From Haplodiscus bocki (Eukaryota): DNA of 64,000 nt. Location: assembly GCA_965655095.1 (NCBI GenBank), contig OZ296648.1, forward strand, positions 12,834,001-12,898,000, given 5' to 3'. How positions within the stretch are numbered: position 1 is the first letter of the stretch; every line of letters starts with the position of its first letter. Positions 1 to 64,000 of this stretch are shown piece by piece. The notes beneath the pieces are model-generated. The model saw nothing but the letters and a program-made list of their open reading frames with translations, made no database searches and was not told where the DNA came from. The position numbers and the translations under genes were made by a program.

Positions 1-10
1 AGAAAGAACG

Positions 11-1570
11 ATGGATATTATTAGAAGATTCGATATTAAAAATGGAGTAGAACTAACAGAAGTTTATTTAAAAAGTGATGTTTTATTACTTACATGTGTC
101 TTTGAGAAATTTATTAAAATATCTGTTGAAGAATATAAAATCAATCCTCTTTATTTTGTAAGTCTACCTGGTTATACTTGGCAGTGTGGATTAAAATATA
201 CAGGAATAAACTTACAAACACTTCAAGATAAAGATATGATTTTGTTATTAGAGAATAATATCAGAGGAGGCATCTCATCTGTTATGGGGGATAGATATGT
301 CAAATCAGATCATAATAAAAAGATAATATATATAGATGCTAATAATTTGTATGGTCATTCTATGAGTGAGCCTTTACCTTACGATGAAATTAGATTTGAT
401 AATGATGTTAAGTTAGAAGATATATTAAATACTCCTGATGATTCAGATATAGGATATTTCATTGAAGTTGATTTAAAATATCCAGATAATATAAAACAGA
501 AAACAAAAAATCTTCCATTTGCTCCTGTGATTAAAAAAGTTAATCCTGATAATTTTAGTGATTATATGAAAGAAATTAAACCTGATACATATATTCAAAC
601 TAGTAAATTGATATGTGATTGGTCTAATAAGAAGAATTATTTGGTACATTATAGGATGTTGAAATTTTATATTAGACATGGTATGATAGTTGATAAAGAT
701 CATACTGTTATATCATTTAAACAGAGTGGATGGTTAGAGAAATATATTAGTTTTAATACACAAAAACGTAATAAAGCTGTAAATGATTTTGAAAAAGACT
801 TCTACAAATTACTAAATAACGCTTTTTATGGTAAAACAATGGAAAATGTTAGAAATCGTTTGAAAATAAAATTTATTAAAAAAGATGATCAAAGAGAAAT
901 AATAAAACAACAATCTAAATTGACTTTTAATGGAATTCATAAATCTTACGAAAATTGTGATAGTTATACATTCAAGCAAAATGAAGTTCTTATGGATAAG
1001 CCGATATACTTAGGATTTTCCGTATTAGAACTATCAAAATTACTTATGTATGAGACATATTATGATATATTACAACCATATTTTGGACAAGATAATATAA
1101 AATTACATTACATGGACTGTGACAGTTTTGTATTGAGTATTGAAACACAAAATATAAATAAAGACTTGAAAAATCTTGAAGATATATTTGATTTCAGTAA
1201 CTTAGATAAAAATCATGAACTTTTCAGTAATAAAAATAAAAAAGTTGTTGGTAAATTTAAAATAGAAACTCCCGAAAATATATGGATTGATGAGTTCGTT
1301 GCCTTAAGAAGTAAATGTTATGCATTTAAGTGTGGTAATGATAGTAAAAATAAATTGAAAGGTATATCTAAAAGTCAATCAAAAAATATTAAATTTGAGG
1401 AATATAAAATCTGTTTAGATGGAGAAGAATTAGAAAATGAATGTGTAAATTATATTTTAAAATCAATTAATCATGATATGTATATGCAAGGAATTAAAAA
1501 GACGACTTTGAATATTTTCGATGATAAGAGATGTTATATAAATAATATTGAAAGCAACCCATGGAATTAG
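11..1570 (+). CDS. Protein-primed family B DNA polymerase (pPolB), C-terminal part; frame is open to the window edge so the 5' part lies upstream
   Basis: 519 aa with no stops. ExoIII YLKSD, region NIRGG, motif A YIDANNLYG, motif B KLLNNAFYGK, motif C YMDCDS, GKFKIE and KCY/KLKG, ending in FDDKR, as is typical of Polinton/adintovirus pPolB. Confidence 0.93.
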   Translation: MDIIRRFDIKNGVELTEVYLKSDVLLLTCVFEKFIKISVEEYKINPLYFVSLPGYTWQCGLKYTGINLQTLQDKDMILLLENNIRGGISSVMGDRYVKSDHNKKIIYIDANNLYGHSMSEPLPYDEIRFDNDVKLEDILNTPDDSDIGYFIEVDLKYPDNIKQKTKNLPFAPVIKKVNPDNFSDYMKEIKPDTYIQTSKLICDWSNKKNYLVHYRMLKFYIRHGMIVDKDHTVISFKQSGWLEKYISFNTQKRNKAVNDFEKDFYKLLNNAFYGKTMENVRNRLKIKFIKKDDQREIIKQQSKLTFNGIHKSYENCDSYTFKQNEVLMDKPIYLGFSVLELSKLLMYETYYDILQPYFGQDNIKLHYMDCDSFVLSIETQNINKDLKNLEDIFDFSNLDKNHELFSNKNKKVVGKFKIETPENIWIDEFVALRSKCYAFKCGNDSKNKLKGISKSQSKNIKFEEYKICLDGEELENECVNYILKSINHDMYMQGIKKTTLNIFDDKRCYINNIESNPWN

Positions 1571-1619
1571 TGTTGTTAAATGATTGTAAAAGTAAAAGAA
1601 TCTGTTTTCCTATATATAA

Positions 1620-2009
1620 ATGAAGCTTATAACATTAAACAAATGCTTAAGCGGATTGGATACTATTATAAATCATGATTATAAGGAAGAGAATAATAAT
1701 ATTAGACCAATTTTAAATAATGTTAGAAAATATATTATAGAATTTGTAGAAGAACATGATAAAAAATATGATAAACGATCGTTTATAGTTTTATTACAAT
1801 TTATAAATTATTTAATACAAGAATCCTTTGTACCAACATTTAGATTTCTTCATCAGATTTTAGGATTAAGATTTCTAATTATAAAATTTGAAGAAAATAA
1901 TCTGCAAATTAATGATGATTATATTGATTTTGATGAAGAAAATGGTTCCTTTTTAAATAAATACTTAAAATCTGAACTTTGTGATGAATATGCAGATGGT
2001 GATGAATAA
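1620..2009 (+). CDS. Hypothetical 129-aa Polinton protein with acidic C-terminus
   Basis: Intact ORF in very AT-rich DNA, co-oriented 49 bp after polB, with its ATG in a TATATATAAATG context. No recognisable domain. Confidence 0.65.
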   Translation: MKLITLNKCLSGLDTIINHDYKEENNNIRPILNNVRKYIIEFVEEHDKKYDKRSFIVLLQFINYLIQESFVPTFRFLHQILGLRFLIIKFEENNLQINDDYIDFDEENGSFLNKYLKSELCDEYADGDE

Positions 2010-2056
2010 TTTCAATTTTATTTCTAATTCAACATAATTGTATACTTTCACGACGT

Positions 2057-2374
2057 AGTAGTATATAAAAAAGCATTTGACATCAGTCGCAAAGGATCTC
2101 ATCCTCGTCCGACACCATCCCCTTCCCCAAAATCACAAAAATACAAATCCTAGGGTGTAAATATTTTTTATTGTATACATTCAATTATTTGAATATTATT
2201 ATTTATATTTGTTCTTTTATTTGAGTAGTTTTATTTTTTTTATTCTTTTAATTATTAGTTATTATATAATTATACACCCTAGGATTTGTATTTTTGTGAT
2301 TTTGGGGAAGGGGATGGTGTCGGACGAGGATGCGTCGTGCGCGCCTGGTGTCAAATGCTTTTTTATATACTACT
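2057..2374. repeat. Terminal foldback: ~102-bp inverted arms (2057-2159 and 2273-2374) around an AT-rich spacer, each arm ending in the Polinton terminal motif
   Basis: The left arm AGTAGTATATAAAAAAGCATTTGACA...CCTAGGGTGTA matches the reverse complement of the right arm, except for one 17-18 nt divergent block. Confidence 0.95.
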
Positions 2375-2534
2375 GGTAACGGCGTTCAACCGGAACGCTA
2401 ACGGCGTTAACGGCGTTCCCTTGTCGGTATAAAGGCGTTAACGGCGTTTTGCTAGTAAGTTGGTGGCGTTAGCGGCGTTTACGCCACTATACCGGAAAAA
2501 TAGCGGCGTTTTCCCAAAAAAGTTCGACCCGGGT
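2375..2534. repeat. Cluster of (A)ACGGCGTT-type motifs; probable MITE/DNA-transposon subterminal region truncated by the Polinton insertion
   Basis: About eight GGCGTT-core copies in 160 bp directly after ACTACT. Confidence 0.5.
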
Positions 2535-5500
2535 TGTGTTTGCTTCTTTCGCCGAATACATACTAGTCAGTTTATCATCACTGTTGATTCGACCTCGTTG
2601 CTCCTCTAGTTTTTCTAATCAACGAATTCAAAAATTGAAACAAAAGATCAACGTTTTCAAAGCAGTGTCTAGCTTTGATGAACATGGATATCATTTGTTT
2701 CCAAAGTGCATAGATAGTTTTTCACAGTCAGTTGAGACCTCAGCTGAGCATAACTGGAAAAATTAATCTGGAGTACCAAAAGTACTGAGTAAAGGCAGAA
2801 ATCAATTTTGAAAAATCATTCTGAATTCAGGGAAAGTAAGACGATATTGATCGGAATAGCAAAACCTCATCCAATAATCTCCACAAAACAGTTTGTCACT
2901 TACAATATTATACCTGGAGGTAATTTGCATGATGCGTTCTCGTAGAAAAAGCCAAATTGGTTCATTTCAACACTACATGAAGCATAAATCAGCGGCAATT
3001 ACTCCAAAATTGTAAAAACAAAAAAAGCACAAAAGACACAACCCCGAAAACTTGTTTTGAAAAAGAAACATACAAAATTACAAAATTGAGAATCCGACAA
3101 CTCCCATTAAACTTTTTTGCTATTTCCAATCACTGTCTTTCCTGTTGAGAGTTGGTCGTAATGATAGAGAGACCCTGCTCCATAGATTACTTTGAGAGTC
3201 AATTTAATTCTGAGATTATCAATATGTGTTAGCAGCCGCCACTCATGGCCGCTCCTTTACCAGATTGTGGACTCTACTGGGGACTCTAATTATTCCACAG
3301 ATCTATTTGAGCTTGGTGTTAGTGACTGCAATTCATCAGAACCTAACACATTTATTGAGAAGACACGTTCGTAAGCGGTCAAGTCGAACTTTTTTGACGT
3401 CCGCTACACAATCCCTTAAGAATGGAAGAACAGATGAATGTTATTTTTCAAGAAGACGGTTGCGTACGTTCAATCTTGGTCTCCGTTAATGTTGTACACT
3501 AAGCATTGCAGTTAATTCCTTACAGTTACTTGGTGCCCCACAACGGAGGCTTGAACTTTCAAATTTGCACTGTTTTTCTGGAAAGATATTCTTTGAGAAA
3601 AACCTGATTGACGTTGTGTTTTATCAAAAAATATTACTGACATTACAGTTTTGATTTGTTTTTGAGACTTTGCTGAACAACCAGTTTAGTTAATTTTGAA
3701 AAGTTTCCTCCTTATGTTGTAGCGTTTCACTCATTTAATACTTTGTTTGACTACGTTATATCGATTTACACTTCTATTAACCGCATCTTGACCTTACTTG
3801 TCAACCTCCTCTCGATTAACTTCCCTGGCACATGGCAATTCACACCTGAAATCATTTTTACCAATTGCTGGCTGCTTCTGCCGACGCGAATTTTGGTTTG
3901 CTTGCTTGCTTGCTTACACCTTTTCTATCTTTATCAGAAAGACTGTGATTGGATACGGATACACTAGAAAAGAAAAAAAAGGTTTATTAAGTTGGCTGAG
4001 TTTGGTGGACTCCTTTTTCGGGGAAAAACCTTGGGGCTGGAACGTTTTGACCCTCTCCTTGGGGGCACGCCACAACTAAGAAACACTGGTTTTGGAAATT
4101 CACACTGAGTACAAGTATTTTTCTAACTTCACACTTAGATTTTATTACTAAGTAGATAATAGGTATTCGGCCATGAAAGACCATGATAAAACGGACTGTT
4201 TTTGTGAGAGAAAAATTATGCTGGGATCATTCAGTAAATTTTGTCGGAAAAGGTTGAGAGTACGTAATCAAAACAACCTATTGTCGTAATAATAAATTTA
4301 ATTCAAATCCCCGCCTGAAAAGAGTTTAAAAGAGCGATTTTGTACCACTTGCCGGTTACCTGGTCAAAGTTGGGTAGGATTCATTGAATGCAATAGCTGC
4401 TGGCGTGTAGAAACTGTAAAAAAAACTAAAATGACAGTAATTGAATAATTTTTTACATCTGCAACTCCATACCCCTTGAGGAAAATGGCGAATGTTATTG
4501 ATATCCAATTGAGAATAGTTGAAAACATTGAAGTCGTTGAATAGGACACGCAAACTTTGGCCGAACACCAGCAAAACGATGTTGTTGTGTTCGTATAGTT
4601 AGTCCTTCTGTGTTCGTCTTGAGATACTCCTCGATTGAACCTCGGTTGAATTAGTTTTGAAAATTTTTTGCAAAATATTTTGAAAGTAGAAATTACAGTA
4701 ACCTTCCTGTTGCCGTTTTCTGCTTCATTTTTTGCGCGTTGGCCCTGTCTCTTTTCTTGATACTTTCCTGCGCTGACAACCTGGCATATAATCCTGCGCC
4801 GAATTCCGAGTCGACCTTCCAAGAACTTGCAATGTCATTCCGATCTGACATGCTCAAAAACTGGATAATTAATATTCTACTCATCTTGGTGACAAATATG
4901 AGTTTGTGTCGGAAACTGAAGCCAACCCTGGCAACGCTTTGCAAACAGCTAGGGTCGAGAGATGAATATGTTGTCTCTCTGGGGAATCAAAAAATTTATC
5001 AGAGAAAATTTCAGAGAGCGATAGTTTGTATGTTGTCTCATCTAATAACCTACAGAACTCGTTCAAGAGTAAATTGAAGCTGTTTTGCCATATGACATGA
5101 ACTGAAAATTTTCTACAGCCGAAGATAACGTTATGAAAATCAATATTTCATCAATCAAATTACTGACTTGGTGAGCATAATCGGTCTCCAAATCGACGCT
5201 TGTAAGGAATCTTTGTAAGCGAAATAAATTCTATTTTTTTGCAGTCATACCTGACAAGTAAACCTTGACCAAGCTTTCTACATAACGCTTCTGCGAGAAA
5301 ACCTTTCCAAGGACTCTCATGCTTCGTGACCCAGACTGAAAAAATCTATCTCTCCAAAAAGAAAAAATACCTTATTGAAGGACCCGAAGAGACTGTGGTA
5401 AAGATTGACGGCGCAGGCAACCTTATTTATTTCTTTTCCTATTACAGGACAAAGCTTATCGCTAACCAGTCAAAAGAAAAAGTGACCTGAGCCAACAAAA

Positions 5501-6101
5501 ATTCAGAGCACCTCTTGTTTTGAAAGGATAGTTTCGTATAGCACATGATTCAACCATTTTGAGAACTTTTACTTATCGGGATGGTTTTGTTGACCTGAAA
5601 AACCTGATTGACACTGGGTCTGCGCCTTAGATTATGTGAAGTTCAGAATGAGAGAAATTTGTATGAACCGAAATGCAACTAAAAAACAACTTTGCGCCCT
5701 AGTTAGTATAGGGGAAAATTATTGTCGCGTATGCTCCCTCCAATTCACTACGTTTTGATACTGCTTGACTTCAATTGGAGAGATCTCTGATTGTTGTATA
5801 CGATTTGCTTGAAGATTTTATGATCCGACGACTTTTGGTTGGCTTGAAGCTCTTCGCTGCTCTTTGAAAACAGCATCTAAAGGGACTTCGGCTCAGATGG
5901 CTTGATCAGTAGTTCTTTCAAAAAATGTCTTTTTTTCATTCTCGAAACTGACATGCCTCATTGTAATTCTCTTTCTTCAAGATCTGATTTTCTCGAAAGC
6001 GATCCGTTGCAGCACAACCATGCAGTACTCATTAGAAAATTTGCGATGAGAAGAACTTGTGGTTGGAAACTTTGGGAATAGAATCTCTGCAAACTGTCGT
6101 C

Positions 6102-6290
6102 ACCCCTAGTTGAGAAAAAACGCAACTCATACAAAATTATTGCAAAAAAGTTTGCAAGATTTTGCAAAAGAATGCATTATGATTGACAAACTCTTGCAAG
6201 ATCTTGCCAGATTTGTTTGAATCTTGTAAGTATCTTGCAAAAAACACACCACTCTCGCAAAAATATTTTGCGAAAGTTGTATTCAGTTTG
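6102..6290. repeat. TTGCAA(GA)-rich short element, probable MITE
   Basis: Many TTGCAA/TTGCAAGA copies in <200 bp inside the LINE relic. Confidence 0.4.
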
Positions 6291-6596
6291 AACGAATTGT
6301 CACAATGTTTTTGTTATCGCACTGAACGTATCAGATACTTTTCTAAGTTTCGTGTTTTCCTCTACAGAAATGTAGAAAGTATCTAACATTCGATTCAAAA
6401 CCAACAGTTTCGCGTCGGTTCAAAAGCGACAAGAATGACCTTATCCAAAAGGACGAGAGGAAGTATCTTCGGAGAAGAACTGTTTCACTTTGCAACTCTC
6501 TTCCGACAAATTAAGCCATTACAAAACATATAATTCCAGAAAATTCCTTATCCATGATTGTCATGCCGGCATGAGAGAAGAACTGAGTTATCTACA

Positions 6597-8410
6597 TTTC
6601 CCTAAAACTACGTCTATGTGCTATATGTATGAAATCAACTATAGTGATTAAGATCCTATCGCATATTCTGTAGCCAAACAACTCATAAAGGTGTAAATGC
6701 CACTATGTCTGATTACTTCCCTCTCCCTCCAAAACGAAAGCAACTATTTAGTACATTAAACGAAAGGTAGTATGTAAAATCAAGTATCGCTAAGCATTTT
6801 ACAAATTAGCAGCTACGTAACATCTAAACCAAAAGTGCAGAAATTACATGATAACACAGGCAACACAGACCTGACGGAATCTAAATTCTGAATGAAACTC
6901 AAAGGTGAAATTACAAAATAAGAGCCTCGAACACTCCGGTAAGTTTCGGCGGGAAACCTGAATTAATTACATGTGCCCTCTGTAATGCAGCAAATTTATT
7001 AAACAGACTTTTATTGAGCTAAATCTACTCCACATGGGAAAACGTAAGTCACGAAGTCTTCACTCAGAAATCCATTTTGCAGTAGACAAACACAAAACTT
7101 CTCAATCAAAAAGAAATAACTAGAGCTCTAAGAATAGAATAAACACGAGCAGAATGGGTCTGGGAGAGAAAAAGGATTTACATCGTCTTCCATCCGTCCA
7201 ATATAGAAAATGGTAGACATTGACTCAAAACCCAGTCCGCCGACAGAAGCCTATAAATACAAGGTACATGAGTATACACTAGATAGAACATATCGGTTTC
7301 GGTCGGAGGAGCAGCCTGCACCAGACCTCAGACGTTTCTGGATGTCTCGGACTTCACATTCGACCATAATTACCCTACAACGTGAAGTATAGTTGGATAC
7401 ATGTAATCAGACAGTTTCCGTTGTCTGAAAACCAAAACTGATGTATCAGCCCTGAGACACTTTCCCACGACCCAGATGGACACTAGCCACATAAGTAGTA
7501 GACTAGCAACGAACTAGTTGATAGATTAGAAGAATAGACATTTTCCGATGTCTGATAAAAATTAGCCACCTTGCAGACTCAACGCACGGACATTTTTCAA
7601 CTTAAATCGGAAAATGCCCCAAACATCGATCCACGAATATTGTAACCCAAACACCATTCAGATATATCTTATTTAGCCTTTATTTCGATAACTCACAACG
7701 TATTGATGCCATTTTTATTTTAATTTGTGCTAAAATTTGCAAAAAATTCGTGCATTTGTCGCTCTAGCGGCAAATAGGCGCGTCAGTTACAGTTTATATT
7801 TTTTAGCACGTAGGCCAACGAGCCAATAACAGTTCACCGATGGTAAGAATTGCGTCTTGCCATCGATCAAGTGACAACATAAATCCAACCACAGATTACG
7901 AAGGGCAAACCACAGTGATGTCATTAACAAGGGAAACCACGTTGTTACCAGAGGAACTAGAAAACCCACGTACTGTACAGAAGTAACTCAAAAAATCTGG
8001 AGATAACAAGCCCTTCCAATAAGAGCGCGTGCTAACTTGAGTAGATTTGCACGCGAGATACTTTGAACAGAATTTCCGGGTTTTTGATCCTCAATTCAAC
8101 TAATACATCGCTTTCCATCTGTGTTCCAGTTTCCCTTTTGTAAACTTGAACGCACCATCAGTTTTTACTAAAGTAACGTGGCTGAAATCCAAATTTTTTT
8201 CTTTGCCAGTTTAAGGAGTTTTGCGTACACGTCTAAGAAATTGAGAAGAGAAAACATATACGATTCTAACGCACGCTAAGGAACGTCCACCCACGGAGAT
8301 TGAAGGAAGGAGCAGCTACACATACGAAGGAGCAGAATGACGAGGGCAGCGCACGAGTCTCCATCAAGAAGATTACGGCGAACATAGAACCGTTGCACGC
8401 CCAAATGTAA
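6597..8410 (+). mobile_element. Truncated solo LTR of the same family as the LTR at 9370-11493
   Basis: Colinear similarity from CTAAAACTAC (6602 vs 9375) to GAACCGTTGCACGCCCAAAT (~8388 vs ~11298). It lacks the last ~180 bp and the PBS. Confidence 0.8.
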
Positions 8411-9369
8411 AGCTGTGCAATGAAATGTTGAGTATGTCATTTTCGAGAAGAAATTATCACATATTAGCTTACCGCGCAAGCTCAAGGTGGAACTAGTCAG
8501 GAACTAAAAAAGTTCGTAGTCTTTTCCTCATTTCTATCAGTTCGTTCCTCGTTTCAGCTAATCCGTTCTGGAACGGTTCCATGCTCACTTGTAGCGCGGC
8601 TAATAGCAGTGCTGCTGTAGGTGTTAAAAAGGGTGAATAAAGCTGCTCCGTAATCGGACATTTTGGTACAGCGTAGTAGCATAGAGAGTAAAGTAAACTT
8701 TGTTTTGATGTCACCAGATTCGCAGAAACGGAACACATGCTGATCAATTTTTCACTCTTACAGTCAATTTCGCTTAGCTATCGTTGCTATTGATAGTTTT
8801 TTTAACGGCGTTACTCTAAATGAATTACTGCACATAGCTCCAGTTCAATTTAAAAAAGTGGGTTCGTTTTACACGAATACACGAACAAATATGAATGCAG
8901 CAATGTAAATTGTAATGAGCTGCCAGGGAAGACCTTTTTTTCAGTAAAAGTTCCTTCCGAACCCCGATCAGTTCGCTAGATTGATCGGTTTCTGATACGG
9001 ATCACCTTGCATGCAATTCAACAACAAATGGAAATAGTTGATTTTTTTTCCAAAGATACGTGTAAAATTTCAGTTTTTTAAGTCAAGGGAAGTTTTTTTT
9101 TGCAGGCAGTGTTTGTGCGCAGGTTTCGCAAATTAGTTGCGCGAGAATCCAAATGTCACCAAAATTCTGAAAACATGTGCAATTTCCATTACTAGCTTTT
9201 AAGAGTTAATTTCTTAAAAGTGTGTCCCAACTATGAACTGTTTTTAATGATTTAATGTTAACGGTGAAACTGACAATATCAACAAAACCAATGAAAAAAA
9301 TTTTGAGATGGATATAATATAGTTTATTCTGTTATTTCAACGCTGTGAAACGATTCACAACAGACACAT

Positions 9370-11493
9370 TGTTTCTAAAACTACTTCACAGTGCTATATG
9401 TATGAAGCCAACTAAAGTGATTAAGATCCTAACGCAACTTCTGTAGCCAAACAACTCATAAAATTATAGATGCCACTATGTCTGATTACTTCCCTCTACC
9501 TCCGATATGAAAGCGACTATTTAGTACATTAAACGATATGTAGTATGTAAATCCAAATATCGCTGAACATTTTACAGTTTAGCAGTTACGTAACATCAAA
9601 ACTAAAAGTGCAGAAATTACCTGTTGACACAAGCAGCACAGACCTGACTGGCTCTAAATTCTGAAAGAAGCTCAAAGATGAAAATACCAAATAAAAGCCT
9701 CAAAGACACCGGTAAATTTCGGCCGGAAACCTGCAAATATAACATGTGACATCTGTAATGCAGTAAATTCGTTCAACAGACTTTTTTGAGCTGAATCTAC
9801 GTCACATGGGAAAACATCCGTCATAAGGTTTTCATTCCAAAATCTACTCTGCAATTAGCAAAAACAATGCTTCACAATCAGAGACAAGTAGCAAAAGCTG
9901 TAACTGTAGGAAAACACAAGCAGAATGGATTTAGGAGATAATAATGATTTACAACGTTTCCCATCTTTCCAACATGGGAAATGAAGGATGTTGACTCAGC
10001 AGTCAGTCTGTTGACAGAAACCGATATAGAGAACACAGAAGAGCAACATTAGCATACACTAGACAAAACACAACGTTTCCCATCTTTCCAACTTGGGAAA
10101 TGAAGGATGTTGACTCAGCAGTCAGTCTGTTGACAGAAACCGATATAGAGAACACAGAAGAGCAACATTAGCATACACTAGACAAAACACAACGTTTTCC
10201 GTCAGAGGAGTAGCCTGCGCCGGGCTTTAGTCGTCTGCCGATGTCCGAGAGTTCATACTTGAACCATATTTACTCTACAACGTGAAGTACAGTTGAATAC
10301 ATGTAATCAGACAGTTTCCGTTCTCTGAAAAACAAAACTGATGTATCAGACCTGAGACAAATTCCCACGACCCAGATGGACAGTAACAACATACTTACTA
10401 CACTAGCAACGAACTAGCTGATACCTTAGAGGAATAGACATTTTCCGATGTCTGATATAAATCAACCGTCTTGCAGACTCAATGCACGGACATTTCTCAA
10501 CGTATATCGAAAAACGCCCCAAACATCGACCCAGGAATCTTGTAACCAAAACTCTATTCAAATATTTATTATTTAGCCATAATTTTGGGTTTTCACAACG
10601 TATTGATGTCATTTTTATTTTATTTTGTGCAAAAAATTTGCAAAAAATTCATGCTTTTGTCGCTATAGCGGCAGATAGGCGCGTCAGTCACTGTTTATGT
10701 TTTTAGCACGTAGGCCAAAAAGCCAATAACAGCTCACCGCTGGTAAGATTTGCGTCTTGCCATCGGTCAGGTGAGGTTGTAAATCCGCCCGCGAAGAACA
10801 AACCACAGTGATGTCGTTAACAACTTAGACCACGTTGTTACCGGAGGAACTAGAAAACTCAAGTACTGAACAGAAGTAACTATATAAATCTGGAAACAAC
10901 AAGTACTGCCAACGATAACTAGTGCCAACTTGAGTAGAATCTCGCGCAAAATATCATGACCAGAAATTCCGAACTTGTCGATCATCACTCAGCTAATACA
11001 TCGGTGTCCATCCGTGCTCAACTTTGATCTTTGTAAATTTGAATGAACCACCAACTTCACTGGAATAAATCGGCTCAAATCTTAAACTATCTCTTCGCCC
11101 GTTTCATGAGTTTGCCCTACACGTCGTCTAAAACATTGAGAGGTGGGAACACATACGATTTGAACGCACGCTTAGAAATGTTCGCCCACGGAGAAGACGC
11201 GATGGAAGGAGATGCTACAGATACGAATGAGCAAACTGATGAGGGTAGTGCAAGAGTCTCTACCGATATATTTGAGGAGCAAATTTAGGTGATTTTGGAA
11301 CCGTTGCACGCCCAAATTTCTGCCCTGACGGATTTGATTGATCGTTTGATCCAAGATAACTCGGTCAGAGAATCTACGATGGCAAGTGCCCGTAAACGAC
11401 CACCACGACCCGAAGTGCTCTTTGTTGAAGCATCGGGAACCCCTAGATTCGCACTTGCAGTACCGTTGACAGCCGCGGGATACTCGGCCGACA
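9370..11493 (+). repeat. 5' LTR of G1 (~2.1 kb, TGT...ACA)
   Basis: Starts TGTTTC where similarity to the solo copy begins, and ends CCGACA immediately before the PBS. Confidence 0.65.
9951..10197 (+). repeat. 119-bp direct tandem duplication inside the LTR
   Basis: ACAACGTTTCCCATC...AGACAAAAC starts at 9951 and 10070 with one visible mismatch. Only one unit is present in the solo LTR. Confidence 0.95.
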
Positions 11494-11504
11494 TGGTGAC
11501 AGGA
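11494..11504 (+). promoter_or_regulatory. Primer-binding site TGGTGACAGGA of G1
   Basis: TGG start directly after the LTR-terminal CA. The identical 11-mer occurs at the equivalent position of element G2. Confidence 0.8.
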
Positions 11505-12399
11505 AAAACCTGACAGTCACACCGAAGAACGCCAACATCACCACTCTTGGATATGGACATTGAGGGCGAAACAGGTTTTCACAACAGAGACAGAAAAAAA
11601 GATTACTCACAAACATCGGATGTCGCAGAGCAATGAGAACATCATGGACGCAGTAACTACGCCGCCTAATCGAATACAAGTCATGAATAGGAGCCACAAA
11701 CTTCTGCACATCCAAGTACCTACGTTCAAGGGGAACAAAAGTCGGTTCAATGAAATTGAACACTTGCTTCGCAAACACCTGCGATCATATAAATATCGAC
11801 TCAGAGAAGAGACGAAACTGCAATTATTTCAGACTTTACTGAGTAAAGAGGCGATAGAACTTTTCAGTCGCCAACGATATCAACGGAGACGACGTTAACC
11901 GATGTGGTGGCCAAATTCAGAATGGAGTTCACCAAAGACGATGTAAAAGATGTCGCAATATACAATTGGTGTCTGGCAAAATATGATCCAACAGTGGAAA
12001 CCTTCCCAGATTTTCTGAAACGTGTGAAAGTCAAAGCCAAATAAACTTTCCAGGATATTGCTGTAAAATCCACCCAGGCTGTCCTATTCCGGTACCTGCC
12101 CACCAACAATCAACAGGACCTCATTAAAAATGATAACGAAGATGTTATCCCGGACGGAATATAGACGTTTTTACACCAGAGACAGAAAAAATCCAATTTG
12201 CCCCAGAAACAATGCCACAGCCGTTTTAATAAGCAATAAGGAACCAAACAAACGCCCCAAGACAAGCCCTGCAACAGCAATCCAATTTAAATCGACAAAA
12301 CAGACGAATTGACGGTAACTGTTTTTATTGCGATAAAACTGAACATCAAGAAACCGAATGCCGTCAGAAATCTTGAGACAATGGAAACAACACGTCTAA

Positions 12400-12423
12400 A
12401 CACACACACACACACACAAACAC

Positions 12424-12470
<47 letters not shown>

Positions 12471-12486
12471 GAGATAGAGAGAGAGA
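12400..12486 (+). repeat. (CA)n/(GA)n microsatellite between the two gag zinc knuckles
   Basis: Direct observation. Confidence 0.98.
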
Positions 12487-13199
12487 AAGGGCAAACCAGT
12501 AAACCAACAAGAGACAGGACAACCTTACAACAGGAATTAAGTGTGCCAAATTTGCAGTAACGCCGGACACTCGGTGAAATACTGTCGCCAACGCCAGGTA
12601 ATCCAACGCCTTACAGACAGATCTCTTATGACCGTCAATCAGCATGAGTCAACAAGAACCAGAGACGAGAAGTCAAAGGTCTCATGAAGGAAGCCCCGAA
12701 AATACATCAGATTACCGCAGAAGACGGACAAAATGAACAATACGAATACGACTGCAAAAGCAACCACGATTGAAACTGAGACTGCCATGTTCCTGATCGC
12801 AGGCATGGCAAATGCGGAAACGACTCGATGAACCACTGAGCAACGGACGATCCAAAACAGCAGAACAGAGGCAAGGCATCACAGAAGAAGGCAGACTCTA
12901 ACGATGAAGAAATACAAAGGCACAAGATAATGCCGACAGCAAGAACAGGACTTCCACAGACTTACAGAGAAGATTTTAAAAAGCCAGCATTCCGCAACAG
13001 GTTCACAATCCTGGCCGACAAGATGACTGAGGAACACATCGGCTTACATCAAGCGGACACGCTCGATGGCAATCGACCACCAAATACACACAGACGGCTC
13101 CAGATGACTGCACGAATAAGAATGTCACAGATCGGCTTACATCCGGTCCAGGACATTAGTAGCAAAACAAACTTTCAAACTTCTTCATGTACTAGTAAA

Positions 13200-16100
13200 A
13201 ATTAAGAACCAGTTAATGTCTAACTTGATCCCACATTACAGTTAGATGAAAAACATAGGATGTCGTACGCAACCCTACACTTTAAAAACTACAAACACGA
13301 CGCACTACTGGACAACGGAGCAGTCCAGAGTGCCATTTCCGGAAACGAACTCAGGAAAAAACCAATAGCAAGCCCAGCTGCTTTTTTGAAAGAACTCCCC
13401 GCCCCTGAATTTTAGATTGAAAGGGCAAACGGAAATTTAGTAACAGTAGAGTATCAAGTAATCCGAACGTTCTTCATAGCAATCCGCTTATTTGAAAAAA
13501 TTTTGTTTTTTGCCAACCATGGGAACACTTTTAAAAGGAATGTCATTTTTCGATGAACACGCTGTAACACTTGACGCCAAAAACGATTTAGTTCATATGC
13601 CTGACATAACCATGCAAGCACGGAAAAAAATCAAACAACAAGTATTTGAAAAGAACTACTGACGACACAAAAGACAGTGATACAACTGTTCAAACAACTG
13701 ATTGTACCCGTCCCAGGTGTGGCTACCAACGCTCCTAAGAACGGCGCCGTGGAATCAACACCTGCATTTCATTGGAAAAAAGAACTCCTGGTTTCGACGA
13801 CACTAATCACCTTGACAGAAGTTAAAACAATAATACCAGTAGCAAAACCTCACAACCATACCTACCCACTTGACAGTTTTGTAGCAGTTGCCAATTTCAA
13901 GGTGATGAACCCAAGTCAGGCACGGAACACGAAACCAGTGCCACACGCGCAAGTGCTACTAATGAACAACCATCCAGAGGAGTGTGAACACAACCTCAAC
14001 CAAATATTACACGAACATACGGAAAAGGACGTGCAACACTAGTACCCAACGCCAGAGACGTGCGATGATCCAACAAAACTGAACAATGTCGACGGACCCA
14101 TCTATAATGAGATCATCACGCTCCGAGGCAAAGAACAGCTGAACTCAACAAAATCCAATGCACAGAGAAGAGATTTTTTGTCAAAGTTCAAACGGAAAGA
14201 GTCATTACTCAGTGAGAACCGCCAGAGTGGAGCACTTTTTAGGAAAGTATCCTTCAGTTTTTGCTAGGCATCGCTTAAACATTGGCATTAACACGAAGCT
14301 TGAGGTTACGTTTACAACATGGCAGGATAAACCGGTTTACTTACGAAGTCTTCCAACCCCGAAAATTTTGAAGGACGATTTGTTGGTTGAACTTGCATTG
14401 ATGGAAAAAGACAGGATTCTAAGCAGTCTTCCTTTCAGCAAGTTTTCGTCGCCGATTTTTGGTCAACGCAAACCGAAGGCTAAACTAAGGATTCAGCTTG
14501 AACCACATCGAATTAACCTTCGGATAAAACACGAATACGGAGAACATAACCACTGGGTAACAAACATTCTGGACGCAGCGCAACACATAGCCGGCATGAA
14601 GTTTTTCTGTAAACTAGACTGTTCTCAAGCGTACCACTGCATACAGATGGCAAATGAGCAGTCAGTACAGTTGCTCTCCTTTAATTTTGGTTCAAGAAAT
14701 TTGGCATACAAACGTTTAGCTCAAGAATTGAATACGTCTTTGTCAGCGTTTACTACTGCTATTAAGGAATACTTGGAGTCTGTATTAAAAGCAGACCGAC
14801 GCGCGAAGTACGTAGATGACACTCGTGTTGCTGCCCACACCGCAACAAATCTCACCGAAATCCTTGACCACGTGCTTCAACAAATTAACAGAGCAAGGTT
14901 AAAAAGGTTTGCAGGATTTGTAGACATTTACAGACAGTGTACAGTCCTAAACTTCCAGACAATTCAGTTCCATTAAACTTAGTGTTAGGAAAAGTTATTT
15001 GTTTTGGACTGAGGGAACAACATAGTGACACGATTTTTGAAATTAACGAATGTCTTTTGAAAGAATCTAATTTCTCACTCAAGTTGCCCCTGCTGGAGAA
15101 ACAAAAAGTAATCCTGCGTGATGCAAACAAACATGCCTCTTATGTCCTTTTCATTGGAAATTACACAGACGAAGGAACAGGAGGACCCAGCAAGTTCGCC
15201 CTGGTAGCCTTTAGTTCGAAACGGTTCTCCACAGGGCAAATGCCGTTAACAATGTTAGCGAAAGAGTTTTTTGCCATGCATCCAGCTTTTGTTCATTGTG
15301 GACACATGTGGCGGGGAACCAGAAAACCTATCATAGTAATGACCGACAACGAAGCGTTAACTATGTTTTTTTCGGCCAAACACGTTCCCCGTCGCTTGGG
15401 CCATTTTGTGATTGAATAATACAATAAAAGTTTGTGTTTCAAGTAGAGATTGACATCACCTCAAAGACACCTGAGCAAGAGGAAGACGAGATGAACTACT
15501 ACTTTCACGACGAGGTTGATGAAAACATTCCAAAACATCGGTCGAGCACACTGGACGACGAACCATCAGGCCGCGAAAAGCAGGAGCACCCTGCACCGAC
15601 AGAATGACAGAAAACGATGTCCACCAAATGACCACGTACAATGACGATGGACATTCAACAACATCGGTTGATGGCCAAATCATTTTTGTCAGATTGTTAC
15701 ACTCCATTTGATTGTCACCCCGAGCATTGAAGAGCTTTAGTGCATCTAATTCAGTTGATTTACAAGACATACAAGACCACTTTGGGAACTTAAAAAAACA
15801 AAAGCAATCCCTTCAGAACCCATAGCGCCGCTGACACATGTAAACTTCGAAAGCCGGTTTTTCAACGCTCGATAAGAACAAGAAAAAAACGATTAGAAGT
15901 TATCAAAAGTATTTTCTGCCGAAAGTGTTTTGACGACACGGGTAAAGTCTTTTACCAACAAGCAGAAGTGTCAGAAGAATGTATGGAAGATAAGACCCGG
16001 GCAATGCATGAACACACCATGCAGGGACACTGGGGGTCAAGAAAGATGCTTTACAGCCTTAACAACGCTACTACTGTCCTAGCTTAGCTGAAAAGTTCCA

Positions 16101-17595
16101 GGAATTTTTACACAATTGTCAAGTTTGCGTAAAATCGAAAGCCATCGCTAAACAGCTGTTGAAATCCTGGTTCAGAAGATCTACGACCCGATCATTGGAC
16201 CTGAAGACCTGTTGGAAATTAACTGAGTCGCGCTTCTTCCTTCCCATGGGTGCACGCACAATCTCACACCATTCAACGTGTTCTCAAGGCACCTGTTCAA
16301 GATCGCCTTGAGATGACCCGACGCACCATCCGTCGTGAAACGTCTAATGTCGATCTTCACGCAACGCACTTACGTCCAAAACACCATCCTAACGGAAAAA
16401 GGCACAGTTTTCACTGCTGAGGTAGGGCAACGAACGGTGGAGCAAGCCGGAAATAAAATCAAACATGCAACCATTAAACATGCACAAACAATAGGCATGA
16501 TGACTCGTAATGGTCAAAAACACAAAACGATTCTTGAAGTTAACAAAAGTGTAAACCAGCCGCAGTGGGACCAAAATGGAAACATTGCAGTCATGGCCCA
16601 CAGCACAAGCTACCACGCTTCCCTGAAGTGCTCGCCCACAGAGATTTTTTATGGTAGCATATACCACAATGCTCTGGATCTCAACTTCGGCAATCCGATT
16701 GGCGCCAATAGCTAACCCAAAGACATCCCAAAGCTGCTAGATGAGATCAACGAGGAAAACAACAAAAATATGCACAACATAGTCGCCGCGTACCACAAGT
16801 ACAAAAGGAACTATGAAATGATGGAAACCAGTGCCCAACCCCTGGAACTCAATGACTTTGTATATTTGCTGAATCCAAAAAATGACGAACAAAGTTCGAA
16901 GCAGCAGTTTACATCCTTCCACTGGCAGGGACCCTAAAAGTTCACGAAACTACTATACAATGATAATTACATCGTTGGCCAAAATGGGACACACAAACCC
17001 AACGCGTACATAGGATGCAACTTCGACCTTTTTTAACTCACACCGAAATCAATGACATCCAAGTGAACCAAACGGAACTGTATCTTGACGCAGACACCAC
17101 CGAAAACAGTAATATTTTTGATGAGACTTTACCACCCCTACCAGACAACGAAAGTGACAAGGAACTCGAGGCAGAAACAGACAAGATCAACTCCGGAAAC
17201 GATACGCCGACATTTTCCGTGGTTATGGCCTAGAGGTTGTCGCCCCCAGAGCAGCAATCGAACGTTACACCCCCCTTGGTAGACGAAAACAGACATTGTC
17301 ACGATGTCGACACCCACCGATGGAAATCGATGGACCATCGAAGGAACGAGTGTCCTACGTTCTAGTACCATCAACACATGTAACAAACCCAAAAGATAGC
17401 TCTGCTCACTCACTTGTCAATAACACATGTAATAAACTAGCCGGCCTCGCAAATCAACGAAAACCAAGCCCCCAGACAGAAACCGACAGACCAACGAAAA
17501 AATCAGCAAGCCGATACAAATTGCGAACAAACCCTACACCAACACGCTATCCAGACCGCCTGATACACCAAATTACAGTCCTAAAGCACAGTTAA
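13200..17595 (+). pseudogene. pol: pol: aspartic protease, reverse transcriptase, RNase H, integrase (multiple stops and frameshifts)
   Basis: ALLDNGA (~13305, DTG-like), KLDCSQAYH and YVDD (14158-14976), DAN...E...TDNEAL RNase H (14937-15419), H-x5-GH...CQVC integrase zinc finger (~16010-16130), and the integrase core with HASLKCSPTEIF. Confidence 0.92.
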
Positions 17596-19999
17596 GAACT
17601 GTCAAATAACGCGTCCAAGCCACAGAAACAACAGGCAACGGATCACGGCACATATCGTAAATCATCCGTTTGCATCAGAAGCCCTCGGAATCCCGGAACA
17701 ACGCTGTCAGAGGCACATCGGATAACATCTGTACCAATGCAGCAACTCATCTGTCAGCAATTATAATGGGCAGCCACGCATCGGACAACAACCGTTTTCC
17801 CACTACTTCATGTAGGCAAAGTAGTTTAGTTAGTAAGCTTGGAACTAAGTACAAAAATATTGTAGAACCACTATTGCCAGCACCACTAAACAGAAGGACA
17901 CTGCCGACCCGAAGAAAAAAGTGTCCTTCTTTTTCCAAACCTAACAAATGCAGATGCATCGGCTTACATCGACCAAGAGCTGCAAATACTTTTACGTCTC
18001 AACTGAAAACAAGACTTCCCTCGAAATTTACAAAGAAACTAAAATACATTCATTCAGTAAGGTAGACGCCCAACAAGTTGAGCACTGCAAATGAAATCAG
18101 GTAGAACCTAAAACGAAAACCTAAGAAGAACACAAAAATGGATTTTATTTCCAAGAAGAACCTAGAATATTCAGTACTACTGGATCAAAGCTTTATTTTA
18201 GAAACTGAAAGTCTAAGTTTAACGACATGCGTCCTTATACTTTCCTATATCCTTTTACTTCCTGATCTACTTGTTTCCTTAGTTACTCACCACCATTGCT
18301 AACCCCTCGGAAAAACAAGTTCAGGAGCACCAAAAAGCAAATTGAGCCTGCTGTCGAAAACGCAACGTCTTGATCTCTTTCTGTTTTTTTCCAGGAACTG
18401 TTTATTTGCTTAGCTGGAACTATTTACCTCTAACTACAGTCTCTTCAGATTTTTTGCTTCGTTTTTTCGATTTTATCTTTTTCTGTTTCTTTTCTGTTCC
18501 TTTTTCTTGTCCACTGGAATCCGAGTCCAATTTTACCATGGAATAAAACTACTGGTGGACGCAGCCAGCTGTACATTGAAAAAAATATTTTAATATGCAT
18601 CTGACTATTGTTTTATACGAACAAAAACAAGCTAGAGTACATCAATCAAAACAATGCAAAGAAATCAATCAGAAAAAAACAAGAAAAAGCAAATTGCAAC
18701 TGTCCAAATGCCAAGCTCATGGTCTAAACGCCAACACTTGGAGATTAGAACTGTTCAGATTGCGACACCACTGAACCACCACAACTTTCAATACGCAAAG
18801 CACAAGGATACCAGATCATAACTAGCGAACCAGTTCTGCCGCAACATGTTCAAAACTCCACCTGTAAACGAGCAAAAAAACATGGCACAATATTTCGGAC
18901 CTGCAAACTCCTTTCCCCGACTCTACTGACTCAGTTCAAACTGAGACATCGGAAAACATCCGTTTTTCTCCAACCACCATCCGAACCCGCGCCAACCTGT
19001 TCAGCAACATTTTTCATTTATCTCTCACAGGAGTACATTTACCATTAGGAGGTAGCTACCCGTGATAACTAAAACTAACGTAACGTAGTCCTACGACGAA
19101 AAGCGGGCAACATTAGAACCTCAACTAAAAGGTACATGTAAAAAAACCAACGATGTAATTGTGAAAAAGCTTGAATTCAAACTTACAAGGCAATATTCAC
19201 GCAAGAAGAACCCAACAAAGCAATAGCTGAAGAAAGACAATAGCGATTACAAAATCACACGCGAATGTCAACTCATGGACGCCCCAAAAGGAGGCCACCG
19301 CCCAAGTCAACGGTTTTTAACCGTTGACTAGTTTTAGCGACTGATGACGTACCCACCACTCCCAAAGTGCTGAACCCTACCAAATTGTAAACAAGACCAT
19401 GCAAAGTTCGCCCCAATCGCAATTCGTAAAAACTCGGAATTGTTAACAACACTCAAAAATGTTTTTTTTCCAATGTTGGTTTTCCTTTTAGCGCAACACG
19501 GCAAGACCGTAGGCTAGATACGCTTGAAAGGTACAGTTCTCATGATATTTAAACATTTTACTAGACAAGCATCAGTCTGCACGGCTTTCTCGAAACAATC
19601 ACGGACTCACTGACGATAGGGAGGCCCACATCAGGAATCTGTCGACACCGAGCACACAAGTCCCTCTACTAACCCCATCGATTCATCCACGGACTCACAC
19701 TGGGGCTCCTACATGAGATTCAAGGCAACACTCTCTCCGACGACGGGCAAAACAGACGTTGCACACGACCCAGCTACAGCAGCACCAGCAGTTGACCCCA
19801 CTGGGCAAAACAAAGACGGCGACAAACGCTCAACTGTACTCGGAGCCAGAAGCACAGCGCCCCTATGTATGCCGAAGACAGGTACCTCGCCCTATTCAAC
19901 GTTACTGCCACCATCTCCAACCGCTTGATGAGAAGGACCAAGAGTGTTCAACAGTGTTCAGCATTTGTGTATAGTGTGGTCGACCGTCTTCCTTACGAG

Positions 20000-22900
20000 T
20001 GCACGCCAAATTAGTGTTCTTTTTTTTAAGTGCAAGTGCCGCGTAAGATTAAGTACCGTTATCCGGAAGATTGGCTAAAGGGGAATGACATTTGGGATGA
20101 GCGCGGAAACTCTGAGGTCCCCACTCATCGATTGCATAGCTTGTGGGTAAGCACTTTCTGTTAGTTTTCGGTTTCTGGCGATGATAGAGGTTAGGGCGCT
20201 ACGGTAGTGCGGATGAGGGTGCAATCACATTACTGTTTGTGCACCATGCTTGGTTGACTTCAGCGGGAAAAAATGAATTAACTGAGTATATCGACGGAGG
20301 CCTTCAGGCTATCCATGAGAAGTAGTCTGCAAAAAACGTTGCTTCAGTATCAAATGCAGGTTTTGTCATTGGATTCTAAGTCCATCGGTGAGGGCTCTGG
20401 GTGAGAGTTGTAGTCAGTGCTGGAGGTGGTTCCCCCTGGTTGCCTTCCGTCACGGAGGCCAGAAGCAGAGGTTGCGGATGCGAGTTCTGCTGTGGGGGAC
20501 TCCCTGTAAGTGTGGATGTCCAATTCGTTGGGTTCAGAGGAGCCAAGAAAATTAGCACAACATTCAACATATCACATTTTTTCTACACCTCGTAAATAAC
20601 TAAACAGACTATGATATAAAAAGTTTAACCTTAACTTGAATCGTGTCTTAGTGAGGCGGTGGTCGGCGTGTGATGTGCTTTGGCGTTTAACAGTTTTCTT
20701 TGTGCGTGTTCTGTATCTGAAAACCTCCAGGAGGAAATCGCATGTATTGAAACCTTAACTTTTCACTCACGGCGTCGTGAGCTGCTTTGAGCGGTTTGTG
20801 AGACTTGGGAGAGTCACGGATTCTCTTCCAGATGTCTGCTGTGCCAGATGGACCTGGCCGTTGCAATGACGGGTCTAACAGCCGTTCACGATCATTGGCG
20901 AAGAGTAAGTTGTCGGTCTCGAGACATACCGTACAATCTGCAGAAAGAGTGGGCATTGTACACTCGGGCGTGCAAAGAGGCGTCTGCGGCTGAGGGTGCC
21001 TGTTTGTCAGTGCCAGCTGAGTTGTTCTCAGCTGTCAGTCTGGAACCCGTATTTGCTGTGAGCCAGGACGAAGTGATGGTCAAAGAGACTCTTAAGAAGA
21101 CAGGCAGTGGCAACGGAGTGGTTAAACAGACGACAGGAGGTTGTCTGTGGGTGTTTTTTCATAAACAGTTTTGTTGCTTTTCGAGACTTTTTTTAGTAAT
21201 GGCTGCTGTCAAGAAAACTTAAGTTCGACGTTTATGGCGGAGTTGCAGCTCCAGCACTCACTGACGGACAACTCACTGAGTCCGACGTCAGTTGGTTCTG
21301 CTTACCTTTCTTTTGGTTCGGTTGCTCGATGAGCCTATTTGAAGCTCGCATGCGCGCTTTCTGTTATGAAACAGACATTTACAAAAAGTAAAGGAAAAAA
21401 TGTTTTGTTTGAGGAGGGTGGTGGAAAAAGAAAGTAGTTGTCTAGTCGTGAAGCTTGTTTCAAAAGGTGTACACACGGTGCTTTGCACAGTTGAAAAAGG
21501 AACTGCACTAAAGGTTACGAAGAATGTGTATAGAATGATGGAGAGTTTGTGGAAAAAGAAAACGGAAAAAAGGAAAAGAGAAGGGCTGTTAAAAAACAAT
21601 GAATTTTGTGAAAGTGGTTTGGGTTAACTGTGATTTTTTCATGGAATGATTTGTGCCGTTGTTTAGAGTGTCGTCATGTATGGTTTGCTACCGTTCCTAA
21701 TTCAAGAGGTTGTGTCACGTCTGTCTGTCTGACTGTCTTCCATTTCCTCTGCATGTTTGTCGGGACGGAGAGTACTTCGTGGACTAGATCAGTTTTCGGC
21801 CTATTGTTTTGGGAGCAGCGCTGATGAGTGCATGGGGAAACGATTTCTAGCGAGTGGCGGCTTGGTTCGATGCAAGTTTCAGTAGCGAACCTTTATTCTT
21901 CTCAGTTGTAGTTGCGGAAGAAAAACGGCGTATGGAGTTTTTGAGATTTTGTGCAGGGGATCTCCCGTAGTCTTGCAAAAAGATGACTGTACAGCTGTCT
22001 TGAATGCTATATTGCAGGCCAGGCAGAAAATTTTCATCGGATTGGAGCTTGGCATTGTGTTGAGCCATCTCCAGTGGCGGTTGAAGGAAGGTTGCCATAA
22101 GTCTTTCATGGAAAACTTGCTGAGATTGAGAGCTATAGGTAGCATAGGTGGTGGGCTGTTACAGAATGAAGAGAAGAAGAGCATTGAGGTGAACCATGGG
22201 TAGCTTCAATGAGAATTTATTGCCGTGACAATTGTTGTTTGATGCGCAGAGTACCAGGAAGCCACAGACGCCTGTACAGAGCGTGAGTGGCTTGTACCGG
22301 ATGTTGGCGAACAACTGGGAGGATGTGGCGGTCCCGCTGGGTGAGAGTGGGACAAGGCAGGCTGTTTGTTTTGAAACGGTTGCTGGATGGGAATAGGAAG
22401 TTGTCCAGGACCGAACACTTGGTGCTGGCTTCCCATTGACGACCTGCGTTCTGAATGCTGGCTACATGACGTCATCTGTCGCCTTGTACAACCGTGGTAA
22501 TTGTGAGTGAAGATTGTGTCGAACGAAACGGTGAAGTCGAGTAACAACTTTAAACAAGTGTACGTGAAAAAAAAGAAAGAAGAAAAGGAATTTTGAAGAA
22601 ACTAGAGATTTTAACTGGGGTAAGTAGTATGGGCCATGACTCCAAGTGTGATATGATAACTGGCGTTAATGTTTCAGTGGAATCTGATTGTTCCATGCTT
22701 TGGCGTCTCAGCAGTAGCACTGTTATGTCTTTAAGACGGAGAGCTGGTAGCATTAGTGAGACACTTGCTACTGGATGTCTGTAGCCTTGATTTGGCGCCA
22801 GGCACGTAGAATTTGCAAATGTTGCTGCAACAGTTGGAGTTTGGCGCATGGAGGAGCTGCCGTTGCATCTTGTTGCGTATAGTGCAGTGATGGAGCAGTA

Positions 22901-25900
22901 GGAGCGCCATTTCATGGCTCTTGAGCAGTTCTCCAACGCTGCCATGACTCTGTTGCGGGATGTGGTGATAGGCTTGGGTGAGCTCAGGTCCAGACGTCTG
23001 GCCGGCAGCATGATGTTGTACCCTTTGATGCCTCCGAAGATGCAGGAGGGTAGCTTTTATCGGCTCATGCCAGAAGTGTTCCACTGTAGATCATCCCTGG
23101 TGGATCACGGGTTCCTTTCCAAGTTTGAGTCTCAGAAGCTGCGTGAGCAGTATAGCCTGTTGGCAATATCTTGCAGAACCGGCGGCGAGCTGGAAACAAG
23201 CTTGAAGTTGTGAAAAATTTGGTGTGACTGTGGTTAGGCATCGACAAGTGGAACAAGTTCCCCAAAGAGGAACAAGTTTCCCAAAGAGAGGCCTACGGTG
23301 TAAATGCTTTAGTTGACTGTGGGCAAGAGCAGCTTTACACACGCTTTCAGTGACCTGATAGCTAAGGTGTCGGACCTGAACGATAACACAGCCGTTTCAC
23401 AGTGCTTGTGCGACTCGTTTTCTGTTGAGAGTTGGTCATGTTGTGCGGGAACGTCTTTTGTTGTGGTGAGGGTGCGTCAGGAATCACTGTCTCAACACGA
23501 GGGTGGTTGATTCCGAGTCCAGTACCGACGTGGTTGCGGTCGTGTGTGGAAAACTCTGGGTCACTCCAGGAAAACTATGTTAGCGAGTGGTTAGGTCAAG
23601 CGTCTCCTGTGCGAGCGTCTGTGCTGGACACCTAACTTTTGGCGCTGCTGGTGAGTCTTAGTCTGAAGAAGAATAAAAAGCGAGCAAACACGCAAACGTG
23701 AAAGAGGTCGGAGTTACTCCCTCGAAAACAAAAAAAACACGTCAGAAGGCACAGTTCTGTCTCAATTGTTGGTGGTGGGGCTGTCAAGTGATGTTTAGAT
23801 TGGGTTCCATTGAGGATTAAGGCAGACTTAGACGTTGACATGCTTACTGTAGATAAAAATACTCACACATCACTGAAGCTTAAGTGACTTGATTGGACGT
23901 AGACAGCTGTTGGTGTTCTTTTGTAAATAACATTTTAATTTCCGATATTTAGCAGGAGTTGCTTGTAATAAGACAGAAGTGAATCAAGACATGAGGTTAA
24001 AAAAAAGAAAAAGCCGGAAAATTTTTTAAAAACCGGGAAAAAGTAGTTGACTAAAATGATAAAAATGACAACGGGAGAAGGAACATGAGTGAAGAAGTTG
24101 GCTCACAAGTTGGGTAATCTGAACTTTTTCACCATTTCTTTTTTGTTTTCACTTGAGATTAAGTCAATTTGTAAGCAAATTTAGGAGTATTTCAATGGAA
24201 ATGGGATTATTTACGAGACAGAGGGGAGCTTCAGGTTAGGAACAACAGCAGGTGAAAAGAAAGATGACATTTGAAAATGAAGGTGAGTCGTGACATGCAG
24301 CATCGGAGGTTACAGGGGGGAAAGAAGTTAGTTCCTACAGGAATGTAAGGTGAATCGTAGTAGACCTCAGTTTAAACTTTGCATATGGTTCATCTAGTAA
24401 AATTATTGCTTTTTGAGGACACATGTGTTAGTTACATATGACATAGTTCTTGTTGGAATCATGCACAGTTATGAAAAATTTGTGAACATAGTATAAAGGT
24501 GAGACGCTGACAATGATGATGTAGCGTCGATTTTGACAGCTGAGTCTGTGAAATATCAGTGGGTGAGCTTTGGGACCAAACGTTTTGAGGGAGGCGTTCA
24601 AAAATATATCGTTTAAAAAACGTTTTTGTGTGTTATGCTCGCAGAAACTGAATTTTGAGTAAAGTGAGGTAATACGAGAGTGCTAATTACGTTATGCTAG
24701 TTAAGTGGTGTGTTTGTACAAGGTACCGGAAGAAGCGATTGAGCTGTGTGGTATCGGAGCTGAAGGGTAGTGTTCAACGTGCGTACATTGTCGTAGAGTC
24801 AAAAAAATTAATTTTGCAGTGTTAGAACTGTCGATAATTGTAACTATTTTAGGCCTACGCAGGGACCTATTATATAGGATGTCCTGCTTTGGAGTCTTTA
24901 AAAAAATATGTTGTTGAAGTGATCATCCAATCACTGTGGCTGAATTGACGGTCGGTATACTGAGAGGCCCACTGTATGAATTCGAGCTAAGGAGAAAGTA
25001 TTGTGCGATAGCTGATTTTCTGCTCAACTGCAGCAACAAGTAGTGCTGACAGGTATTTGAAGCTGGGTTTTCTTGCAGTTTCCAGCTAGTTTTGCGACTT
25101 TGAGGAGAAGGTGCCGCATCGAGAGTGTTATCAGTGACAGTGACCTAAAGTCTGTTGTGCGGGATAGCCGCATCAGTTGTTGAGATGGTGTNNNNNNNNN
25201 NNNNNNNNNNNNNNNNNNNNNNNNNNNNNNNNNNNNNNNNNNNNNNNNNNNNNNNNNNNNNNNNNNNNNNNNNNNNNNNNNNNNNNNNNNNNNNNNNNNN
25301 NNNNNNNNNNNNNNNNNNNNNNNNNNNNNNNNNNNNNNNNNNNNNNNNNNNNNNNNNNNNNNNNNNNNNNNNNNNNNNNNNNNNNNNNNNNNNNNNNNNN
25401 NNNNNNNNNNNNNNNNNNNNNNNNNNNNNNNNNNNNNNNNNNNNNNNNNNNNNNNNNNNNNNNNNNNNNNNNNNNNNNNNNNNNNNNNNNNNNNNNNNNN
25501 NNNNNNNNNNNNNNNNNNNNNAGTGGGTGTTTCCTGTTACCAAGCATCCATGTTGTGAGATGTTGAAACTGGTGCATCTTGTTTGTAAGTTGTTGGTACT
25601 TCACGTAATTGTGTGACCTCGAGTGTGATAGATTGTCTCGTGTCGGTTTTGAATATTTGGGGAGGCCGTTGTGTGACTTCAGATTGCAGTGTATCTAGCT
25701 TCGTGGCCTCCTTGTTGGAGTCATCAGTGTCCATGACCACTTGGTTACTTTCTTCGATCTCTGATGGTGAGGAGTGGTGCGTTTCATCTGGAGGATAATA
25801 TGGGCGATATATTGTTGGGGGTATGTAGGCGTCAATAATCTCGTGATACTCGGTGACATGTGGATCAGGGTTGTGTGTCATGTGCCGTTATGTCAGCGCT

Positions 25901-27959
25901 TTTGTTTTCGGGTTAAAACTTCCTCAGACCCATGCGGTGGGCGCTTTATGACTTGTGAGTGCTGACTCTGCGAATGATGTAGTTGGAGCTAACAGTAATT
26001 TGATGAACTTGTACGGATCAACCCACTGAAAGGAGTGAAACTTTACCTTATTTGAGTAAGTGGTGTCGTCAAGTTTCAAACAAAATTGCAAAGTCGTCTA
26101 CTTTGAGCGGTGCGACTTTGGCTTTTGGGACGTAGTACCGTTTACACTTGTTAAAGGCTTCAAAGATCTTATCTAGTAAGTTTTTTTACTGATTTGTCAA
26201 TCAGTGTCTCGATGTCATTCTATGCGCAAGGCGCTTGGATCAGATTTGTGAACATCGAAAGACAGGCATTGAAAGATACTAGGTCGTAGATGTTTCCAGT
26301 GGTATAACATTTAATAGCTTGGTGGTACATGCTGTTAGGAACCATGAGGGCCATATACACGAACAAGTTCTAATGACGTGAATCGCATTCGACGTTGACC
26401 TTGGGATGTGTTCGATTTTCTGACGTGATCGCTCAATCATGCTTATGATATGAGCCAGATTGATGCTAGAATGTTCGACGTGGTTACTTGAATTTCGCAA
26501 GAGAGCCGTTATGAATTGTGAGGTAAAGAAAAGTCCTTTGTCCGTGAGTGTGTGTTGGGCCGCAAAAGCGTGTTGTGTGAAAATCTGCATTAAAGCTTCC
26601 ACCAGGGATGAAGAACCAAGTTTTCTCCGCCGTTGGAGTGAAACGGCGGACGCATAGCGCCAAAACCCGTCAGTGGCATTCAATACGTGTGTAAAACCGT
26701 TGGAGTTAGTTCTCAGACTAACTCGATTTCTTACATAACGGCCGGTCCGTCGCAGTGGTCGTAGATATCTTGTAACGGTGGTTCCGTTTATTTTGGCGTT
26801 ATGTTTGGCTTCAATAGAGTATCTGCAGCAGGCTGAACCGTTGAATTGGTCTTGCTAGGTTAGGTTAGTACTGGTGTCAAAAGGCGTGCAACAATTTGGA
26901 ATAACCAAGGTGTCCCTGCATAGGGTATCGATGTAATGCTTGATAATGCTCCTTGATACTCTTCCTGGTAACTCGACCTGTTTGTGTGTTCCGTTGCACA
27001 AGTATTTGTAAAACTTACGTTATAGTGAGTCTTTAACAAACCCATGGCGTTTCTTATGTTTACTAAGTTTCTGGAGTTGCTGAGGAAAAAGTTTTTTTTG
27101 GTGTCAGAGGGAGTCCGCCACTTCAAAACGCCAATCATTTGCTGAGTATCAAGGTTGTTACGTTGTAAGAGTGCTAAGGATTGTCGTTTTGTGGTTTTAC
27201 CCGGCTCATTAACCGGTACCGTAATGAGTTGCGAGGATGGAACCTGATGAAGTGTCGATGCTCATTACGCATGGAACTTCGTGTCAACGACACTTTTAGC
27301 GGTTGTTCGCGTTGAACAAGTTGCTCGTCTGTCTCACCTTGATTGCAGGAGAGTATTTGCATCACTGCGTTAATGTGTTTTGCTTGGGGTGTAGACTCGT
27401 TTAGTTGCGGCTCATGCTCATATTCGGTCACGTCATTGTGTTGTTTGGGCGTTTTGGCGACTAGGCCATTGTCGATGCGGCAGAGTGGTTTGGTTTCCGT
27501 GAGTTTGCGTTAGATCTTATGCTGATATTCTATTGCTATCAAAAAAGTTGGCAGCCAGCTTTCCCGTACCTGGTTTATTTGCAAAATTGCTAAAAGATTA
27601 GGAATTGGAAAGACTGGTCACAGTTTTTCCATAAGTTCGGTGGAAGCTGTTTCGGTGCCAAGTGCAAGAATATAAAATCTTTAGCGTACACAATGACTGA
27701 AATTCAAGTTGTTCTGAATCTATGGGACCCAAGGGCAATGGTATTTTGTCAAAAGGGCATAGCCGGCCGCATGTTTACTGGCATAGATCTATATGACCAG
27801 CAGTGTCTTCAGGAGAGGCAGTCTTGAGGACATCTTGGTTGCCTTTGCCAAGTTTCTGTTGATCTCAGACATAGCGTCGCGCATGGCGCTGGTGAGTTCA
27901 AAGTTAGTGTCTACTTGTAGAAGCATGTTTAATGAAAACAGTTTCTGGGCCAAATTGGG
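20000..27959 (-). mobile_element. 3' portion of decayed Ty3/Gypsy element G2 (RT thumb, RNase H, integrase, long 3' extension)
   Basis: Minus strand from 27959 reads PNLAQKL...YASKHAAGYAL (RT connection/RNase H), then integrase fragments (LTDKG...FTSQF, SMIERS; 26279-26683). The end of pol near 24990 resembles that of G1. Left boundary approximate. Confidence 0.85.
25192..25521. other. Assembly gap (330 N)
   Basis: Run of N. Confidence 1.
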
Positions 27960-28370
27960 AGTAGAAGAGTGAGAATCTTAGGTAGCGGAGACGTGTGGAG
28001 GTCCCTATGTGTTAAGATAAAATGTAGCAAACTGACTTGACCCCAGAGCCCAGACGGGAACTCCACCGTACACGAGGTCTCTCGGGTGCCTTTGGTTGAC
28101 TTAATCTTTGACTTCGATTGGATAACGAAGAAAATTAATCACCTTTGGCTAAAAACCGAGAATGTTCGTCTTTGTTTTAAGAAAAAGAGATGGCCTATTG
28201 ACTCATTTTCGGCGCTCTGAAACGCCTTCCAAAAAACCTTTTACACTTGTTTCCAGGGTCCATACTGGATTAAAGCTTCCGTCAGCTGTTACTTTTTCCA
28301 CCTGTGGTTAAAAAATACGCTTGCGGTTAAATATAACGCCGGCGGATACTGTTTCGACCTGATGCTTTGT
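27960..28370. repeat. Left terminal inverted repeat of Polinton B
   Basis: Reverse complement aligns with 45555-46049, e.g. AGGTCGAAACAGTATC...CCACAGGTGGAAAAA vs AGGTCAAAACAGTATC...CCACAGGCGGAAAAA, with CCTGGAAACAAG shared. Confidence 0.85.
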
Positions 28371-28459
28371 AATAAAGTTGTTTTAAATATTAAAACAATA
28401 TAATTTGAAAGTGAAAACGAGGAGAAAAATAACAATAGGTAATCGAATAGTCGGTATAG

Positions 28460-31400
28460 TTACTTATTGATAGGTTAATTGTGAATTCCATCACTGCCTA
28501 TCAGTCTTTTTGGTTGAAAGCAGGAGAGTTTTTTCAAATTTTGCCATTATTTAGCAACAGCTTTATTGTTTGTGCGGAAACCTCTGTTCGTTGACGTAAT
28601 AATCTCTTCGTCGTTCAAGACGTTAGGATAGTTTTCGAATTGCCTTCACCACTCTGTTCTACCACACGTTTGTTGGCTCCTTCGCTATTGACTTTAAACC
28701 TGTTTTGAGGTAAAATCATAGCAGCATTACGTTTTGCAACATACACATGACATATCTTTGCATGTGAACTTTTGTTTGAGGAGCCCAGACTCTCGCTTGT
28801 TGAGCTTCTCGTGTTCAAGTTTTGACATAACGCATTCGAGAGAAAAAATTGGTAACTGAGTCAACATTCAAACCATCGTCGTAATTTTTTTATTGCAGAC
28901 GATCACACTGCTTTCACTTCTGGTCGGATACAATCTTCCAAATCCTTCTCCTCAAAAGCAAGATACAGCGAATCTGTATCTTTCCGATTTGTTTACATCA
29001 CAGTATTTGGGGGAAAAGTTATACAACAGTTCCAAAATTTGTAGTTTTGCACATTAAAGAATAAAGAACCACACAATGATCGGTTCTTCTTGTAGAATCT
29101 GTGCTTTGACGAGTTCAATGAATTGTTCTAATGATCCAGCTTTTTGGATAATTGACTGTTAAAAACTGCACATGTCTTTTTGTCCGGGATACTTTGTCAC
29201 AGTGTGGTGAGCCAGGTGTGGTCCGAATTCCAGTAGCCATCAGAGTTATTGGTGAAGAACTTCATCGTCTCTGCGACAACTCTTGAGTTAGGATTCCTAT
29301 CACTCTTTCTGCATGCGTCTACTGCTGACTGTACAGAGCTGTTGAAACAATTCTTTGGAGCCCACTCAACGAAGATGTTTTTCTTTAAAAATGAGCCCCA
29401 GTTGCAAATAAAAAAACAGCAGAGGAGTAAGGAGAGCTCCTTTTTACATTGTGAATCTTGATGTCAAGATTTTTCGAGGTTGATACTATAGACCTTCTTC
29501 TTCGGCATATTTTTCCATGAAGTCTGCGTAATCACTCTTGCCAACTAAAGTGTTTTTGAAGAGTGGACGGAAATTAGCGAGAAAAGTTGTCAAAGTTTCA
29601 ATAACTTGAACGTTGCATTGGACGTAGACAGAAAGTTTCTCTTCCTTACTTCTTCTGACTTGATATTTTGTAAGCGAACGTCTAAAAAAGAAACATTCTC
29701 GAACTTGTATTTTAACGTTAATGGTTGCTTTGTACTGTCTCAATCAGTCATCCACCCACGTTTCAATGACAGTGAAGCTTTTTTTGTAGGTAACTACTTC
29801 TTAACCATCGAGATCTCTCTTTTTACTGCCACGTTGACTGGACTTTGTGGCGAAAGAGGGACGTACTTCTTAGCAAGGGCAAATTTGAATGAAGCAACCT
29901 ATGGCTTCAAACCGAGTGTTGCAAGGAGAATAAAATCTAAAAACACTGAAACAGTCATTTCTCTTCAGTCTGCTTGTAGGAGAAACAAGCTTTTCAATTT
30001 AAATTGTGGTCTTTTTCTTTGAAAAAAAAAGACATTGCCATCTTTTCAAAGTTTTTGGTCTTCCTGCGTTGAGGCGTGAATTAATTTATCTGATTTAGGA
30101 TTCCAACGCGTGCAATGACCATTTGGCATGGGTTGACACTTCTAGGAGGGTTATTCTTGGCTAGCACCAATCCCAGCAAGAGATTTGCATTTCTGTATAA
30201 TTTGTCATCTCAATGTAGTTTCATCAACTACTGCTTCAACTGTACAGCACTTATTTTTTGCTTTGTCCCCAAATTTAAAACAACATTTCTTTTTGTTACG
30301 CCAGCGCATCAAGTCTTTGGCAGAACTCATTTGACCCTGTTTCCACTTTGCTTGAAAGAATTGAGAGTTCTCTTTCCCACTAGATTGTGGCTTTGATGGT
30401 TTCAAATGGAAAACATCTTTTTTTTGTGGTCATTCCACTGTGCTACTGGTTAACATAGTCACTGTATTTTGCCTCGACAAGATTACAGTCACTAATATTA
30501 CTGTGAAAAGCGTGACATGGGTCGTAGTTGGTGTTCTGCATTTTGGTTATATGATCGAATCATTCGTGCGGGAAGAAATGTTTGATCTCTGGAGTTTTGC
30601 ATGCTTTTAAGAAGTAACTAAGATTTGTTGTTCCACCAAAAAAAATTTATGCCTGAAAGCTGAACATCACCGACTTTGAACGAGAGGATTTGGTTTGCTT
30701 GTTCAATAACAGTGTAATCGAAATTTCGTTCATTAACAAAAATGTGTAGCAAGTAGGATTTGATTAGATTGATGTCCTTTTTTGCCTCATTGAAGCCAAA
30801 CACTGGCAAAACATTGCAACAACGTTCGACTACTCATGGATGTCCTTTGATTGATTCTTTTGTGGTTTTAAGACCTGAGTTGTGGCACAATTTTTGCTCT
30901 CACAACCGTCTTAACTCATGTCAAATCATCCTACTTGCTCCTGTCGACTATTGCATTGAATGAAATTCTTCAGAAAGTTGCCCAAATTCGTCTCTGTAGT
31001 TGTCTCAAATTCAGGAAATACAAGTTTCATTTGTGCTTTGGTTTGAGAAACTACACTTTACAGAGATGCAGAAACTTGCAACATGTTAGTGAAGACCAGA
31101 ATTGCAATGAAGTTTCGGTACAGTAAAATTTTTTGAAGAAAAGGATACAGATATTGGAACAAGTTCCCCTATCGACGTTGTTGTCTTTGTACCTCCGAAG
31201 TTCTTTCGTGGACACCAATCGATTCCAAGTCAAATATTGCACTGTTTTCAATGAATTTTTTGTTTTTCGTGAACTTCTTTCCAAAAGACACCAGTTTGTC
31301 AACGAGAGTTTCTCGCGTTTGATGAACAATCATTGTATAGACACCTCTAATTCGTTCTTTGCATAAAGTTAAACTTCATTCTCAATTGAAAGTTCCGCTG

Positions 31401-32610
31401 AAAGAAGTGTGACAGTTACGACAACGGCAATATTGAAAGACTACGTTAATGATGTTCAGATAAGTAAATGCTTCTTAAAACTGAGTAGGGGGCTGGTACT
31501 ATCCTTTTTCCGCACACTTAGTCCAGCAACTCCTCGCAAAAAAATTCCATCCAAATTGTCACTAACTTTTAGTAAAATATTGAATGTTAGCAGATCGTAA
31601 ACAACTGGATTATTGTTCCTGTGAACTCCTTGGAACTGATTGGGGCTGACTCCGTCCGTTCTCATTAGGAAAAAGTGAAAATTTTCGAATCCTGTACCTC
31701 CGACTTTTGACCTCCATGCAATTCCACAAAGCAAGTGCACAAAAAAGGCACAAGTTCCAGTTCCTCGTTACATGGTTGTCTCGTGTTCTCTTCGAAATTG
31801 AGACCGTTGTTTGCGCAGTTTCTCAACAGAAGTTTCTGTAAATCAGCGTCGTTGCATCCCCTTGGTACGTTTTGGGTGAAGCAGCAAAGACTGTTGAGTT
31901 TGTCAGTTTGTAGAACCTCCTTTTTCTCATCATCCTTTCTCCACTAGGTGACTCAATGACGCCAGTTTTGTTGACAGGATCCTTTAGCATTGCCAGGTCG
32001 TCTTTGCTGCACACAGGTTTGGATCGATCCAGTACGGTATTGTTTCTTGGTCGTACAAAAGTCTCCATCTTCCAACTTCTATATCTTTCAAAATGAACTC
32101 AAATGCTAGATTCAGTTTTGCTGCACAATTTAGGTTGTTTGAAACTTGATCCAATTTCTCGTCAGTTATTGTTGCGTTCAGGTTTTCTCTCGTTTAATTC
32201 AATACTTTGTGTCTCGTCCTTTTAGGAACAGAATTCATGAGAGACATGAACGCAACTCCTTTCTAAGATTCGCATCATCAACCTCGTTGATGATATGGTC
32301 AAGATCAATGTTTGCTGTCTTAATGGGAAAGCCATCTTGAGTGTTTCTCTGTTGTCTTAAAGCGTAAAAACCTGGGAACTAATCGTAACACTGTTTACAT
32401 TTGAAGGTAACGTAAGGCTTTGGAGGCTTGTGTTTCTTCGCTGAATGGTAAGTTTGGTCATCACGGGGGCTGGTTGAGAAAGTGGAACATCTAGCGCTGT
32501 TCAATGCACCAACGAAACATCTGTATTTTTGTCGAGCCTAACTGTTTCTTGAAGTTTGTGCTCTACAATTTTCGCAGCTAATTTCTTCTTTTCTGGATGG
32601 GGAAGCCCCG
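28460..32610 (-). pseudogene. Polinton pPolB with N-terminal C2H2-like zinc fingers
   Basis: CENC/CKQC fingers near 32570-32390; PVFGFNEAKKDINLIKSYLL exonuclease segment (30618-30809); EEPIIV.FFIL..AKLQILELLY (~29080); MLCQN...CSKT...GDGIH-type C-terminus. Confidence 0.88.
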
Positions 32611-35600
32611 TTTTGTTAATAAAGGATTAACAAAACAGCCGGATAGAAGCGCAAAGTTTCTAGCAACTTAACTGTTGCAATGCAAAAAAAAATTGACAAA
32701 AAAGACTTAGCAATCGACTTTCATTGCTCTATGCCATTTTGAGAAGACATTAGAATGAATGAGAGAAAAATACGACCGTAAAAGGGATTTTTCAATGGCA
32801 CAACATTAAGATGAGCAGTCAAGCACCTTCCCTCATCTTGAAAATGAACGGTAGGTATACTTGAAAAACTAAAATTTTGAAAAAAACTGCTTGTCCGTGA
32901 AAACGTTTCAAGTGGACCAAGTTCTCTAAATTGGTCAGAAATTATATCACAGATCTTGAGATAACACTGAAATGGATTAACTTCCCCAAAGAACGCCTTC
33001 GAGGAAATCAACTAAAGGGAGCAAACTACCCGGTTAATGTGGAAGTTTGTCAGGAGAAACTACTCAAGTGGAACAAGTCTGCTTAACACGGAGACACCTG
33101 GCCTGAGAAAGCACTTTCTTTCCTCATCTTCATTTTCATCTCCACTGTCAATCAGAAAGATAACCCTTGACAGAACAAAAATTGATCCATGCATAGTGAC
33201 TCTGGTTGGAGGTCAAAAATAATGGAATAAGGAAAAGCAAAACAATACTCATCAGCAAAGTATTCTCGTGATCCGAAGCCTTTAACCAAGGAGCCACAAT
33301 TTCAAAATAAAATAATGAAAAAAACTCTAAAAATCAGATTGCTTCGAGTAAGGGCTTTACCAGTATTGCCATTGCTGAAAGTCGCAAACATTAGGCAATC
33401 TATATTCTTTATACTGCTGCTACACCACCGATAAAACCAATTTGCCAAATTCACTAACTGAAAACAGTTGGTTTATGTCAAAAAACCCAGTTTGTGCAAA
33501 CAAATTCTATGCATTTTAGGAGGAAAAACAGGAGGAAAATTCAGAGGAAACAGATGTTGTTTGTTATTCTTATCACAAAAATGTGACTTTCCCGAGTTCC
33601 TGTGTCGAAACATACGGGTTAACAAAGGCTCAAAGGAGAAATTCTGTTGTAGAAGGTCCAATAAAAGAATTTCTAGTTTTGCCACTTGCAAACACAGCAG
33701 AGTTAAAACCGTCACAAAGAACCGAACATTTTTAAAACAGATCTGTTTTTTGGTAATTCGTTTGCGCGAATTTCTCAAAACCTTCGACCAAGCTATAAAG
33801 TTTTTGCAGATTTCATTACCGATACCCAAAACTGAGATTGGATCTACACAGTCAGAAGTCAAGCTCTTCGTTCTTTGCTATTAAGATACCTTTGAACATC
33901 CAACTGGATCAATTTCTGTATCGCTCCTATTCGAAAACAACAAATTTCGCATCTTTTCCAACCAAACGTTTGAAATCCATGGTAAGCAATTCTTACTTAC
34001 AAAACCTGTCAACCTCAACAATCGTGAAGTTTACCAACTAAACAAAAACCCTCATCACGTTCCGAACAAGTGTGAATTAATTGAGGGCATTTAGGATTTG
34101 TAACACATTCACCCCCGATTGTCAGCATGACAATAGCAATATCAAGTTTATTGGAAACGTGCACTGTCCGAATAAAATTTGCCCCGAGAGACATTGAGTG
34201 CTTAATAAAACGTTTCAATCGCCTAAAAGAAGTTGTCATCAAAAACCTCAAGGCGAGTCCAGATGTCAGGTCCGACTTATATCTTTGAGAAAACAAACAC
34301 ATTTTTTAGTCTTATTGTGTAACCAAATGGTTTACACTTTGAAACAGACGCTAAATTCACTTCAAGTTGTTATTGGAAGTGTCTATTGTCCATACACTGG
34401 GAAAAAAGTGTGTTTAGGTTTCATCCGGTGAAGCATCCAGTTTCTAGGACTGCAAAAAATGCAAAGCCATTTCTCACATACTTAATGTTCCGTTTGAGGC
34501 ACCGACAACGACATTGTTTCAATTTAGTTGAGATTTTGCGCACTTTTTCACCAAAAAGACGAGTGGTGACTACGAAACAGAAGAACCCTGTCTAATGCGT
34601 TAAATGTATCTCCGCCAACCAAAGCCAGTCATACTTCATCTTGAATCAAAAAACGCTAAATCATTCCATATATAGCATATTCCTGTCGACTTCCCAACTG
34701 CTCATACAATTAGCCATATTTAATTCCTGTCTCATTTCATAAAATATCAGTGTACAATGAAACAGCATGATTTTGTTAGTCTCCATCAACAGTTCTCGGT
34801 GGTTTTTGACTTTAGTCCAGATTCAATTTTTCTGGCTGTAGAAGATCACGTCTTCAAATTGACAAAACGTTCCATAGCAATTCCCCGGCCGGACTGGAAA
34901 GCGTTATTGTCCCGAGGACAACAACTTTTAGATAACCATTTGGCTCGAATCCCAATCACAATGAACCAGGTAGGAACACATAAAAAGAGGGGTGAATGAC
35001 TCTCAAGTGTAGGGTATCAAAACATGGACAGACGTGGGTATGAGATGACCAACATAGAGGCCATTGAGTTTGACTGGGATGATCCTGATCAATTAATGGA
35101 TGCAGTTCTCCGACGAGGCAGGGACACTTCCTTTGCACCACTTTGAAATGGCTTCAAATCCTGGAAACCCGGTTTTTCTGACAAAGAGCAAAACAAGGAG
35201 AAAGCTGCTCTTTCTGCAACAGTTCCAGTCTCTGAGAGACCAACTCGACGCCCTCGGTTGCTGAGAAATTGCCCCTCGGAAGAATAATTGTGATTGTTCC
35301 CGATTAGGTTTATTGAAGTCTGTTAGAATATTTTTGAATATTTTTACTCTGTATGTATTTTGCTGAAACAATGAAATTCTTGTTTTGTTATGACATAAAT
35401 GTTTCAAAAACTAGTCAGACATGTGCGAGACAAAGGAATTCTCTTTTCGCTATCATTATATTTTTCAGTAGCAGGTAGTTTCTGCATACCTCAAGTTCAA
35501 TCGGAGTAAGAAATGGGCTACCACAGTGGGATCAAAAGTCAACTTCTTTGTGAAAATGACAAGTAATTTTGTTTCAACAGCGAATGATATTAAATAGTTT

Positions 35601-35714
35601 AGAGAGATTTTGTAGATTGTAAATGTTTTTGGTGGTACAGATGAAAACGTTGCCAAAAGTACATGTGGTGGAAAATAGGTTTGATTTTAACATGAGAAGA
35701 GACGAAAAACGTTT

Positions 35715-36065
35715 AATTCAAAATCCGACACAATGTAGAAAACTTTTGATTCAAAATCGGACAAGTTGTAAATTTTTCATATCGGAATCCGACATGTTGT
35801 AAAAATTGAATTCCGAAAAATGCTTTTGAGAAATCATGCGAACTTCGAAATATGTCGTCGACTCGGAGTTAAAAGATTCAAAACGTGATTTTTCGAGTGC
35901 AATGGTTTTTTTCCAAAATCTGAAACGTTTTGGAATTTATAAAAACTGAAAGATTGTGGATTTTTTAGTTGATAATCTGGAAGGTTGTATTTTTTTAAAA
36001 CAAAAGATGACGGGTTTGAAAAAGATTCATTCAAAATCTGAGGTGTTAAAGCTTTTATTTCAAAA
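35715..36065. repeat. Degenerate ~30-bp minisatellite (TCAAAATCCGAC..GTTGTAAA core) inside Polinton B
   Basis: Repeated CAAAATC(C/G/T)GA units in intergenic sequence. Confidence 0.7.
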
Positions 36066-36965
36066 ATTGTTTTTTATTTTGTCTATCATGTCCTAGCATA
36101 AAAACGCCTCACTTAAAAAAGATTGTAGGGAATGGTCAGTTTTTGTTTCTCTCCTCAACAATGGAGTCTGAATAATTGTCGGTTTTGTTAATGTTCTGGG
36201 CCTGTCCTTGGCTGAGTTAGTTATCTCATTTGCACAACCAAATGACATTTACAGGACTCGTTGTGGTTCAAAAGTTGGTAAGTTTGTAATGGTTCTATTT
36301 GAAAAGTTACTAAGGTACTAGGATAGTTTTTTTAAATGTTTATAAGACTTTAAATACCATTTTTTCAGTTCCAATTCAATGCTAGTTGTTTACACGTGTT
36401 CAAATTTTTCTGCAAAGAAAGATCTACTGGTTTGTGTTCATTTTTCTTTTTGGAGAGAACGCAAGTTTTTGCTTCCTTTGTTTTTTCCTCAAAAGTTTTT
36501 TTAAGCGACGCTCGGCTCTCCACTCCTTTGTTTCTTTGATTAAAATAGACACATCTTTGAACATTATCAATCATTCTTCCTCTCTTGACAAAGACCTTAT
36601 CAGTGTACCGGTACTTGAAAACTATTCTTAGGCAATCCTTGTTTTGGTAGTTAAAGCAGAGTATGTCCAAAAACTGAAGAAATTCTTTAATCCTTCCTTT
36701 TGGCATAATGTGATAACTGCAAGTGGATAGGAAGCAATGTTGTCAAGTTAGCCGTTGTCAAGCGCAATATAACTGTCTTTACTTACGCTATGTTTTTTAT
36801 GAGTTTGCAGAAACCAAAACACTGTTTTTGTTATATTTCTCATTAAAACTGGGTAGCGGTTGTAACATTGCAATTGCCATATGAATTTTGAGACTTTTAT
36901 GAAGAAACGATTATGAAAAACAAAAAAAGAATAATTTTTGTACAAGTTTGTAGAAAATGGTATTA

Positions 36966-37076
36966 TCACGTGACATTGACCAAAAAAGGAGGAATTTCTT
37001 CATTTGGAATTATCACGTGAGAATGACCAAGAAAGGAAACATCATGTGACCGTGACCAGAAGAGAAGCGTATTAAA
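36966..37076 (+). promoter_or_regulatory. Three TCA(C/T)GTGA-n3-TGACCA motifs followed by TATTAAA; putative Polinton promoter
   Basis: Copies at 36966, 37013 and 37042, with a TATA-like sequence at 37070, ~100 bp upstream of the first + strand gene and at the strand switch. Confidence 0.55.
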
Positions 37077-37176
37077 GCGACAACTTGCAGCGCTAAAGTC
37101 ATTCCTTAACATCCTTCTCAAAACTAAATCACTTTTTTATAAAACTACCGGCGTTTTATCTCAACGACGAAACCTG

Positions 37177-37753
37177 ACAGCTTACAACATTACTGCTTCC
37201 TTGGATAAACTCGCATGTTCCGACTATGTGGACTTTGGAAAACTCCTAGACAAATTTGATTGATTTTGTTGATCCAGAATTGATTCCTATTACCTGGATG
37301 AAAAACTCAAAAAGTTCGAGAAAGGTGACAACAGATTTTCGCCTGCGACAAAGTGTCACAAATGAAAAGAAAAACTTAAATCAATTCACGCGTTTGAAGA
37401 ACCAGCTGGTAATTGCAGCAAAACATTTCGGTACGGAGGAAAATATGTCCCTAGTGCTGATACCAACAATGTCCAAAGACACGGATGAACAACTCAAACT
37501 ATGTCACAAGAAAATTCACGTCTTGGACCCCCTCAACAGGAACATTTGTGTGACTCTGCTGTGGTACACTGTAGTCAAACCAATGAATTGAAGTGGTAAA
37601 GTCCAAAATTTTGCAAGGAACAAAGAGCACGAGAAGTTTCAACGAATTGTCTATGTGAAAAATATACTTGAAGAATTTGTCTTTCTATTCGATGTAGTGA
37701 ATTCTGTATGTGATAAAAATATTACTAACAAACCCATTTGTATTGTTCTATAA
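37177..37753 (+). pseudogene. Polinton accessory gene, possibly tandem PC4-like ssDNA-binding domains
   Basis: AYNITASLDKLACSDYVDFGK...NQFTRLKNQLVIAA...NRNICVTLL with frameshifts. The fold assignment is from recall only. Confidence 0.45.
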
Positions 37754-38644
37754 GTAATTGCAATTATTTAGTCTTTATCTTTTTTCATTACATTCGAAAC
37801 AGAGTGGGTTGAAAAGTTGGAGGTATTAGAAATTTCTTCCACAAGAAGAGAACAAAATTGGGACTATATCATATTGTACCTACATCTCCAGAAACTTTTC
37901 CACAAAAACTCAGTCCAACTGTAGTTCAAATGCCACAACTACCAGACATTGAAAAGACTGCTCTTAAAGAACTGTTTTGCCTAAATGCGACAATTGATAA
38001 TGGTAGGAGAAAAATTTGTGTAAAAGTCAAGAGTGATACATAAAAGTTGAATGTTGTCGTGTACCGTCATTGAAACAATTTTAACCTCGAAGATGACGAG
38101 GTTGATTTGCAATTGACAAATTACCAGACGCTTTTAACCAAACAAGTGTATCTTCTGAGTTACATTGAAAAACGTTTCTGTCACAGAATTGTGCTGGATG
38201 ATACAACTGTTCATAATTGGAGAAACTTTCCATCGAAAATCGATGTTAGCTTTCTGTTGAACTTTTTCTGTTAAAACTTGGGACAGAAATGTCGTTCAAT
38301 CACAGTGGTTGAAACGAGACCCTTTTTTAGTGCTTGCCGCTCTCAGGTTAATCGACTTTCTTTACGTGAGATGTACCAACGAAGTAACTCGGCTGGAATC
38401 CTTGGTTTTGTGGACACATATTTGGAGTTGAAATTTTGTCATTCCGGAGTAATTAGACTACCTGTAATACTAGTTGATGCTGTTGCAGCAGTGCGGTCAC
38501 AGAGTGGTAAAGGTCCTGGTTACTGATGTATGTTTGGACGAAAACAAGAAAATTGCGTGCTTGGTCACGTGAATGGACTACTCTTTTGCCTTTATGCAAC
38601 CGTTTTTCACCCTTCCATTTTCAGTCTGTCGATTCTGAAGCAGT

Positions 38645-39120
38645 ATACTTTGCCTTGTAATAGATATCGAGCTGGCAGATTTTAACGTCAATATGGAGTT
38701 CTTAAAGATGTGAATTTTTTGTGAGTTTCATTTTGTCCTCCACAAAACCAAAAAACCCACAAAGGAAACAACTCATTGTACAGGAGATTTGCAAGAAAGT
38801 GTGTCTAATACTGGATATTTGGATAAAAAAAGAACTTGCAATCTTTGTTCCTAAAGATATAAAAGTTGAATTAGAAATATCTGCAAAAGGGACATTCAAA
38901 TGCGAATTTTTTGTTTTTCAATGGCTGAAGACAGAAAATTTGGATGATAATGGCTGTCCTGAAGGTCATGATCTTGTTCATCCCAAAGCAGAAGAAGTAT
39001 TGTGAATTTGCTCAAGCTAAATATACAGGCACAACACTACATTTCGCTGTGCTCAAGCAAATCAAAATTGCTTGCTAACCGGATGCTGCAGCTTTTGGAA
39101 TTGTATAATTTGTTTTGTGA
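38645..39120 (+). pseudogene. Polinton accessory gene, DEDD-like 3'-5' exonuclease remnant
   Basis: VIDIELADF at the N-terminus, AKG, ENLDDNGCP and a C-terminal ICSS...RH..FRCA segment. Confidence 0.5.
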
Positions 39121-39466
39121 AATGTATTGTCAGTACCTACGTAATTACAACTTTTGAAACAATTCATTTTTTTACAGGGTTCAATTTCGAGTAATCGAGC
39201 GTATAAGCTAGATGACTGATCAAGTAGATATTAACAAATCTGAGCAAAATTTGTCTTTGAAGACAACAATCAAAAGAGACAGTCGTGGTCTTGTTTGGGA
39301 CAAACCTGTTACAGATCTCTGATCGTCTTTCTGTGCCAAATTCTTGTCATTTAATTGATGATCTTTAGTTGTTTTTGAGAATTCTTTCAAAAATTTGTGA
39401 TGAATCAACTGTTTGAAAGTATGTCCTTTGTAGTGCAACGGAATACATTCTATCCCCACCAACAAA

Positions 39467-40110
39467 TTTAACAGGTTAATTTCTACGAAAAATTGTGTCC
39501 TAACATATTCGGTCGCTTTGTCCGAGAGGGGCAAATCACAACTTATTCACAATTGGCTCACAATTGGAACGTTTCAAATAAATTTTGACAAAATTCACGT
39601 TTTTTAACAACACTCGCAACTAATTTACGATGTTATGCGATGAGAATTTGGTATTCTTGAGTTTTTTTTCGTGCACACTTCCATTTTGTTCCGACCATTG
39701 TTCATTCTAAACCAATCCGTGATGTGATGCATTTCAGTACGCTTAGTGCACAATTGGGAGTCAGATCACAGCTAATTGACTGGTACTGAGACGCAAACTT
39801 TGTTCCCAACGCTCAAATTTTGATTGATTTGTTGCGACGAACGGACAATCAGTTATGTTATTAAACAAGCACTGGATTCATTCCCTTAGAAAACTTTTTT
39901 CCCGACGGGTTGAAACATATGAAACATTTGGACGATGAACACACAAAATTTCTTTTGTCCTCAACTGTTGCAACCAATTTTCTACATATGCAAAAGTCTT
40001 TTCCTTCAGTCTTGCTCAAAAGCGCTCATCAGGACACTCTGTGATTGTTAAGAAAATCTGCTCAAACGCAATCTGCAAAGCATAAAGCGACAACACGTGA
40101 CAAATTTTCA
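39467..40110 (+). pseudogene. A32/FtsK-like genome-packaging ATPase (internally deleted)
   Basis: Degenerate Walker A LSERGKSQLI, FDKIHVF, then RDVMH..LSAQLG..LIDWY.DA...LIDL. The Walker B region appears deleted near 39690. Confidence 0.8.
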
Positions 40111-40635
40111 GTACCAGTTCTGATTGTTTTCTGTACAAGGACACTCTGAAGCAGAAAAGGGACGTTTTGGAGTCCGAAAAGAGTCTTTAACTCATTAAGG
40201 TCATTACTACCCCCGTCAATAACGCTTCTTCGTGAAAAGGAGCTGTGTACTCGTCCCTGTTACCGTGTAGCATAACAAGGGATTGATTACCCTGGCAATT
40301 AGAACAAAGGTGTTTCCGAAGTATCAAGCCAAACAGAATCCCACGCACCAAATTAACTCGCTTGAAAAGGAAACAAACAAAAAGTTGTTTGCCAGAGAAG
40401 ACTTTTGAGTGGATCGAATTGTGTCCTGTCCTCGCGTCAATCTCTCAAAAATGCAACCCTTGACATTAGTTGGTGTAGAAACTGGAGCTCTACTGTAACA
40501 CATTGTTCAACAATGGCTCGTGAAAACGCAGAGAAACCAGAAGTTTACTCTAAGTCAGTTCACGCTGCTTGTATAAATGGGTCTGTTGTTCTGAATCAAA
40601 AAACCAAAGCCAAAGTTAGAAAAAGTTTTCCAAAA

Positions 40636-41510
40636 ATTGAACGTGAGAAGCTGCAAAAAGTTTACACCCAATGTGGTGCTGCTTATGGCCCTATGCGCAA
40701 GGTAGTGAGAGCTTGCATTTCGTTAGATTTCGAAGTGAGCTAAATTTTGCATCCAAACTTTTTTTTGGCAAGTTTACTATGGCCCCGTGTAATTTCACAA
40801 AAGGAGGGCTTTTGCTAGACTCCAAAACTGAATTTGGTGTATGGATTGGGCCTATTTGGATAAACAAGCTAAAAACAATGACATTGCAAAATATCTACTA
40901 TTTCGTCAAGACTAGTTTTATGGAACCGTGGATGCAAAAAGAATTGAGAAAAAAAAAGATTCCAAAGAAACGAATTGTGCGTTTTTAACTATGATTACGA
41001 AAAAAACTTCACACAAGAAAGAAGATTTGCTGTAGAGTTTTTAAGATTTTGTAAAACTCAATGTATACAATTCTACCCCTAAAAAAAGATGTTAAGGTTG
41101 GGGTCGCTGAACGTACAAGAGGAACGTTGAATAGTATTCTTTACCGTCACATGGGAAACTATAGATGAAGGTACATTCGCAAATTGTCCTTTTTTCGTCA
41201 CATCCCTGAAATCCAGAAACAAATGTTCGTCAAACAAGATATCACTTGTCGAGTATTCCGACGTTTTGTCCATTCTGTGCAGCAAACTACTACCATAAGA
41301 TAGAAAACCGAATTTCAAAATTGGAGGCAGAGTTTGTTTCTCGAGGAATAACTGACGCTTCAGGAAGTGTTATGGACCACAGTTTATTCAAGAGGTCTGT
41401 GAAGTTGTTTCTATTTCTTCCATAGAGCCCCAAAACACAAAATAAAAGATGACCAGATTGAAATTATCTGTAGTAAGTTTTACAAAAAAAATTGATCAAA
41501 ATAAATTATT
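40636..41510 (+). pseudogene. Retroviral-like (rve) Polinton integrase
   Basis: KLQKVYTQCGAAYG, WCMDWAYLDK...KYLLFRQD, AERTRGTLNSILYRHM and FKIGGRV. Confidence 0.85.
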
Positions 41511-41511
41511 C

Positions 41512-42300
41512 TTGGATTTGTTCACAACAGATTGGTCTCAAATGCATCTCCACGACATCTTTCGAACAAAGCATTTAGCTCGCTTACAAACTTTTTGCCG
41601 GAGCAACTGAATCTGGAGAGCCAATGGGAGGTTGCTAGTTCACGAGTATCCTACGTTTCGATGTACCAAAATACTACAGAGAAGTTCATGTTTCTTCATG
41701 AAAAAGCTTCGAAGTTCTTAGTTTTTTTGAAAATCTGAAACACGGTCTTTGTTCTCCCATTACAGATATTGTTGAAGCTTTGAACACTCTCAATCATGAG
41801 ATACACAAGCACAACGAAAACTGTATTACAGTTAAAATGTATCAAAAGACGCAAGACTTTGAGGTTTACCTTGTGAATGAAGGATCTGGTCGTGCATTTT
41901 TTAGAATGGACTTGGGACACATATCCTGAAGTAAAGTTGGCAATGAGAATGGAAACATTTTGAGAAGAAAAAGACCTCAAAAAGCAATTTTTGCTCAAAA
42001 TTCTGTCCCCATAACGTCCTCAAGGTATAAACAGACCTGATTTAAAGCAATGATGTAGGCGACGCAAAAGTGCCTTTGCTGCGTTGCTTCCTTTTTATTT
42101 CTAAACTAAAAGCTGGAGACATTTCAATTACTGCACACTACTTGAACTATCAGATATCAAACAACCTGTAACTCAGACCTCTGCACAATATTTCTTTTTA
42201 TGGTATTCATAGACACAAGTGGTGAAAAGAAACCTTTTGCATCTGTTGGCATCACTAGTCTTTGTTTGATGTTGGAAAAAGTTTGCGACCTTGATTTTTA
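41512..42300 (+). pseudogene. Minor capsid (penton-like) protein
   Basis: LVSNAS...SSLTNFLPEQLNLESQWEVA..VSY.SMYQN N-terminus and VGDAKVPLLRCF C-terminal part, as typical of Polinton PX/penton. Confidence 0.75.
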
Positions 42301-42310
42301 AAGTAAGAGA

Positions 42311-42660
42311 ATGTTCAACATACTTCCTCGAAGATTAGTGGAGTTTCCACACTATGGATGTCCACACCAGGGTAACAGAATCGGTGCCCTAGCACAACAT
42401 ATGGGGAGAACAGAAATTCCATTTGTGCGAATGTGTCCTCTCGGTTGCAAAATATCTCGTTGCGGACGTGTTGGAAAATGTTGCCCCGGAAGTCGTAACG
42501 AGTGTTTGTAAAAATTTTCAAGAAGGCTGCAAATAGTTTGGGTGAGCAAACCATGCGAAAATTGCGTTGTAGTAATAAGATAAAGGTAGCTGCGGCAGAA
42601 TCTCTCAAACAAACCAGTCGGTCACGGCGAGCCATAGGTACGAATTTTTCTTGCTGATCA
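42311..42660 (+). pseudogene. Basic core-like protein (G-x-G protease-site family), copy 1
   Basis: HQGNRIGALAQHMGRTEIPF, positioned between penton and MCP. Confidence 0.55.
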
Positions 42661-42779
42661 TGTGATCTCAAAGTAAATTTTTCTATAAATTTTTTGTGGT
42701 TGTTTCCAGAAATTTCGCAGGGAAAGCGTCAGTGGCTTACAACATCATGTTGTGCCTCGAACTTCACATGAAAACTGTT

Positions 42780-43680
42780 CCATTACGTCCGTCAAAAGGA
42801 ACTGCTGAGCACTTGAGTTTTTCAAATGGAAGGGAACTACTAAGTCATTCTGAAACAGTTTTTTTGACTTTTGTTTTTGAAATTTATCAAAAGTTGATAT
42901 CACTGTACTCTCACAATGGGAAATTTGAAAAAGGCATAAAAAACTCAAGAGAGGCTACAGCAGATGAAATTTGGTTGTTGCTTACGTCATTGACCGCAAA
43001 CACTCTCTCTGAACATACACAGACGTGTTTAAGTACGACATTGTTATCGATCCAGAGAATTCTTTGCAGAGCCTCTTTTCGTTTTTTTTCGTAGCTACAA
43101 TTTGGAGAAACTAGTATTACTGGACAGTCCATAAACTATCGGACATATAATAACATACAAGTTTCTATCAGACCGCTGCTCCAAACATTTTTTCTTAGTT
43201 TGAGCATTGATTTGCAGGGACACGGGTGGTGAAAAACATGCCTTTTGTATCTGTCATTAACGCTCGTTTTTTATATTGAGGAAAGTCCCACCATTCGATT
43301 CAAAAAGACGGTAAAAAATGGTTTTTTCAAGACAAATAGAGATTCGAATCTACAGAAGTCTTGGTCGACAGCATGGGAGGGGATTCCGTGCACTTGCACA
43401 TGTTATTGGGAGAACGACGGCTCCATTTTTCAGTAAAGGTGTTGCCTTAGCTGTAAAACGTGTTATTTTTGACTTGTTAGGATTTTCTTTGCCAGAAAAT
43501 GCAAAGTTTGATAGCGGTGGAAAAAAATTAGGTTAGCTGCCAAGAGAGTGGGAAGGCAAACTCCGAGAATGCAGTTGGGTCGTCGTAGCCAGAAAAAGAC
43601 TGCCAGCAGAGGCATTCCAAAAAATCTACAAAACAAACCAGTCGGTCGCGCAGGGACATTCTAACGAACATTTATCACTG
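42780..43680 (+). pseudogene. Second, diverged copy of penton C-terminus plus core-like protein
   Basis: 42960-43310 is homologous to 41980-42300; RQHGRGFRALAHVIGRTTAPF at 43318-43536. Confidence 0.7.
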
Positions 43681-43709
43681 ATCATGTTCAATACTTTTTG
43701 GTATCAAAT

Positions 43710-45011
43710 TTTGTGGCACTTTCTGCGAGCCTTTGAGGGAAAGTCTCAGTAGTTGGCGATGTCCTGTCGTCCCACGAACAAAAAACTAGTCCTAATACCT
43801 CACTCGATGGAAACTCCGTAGAATCCGATCGTAACGCTTACCTTGATTTGCGACAAACTTATTTGGGTTTGAAAATGAATTTCGCCAGGGTTTGTGGTCA
43901 TAAATTTTGCTAAACCGAAAAAGAAAACCATAAGACAGAATCAAAAGAGATTGCAGAAGCAGGAGAAACAAAACAGGAGGTAGAAAACGCAACAATTCTT
44001 CCGATTATTCAAGTTATATAAGTTTTGCATTCATTTTTTCTTTTGTTGAGGTGTACATCAACATAAAGCAATTATACAACTCTAATGGGTTGGACTCGCA
44101 CAAATGCTAAGTTTCCAACATTTTCGATGGAACCGTTACCGAAAGAAAGGAGTTTCGACTGCGAAGAATATGACTATGAAGAATATCCTGATGAGATTTT
44201 TAAAGCACCCTTGTCTGAACATTTTTCAATAAGGAAAATGAGAATACTTGGTGGACCCGATGGATTCATGTTGAACGGTAAATTGGGGGTTGAATTTTTT
44301 CCTTTTTCAAAAGGCCAAATATAATCAAAAAACAAGCTACGACAAATCAGAGCCAGAGTTAATTTCCATATTCATTAGCGGCAACCACGACGTTGGTTTT
44401 GCAATTGCTTGCCTAACACTCGTCGCTTTGACCTCAAGAATGACTATCACAAGAGAAGAATGGACATGCCTGCATACACCCGCGAGGAATACAATTTCAT
44501 GGAGACTTTGGAAAAGACCTTTAACATCACTGCCAGACAAAACCAGTTTATTCAAGAAAACAATTTCAACAAAGCTCCAATTCGTCGCATTGCCATTGCA
44601 AGGAATACAAACTCTGCAACTATTGTATCATACATTGAAAAACCACTCTGATATCAGCAGTTTGATCCAAGACAAAAAGTAATACCCTAAGATGGACAGC
44701 ATATTCTACAAATTGAACCTGTTTAAAAATGTCGCCTATATGTTACGCCAATGAATACAATGAACTTTCTAGATGATATCCGCTCAATTTTGATTGGTAA
44801 ATTCGAAGATATGTATATACTCTTGTCTGACCAAACCTCAATGCAAAATGCTACGGAAAATTGTCATGAACTGGAACCAGTTTGAAAGCTTTCGAGAATG
44901 GAGCTAAATTTTACTTAAATTCTAAACCGCGCTACTGAAATCCTTGTTTTGGGGTAACAAATGTCTTCGGTTGCAGTTGTCAAGTTCTTTGTTGTTCGAA
45001 AAAAAATCTAG
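43710..45011 (+). pseudogene. Major capsid protein (double jelly-roll, Polinton PY/hexon-like)
   Basis: VEVYINIKQLYNSNG, CEEYDYEEYP, GKLGVEFF, TFNITARQNQFIQENNFNKAPIRRIAIARNTN and ELNFT...VLG..MSSVAV. Confidence 0.82.
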
Positions 45012-45012
45012 A

Positions 45013-45399
45013 ATGGACAACGTTGCTCTTCAGCAATTAATCAAACGTGTTTGTTTCTCAAACATCGGTACATTCAATGCTTTCAAATTATGTTCCAACT
45101 CTACCCGATGAGGCATTTGCCAAAATAAACACGCAACTCATGAGTTTGCAAGGTGAATATTGGATATTAAATGCAAAATCTTGTCGAGACTTGTTTTTTG
45201 AAAACTCTCTTGTAGCTGATAGGTACAGTTTCCTCAGGCAGCTCTACAAAAAGATATTACCGAAACGACTACAGTCCAATCCCAGCTTTTGCGGTTTCTG
45301 CACAATATATGCAGATGTTCATCTCTTCTAGTTCCGGCTACAAAAATTAGTGCAGTTCACGATGTTATCGTACATTCATTAATAAATGCCTATATGTAA
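45013..45399 (+). pseudogene. Adenain-like cysteine protease
   Basis: INTQ...QGEYW (catalytic His of GEHW lost), LFFENSL (FxDSL-like) and LQSNPSFCG. Confidence 0.85.
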
Positions 45400-45554
45400 G
45401 TATTCGCCCTTTTCAAAGTAAATACGCCGGTTATACAAGATCTCTGTTACTGTTGTCTTTTTTATTTTAACTTGCTCAAACTTTAAAATATTCTTCAGAT
45501 GTAGAGTTGCATGAAAGCAAGGACCCGTAGCAAACTATGCAGCCCCTATAATAT

Positions 45555-46049
45555 CGAAAAATTAGGTCAAAACAGTATCGGCAGGCGTAATAAGTCAACG
45601 GAGACGTAATAAAAAACCACAGGCGGAAAAAAACCGCTGACGTAACAATTACTTCGGGAGGGATCCTGGAAACAAGTTCAAAATTCTCTGCTTTTCAAAA
45701 AAGTCTCACAGCTCCAAAAGTGAGGCTTTAAGCCCATTCCCATTCCTAATACTTTACCAAAACCTTTAACTTATACCACCACACTACCGATTACTAATCA
45801 TTTACATGATGCTTTGCCAAACACTCTCGCTTTTTCCCAAAACCGAGAACTTGTAGGCAGCCAATCAAGCGTGAAAAATCCTCAAAATTTGCTAGCCAAA
45901 CAAAATTGACTTGTAATTAGCCGAAAAACATTGGAGAGCTCCAGGCTACAGTGATGCAACTTTGTCGGCTCTCGGTTCAAGTCGGTTTGCTATAGCTTAA
46001 CTCATAATGTAAGGCCTCCAACCCCGCCTGGTCTTCTCACTCGTTTATT
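45555..46049. repeat. Right terminal inverted repeat of Polinton B
   Basis: Inverted homologue of 27960-28370. Confidence 0.85.
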
Positions 46050-49000
46050 CTTGGGTATGTTCTGTGTATAAAAAAATAAGAAAACTGATGTAACATTGCG
46101 GTGACTTGACTCAAGTGGGCGCTTTTAGATTTTTTGGAAACGAATCGATTTTATGTTCCATGGGGTTGATCAAAGGAGTGCAGATCGTGTTTGCCATAAA
46201 TTCAACTTCCTTTTGTCCGAACAATCATTTGTCAACTGGGAGCTTGGGGCTGCTCCATCAGTTCACTGAAAAATGATTTCTTTGATCTGTATCAGTTTCA
46301 GGGTACAGTGTGCTGCAATACTATTGTCGCCGACGTATTGAGCAAATTTGTCGGCTTTGACGATAAGGTCAATGTATTACGTGACGAAATTCAAAAAATT
46401 TGGAAAAGAAAAGTTTAAACCTTGAGCAAGACGTTTGTATGCAATGTCCTAAACCGAAGATGAATGACAGGAACTCGATTGATTGACCGTTTGCCATCTG
46501 AAGACCGCGATAAACCTTTGAGCAATACATCTCACAGAAGTATTTTTCCAGGCCAAATGCTGTGTTGCCTCAACATTGGTTGTTACCGGACGTTTATGTT
46601 CAATATACTCATGTTTAATGAAGTGGTTGTTGCGTCGTAAACCCAATAGCAGACAGAGTTCACCACTGTTGTTTCACTGGCCAAACATGGGGAAGAGTAT
46701 TTGCTGAATAGCTACGTAGCCTTTTAATCATATTTCTGCATTGAGTTTAGTTCGAGTAGTATTTGGTCTTTAAGGTTATTCGGCGTAGTCAATTTCTGTG
46801 CGTGCAAGGGATCGTTGAGTTGGATGATCAATTGAAAAGTAGTCTAACTTTAATCTAAAATGGCCAATGCTGGAGTGCCCACTAGCGCTTCTTTGCTGGT
46901 GATGGTTCATGTTATTTATGCTGTGAATCTCGTTGTGCCAATTTTGGCAAGGTACACACTGGAAACATGACTTTATGGTATGGTGGTAGGAAAACCCTCT
47001 GGGCGGTTCTTAGATTGCACAAGTCACAGCTGTATTTTGCGTTGGCCTTGCGGAGTTGGAGAGACACGTCTAGTGAAGTGTATCAGGTGGATACAGATGT
47101 CCAAGGTAACTGAGTACTGTTTGAGAATTGACATTCCGATAAGAATGTATTCCTTTTCATAGAACCCTGAAGGTTTCCTCAAAATAATGGCTTGGTATGA
47201 AAAACCATGAAAAGGCTTGTTTTGTGACTGGGACTATACTTCTCTCGGCTATTTGGACCTTAAAGTTCGATGCAGGCAATTGTTGTGTAAGAGCTGTAGA
47301 GTTGGTGACGGGAACACAACAAAGTTCCGTTTCACATATGGCGCTTTGGATGGCCGCGCTATTTAGTACTTCTTGAATTTCGTATTGTTCAAACTGTAGA
47401 ACTACATACAACATTCGGTCACGTCTCACGTCTCTTTAATTGAATAGTAGCAGTCAACAGCTTGACCTCAGATGGTTTATGTGTCTCTCGAAACGATGTT
47501 TTCCTTGTCTGTCTTTCAGTCGGTGGGATGCTTCAGGCCACTTTATCCTTTTGTGTTGCTGTTGCTCGACGCTCTTCTGCTCGTTCCTAGTTGCATTCTC
47601 AGTCGCCTTTTACTTCATTGGCGTTCTAAAAAATGACTCAATTGCTGTTGTTCCCGTCGTTTTTTGTACAGGAGCATAGTAAAAAAAGGTAATTGAGGCT
47701 CAATTCAAAGTATAGTGTTTCTTTGAAACTTTCTTGCCTTTAGAAAGCTGCCGACTTTCCAGGGGCTATTTGTTTTCGCTTTTTTTTCTATTTAATGTAG
47801 TCCGAACAATTGGACGGTTACCTGATTTATCTAAAACTTAAGGCTCACATTGTTTATTTTGCTTCGAATGGCGTGACGATTCTCATTTGAAGAATGGGAT
47901 TGAAACGATTCTTCTTCGGAATGGGAAGCGTTGCTGTGGGCTTTGAACTGTTGATTCATCTGGAACTGTCGTTTGTGTGCTTGCTTTTAACCTTTTCTAA
48001 AGCCGCGGTTTTCGTCTGAGTTCTGGCGTTGACACAACGATTTTACGATAAGCACTCGTTTTTGCTACATGCGGGGGCGAAGTGTCTAGTTTAGCCTCAA
48101 ATCTGGCCCAGCGGTACTGGATTTTAGCTTGGTGTAAATTGTGTTGGCTGGGCTTGTGGTCGTTGTTCATTGGACTCCATTTTTTGTGGGTCATTCTGGA
48201 CGAATTTCCACGTCTTTGTTCTGCATTCGACGGTTTTGTGGCTCATCTTGTTACAGTAGAAACTTGTGACAATGAATATGCGTTGCTGTTCGTTGTTATC
48301 TGGGGTGGGCCTGTCATTCTGACTTATGTCCGTTCCAGATTAAAACTCCTAAAAAAATTGTGGCAAATGTGTACCCATCAACTGTTGATACTCGTAATAT
48401 TGTTGAATAAAGTCTCTGTTTTCATCCAGCATCGCATTTTGTTTGCCTGCAACACTGAGGTATTTCTAGATGGCAACCGGTTGCTTGCCGAACAGGAAAG
48501 TTTTGACATTCTCGTTGTTTTTCGAGTAAAATGCCTGATTCGCTGTTCTCTTGAGGTGTTATAAGAACTCAGAAAGTGATTCATGGTGTGGGTAATAAGT
48601 TTGATGGTCCCATTAAACCCTTGATACTCCATTGAAATCATCTCGGATCTACTCTCAGCGAAACATCTAACGGACCTCAAGGAGAGTTGTGTCGGAAGTC
48701 ACCTTGATGGTTTGTCAGAGTTTGATTGCGTCTTCTCTGAGTAGGCTGGTGAAAAACTGGTGCTTCTAATGTACTTTGATCTTATTCTGAAAAAGTTGGA
48801 AAGTCGTATAACTTTCTGAAGGAGGCATTCCAACTCGTTGTGGCATTCTTTTGAACCTTTTAAAAACGGAACATCTGTCTGGATAAATGTACATTTTCGG
48901 TTTGCTGCTCCGTATCATGTTGGGGTTTTCATCAACTGCGTCATGTCGGGCTCATCTTCATTGTCCTTAGGCTGATCGTGGTCAGAGTTTGTGAGATTGT

Positions 49001-49600
49001 CCATTAAGGCAACCCAGGGAATCGGTTGCGTGTGTGCCGATTCTGTTTCGTTCCTGTCACCACGTCGCACGCAAGGCTAGCAGATGTGTTGCCTCATATA
49101 AAACTGGCAGCCTTGCCGTTTCTATTGGCTTCCAACTCGTTTTGATTTGCCAACAGAGCACAAAAATCCCCAACTCGTCGCAGGATCGGCTCAGTCGTCT
49201 GTTTCATTTGCTCGCTCCCTATGCAATGTGTAACCTCACTGGTGGAAAAAGAGATATCTTATGAGTCGATCTAGGGTTCTTGTTTATATCCTAACTCTAC
49301 GGTTTCTGTGGATCTGTCGTGCGTCTGAGTGCTGTTCTCTGTTTTTTAACTCGTTTACTAAAGAAAAGTAGTGCGAGCGTTAAGCTATTGAAGAGTTTGT
49401 GATAGTCAATTTGTATTTGTTAAGAGTGAAATATCTCAAAAGCAGTAGTTGGCTAAAATTCTGCTCCGTAGAGTGTCTAATTGACCTTGTGTTAACAGCA
49501 GAGTTGAACAAAGGTCTTTACGTTACAAATTATAGCTACTTTCGGGCAAGGTTAGCAGCGCAAGAAGGGTTGTGGCATATTTCTGGATGCAATTTAGTCA
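46050..49600 (-). mobile_element. 5' portion of Gypsy element G2 (LTR remnant, PBS, gag, protease, RT N-terminal half)
   Basis: PBS at 49052-49062; gag-like MDNLTNSD...; LNSAAIQSAI protease (47157-47429); QYVGD (~46335, YVDD-like); reading ends at ...QNIP at 46050. The LTR outer boundary is uncertain. Confidence 0.85.
49052..49062 (-). promoter_or_regulatory. Primer-binding site TGGTGACAGGA of G2
   Basis: Plus strand TCCTGTCACCA, identical to the G1 PBS. Confidence 0.8.
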
Positions 49601-50029
49601 CCTGACAATCAGAGTGATTCTTATTGTAGTTCAGTAGTTCATTATCACACCTTTTGTCCGCAATTCTAGCTAGCACCAATTATTTCTACATTTATCACGA
49701 TTCTAGTAGCGCACTTTCTCTAAGAGTTAGGCCATTTGGTTTTTACGGCAAAGGTGATGTTTTGATTGCTCCTCTAAAAGCATTGCAGAAGTCTTTCAAT
49801 GCTAGAAGCACTAGTTGGTGACGATGGTACATCATTACAGCTCAGTGTGATTGATCGTGTTTTCATAGCCGTGAATCTCTACATTTTTGATTTATTGCTG
49901 CCAATAGGCTTAGCGCACTCTAAAGCAATTCCCGCAGACGTTTTTTGAAATTGCACTAGAGTGAGAGCTACTACAGCTCACTCTGAGCTTTGCGCTTTTC
50001 TGGCGATGTCTAATGGACAATTGAAAGAG

Positions 50030-50032
<3 letters not shown>

Positions 50033-50070
<38 letters not shown>
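50033..50070 (+). repeat. (GA)n microsatellite
   Basis: Direct observation. Confidence 0.98.
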
Positions 50071-50072
<2 letters not shown>

Positions 50073-50359
50073 GCGATGCGGCTTACTCTCGATTATCAGT
50101 TCTAATGATGCTCAAATTTGCCTTTTTTTGAGTGAGGTGTATGTCTGCCCATTTGAATGATGACTTTTTTGAACTATAGTTCAAACTGTACCTTACAGTG
50201 AGGTGTGTGTTCGTTCACTTTAATCAAAAAATTTCAATAGTGGTTCTACTAATTGCATTGAAATGATGTGTATTAGGGTTCACTTCCGATTTATGAATTT
50301 TATTGGCTGATGCGGTTAAGAATCACTGTGATGATGCGAGTTAATGATGCCTATTTTTC

Positions 50360-51245
50360 ACATCATTAGCGACAACTCCAACGTTACTTCTGCGATCGAT
50401 CGCTTGACACTCATGTTTGTGCCCGCAAGAATGATTATCACCAGAAAAGAATGGACATGCTTGCATATACTCTCGGGGAGTACAACTACTTGGAAATTTT
50501 GGCAAAGACTTTTATCATCACTGCCAGACAAAACCAGTTCATTCACGAAAACAATTTCAACAAAGCTCCAATTCGTCGCATTGCCCTTGCAAAGAATACA
50601 AACTCTGCAACTATTGTATCATACATTGAAAAACCACTCTGATATCAGCAGTTTGATCCAAGACAAACAGTAATACCCTAAGATGGACAGCATATTCTAC
50701 AAATTGAACCTGTTTAAAAATGTCGCCTATATGTTACGCGAATGAAATCAATGAACTTTCTAGATGATATCCGCTCAATTTTGATTGGTAAATTCGAAGA
50801 TATGTATATACTCTTGTCTGACCTAACCTCAATGCAAAATGCTACGGAAAATTGTCATGAACTGGAACCAGTTTGAAAGCTTTCGAGAATGGAGCTAAAT
50901 TTTACTTAAATTCTAAACCGCGCTACTGAAATCCTTGTTTTGGGGTAACGAATGTCTTCGGTTGCAGTTGACAAGTTTTTTGTTGTTCGAAAGAATATCT
51001 AGAAAGTACAACGTTGCTCTTCAGCAATTAATCAAACGTGTTTGTTTCTCAAAAATTGGTAGATTGGCTCATTGCTTTCAAATTATGTTCCAACTCTTCC
51101 CGATGAGGCTTTTGACAAAGTAAACACGGAGCCCATCAGTTTAAATGGTGAATATTGGATAATAAATGCAAAATCTTGTCAAGACTTGTCTTTTGCAAAC
51201 TCTCTTGTAGCTGATAAGTACAGTTTCCTGAAGCAGCGCTACAAA
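50360..51245 (+). pseudogene. Isolated Polinton B-family fragment: MCP C-terminus plus protease N-terminus
   Basis: Colinear with 44370-45250, and near-identical to it over the central ~500 bp. Confidence 0.9.
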
Positions 51246-51621
51246 TGAATGCCTTGAAATGATGCGTTTTACGGCTCACTTCCGATTTTTGAATTTCTTT
51301 GGCTGATGCGGTAAAGTATCACTGTGATGATGCGTGGTTGATTTGATTCGCAATAAATGTTTTCAATTTCTGGGAACGTACGGGTCTGCAGAATGTGTTG
51401 CAACTCATTCTAAATTGTATAAACAATGAAGTGCAATCTAATTGCAGTGGAGTGAGGTGTTCTGTTGCTCACTTCCAAAAAATTTCCTAACTTATACAAT
51501 ATGGTGCGCAGCATGAATAGCGTGAAGTGATGTGTGTTGAGCATCTTTTTCCACGTGTTCACATATTACGTTACCGCGGTCATAGCAACGGAACAGGAAT
51601 TAATTGTACACATTGGCTTTA

Positions 51622-51826
51622 ATACTAACTATATAATTATAGTATGCATTTAGCTTATGTCCTATTATGAAGCCATTCCATCTAGGTAGCATCACCTAGT
51701 TCATACGAACATATATAGTGTTTATAATGCGGCGTATGTTCGTATGAACTAGGTGATGCTACCTAGATGTAAGGGCTTCATGATAGGACATAAGCTAAAT
51801 GCATACTATAATTATATAGTTAGTAT
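51622..51826. repeat. 205-bp near-perfect palindrome (~92-bp arms, 21-nt loop); MITE/foldback element or hairpin RNA
   Basis: ATACTAACTATATAATTATAG...CATACGAACATA / TATGTTCGTATG...CTATAATTATATAGTTAGTAT with few mismatches. Confidence 0.95.
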
Positions 51827-52953
51827 CCTCCATGCGAGCACGACAGACAGTTTAATGATGTATCAAAATCTCCTTCACCAGTGGTATACTTATGTCACGT
51901 GTTAGGCTTGGAGCCCTACGTTTGACGTTTTTACATCTTGCAAAGTTTTCAATTTCAGTCAGGGTCTAATACACATGATTGAAAAATTGTACTAGAAATC
52001 TGAGCACGGCAAATATTTTAACATCCAAATCAAACACTGCGAAGGAACATTTTGAATTTGCTGGACGCTTCCCAGTTTTGATCATTTTTTGACTGTTTTC
52101 TTTTCTTTTAGTCGTGCCCATAAAAATGTTGGCACTATTTTAGATTCAAAAGATAAGATAGGACATAAAAAAAACTCAACGATAAATAAATCACCATAAT
52201 AAAACGGTTAAGTTAGCTGTCAAAAAATAATTTTAAGATTAAAATCAAGCTTTGGAACTGCGGACAGTAGTGACTTGTAATCATTTTCGGGCAATTCACA
52301 ACAGTTATACTGTACATCGTTCCATCGCATGCGCCAGCTTGCGACAGGACCCATCTAAGTCTAACTAAAGATTGCTTAGTTTCACCTCTGAGGGGGCAAC
52401 GCAGGACTCCAATGAAAAAGATTTTCAATTTTTCCTCTTTGTGTGACTGATTTGTGGCAAAAAAATTGATAGAAATTCCAATTTCAACCAAATTACTTTG
52501 AATCATTTCGAACGCAAAATTGTATCCATTTTGGTAAAGTCTTCCGTGATTATTTCACTTGCGTTCATGCTCAGCGTTACCTCTGAAGTTTGTACTTTGT
52601 CGAGCCGTCGATTTGAATCAAACCAGTTTTGATACATTAGAGCTTCGACCATTACTTACAATCTGTCATCTTTTCTGAAGTAGAGTAGCTCTGATGTATC
52701 AAATTGGTGTCATCAATCCAGTTCTGAACAAACATCTCGCTTCTTAAGAATCTGGATCTGAAGTTTGCTGAAGGATGCTTGTTGCGGTTGTACGCCAAAC
52801 CGATGAGTGAACATTTACTTTCAAATATGTAAGATTTCAACAAGACAATGATTTAAAAAAACTAAATCCAGTTTGAATATAATATCAGTGAAGGTTGCTG
52901 TCTTTAAAATTACCTTATCCAACTTTAATTCAATTCAACATACGCAACCCAAA

Positions 52954-53460
52954 ATGGCACAAGAAATCAGGAAAAGTTATAGTTTTCCTGAAACAACGCA
53001 AATTGAAGTTTCACCTCGTAAAAGGAAACTTTCAATTGTGTCTTTAAAATCTGCCAGCTCCATTAAAACAATCTCACATTTATCCAACAAAAAGGAACAT
53101 CTTTTTATCAACTTTCGAGATATCCACAGAAAATTATCGGGAAGTGGAAGTAAACAACATACGCAACAACAACAAAAACATCAAGAGGAAGAAGAACAAA
53201 TTTGGGACAACACTCAGAATCGTTTCCCATCTGGAATGAAACCCTCTGATTTATTCATTTTCACGACCTTGTGCACTGTGGCAGAAACTAAAAAACCTAA
53301 AGTTGATGAAGAAGTTATCGTGGATCAAGTAATGAGTGGTCTGCACATGAAGAGAGCCAGGGTTAAACCCAAACGACCAAGTCTAGGAGATCTGTGCAAA
53401 AAGTTTGCAGCTTCAACTACGATGCGTTCGAGGAAGTTAGGAGTTGTCTCATTTAGATAG
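52954..53460 (+). CDS. Hypothetical 168-aa basic, Ser-rich protein; candidate single-exon host gene
   Basis: Intact ORF in an otherwise decayed region, with ATG in AAAATGG context. It contains a PRKRK NLS-like motif, several R/K-R/K-x-S sites and a Q/E tract, and no TE motif. Confidence 0.6.
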   Translation: MAQEIRKSYSFPETTQIEVSPRKRKLSIVSLKSASSIKTISHLSNKKEHLFINFRDIHRKLSGSGSKQHTQQQQKHQEEEEQIWDNTQNRFPSGMKPSDLFIFTTLCTVAETKKPKVDEEVIVDQVMSGLHMKRARVKPKRPSLGDLCKKFAASTTMRSRKLGVVSFR

Positions 53461-56142
53461 AGCATTACACTGTATACTATTGTTGAACATAATTGGTAGT
53501 TTATAGTAGATTTAGTTTTGATTTGCTAAATTTAAGTTTAACATGACTTCAAGTGAATTAAATTTCGGGATATTTTCCGTCAACAGGGATGTCAAAGCGA
53601 CTGTCGAAAACAAATGTGTTCGCCAAAAAGGCCCTGCACGTTTGAAGTAACGTGATTGTGAACAACAAGAAAACTGTTACTTTTTGGAAGTTCTGAGTAT
53701 CAGTTTGAGTTCCAAATGCGAGTTGCAACACTGCTGTTTCTAATATTTAAGAGCCTTCAACGATTTGAATACTGTCGATTGGTAGTACCCTGATGGAAGA
53801 CCTCCCGCTGGCAGTTTTTGAAAAGTCTCAAAAAGATTTAAAAGAGCACTTTGCAATTTTTGGCATATTCAGCCAGGGTTTCCATACAACGAATCAAAAC
53901 GGAGAAAAAAGTATCCAATAACTTTCCATATAAAATCTGTTAGACGATGGAAGAGATAGTGTTGGAGATTAAGTTTTTGTTGTACCGTCTTCGGAGATTG
54001 TTGTCGAAGGCTGCCGCCTGCGACGGCGTAATATAAAGCCTTGATTGCATATTGCTTTGTTGAAAATTTTGATTGGCTGACGCTACTTTGACCAGTCATT
54101 GACGAGAAAGCAAACGCCTTAAATAATCATGTCAAAGAAAGTGCTATTGACGCGATTCTGACGTAGCTGACGCCAAACAAACCTTCACTCGCTCAACCGC
54201 ACCACTACTCAAGACATATGTCAAAAGTACGTCAATACCTGGAATATTGGTGCTAAAAAGAAACACCAGTAAAAATAAAGTAGATACAATTAAATTAGCC
54301 AAACTGTTTATATATAACTATTATTAATAAATTCTCATGAAACTACACATAAATTATTTGATTAATCCGTATAGTAGTTTTTAAATAGACTTTTACCTTA
54401 TTGGTTACGTGATGTACTGCATTTCACGACTAACGTCGAATGCACGTCAAACTGTTCAATTTCGGCATTTAAAGTTAACACCTCGACTCAAGCTCATATA
54501 GTACTATGTCAAAAGTATGTCATATATATTAATTCATGACCTGAGTCCATTCACGCATTTTAGCTGCACATGTAAAAGTACATAAAGTTCAGTTTTCCAT
54601 ATAATATATCAATATTGCAGTGAATATTATTTATGATTAGACTGTCCTGTAAAAACGATTTTATGTCAATTGATGATTTTTATGTAGAACTTGAACATTT
54701 TTTTTTAAAACCACGTAAAAGTTATTTCATGATTAACCGATAAATTCCTTTTTGATGTTACAGTTTTAATCGCAACTTTACAACCCGCGACATCAAGCCA
54801 ACAATCCCAATTGGCTGCCGACAAAAACCAAGACAGAAATTTTTCCTCGACTCAGTGGGAACTGATGAAGAAAAGAGGAGGACACAACTCCGAAAACATT
54901 CATAAAGATCACTAGAACACATCGCTAAAAGTTTCCTCAACAGTCACCCAACACTGTCAATTGAACTTTGAAATAAACACTCGAAAACCTATCCAACACA
55001 ATGCCTCAATTCTTCTGACGCTGAAACATTGTTTCTATTTTAAACTGTTTGACTTGATTATAGACTTTTCCTTAGTATCTTAATAAATTCGTTGCGCACT
55101 GATAAAAGTAATCGTAAAAAATTCAACAATTTCTGAAGATAGTTTTTACACGCAAGAAGAAAAACTAACAGAAAAAGCAGCTTAGCCAGTTAGATGAAAA
55201 TTTAAAAGATTTTGTTACTTGAAACAGTGTAAAGGTGAATTTATCGGAAAAAGAAAATTTGGATTAACAGACCAACGGTCAGCCTACTGATTTCAAAAGT
55301 ATCTACAATAGTGCCCGTCAAAATCAAGTCCTAGAAAAAATATTGCCAACCAAATTACAGGAGCGGTTAGTAGTGCTGCCATGGCTTTCGGAAAAAGCAT
55401 GCACGACGCGATTTTGACAGACATAGATAATATGGATAATGTGGTGATGCTAAAAGTTGCGAAGGCTGTGAAATTGACCATTGGTTCCAAAGGACATGGG
55501 AGGATTGGTGAAGACCAAAACTTTCATCCAATGGGTTTCTTAAGGAATGTCAGAAACACAGCGCTCATATCGGCCGCAAGCCGTTTGGATTTAGACAATG
55601 AATTAAACAGGAATGATGAGACTTACATTATTGAAAAATTCCAGGACGGCGAATTTCCGGCTTTAGGACCTAACTTTGGCCGGAGACCACATGCTAATCT
55701 CAGTTGTACCGCCTCTTTCCGAGTCTTCCCGGATGTTGTACCATCTCGTGGCGGAGAGTGTTATCAAAAAACAAAATCAACCCTAGAGGAAGAAGAGGGC
55801 AAGACAAAGCAAGAAGTTGGGCAATGGACCCTTTTTGGGACGGGAGTTGCCCACAATTAGCCAAGCCGAGCACCTCCTTAAACAACCAATACGCGTGTTC
55901 TGTTTGCCGTTTGGTCGAGATTCCAGGGAGGGACGCCGTCATTGGACAACCCAAATTAGGTTGTTTCTGATGATAAACCATCCGAATCCTGGACCTCGAG
56001 CAGAGGATTGCAACAAAAGTTTACGCACAAAATTCCAACAGACGAGCGCAGCGAAAAGAAGAAACGACGAAAAGACAAAAGCACAAGAAAGTGTAAATGA
56101 AGTTTTGCAGAACGCAACACAGCCTCCCAACGTCACAAACAG

Positions 56143-57078
56143 ATGAAAGGCAACGCGGCCCAGCAGGAAAGTCAACGATGGAAAAGAAAAAGGGAGCAAA
56201 CGTTTTTCATCTGCGAAAAAAGACTGAATGCAACCTGGAACCTCGAACGATGTAAAAATCAAGTGGACGGGAGGGGCACCATACAAGACGTCCTGAGTGC
56301 AATCCATGAACATAAGTGGGAAGTTGTTTTTTTATCAGAAATCTTGTTCAAGGATTCGGGCATCTGGTGGTATGCAAACTCTTCTGTCCTGATACATGGA
56401 AAACGAGGAGCAGTGATTCTCAGGAAACAATGGGCTATGGCTAAGAAAGAACAAGGAAGTAAGAAACGGTTCGACGAACGGTTTACCATGGTAACGTTCA
56501 AAGACACCAAGTTGATAGCAGTACACCTGCCGGTATCTCCCAATGACGGAGAAATTGAGGAGTACCGGAAGAATTTGGAAACAGCCTTGGCTTGTCGAAG
56601 GAAAAACAAAATAGTTTTGACCGGAGGAGACCACAATGCGCCCATCGGGTGCCAGAATATTATCAGGAAAACGGTGGGTGCTTTCGGGCTGGAACCTGAA
56701 ACATCGGCGAAAGGTGATATTGTTGCTTGTGCACAACAGAAAGACCTTCAAATAGTGGATACGTACGTTCAGAAGAACAATAGAAGCACATGGTGTCACC
56801 TAAAAGCTGGCATTTGGTACGAATTGGATTACTTCCTTGCAAAGCAGTGCCAGAGATTAGTGGTTAAAAACATAAAAGTAGTGCCGGACGATAAATGGTC
56901 ACACCAGAAACCCCAGGAAATCCAGGTGCTGTTTCGCCAAGCGAGGAAAAATAAGTACAGAGTGCCAAGAACTGAAAAAACTGATTGGAAGAAACTTCGC
57001 TCTGAAGCATTTCAAAACGAGTACAGGCAACGCATCGCGAAGACACAACGGTTAGACAACGGGTCGTGGGAAAGCTAG
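56143..57078 (+). pseudogene. Apurinic/apyrimidinic-type endonuclease domain of the LINE ORF
   Basis: ATWN, VVFLSEI, VLTGGDHNAPIG, STWCH, YELDYFL and SHQKP (SDH-like). Confidence 0.9.
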
Positions 57079-57659
57079 CAGAAAGAAGGAAGAAAGTAGC
57101 CAATTCCACAAGCGGCCTGGAAGATTCTAGAAGTAAAACTAGTCAATGGATGACAAACAATGAGCGCAGTGCCAGGCAGTATAGAGTGCAAATCGAGAAC
57201 TTAGCGAAAATGAGAAACCAATAAGCTTCTGGGAGCGAGAAACGCACAGACGCCTAAAGGGAGCTGCAAGTGTCCGAAAAGAGTACAAAAACAGCTGTGC
57301 TAGTGGGAGCAGGAGTGGTGGAACCAACTGCTCAGTCAGTGTGAAAAGGTGATGCAGCATCAAAATCTGGTCGAAATTTACAGCATCCTGAAACATTTAG
57401 GTCTACGGGACAATAAAGCACAAGACTTTCGAACAGCCTTTCGGAAAAGTCCCAGAACAGCCGGAGGAAAATGAGCTAGCAGAGAAAATACAAGCAAAAT
57501 GAATTATTCTAAGTAATGCCAAGACCTCTGAGGAAGGCAGACAGGCGGCCATACGCTTGGTTATATCCCTAAGTGAAACGAAAGTCACATGGGAGCGGAG
57601 CAAAATAACAAGGCACAGAGGAAAGAGATTTAGCGTGTTTGTTAGACCAAAAGAAAACC

Positions 57660-58550
57660 TATCCTTAGGTGAACGGGATTGGTTTTATCAAAATTTCTGG
57701 AGTCACATGGGTTCCACAGCAAACTCTTAGACAGTTTGAAGAATTTTCACGAGGCAACTTCCTATAAGGTGAAGGGAAATCGAGAAATGAGTACCGAATG
57801 GAAACCGCAACGAGGGCTGAGAGAAGGCTGCTCAACATCTTTTTCAAAATATTTCACCAGGTGTTAATGAGAGGAGCAATTAACGATCGAGGTGAAGCTG
57901 ACGGCAAAGAAAACTCATTCTTGCCGGGAATCCCCGTCATGATGCAACGACGAAACCGGCAAAACGGTGGAGGCAAACAGAGCCAACTCAGGTACCTACT
58001 TTTTGCGGACGACAGGACAATCCTCAGCGGGGCAGCGCAAATAGGGAAAGTGCGAGAACAACGAAAAATGTCATGGGCTATTTCGAAGAGAAAAGAAACG
58101 ACTGCAAAGAGGAAAACATAGTCATAAGAGAGGAGAGTGCTGCAAAAGCTGAGTTTCTTGGAACGTGGCTAGGGGAAGGACAAGACACAAAAATGCGTAC
58201 TCAGAGAGCTATGGGCTCTTGGAGAAAACTGAAAAAGCAACTCAAGCACTCGAGACTAACTGAACGTACACAGGCACGAGTAGTAGAAGCAACAAAGGAA
58301 AGCATCATGCTCTAAAATTCTAGCAGGAGAACATGGACACTTAGTGAATTGAATCGAATGGAAAGTAATATGGAGCAACGCTACAGATACATTGGGAGCT
58401 CGAAGAACAAACAAGCGCCTCAAGAAATGGAGGAAAAGCAAAAGAATAGATGGGGTGTCCGAAAAGCATTGAGAATCATGTCAATCCGATCAAAAGTGGA
58501 GAGAAGGAGCTTTGAAAGAATTGGAATCGTCATCCGCATGCCCTAAAATC
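57660..58550 (+). pseudogene. Reverse transcriptase domain of the LINE (frameshifted, partly deleted)
   Basis: GLREGCSTS, YLLFADD, AEFLGTWL. Confidence 0.88.
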
Positions 58551-59642
58551 GTGCCACTAAACAGGTCACTTTTGGCTGGCTGCAACTTGCGAAATCCACT
58601 GAGAAAACCAGAAAAAGATACCAGTGCACACTACGATACTAGATCAAACTCGCAATTCGAGCAAAATGGGACGCTCTGAATGTCCATATAACAGCCCAAA
58701 ACAGCTTCCAATGGAGACGAATCGTGAATAAGCGAAGAAAACACATAAAGAAAAGGGAAGAGACACAGGAAAACAGCTACACAGGTGAACCTATAAAACG
58801 ATCCCAAAGAGTCAGGAGAAACGAAAACAGCAACGAATGTCTGCAATGTGGGAGAGAGTAAGTCCCGAGCGGGTTTCGCTGTCCTTATCGAAAGGGTGCA
58901 CACACAGTCACTAGTAAAACAGCGATGCAAAAAATGTGAACTGAGTCTTGAACAGGAAGTGAATCTCAAAAGTAATAAGAAAAAGTGCTGCGGAAGAACT
59001 AGCCCGAGAAACTACAGACAGAAGTGGAGTTTTTGCCCTAGTGGCGGGATGGTAAATTTCTCAACCAATATGGCCCGGCAGCTCGCGAGCTGCGAACAAC
59101 GGCAGAAGGGGACACTTACAGAGTGACTACCACACACAAAACAAGGTGATGTAGCTTCTGAATGTTGGTTACAATCAGTACTAAACGAACTTCCTGGCAA
59201 TTTTGGTCTATCATATTTCTGAGGCACAAAAAAATTGGAGGAAAACATTGAAAAACTTCCTACTTATCAGAAATTGTTGGCTGAAGACTTTATAGAAGAA
59301 CTGTTATAGGTACCTTCGTAGACTTTGAAAAAACTTTTATTTCAAGAACATTAAAAGTAAACAGCCATTCTTGAGAGTTTCAATTTGTGAAGTTAATGAA
59401 AGACAAACAGCAAAAAATTCATTCAGTAACCATCTACAGACGGAAAACTGTTGAGTCAGACCTTGAGAGATGGAAGCTTAGTTGAGGCAAATGCATAAAG
59501 AAATTGCAGTTCAAAGTTTTAGGTAAAATGGGTTTTCAGTCTATTGTCAAATCACTTCACTTTGCACTTTTTGGGATTTTCTAATCCACAAAGTTTCCGA
59601 TACAGGGAACCGAACCAAAAACTGTTGATGTGTAATCGTCTT

Positions 59643-62600
59643 AGTAGTAGATGTGTGGCAGACCAGGTGGGGGTTCCCTAAAATTGTAAAAGGGTTACAG
59701 CGAGCTAACTTGATCTCATTTTTTTAGCTGCTGACGTTTTTCTGTTTTCGGTCGAAATCTGGGTATGTTCGGCAGTGTTTCGAGACAAGTAAGGCAGTTC
59801 GGTATGCATAGGCATGAGCTTTCTGGCTCCATAATCTTTTGGTTTACGGAGTAGGAGTTACCGACTTAATTTCAACAGCGTGGGAAAAAACGGAGGTTTT
59901 TTGATGAGTCCTTCTATTATCTCACCCCACACTTGCAATTAAAGCGCCTGCGGATGGCACGCTCAATACGGTGTGGTTGAGCACTGCTGCCACTTAATGT
60001 AATGTCAAAACGCTGACTAAAGTTTTGAATTAATAATATGGAATCTATGAAACTGAACAAACACATAAAAAAGAGACTCAAATAGTTGAATAAAAAATCA
60101 GACGTTGCATGTGAACTTCAAAACTCTCGACCTTTGCCTCTTGATCAGATTAGCACAATCTTTTCTTAGTTTTACCGAATGTACCAGCACCGTGATTGTT
60201 TGTTTGGCAAAATTTGCTTGTTGATGGATTGTTCAAGGTTTAGTGAAGGACCTTTCGTTGCTTTTCATGGGTCCAACGCCACTTCTTGCAATACGTCTTG
60301 CTACATAGACAAAGAGTACCTCTGAAAAAGAACACCTCTCTGAAAAAAACATGAATTTCGCGTTTCATGTTTTTGTGTTTCCACAACAGTTTCGGGGAAA
60401 AAATTCCGACTGCACCAGCTCTTACACTATCAATGCCATCATTCGATTGCAATTTTTTTGCGTTGTTTCCGGGTAGGGCTGGACAAAAGCTTGCAATCCC
60501 TCCTCCGCAAAAACGAGACGCTTAGAAATGGTATCGTTTTTCAAATCAGCTATCCTAATAGCATCACCGAACTTTTTTTGAAAAGACAGTGTTCGGGTTC
60601 CGTTTTCTGCAGTTTTGCGAATTGCACAAAATTGAATGCGACAGTGGTTGGTTCTCTGTGTTCAATCTGTTTTCGATTGAGTTCAGCTCCTTACCTTTCT
60701 CCTTAAACAGTGTACAGAAAAAACCATGTGTGTCAATATCGTCTCAGTATTTCTCCACAGTGTGTCGGCTGCAATCTTCAATGTGAAAAAGAAAGGAGAT
60801 TTTGACTTGAAGCTTCATAGTTTCTTCAACCACAGTTGACGTTTGATTCCCGCCATTTTGTCTTCTGGCGTCTAGTTTTGCTGCTAACTTTTTTTCTGCA
60901 GTTTACCAAAGGAAACGGTGTTTTTTAGTACAAACCAGATCTAATTCTTTTTTAAATTAAAACGGAAGTGTAATCTGTGCACTTTTTCGGTCCCTAAAAA
61001 TCAAAATCATTTTTTGTTTAGGTTGAGACAGTATTTAATCTGCTGCAGCTAACGTTTAACTAAGTTTCTTTTATCATTTTTTACTAACTGAAGTTTTCTT
61101 CAGGATTGGAGTATTCTTAGCAGAATTGGTTCTCACAATTTCTGGTTTGTCAACGCTGCATTTCACATAACTAAACGTCGTCCCGTTCTTTTTCTCCGGA
61201 AAGCTTTGGTTGTATGTAAGAAAAAGTTTTTCGGATAGAAAGTTTAACATTATTGGCTGTCAGGTACAGTCTCCGCCACTCACAAACGCTTTTTTCTTGT
61301 ATTTAGTTTTTTCTAAGTTCAGCGAGATACCTACTTTTTTCCCACTTTAAATGTTTTTTCCAGACAGATGGTGGAACATATAAATGGGGACAAAAAAGCT
61401 AAAAGTAACCCATTGCCTCACATACAATGTTGCAGTGTGGACAAAACCCACCAATACTGATGCAATCTCCATATCTTTTTCTGCCCTGCTGTTTAGAATT
61501 TTTCTGATATACAATCTGCTTGTGTTCGTTAAAAAGAGGACAAGAACATTCTTTGAAAGCTACGGGTCTTGTTTTGTCGTGGTGGGTTTCTACTGATCTT
61601 TTAAATGAAATCCGAACGTGTATAATGTCCCGCTGGAATGAGTTGACATAATGACATTTGGTATATGTGGCTGGCGTCAACACCCCAAAACACATTCGTG
61701 TGATTGTCAATTTTCGAGTAAAAGTTTCGTCAACAGAAGCACTGAGTGCAAAAACTACAGATTGACTATCAGCTACATCCTGCCGAGTTTTCCCCATACG
61801 TCTTCATTTCGGTCCCTGATGTGATACGGTTTTTCGTGTGTTTGTCTGCTTAGACAATAAATGACCAATTTAGCAATGTACAACCAAACTTCTATTTTTC
61901 GATATCTTTGTTTTGAAGGTTTGAAGGTTTGTATACTATCAAGCTATTATCACAGTTCGTTGCTTCATCATGAAAACCCAAATTTTTCAACAGCTGAATA
62001 TCTTGAAACCAGAAGAAATGTCACTGGCTTGTTCAAAATTTGCGGGTTCTTTGAATATTTTGTTCCTTGACAAGAATGGATAAACAAGACAGAAAGATTT
62101 TTCTTGAGATCAAAATTTGCTTTTTTAAGCCCAGTGATCAATTTACAAGTGCAATACCGCTCGAAAGGCTCCTGAAGCCTACAAGTCAAAAAAGTGAGCA
62201 GTCTTTTACCTGGAGGAACTAGACAGCAGTACAGCTTCTGTTCTTGAAATCATTTTGACTATTGATTTTTGTTCAATTCCTTCGGTTGATAATAGATTCT
62301 GCTGCGTTTTCCAAAGACACGGCCTACTTTGTTTTTCTTATCCTCTTGTCGTCGAACAGAATGTTTAACTTGTGTTTCGTTTGGTGGCGCCGCATTTCCA
62401 AACTCTTGGTTACATTTGTAAACCCACTGATGCCAATCAATGTTGCATATAAGAAATGTTGCTTTCTGACGATTTGACGCAGAAGGTACTGATATTGGAA
62501 CACGCTTCTCTGTCTACGGTATTTTCGTTGTTTTCATACAGTTCTCCTGCTGGACAAACATGGATTCAAAATCAATTTCTGAACATTTCTGTTTACGCGA

Positions 62601-64000
62601 GTACTTAAAACTTAGAAGTTGCAGCTTTTTTCGGTGGAATTAATCTGGTTTCACGTAAGTTCCCGGAATAAATTTTCCTCACTCGTACACTTCTTCTGAT
62701 TAAGTGCCGCTCCAAACTGGCTGTTCGGTTTGACAAAAAAACAACTAAAAGATTGGGAACCCGCTTCATTGTTAATCACATAACGAATATGGTGTTTGGT
62801 TCCCACTAGTTGCTCAGTGGTTTCTGTGTTTTTTGCTCATTTTATCTAGTGAGCTCTCCAATAAAGTTTCTATTCACAATATTTTATCACGTAAAAAGTC
62901 ATTCAGTCTTAGCACAATCTCAACAATTGGAATACCGTTGTTGTGAACTCTGCTGAAGTTGTTAAGAATAACACTCTGCATTCTCTCGATCAACAAATTG
63001 ATATTTTTGAGGTTTATCCTGATGAAAATAAATTTCCGTGCAATGGGAAAACAAGCTGCTATAGACTGTTTTGTGTTGTCTGCGAAAGTCTGATAATTGA
63101 TGCCAAATTTTCAGTGAAGGTTGGATTAAAACAGCGTCTTTCAACCCATAGGTTGGTCACTGACAGGAACAGGAAGCACTGTTAAACTTGTCAACTCAAG
63201 GATCTCTTTTCTACTGTACATGACTCCATGGTGTATTTTGTTGACAAGATCCTACAACTTTATCAAAACATTCCTTGTGCGAGCAAGCTCGGATCGATCT
63301 ACCAGGGCAGTGTTTTTGCGTGCGCAGAACTTTAGACACTTCCATCTACTGAACTTGTCAAAAAGAACCAAAATGCCGAACACAATTTAAGTTGTTAGGG
63401 TAAAAAAAGATCTTGTTCCTCGTCCATATTTTTTGCTTTGATAGTTTTCATCAAATATATCTTCCTGTGGTCTCAACTGTTTGAAATCACATTTTACGAG
63501 GATTTATTGACATAAACGAAGCAACTCCGCAATATTCGTGTCATTGATTTTGTTTTTGATGTCTTTCAGACCAAAATATGGTGTCTCCTTGAGAAAACGG
63601 TGCTGAGTGGTTTTAGTTGGTCCTAAACTTTAAAAACCTGAAAAATCTTCGTAAAAAAGTTCGCACCCGAAGACAGCATCCCTTTTTTAAGCGCATATTT
63701 TTTTGACGACATGTGAGTTTAGGCCATTCTGGAAGGTTGACGAGAATCCTGTGAAAATTAGCATAGTACATACTTTCACCTGAGCATCTCTTCTTGCGCC
63801 TAAATTTTTAGTTTGCAATCCACAGTTATCACAAGTGATTTTTTCTCTGCAACTGACAAAATGTTTTGCTACTTTGGGGACAAAAATCAGCAAATTGTTG
63901 CTAACTCTGCAAAAACAACACAGTTGAAAAATCCGTAAAAATCGTTACTGATCCATGTATACCATCAATAGAAAACTCACGCGAACAAAAGCTGAGTAAG
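59643..64000. mobile_element. Left end of a third, decayed Polinton (family B-like), continuing beyond the window
   Basis: Begins AGTAGTAG at 59643 with a TIR similar to 27960 onward, and polB lies in the same position and orientation as in Polinton B. Confidence 0.82.
60090..63860 (-). pseudogene. Polinton pPolB with N-terminal zinc fingers
   Basis: REKITCDNCG (63687-63893); LCLCSKTYC (60240-60452); RYCTCKLITGLKKANFDL exonuclease segment; colinear with 28460-32610. Confidence 0.85.

Follow-up and report, generated by a model that had tools for sequence, protein, structure and literature searches.

The terminal region and its features

The window (the whole 64-kb stretch of DNA analysed here) opens in a low-GC region (23–25%) that ends near position 2374, and the features of this region and its immediate flank are as follows.

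2..1570, plus strand: family B DNA polymerase gene of Polinton type, of which the window has the 3' part (522 aa), truncated by the window start and stop-free
1620..2009, plus strand: ORF2, 129 aa, family-specific, with no known domain; the last gene before the end
2007..2056, minus strand: conserved A/T segment of ~50 nt that adjoins the inner AGTAGT on the element side; the terminal repeat probably has its inner boundary at the left edge of this segment
2008..2023, minus strand: 16-mer pointing into the element, identical to positions 5832–5847 of a distant locus, L022; 0/300 shuffles gave a common word so long
2057..2159, plus strand: inner arm, an inverted copy of the element end, 103 nt, begins AGTAGT, common to relatives on other contigs (outer 26 bp 2057–2082, block 2083–2099, inner 60 bp 2100–2159)
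2160..2272, no strand: spacer, the loop of the fold-back, 113 nt with 11 G+C (10% GC)
2273..2374, plus strand: terminal arm, the putative right end of the element, 102 nt, finishes ACTACT, with the (AGT)2//(ACT)2 motif (inner 60 bp 2273–2332, block 2333–2348, outer 26 bp 2349–2374)
2375..2512, no strand: flank outside the element, 10-nt tandem-like repeats, ~50% GC; a right TSD would occupy its first 6 nt

Relatives of the polymerase are numerous, with 3,590 at E<=0.001 among 7,998 scored candidates, and identity is 74–87% among the 120 matches listed, all from ENA contigs. Three close relatives (P0016, P0018, and P0027) have Pfam matches to DNA_pol_B_2 and/or Endonuclease_7, and P0016, 84% identical to the window polymerase, matches DNA_pol_B_2 at E 1e-9; the window fragment alone has no significant Pfam match and no sequence match in the PDB. 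ORF2 has 158 relatives, 24 of which besides itself are 90–98% identical, and matches nothing in Pfam or the Atlas. Neither the cassette delimited by the two end motifs (2057–2374) nor the polymerase has a match in the phage collection, and there are no matches (0) to the 26-nt end motif in GTDB genomes. The ACTACT that finishes at 2374 belongs to (AGT)2//(ACT)2, which is described as the commonest Maverick end motif (PMC8097293). Together, the relatives of the polymerase and ORF2, the Pfam matches among those relatives, and the end motif suggest that the element is a young member of a large Polinton family and that its right end is at 2374. The window starts within PolB, which places the integrase gene and the left end of the element, together with the partner TSD, outside it. 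The flank at 2375–2512 is possibly the end of another element that received the Polinton insertion.

Elsewhere in the window there is an inverted repeat at 51622–51826 (92-bp arms, 97% complementary, 21-nt spacer) that is MITE-like and unrelated to the Polinton end. LINE remnants are the probable source of a reverse transcriptase fragment (14158–14976; RVT_1, E 9e-8) and of a weak match to endonuclease/exonuclease/phosphatase at 56143–57078. Local duplications that are ~2.8–2.9 kb and 6 kb apart and 71–90% identical lie at 6602–11317 and 44372–51334, and there is a 330-N gap at 25192–25521.

Direct inspection of the sequence places the AGTAGT start of the cassette at 2057 and its ACTACT end at 2374, so that the two inverted ends 318 bp apart described in an earlier note on this DNA, and the arms assigned to them, are accurate to one or two bases. 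The arms are 100% identical over the outer 26 bp, as had been claimed, and over an inner 60 bp rather than the ~59 bp given there. The block separating these identical parts does diverge, but it measures 17 nt in the inner arm and 16 nt in the terminal arm instead of 17–18 nt; 10/17 aligned columns are identical, with 6 mismatches and 1 gap, and the two versions are diverged homologues rather than unrelated sequence. The A/T spacer has the proposed length of ~113 bp. Compared with its own reverse complement, the cassette is identical at 252/323 columns. We also note a 14-nt direct repeat with one mismatch (2037–2050 and 2170–2183) that brackets the inner arm and is reached in 1/300 shuffles, and a 7-nt segment just inside the inner motif (2049–2055) that is the inverted complement of 2333–2339 in the terminal block. 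Both are possible template-switch scars or sites of alternative pairing.

Folded as single-stranded DNA, the segment 2040–2390 has a predicted energy of -112 kcal/mol (z -24), and 0/100 shuffles are as stable. In the predicted fold the stem closes on the terminal base, with the 3' terminal base paired with 2057 and the body of the element forming a 5' single-strand tail, and the spacer alone folds weakly (-4.3 kcal/mol). Self-priming hairpin ends of the parvovirus, poxvirus, or Halocafeteria type have either a recessed 3'-OH primer or a closed hairpin. The 3' end folded as predicted here could in principle prime its own extension or act as a protein-primed origin.

With inverted ends around a short non-coding spacer the cassette resembles a MITE, and its two complete end motifs in the correct orientation are what a separately mobile, non-autonomous mini-element of 318 bp would carry. 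However, it has no TSD of its own, in that no duplication of 4–8 bp flanks the cassette, in agreement with the earlier reading of the flanks; blastn finds no second copy within the window, in which the next ACTACT after 2374 is at 9380. For these reasons, and for others given below, we consider such a mini-element highly unlikely.

Recurrence of the inner end in other copies

Gene-caller by-products of 30–97 aa served as probes of the DNA of other copies. A search with the minus-strand frame 1968–2132, which spans the junction between the inner arm and the element and so favours junction-bearing copies, identified seven clusters with 18 member sequences on other contigs, whose listed lengths all differ from the 451,048 of the window contig; in all seven the outer arm and this junction are present. 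These matches are at the amino acid level, with peptides that cover only the inner arm and its flank and are compatible with, though no proof of, an intact AGTAGT, and a single host assembly may be the source of all the relatives; two contig sizes (83,800 and 373,756) are common to the junction clusters and the polymerase relatives. An eighth relative, P0177, is the only one of 120 ORF2 relatives examined in which the stop codon is lost. Its ORF2 is 75% identical to that of the window, and its tail matches the window frame 2006–2068 at 16/20 residues (E 4e-13), beginning at 2006, spanning the Ser-Ser encoded by the inner AGTAGT, and reaching the same stop. A changed seventh base of the inner arm is implied both by five of the seven clusters, in which H replaces the first Y, and by P0177, which has V in another frame. 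All eight relatives have one and the same inner neighbour at the junction, an outcome that the search favours. The six nucleotides before the inner AGTAGT were considered as a captured host flank, and this is ruled out by conservation of the junction in the relatives.

These observations bear directly on whether the structure is peculiar to the window, either as an assembly artefact or as a rearrangement at this one locus. The case does rest on assembly sequence without raw reads, but eight diverged clusters from other contigs have the junction, and the arms are not identical across the block, as those of a fold-back read artefact would be. For the inner arm such an origin is largely refuted, and overall we find it barely credible. 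The inner arm is thus not unique to this locus, whereas uniqueness would have undone the earlier interpretation.

Conservation extends inward beyond the cassette and then stops abruptly. The minimum numbers of nucleotide differences in seven relatives are 0–4 over the 14 codons inside the motif and 0–1 over the next two, and beyond ~2007 they are 15–18 over 13 codons in the four peptides that reach further. The inner neighbours beyond ~2007 differ among copies, and the edge is sharp. The fixed unit is ~368 bp (2007–2374), not 318 bp, and the earlier description has to be extended inward by ~50 nt. Because conservation stops at ~2007, the P0177 match starts there, and the sequence beyond varies, the edge resembles the inner edge of a TIR, which would be ~368 bp long. 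Continuation of the conserved unit for 50 nt past the cassette is a further point against a mobile mini-element, as is the shared inner neighbour of every relative seen, although the latter is a weak test that depends on chance gene calls of 30–97 aa. No inner-type arm with a different neighbour was seen among the same chance gene calls, and the suggestion that the 318 bp can be cut out as an element of its own finds no support; the judgement that it is not an independently inserted MITE is borne out by the absent TSD and by a junction fixed in every relative seen.

The diverged block had been proposed to distinguish the true end from the internal one. In five of the seven clusters the block at the inner position is of the inner type, with no changes required over six codons. 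P0397, however, has a terminal-type block and register at the inner position (7 versus 16 minimum changes over 11 codons), and P0396 is intermediate (11 versus 16 changes, and 3 versus 4 for the block alone). With a terminal-type block in P0397, and partly so in P0396, that proposal is weakened, and the block is thus probably no fixed label of the inner versus the true end. The pattern could be accounted for by exchange between the arms, by inversion of the cassette, or by differences among subfamilies.

One possible account of this conservation requires no function: a template switch or a nested mini-derivative would have doubled the end once, in the ancestor of the family, and the relic would then have been kept by descent and by conversion between the arms. 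The direct repeat bracketing the inner arm is template-switch-like, at a frequency of 1/300 in shuffles, and the inverted complementarity between 2049–2055 and 2333–2339 is scar-like. Against this, the inner arm and junction survive where ORF2 is only 75% identical and where the neighbouring DNA has changed. We regard a neutral relic as somewhat unlikely, although it is to be taken seriously, and the distant loci provide evidence on both sides of the question.

Distant loci with the same polymerase type

A scan of GTDB with the polymerase alignment identified 46 loci (L001–L046), most at 32–40% identity. They sit in bacterial and archaeal species-representative genomes, several within one MAG, and are likely to be eukaryote-derived contigs inside prokaryotic MAGs, through host or viral contamination of the bins. 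Polintons are also characterised by genes for a retroviral-like integrase, a capsid, an ATPase, and a protease; among these loci, L002 has an rve integrase and L017 a double jelly-roll protein. ORFs of the 46 loci give no matches of this PolB type beyond position 2400 of the window, apart from one weak match at 16.2–16.7 kb.

One of these loci has a fold-back of similar design. In L022, whose PolB is 36% identical to the window family, the AGTAGT at 5614 has as its partner an ACTACT whose last base is 5742, a span of 129 nt in which 21/24 outer bases of the arms are identical, the middle is imperfect, and the tip is paired (-33 kcal/mol; 0/200 shuffles as stable). Of the 198 AGTAGT motifs that were tested across the window and the loci, no more than two form pairs scoring above 17/24, one in the window (24/24) and one in L022 (21/24). 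The L022 fold-back is 150 nt upstream of an intact 1,248-aa polymerase, on a contig that has no integrase or far end, and 0/456 ORFs from other loci match upstream of it. The fold-back is thus 5' of PolB in L022 and 3' in the window, as expected of an end feature. Recurrence of the design in a distant element further counters the idea of a structure unique to one locus, and with its different arm sequence it also argues against the neutral relic.

The position of the L022 fold-back is relevant to a role at the RNA level, in which read-through transcripts of PolB and ORF2 form a long hairpin for 3'-end formation or for small RNAs. Hairpin-based 3'-end formation occurs in mimivirus and virophage mRNAs, and the inner arm starts 48 nt past the ORF2 stop. 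In L022, however, the fold-back lies upstream of PolB; in the window the stem finishes exactly on the DNA end motif, and Rfam gives a single match, to a generic long hairpin, that is far below the cut-off (78 versus 230 bits). We judge this role very unlikely.

The 16-mer at 2008–2023 recurs in L022 ~45 nt before the PolB start, and lies just inside both fold-backs; by its position and orientation it may be promoter-like. An 8-nt core of it was tried as a general promoter and ruled out (5 sense versus 3 antisense occurrences upstream of 266 ORFs), and it is present in 1/16 PolB upstream regions.

At four other putative ends (L002:90, L004:1088, L018:3656, and L028:4522), which were picked by eye and are TSD-unverified, and of which the L002 locus has a 100-N gap, only 11–14 of 24 bases match and the structure is absent. 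Absence from most distant putative ends (4/5) is what the neutral relic would predict, and it indicates that Polintons do not need a fold-back. An AGTAGT/ACTACT pair in L001 (5303/5510) was rejected, with 13–14 of 24 at background level, as were hairpins in L003, L005, and L017/L032 as doubled ends, none of which starts at an end motif. A quick tree of 54 rows, which left out the 20/46 loci that have no long stop-free PolB segment, has no starred clade joining L022 and the window family. Since L022 is not grouped with the window family in this tree, the trait appears to be patchy, and so either convergent or often lost.

Several other structures near polymerase genes or putative ends were seen in these loci. 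At L018 3589–3656 a 57-nt near-perfect palindrome ends 11 nt inside the putative ACTACT end and is similar to the short palindromes described at termini in the Halocafeteria preprint discussed below. A stretch of ~28 nt beginning AGTAGT occurs at 115 and 267 in L007 as a direct repeat 152 nt apart, near the contig end. The putative right end at L028 4460–4522 has a G-rich stretch that seems to resemble the inner 60-bp arm of the window, and the inner inverted end motif is absent there. Inverted repeats of 1.5–1.9 kb lie just downstream of the polymerase gene in L030 (9915–18916), L031 (11850–21607), and L043 (12627–21598), and are possibly foldback-type insertions.

A proposed local duplex origin and its alternatives

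The geometry of the cassette is a matter of direct observation, as is the recurrence of its inner arm and junction in other copies. We infer that the ~368-bp module is the TIR, and hence that it stands at both ends of the element; both ends would be expected, as a fold-back on one side only would occupy the 5' end with which the other strand has to form a panhandle. The explanation that we favour, tentatively and with a confidence a little short of even, is that the end is a self-complementary terminal repeat, fixed in the family, that allows a displaced strand to restore a duplex origin on the spot. Strand displacement during protein-primed synthesis from the far end would release a single strand whose 3' end (...ACTACT) would fold onto the inner AGTAGT ~300 nt away, rebuilding a duplex identical to the native end over 26 bp. 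From there the terminal protein and polymerase could begin synthesis, displacing the inner arm and continuing through the A/T loop and beyond, and an end-to-end panhandle across the whole genome would be avoided. The diverged block would keep the fold-back imperfect, and may occasionally be swapped between the arms.

The stability of the fold (z -24) and a stem that closes on the terminal base are consistent with a local origin, as are the junction in 7/7 clusters and in P0177, the sharp edge at ~2007, and the similar design of L022. Against it are the putative distant ends that have no such structure, the ability of conversion to homogenise inverted repeats without selection, and the bidnavirus pPolB, which is described as using a panhandle and no terminal hairpin (PMC4938981). 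As judged from sequence, the architecture is real and belongs to the family as a whole, one distant element has a counterpart of it, and its function is putative.

A different use of the same structure would be in excision or resolution. The chromosomal cassette would extrude as a cruciform, helped by its A/T centre, and the junction, exactly at the element-host boundary, would be the target of a host resolvase or of PolB's own Endonuclease-VII domain, with hairpin-capped ends in two orientations as the product; if cassettes are at both ends, they would also be direct repeats that recombine to leave a solo cassette. Coincidence of the stem base with the terminus, the identity of the cassette with its own reverse complement at 252/323 columns, and the Endonuclease_7 matches in close PolB relatives fit this role, as does the terminal-type block inside P0397 (7 versus 16 minimum differences over 11 codons), although the P0396 block is only intermediate. 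However, a 113-nt loop disfavours cruciform extrusion, and L002 has Endonuclease_7 and yet a putative end without the structure. Poxvirus hairpin ends are reported to arise by resolvase cutting and to need mismatches (PMC9415595, PMC8956199), but domains such as Endonuclease_7 have been read as intein-derived homing endonucleases (PMC11161782). On balance we think an excision signal unlikely.

Adenovirus replication includes a panhandle step in which a single strand rebuilds a duplex origin from the genome ends. The proposed local origin is similar, in that inverted copies of an end pair to give a duplex origin for a protein-primed polymerase, as also described for bidnavirus (PMC4938981), but the partners there are the two genome ends, whereas those in the window are ~300 nt apart within one end. 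Polinton and Maverick TIRs are reported at 46–1,447 bp (PMC8097293, PMC10748475), a range that includes the putative 368 bp seen here, and they share the (AGT)2//(ACT)2 motif and an adjacent pPolB-type gene; the window end differs in having a second full motif and 100 bp inverted inside the same end. The word 'hairpin' is absent from the available text of four papers (PMC8097293, PMC8502044, PMC11131425, and PMC12220804). The closest precedent is provided by the 52-nt palindromes reported beside the TSD of virophages and PLVs of Halocafeteria, most of them non-pPolB elements, which were found in a screen with a gap limit of 10 nt and are proposed to be 3'-OH hairpin primers (bioRxiv 10.64898/2026.07.28.741278). 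These are likewise self-complementary sequences within a TIR beside the TSD with a proposed role in replication. The window structure, in contrast, has 102-bp arms and a 113-nt loop, closes on the last base, and belongs to a pPolB element, and its fold would yield a duplex end rather than a primer-template.

Terminal single strands that fold on themselves and are used for terminal-protein priming are described for Streptomyces telomeres, although these have several short palindromes in ~150 nt, serve only for end patching, and use bacterial proteins (PMC8743542). Poxvirus flip/flop telomeres also have an imperfect terminal hairpin in which mismatches may matter, possibly with two orientations, but they are covalently closed and involve no protein priming (PMC8956199, PMC9415595). 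Full-text searches, which did not extend to the founding Polinton/Maverick papers or Repbase, turned up no account of a TIR of this kind, with its end motif doubled, in a Polinton, and we provisionally consider this form of Polinton terminus to be new.

A broader and more doubtful proposal, which we would give no more credence than the excision signal, is that several unrelated Polinton lineages use a doubled motif at each end as a three-way device, namely a local origin, a boundary cruciform, and a hidden direct repeat. The base of the cruciform would mark where element and host meet, so that a junction nuclease, which may be the polymerase's own Endonuclease-VII domain, could release the element precisely, and the hidden direct repeat would let the element loop out and leave solo cassettes. 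To our knowledge Polinton excision has never been shown experimentally, and such a device, if true, would provide a concrete route for it.

A terminus of this type also has practical consequences, as TIR finders can take it for a MITE or misplace the boundary of the element, and the large family of young copies makes its function computationally testable. Exit of Polintons from the chromosome and the copying of their second strand currently rest on a model of pairing between distant TIRs (bioRxiv 10.64898/2026.07.28.741278), and an end that pairs with itself throughout a family would offer these elements a different route.

What the first reader, a model, noticed from the sequence alone, without database searches (positions are those of the whole stretch)
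27954..46055. An entire 18-kb endogenous DNA virus (Polinton) sits inside the reverse transcriptase of a Gypsy retrotransposon, with the junction reconstructable to the codon
Seen: on the minus strand, RT reads ...YTQNIP up to 46050 and resumes PNLAQKL... at 27959, matching the conserved FYRxxIPNLA segment. The flanks ATTGGG and CTTGGG give the 6-bp TSD expected for Polintons, and the ends are inverted homologues. All core virion genes (MCP, penton, ATPase, protease) plus polB and integrase remain in order. Inference: a datable palaeoviral insertion giving a complete gene map for this family; heavy TIR divergence implies great age.
Basis: partly seen in the sequence, partly recalled or inferred. 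Interest (0 to 1): 0.7.

Follow-up and report, generated by a model that had tools for sequence, protein, structure and literature searches.

The report
Fossil Polinton nested in Gypsy retrotransposon
An 18-kb, fully decayed Polinton (Maverick) DNA-virus copy sits inside the reverse-transcriptase gene of an old Gypsy-type retrotransposon; the insertion is real but ordinary, since it is an old member of a family that likely has thousands of copies in this genome, many far better preserved.

Summary
Observation confirmed. The element spans 27960-46049 between ATTGGG and CTTGGG. Aligned separately to uninterrupted relatives, the two retrotransposon halves overlap by exactly 6 nt in 12 of 15 loci and fall in the same clade in separate trees. 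The two terminal repeats share a stem (support 0.999), and public-run contigs cross both junctions unchanged, so neither refutation holds. polB, ATPase, integrase, minor capsid, major capsid and protease are present and collinear with other copies, but all 19 frames tested are broken. The terminal repeats are 70% identical, against 94-98% in eight other copies, so this copy is old; no calendar date is possible. The family fills 5 of 40 sampled 10-kb stretches (5.7% of bases, interval 0.7-12.6%), so landing in a Gypsy pol gene is expected by chance, and better gene maps exist elsewhere in the genome. Verdict: a new member of a known kind, low interest. The genome-wide Polinton load is the more interesting lead.

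The parts
27954..27959 (.). left copy of the 6-bp target-site duplication (ATTGGG)
   Evidence: 6-nt overlap on uninterrupted relatives
46050..46055 (.). right copy of the target-site duplication (CTTGGG), one mismatch
27960..46049 (.). Polinton/Maverick element, 18,090 bp, full length, all genes decayed
   Evidence: 37 of 37 tiles of 500 bp map in order on one comparison copy at 68-79% identity, one segment twice
27960..28377 (+). left terminal inverted repeat
45546..46049 (-). right terminal inverted repeat, 70% identical to the left
28466..32785 (-). protein-primed DNA polymerase B pseudogene (25 stops, 45 frameshifting indels)
   Evidence: homologue in another copy falls with PF03175 clusters by Atlas features, 0.95; Pfam scan itself gave no PF03175 hit
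33438..38217 (.). block of conserved accessory frames of unknown function, all broken
   Evidence: no Pfam hit over cut-off
38223..38632 (+). pseudogene with a PLA2X-like His-Asp motif (name inferred from motif and PMC8502044, not tested by profile)
39402..39917 (+). packaging ATPase pseudogene with an internal deletion of about 190 bp
   Evidence: relative hits Pox_A32 at E 1e-4, just under cut-off
40595..41500 (+). retroviral-type integrase pseudogene
   Evidence: relative hits rve at E 3.5e-10, over cut-off
41478..42297 (+). minor capsid (penton) pseudogene
   Evidence: Atlas features 0.97-0.98 to viral clusters, one named Sputnik minor capsid V18/19
41990..43965 (+). tandem duplication of about 1 kb (penton 3' part, PW/core-like gene, MCP 5' part); junction near 42967/42978
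   Evidence: contigs cross it unchanged; none of 39 other matches spans the junction
43592..45008 (+). major capsid (double jelly-roll) pseudogene (10 stops, 12 frameshifts)
   Evidence: model of a relative's protein matches PBCV-1, iridovirus and virophage capsids, best E 5e-15
44930..45396 (+). adenovirus-type cysteine protease pseudogene
   Evidence: relative hits Peptidase_C5 at E 0.002, under cut-off
46056..51845 (-). 5' part of the host Gypsy-type element (repeat end at 51845, gag-pol up to the RT thumb)
19972..27953 (-). 3' part of the host element (end of RT, RNase H, integrase, further unidentified sequence); no 3' LTR found
50352..51245 (+). later copy of 44360-45250 (MCP 3' half and protease 5' part), 91% identical, set in the host's 5' region between ~100-bp direct repeats (50246-50348 / 51239-51342, 87% identical)

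Best explanation
One Polinton (Maverick) genome sits in the RT gene of a Gypsy-type retrotransposon between two copies of a 6-bp target, and was likely put there by its retroviral-type integrase in a single old event, after which both elements likely decayed without selection. Shown: boundaries, target duplication, one host subfamily on both sides, common origin of both ends, gene order, breaks in every frame. Inferred: integrase as the agent; the site was hit by chance; insertion came soon after the host's own arrival (similar branch lengths); the 1-kb duplication is at least as old as the insertion; the 0.9-kb capsid copy at 50352-51245 was copied from this element much later, probably during break repair.
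For: Projected overlap of the two host halves is exactly 6 nt in 12 of 15 loci (two of the 12 are the same place). Both halves group with the same relatives (L027, L020, L021) in separate trees, terminal branch 0.27 each. The two TIRs form a clade with support 0.999 and share 35 derived letters against 10 unshared in 323 columns; both are one AGT unit shorter than the usual family end. Distances to reference frames are 0.20-0.44 at second codon positions, against 0.03-0.08 among other copies, as neutral decay predicts. Contigs from 3 of 3 runs laid cross the right junction with no differences, and from 2 of 3 (listed pieces) the left. Six of eight other copies show readable 6-bp duplications, four perfect and two at 5 of 6.
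Against: The target copies differ at one base. Three of 15 loci did not give an overlap of 6 (7, a late-starting alignment, a partial copy). The relatives' trees are star-like, and support for the shared host clade is 0.91 and 0.98. The two copies of the internal duplication share almost no stem (0.004, support 0.54) and the first is more diverged (0.44 against 0.32), which a simple duplication at insertion does not predict. The runs come from one study and may include the assembled sample.
Confidence: 0.92

Rival explanations
1. The ends come from one insertion, but the integrating genome was itself an out-of-register recombinant of two Polinton lineages, which would produce the 1-kb overlap with two unequal copies.
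For: The duplicated copies are as far from each other (K2P 0.43 pairwise, 0.61 in the multiple alignment) as or further than the TIRs (0.38, 0.49), and share no supported stem. Third-position distance is 0.54 in polB against 0.37 in MCP.
Against: No closer subfamily for the first copy was found among 39 other matches (mostly 64-68% over long stretches). Its excess divergence lies in the redundant core and truncated MCP part and is flat over codon positions (0.51, 0.44, 0.47), which also fits decay of a redundant segment in the parent lineage. This rival changes only the internal history, not the nesting.
Confidence: 0.25
2. The element is a chimera of two genomic Polinton copies joined by ectopic recombination, or an assembly error.
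For: TIRs only 70% alike; thousands of homologous copies give the opportunity.
Against: Recombination between copies at different sites would join unrelated flanks, yet the flanks are contiguous with a 6-nt overlap; TIRs share derived letters; contigs cross both junctions and the duplication junction unchanged.
Confidence: 0.03
3. Polintons of this family target LTR retrotransposons, so the nesting reflects site preference and not chance.
For: Only this one case; the flanks of other copies were not classified.
Against: Target hexamers of other copies are unrelated to each other. Gypsy pol fragments alone cover 0.9% of the sample (3.5 of 399 kb), so tens of such hits are expected from thousands of insertions (my arithmetic).
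Confidence: 0.05

Closest known systems
Animal Mavericks/Polintons (vertebrate set of PMC8097293; passages and section 8 read)
   Same: pPolB, rve integrase, ATPase, protease, major and minor capsid; order integrase, minor capsid, PW-like gene, major capsid, protease; TIRs; 6-bp target duplication; AGT end motif; size within 12.7-24.6 kb; degraded like most copies in that study.
   Different: The ATPase lies on the integrase strand, not in the polB module; a larger central block of unknown frames; one AGT unit at the end; a 1-kb internal duplication; copy number far above the vertebrate maximum of 287.
Adintoviruses with PLA2X (PMC8502044; passages read)
   Same: Integrase, hexon, penton, protease and a PLA2X-like frame near the ATPase.
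   Different: Alpha or Beta class was not tested by phylogeny; the PLA2X name rests on a motif only.
Stony-coral polintoviruses (PMC11131425; passages read)
   Same: Mass amplification in an animal genome: 1,676 regions and about 7.8% of the genome in one coral, similar to the 5.7% estimate here.
   Different: No sequence comparison was made; the host here was not identified.
Degraded Maverick insertions in placental mammals (PMC9683012; passages read)
   Same: Ancient, stop- and frameshift-ridden insertion evolving like non-coding DNA.
   Different: Those lack TIRs and are dated by orthology; this one keeps TIRs and target duplication but has no orthologue data.

Membership tests
Polinton/Maverick | protein-primed DNA polymerase B | tested here: met
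   Atlas features 0.95 to PF03175 clusters for a relative's fragment; window 28466-32785 aligns over 4247 nt. Pfam scan did not hit PF03175.
Polinton/Maverick | retroviral-type (rve) integrase | tested here: met
   rve E 3.5e-10 in a relative; window 40595-41500
Polinton/Maverick | A32-like packaging ATPase | tested here: met
   Pox_A32 E 1e-4, 22.4 bits against cut-off 22.8, Walker A visible; window 39402-39917
Polinton/Maverick | double jelly-roll major capsid | tested here: met
   Model of a relative (pLDDT 70) matches PBCV-1, Sputnik and mavirus capsids, best E 5e-15; no DJR Pfam hit for this family
Polinton/Maverick | single jelly-roll minor capsid | tested here: inconclusive
   Atlas features 0.97-0.98 to viral clusters including Sputnik V18/19 (26% of that cluster's members) and expected position; fold prediction failed, pLDDT 28
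Polinton/Maverick | adenovirus-type protease | tested here: met
   Peptidase_C5 E 0.002, under cut-off, in the expected place after MCP; weak but consistent
Polinton/Maverick | TIRs with AGT end motif and 6-bp target duplication | tested here: met
   right end motif decayed, one mismatch in the duplication
Intact (potentially active) Maverick | uninterrupted core frames | tested here: not met
   19 of 19 frames inside the element carry stops or frameshifts
Alpha adintovirus | Alpha-class PolB and virion module with PLA2X | not tested
   Only a PLA2X-like motif was seen; no phylogeny or profile test
Ty3/Gypsy (host) | RT, RNase H, integrase order and Ty3-like RT thumb | tested here: met
   Relatives hit RT_RNaseH_2 (E 0.005) then rve (E 5e-8) in that order; the junction-spanning frame of a relative has Ty3 RT as best PDB match but only at E 0.11
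Ty3/Gypsy (host) | pair of LTRs | tested here: inconclusive
   A repeated 5' end starting TG at 51845 (537 candidates); no second copy in window 1-28500 above control level

The most novel reading that the evidence does not exclude
This copy marks an early wave of a Polinton family that has kept invading one genome over about 0.25 substitutions per site and now fills several percent of it, thousands of copies, among the largest Polinton loads in an animal; its 1-kb overlap records recombination between two viral lineages before integration, and its capsid gene later served as a template for break repair 6 kb away.
Probability: 0.3. Interest if true: 0.4.

Novelty: new member of a known kind. 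Interest (0 to 1): 0.2.

Why it matters
As a single locus it matters little: nested insertions and decayed Mavericks are well known. It gives a clean relative chronology (Gypsy, then Polinton, then a templated copy at about a quarter of that age) and a good teaching case of a target duplication checked against empty sites. The wider point is the genome: thousands of candidate copies over a wide age range would allow Polinton lineage turnover, recombination and target choice to be measured.

Tried and rejected
Pfam scans of this family's frames missed polB, MCP and penton. tblastn of a polB fragment against phages found nothing. The homologue search on MCP timed out; the representative search gave 3815 hits at E 0.001 with almost no names. 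MCP frames of the genome's other, Pfam-positive Polinton family (L037-L040) did not match the window, so they are a different family. The penton fold failed. G1's RT gave no PDB sequence match; G1 is only about 29-44% identical in protein to the host element and is too distant to test the junction, so closer relatives were used. No second host LTR was found, so LTR dating was impossible. No other copy with the duplication junction (0 of 39) and no closer donor for its first copy. The automated TSD tally misplaced some ends; TSDs were read. Many short joints and very high depths come from other copies and were not interpreted. Literature searches on a recalled guess about the host group found 0 and 1 papers (listings only) and the guess was dropped; the host is not identified. 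A search for nested Polinton insertions listed 14 papers; passages of PMC12220804 describe the reverse nesting, retrotransposons inside Polinton-like viruses. I did not find a paper on this locus, but the searches were few. Earlier scan notes: none.
Full report
Observation. The hexamers ATTGGG (27954-27959) and CTTGGG (46050-46055) bound an 18,090-bp insert. The ends align as inverted repeats from the first base: about 27960-28377 with 45546-46049, 70% identical over 403 columns, K2P 0.38. A 5-of-6 match between random window hexamers occurs 0.7% of the time. The only N run, 25192-25521, lies outside the element.

Are the two host halves one element? I searched the genome with each half and aligned each separately to 15 loci. 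The projected end of the upstream half and start of the downstream half overlap by exactly 6 nt in 12 of 15 loci (L023 and L027 are the same place); the others gave 7, a late-starting alignment and a partial copy. In separate trees with 13 relatives, both halves group with L027, L020 and L021 (support 0.91 and 0.98), with terminal branches of 0.27. Two relatives map along the host from 19972 to 51845 and pass over the insert. Relatives show RNase H then integrase after RT, and the frame spanning the site has Ty3 RT as its best, weak, PDB match (E 0.11). No second LTR was found in 1-28500. G1, on the plus strand near 11900-16700, is a different family at about 29-44% protein identity.

Is the insert one Polinton? 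All 37 tiles of 500 bp map in order on a comparison copy at 68-79% identity. The two TIRs form a clade against three other copies (support 0.999, stem 0.21, tips 0.28) and share 35 derived letters against 10 unshared. Contigs of public runs cross the left junction (X1, X3), the right junction (X1, X3, X4) and the internal duplication junction (X1, X3, X4) with no differences; these runs are one study and may include the assembled sample, so they test assembly, not population frequency.

Genes. The longest frame inside the element is 157 aa, so identities were taken from other copies and transferred by alignment. Order: polB on the minus strand (28466-32785); a block of unknown frames; a PLA2X-like frame; ATPase (39402-39917); integrase (40595-41500); minor capsid (41478-42297); a PW/core-like gene (named by position, after PMC8097293); major capsid (43592-45008); protease (44930-45396). 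Support: integrase rve E 3.5e-10, ATPase E 1e-4 and protease E 0.002, the last two under cut-off; polB by Atlas features, not by Pfam; major capsid by a model matching PBCV-1 and virophage capsids; minor capsid by Atlas features only, its fold having failed. All 19 rows inside the element carry stops or frameshifts; polB has 25 stops and 45 frameshifting indels, against 2-9 and 1-11 among six other copies.

Age. TIR distance is 0.38 pairwise or 0.49 in the multiple alignment, so 0.19-0.25 per end, and 0.28 on the tree. Eight other copies have TIRs 94-98% identical (K2P 0.02-0.07), six with readable 6-bp duplications (in one copy the inverted repeat extends over 3.5 kb and into the flank). Second-position distances of 0.20-0.44 show mostly neutral decay, and the third-position excess points to lineage divergence before insertion (inference). 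The host's branch is 0.27, so the Polinton probably arrived soon after the host. TIR dating assumes identical ends at insertion (general knowledge of these elements). No rate is available, so no date in years.

Missed features. A ~1-kb tandem duplication (41990-42967 / 42978-43965) repeats the penton 3' part, the core-like gene and the MCP 5' part. The copies are 67.5% identical, share no supported stem, and the first is more diverged. No other match spans its junction (0 of 39) and no closer donor was found. It is at least as old as the insertion; duplication with decay in the parent lineage and recombination of two lineages both remain open. Separately, 44360-45250 is copied at 50352-51245 with 91% identity (K2P 0.095), between ~100-bp direct repeats that are single in a relative; no other copy in the genome exceeds 75%, so this element was the template, at about a quarter of its age.

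Abundance. The left TIR gave 959 candidates, the MCP stretch 3410, and the DJR capsid profile 5490 with 126 scored matches, whose top four belong to another family. Candidates are not copy numbers. In 40 evenly chosen 10-kb stretches, 5 held this family, 22.7 of 399 kb or 5.7% (bootstrap 0.7-12.6%, driven by two stretches; reversed controls 0). Gypsy pol fragments covered 0.9%, so tens of insertions into Gypsy pol are expected by chance (my arithmetic).

Comparison. The features match those given for Mavericks in PMC8097293 (passages and section 8 read), where most copies are degraded and vertebrate counts reach 287. PMC11131425 (passages) reports about 7.8% of one coral genome, so a load like this has precedent. 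PMC8502044 (passages) defines PLA2X; PMC9683012 (passages) describes older fossil insertions; PMC12220804 (passages) describes the reverse nesting; PMC6431247 (passages) added only background. Supplements were not read.

Verdict. A real, single, old Polinton insertion in a Gypsy-type RT; new member of a known kind; interest 0.2.

Noticed in passing
window 60099-63941 (-): Remnant of a second, more distant Polinton polB (26-42% protein identity to this family's frames), running to the window's end.
   Followed up: no
window 326-1567 (+): Weak polB-like match (about 21% identity, E 1e-10) in an AT-rich stretch; probably a third Polinton family.
   Followed up: no
window 50352-51245: Templated copy of this element's MCP-protease stretch, 91% identical, between ~100-bp direct repeats of host sequence.
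   Followed up: yes
window 51622-51826: Inverted repeat of 92 nt, 97% complementary, at the host's 5' end; relatives match the same stretch in both orientations, so it may be a family feature.
   Followed up: partly
window 6556-19940: G1, a second Gypsy-type element on the plus strand with 1.8-kb direct repeats at 6602-8406 / 9375-11317 (77-79%); it abuts the host's 3' end near 19940.
   Followed up: partly
window 19972-23523 (-): Several kb of conserved host-family sequence downstream of the integrase with no Pfam hit in the three relative frames tested; could be an extra gene.
   Followed up: partly
L011:429-3996 / L012:6017-9588: A Polinton copy whose inverted repeat is 3.5 kb, 98% identical, includes the MCP-protease end on both sides and extends into the flank.
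   Followed up: no
G000, genome-wide: A second Polinton family with many uninterrupted capsid frames (126 scored DJR matches) that does not match this element.
   Followed up: partly
window 2100-2332: Perfect 60-nt inverted repeat with a 113-nt spacer, probably a young MITE.
   Followed up: no
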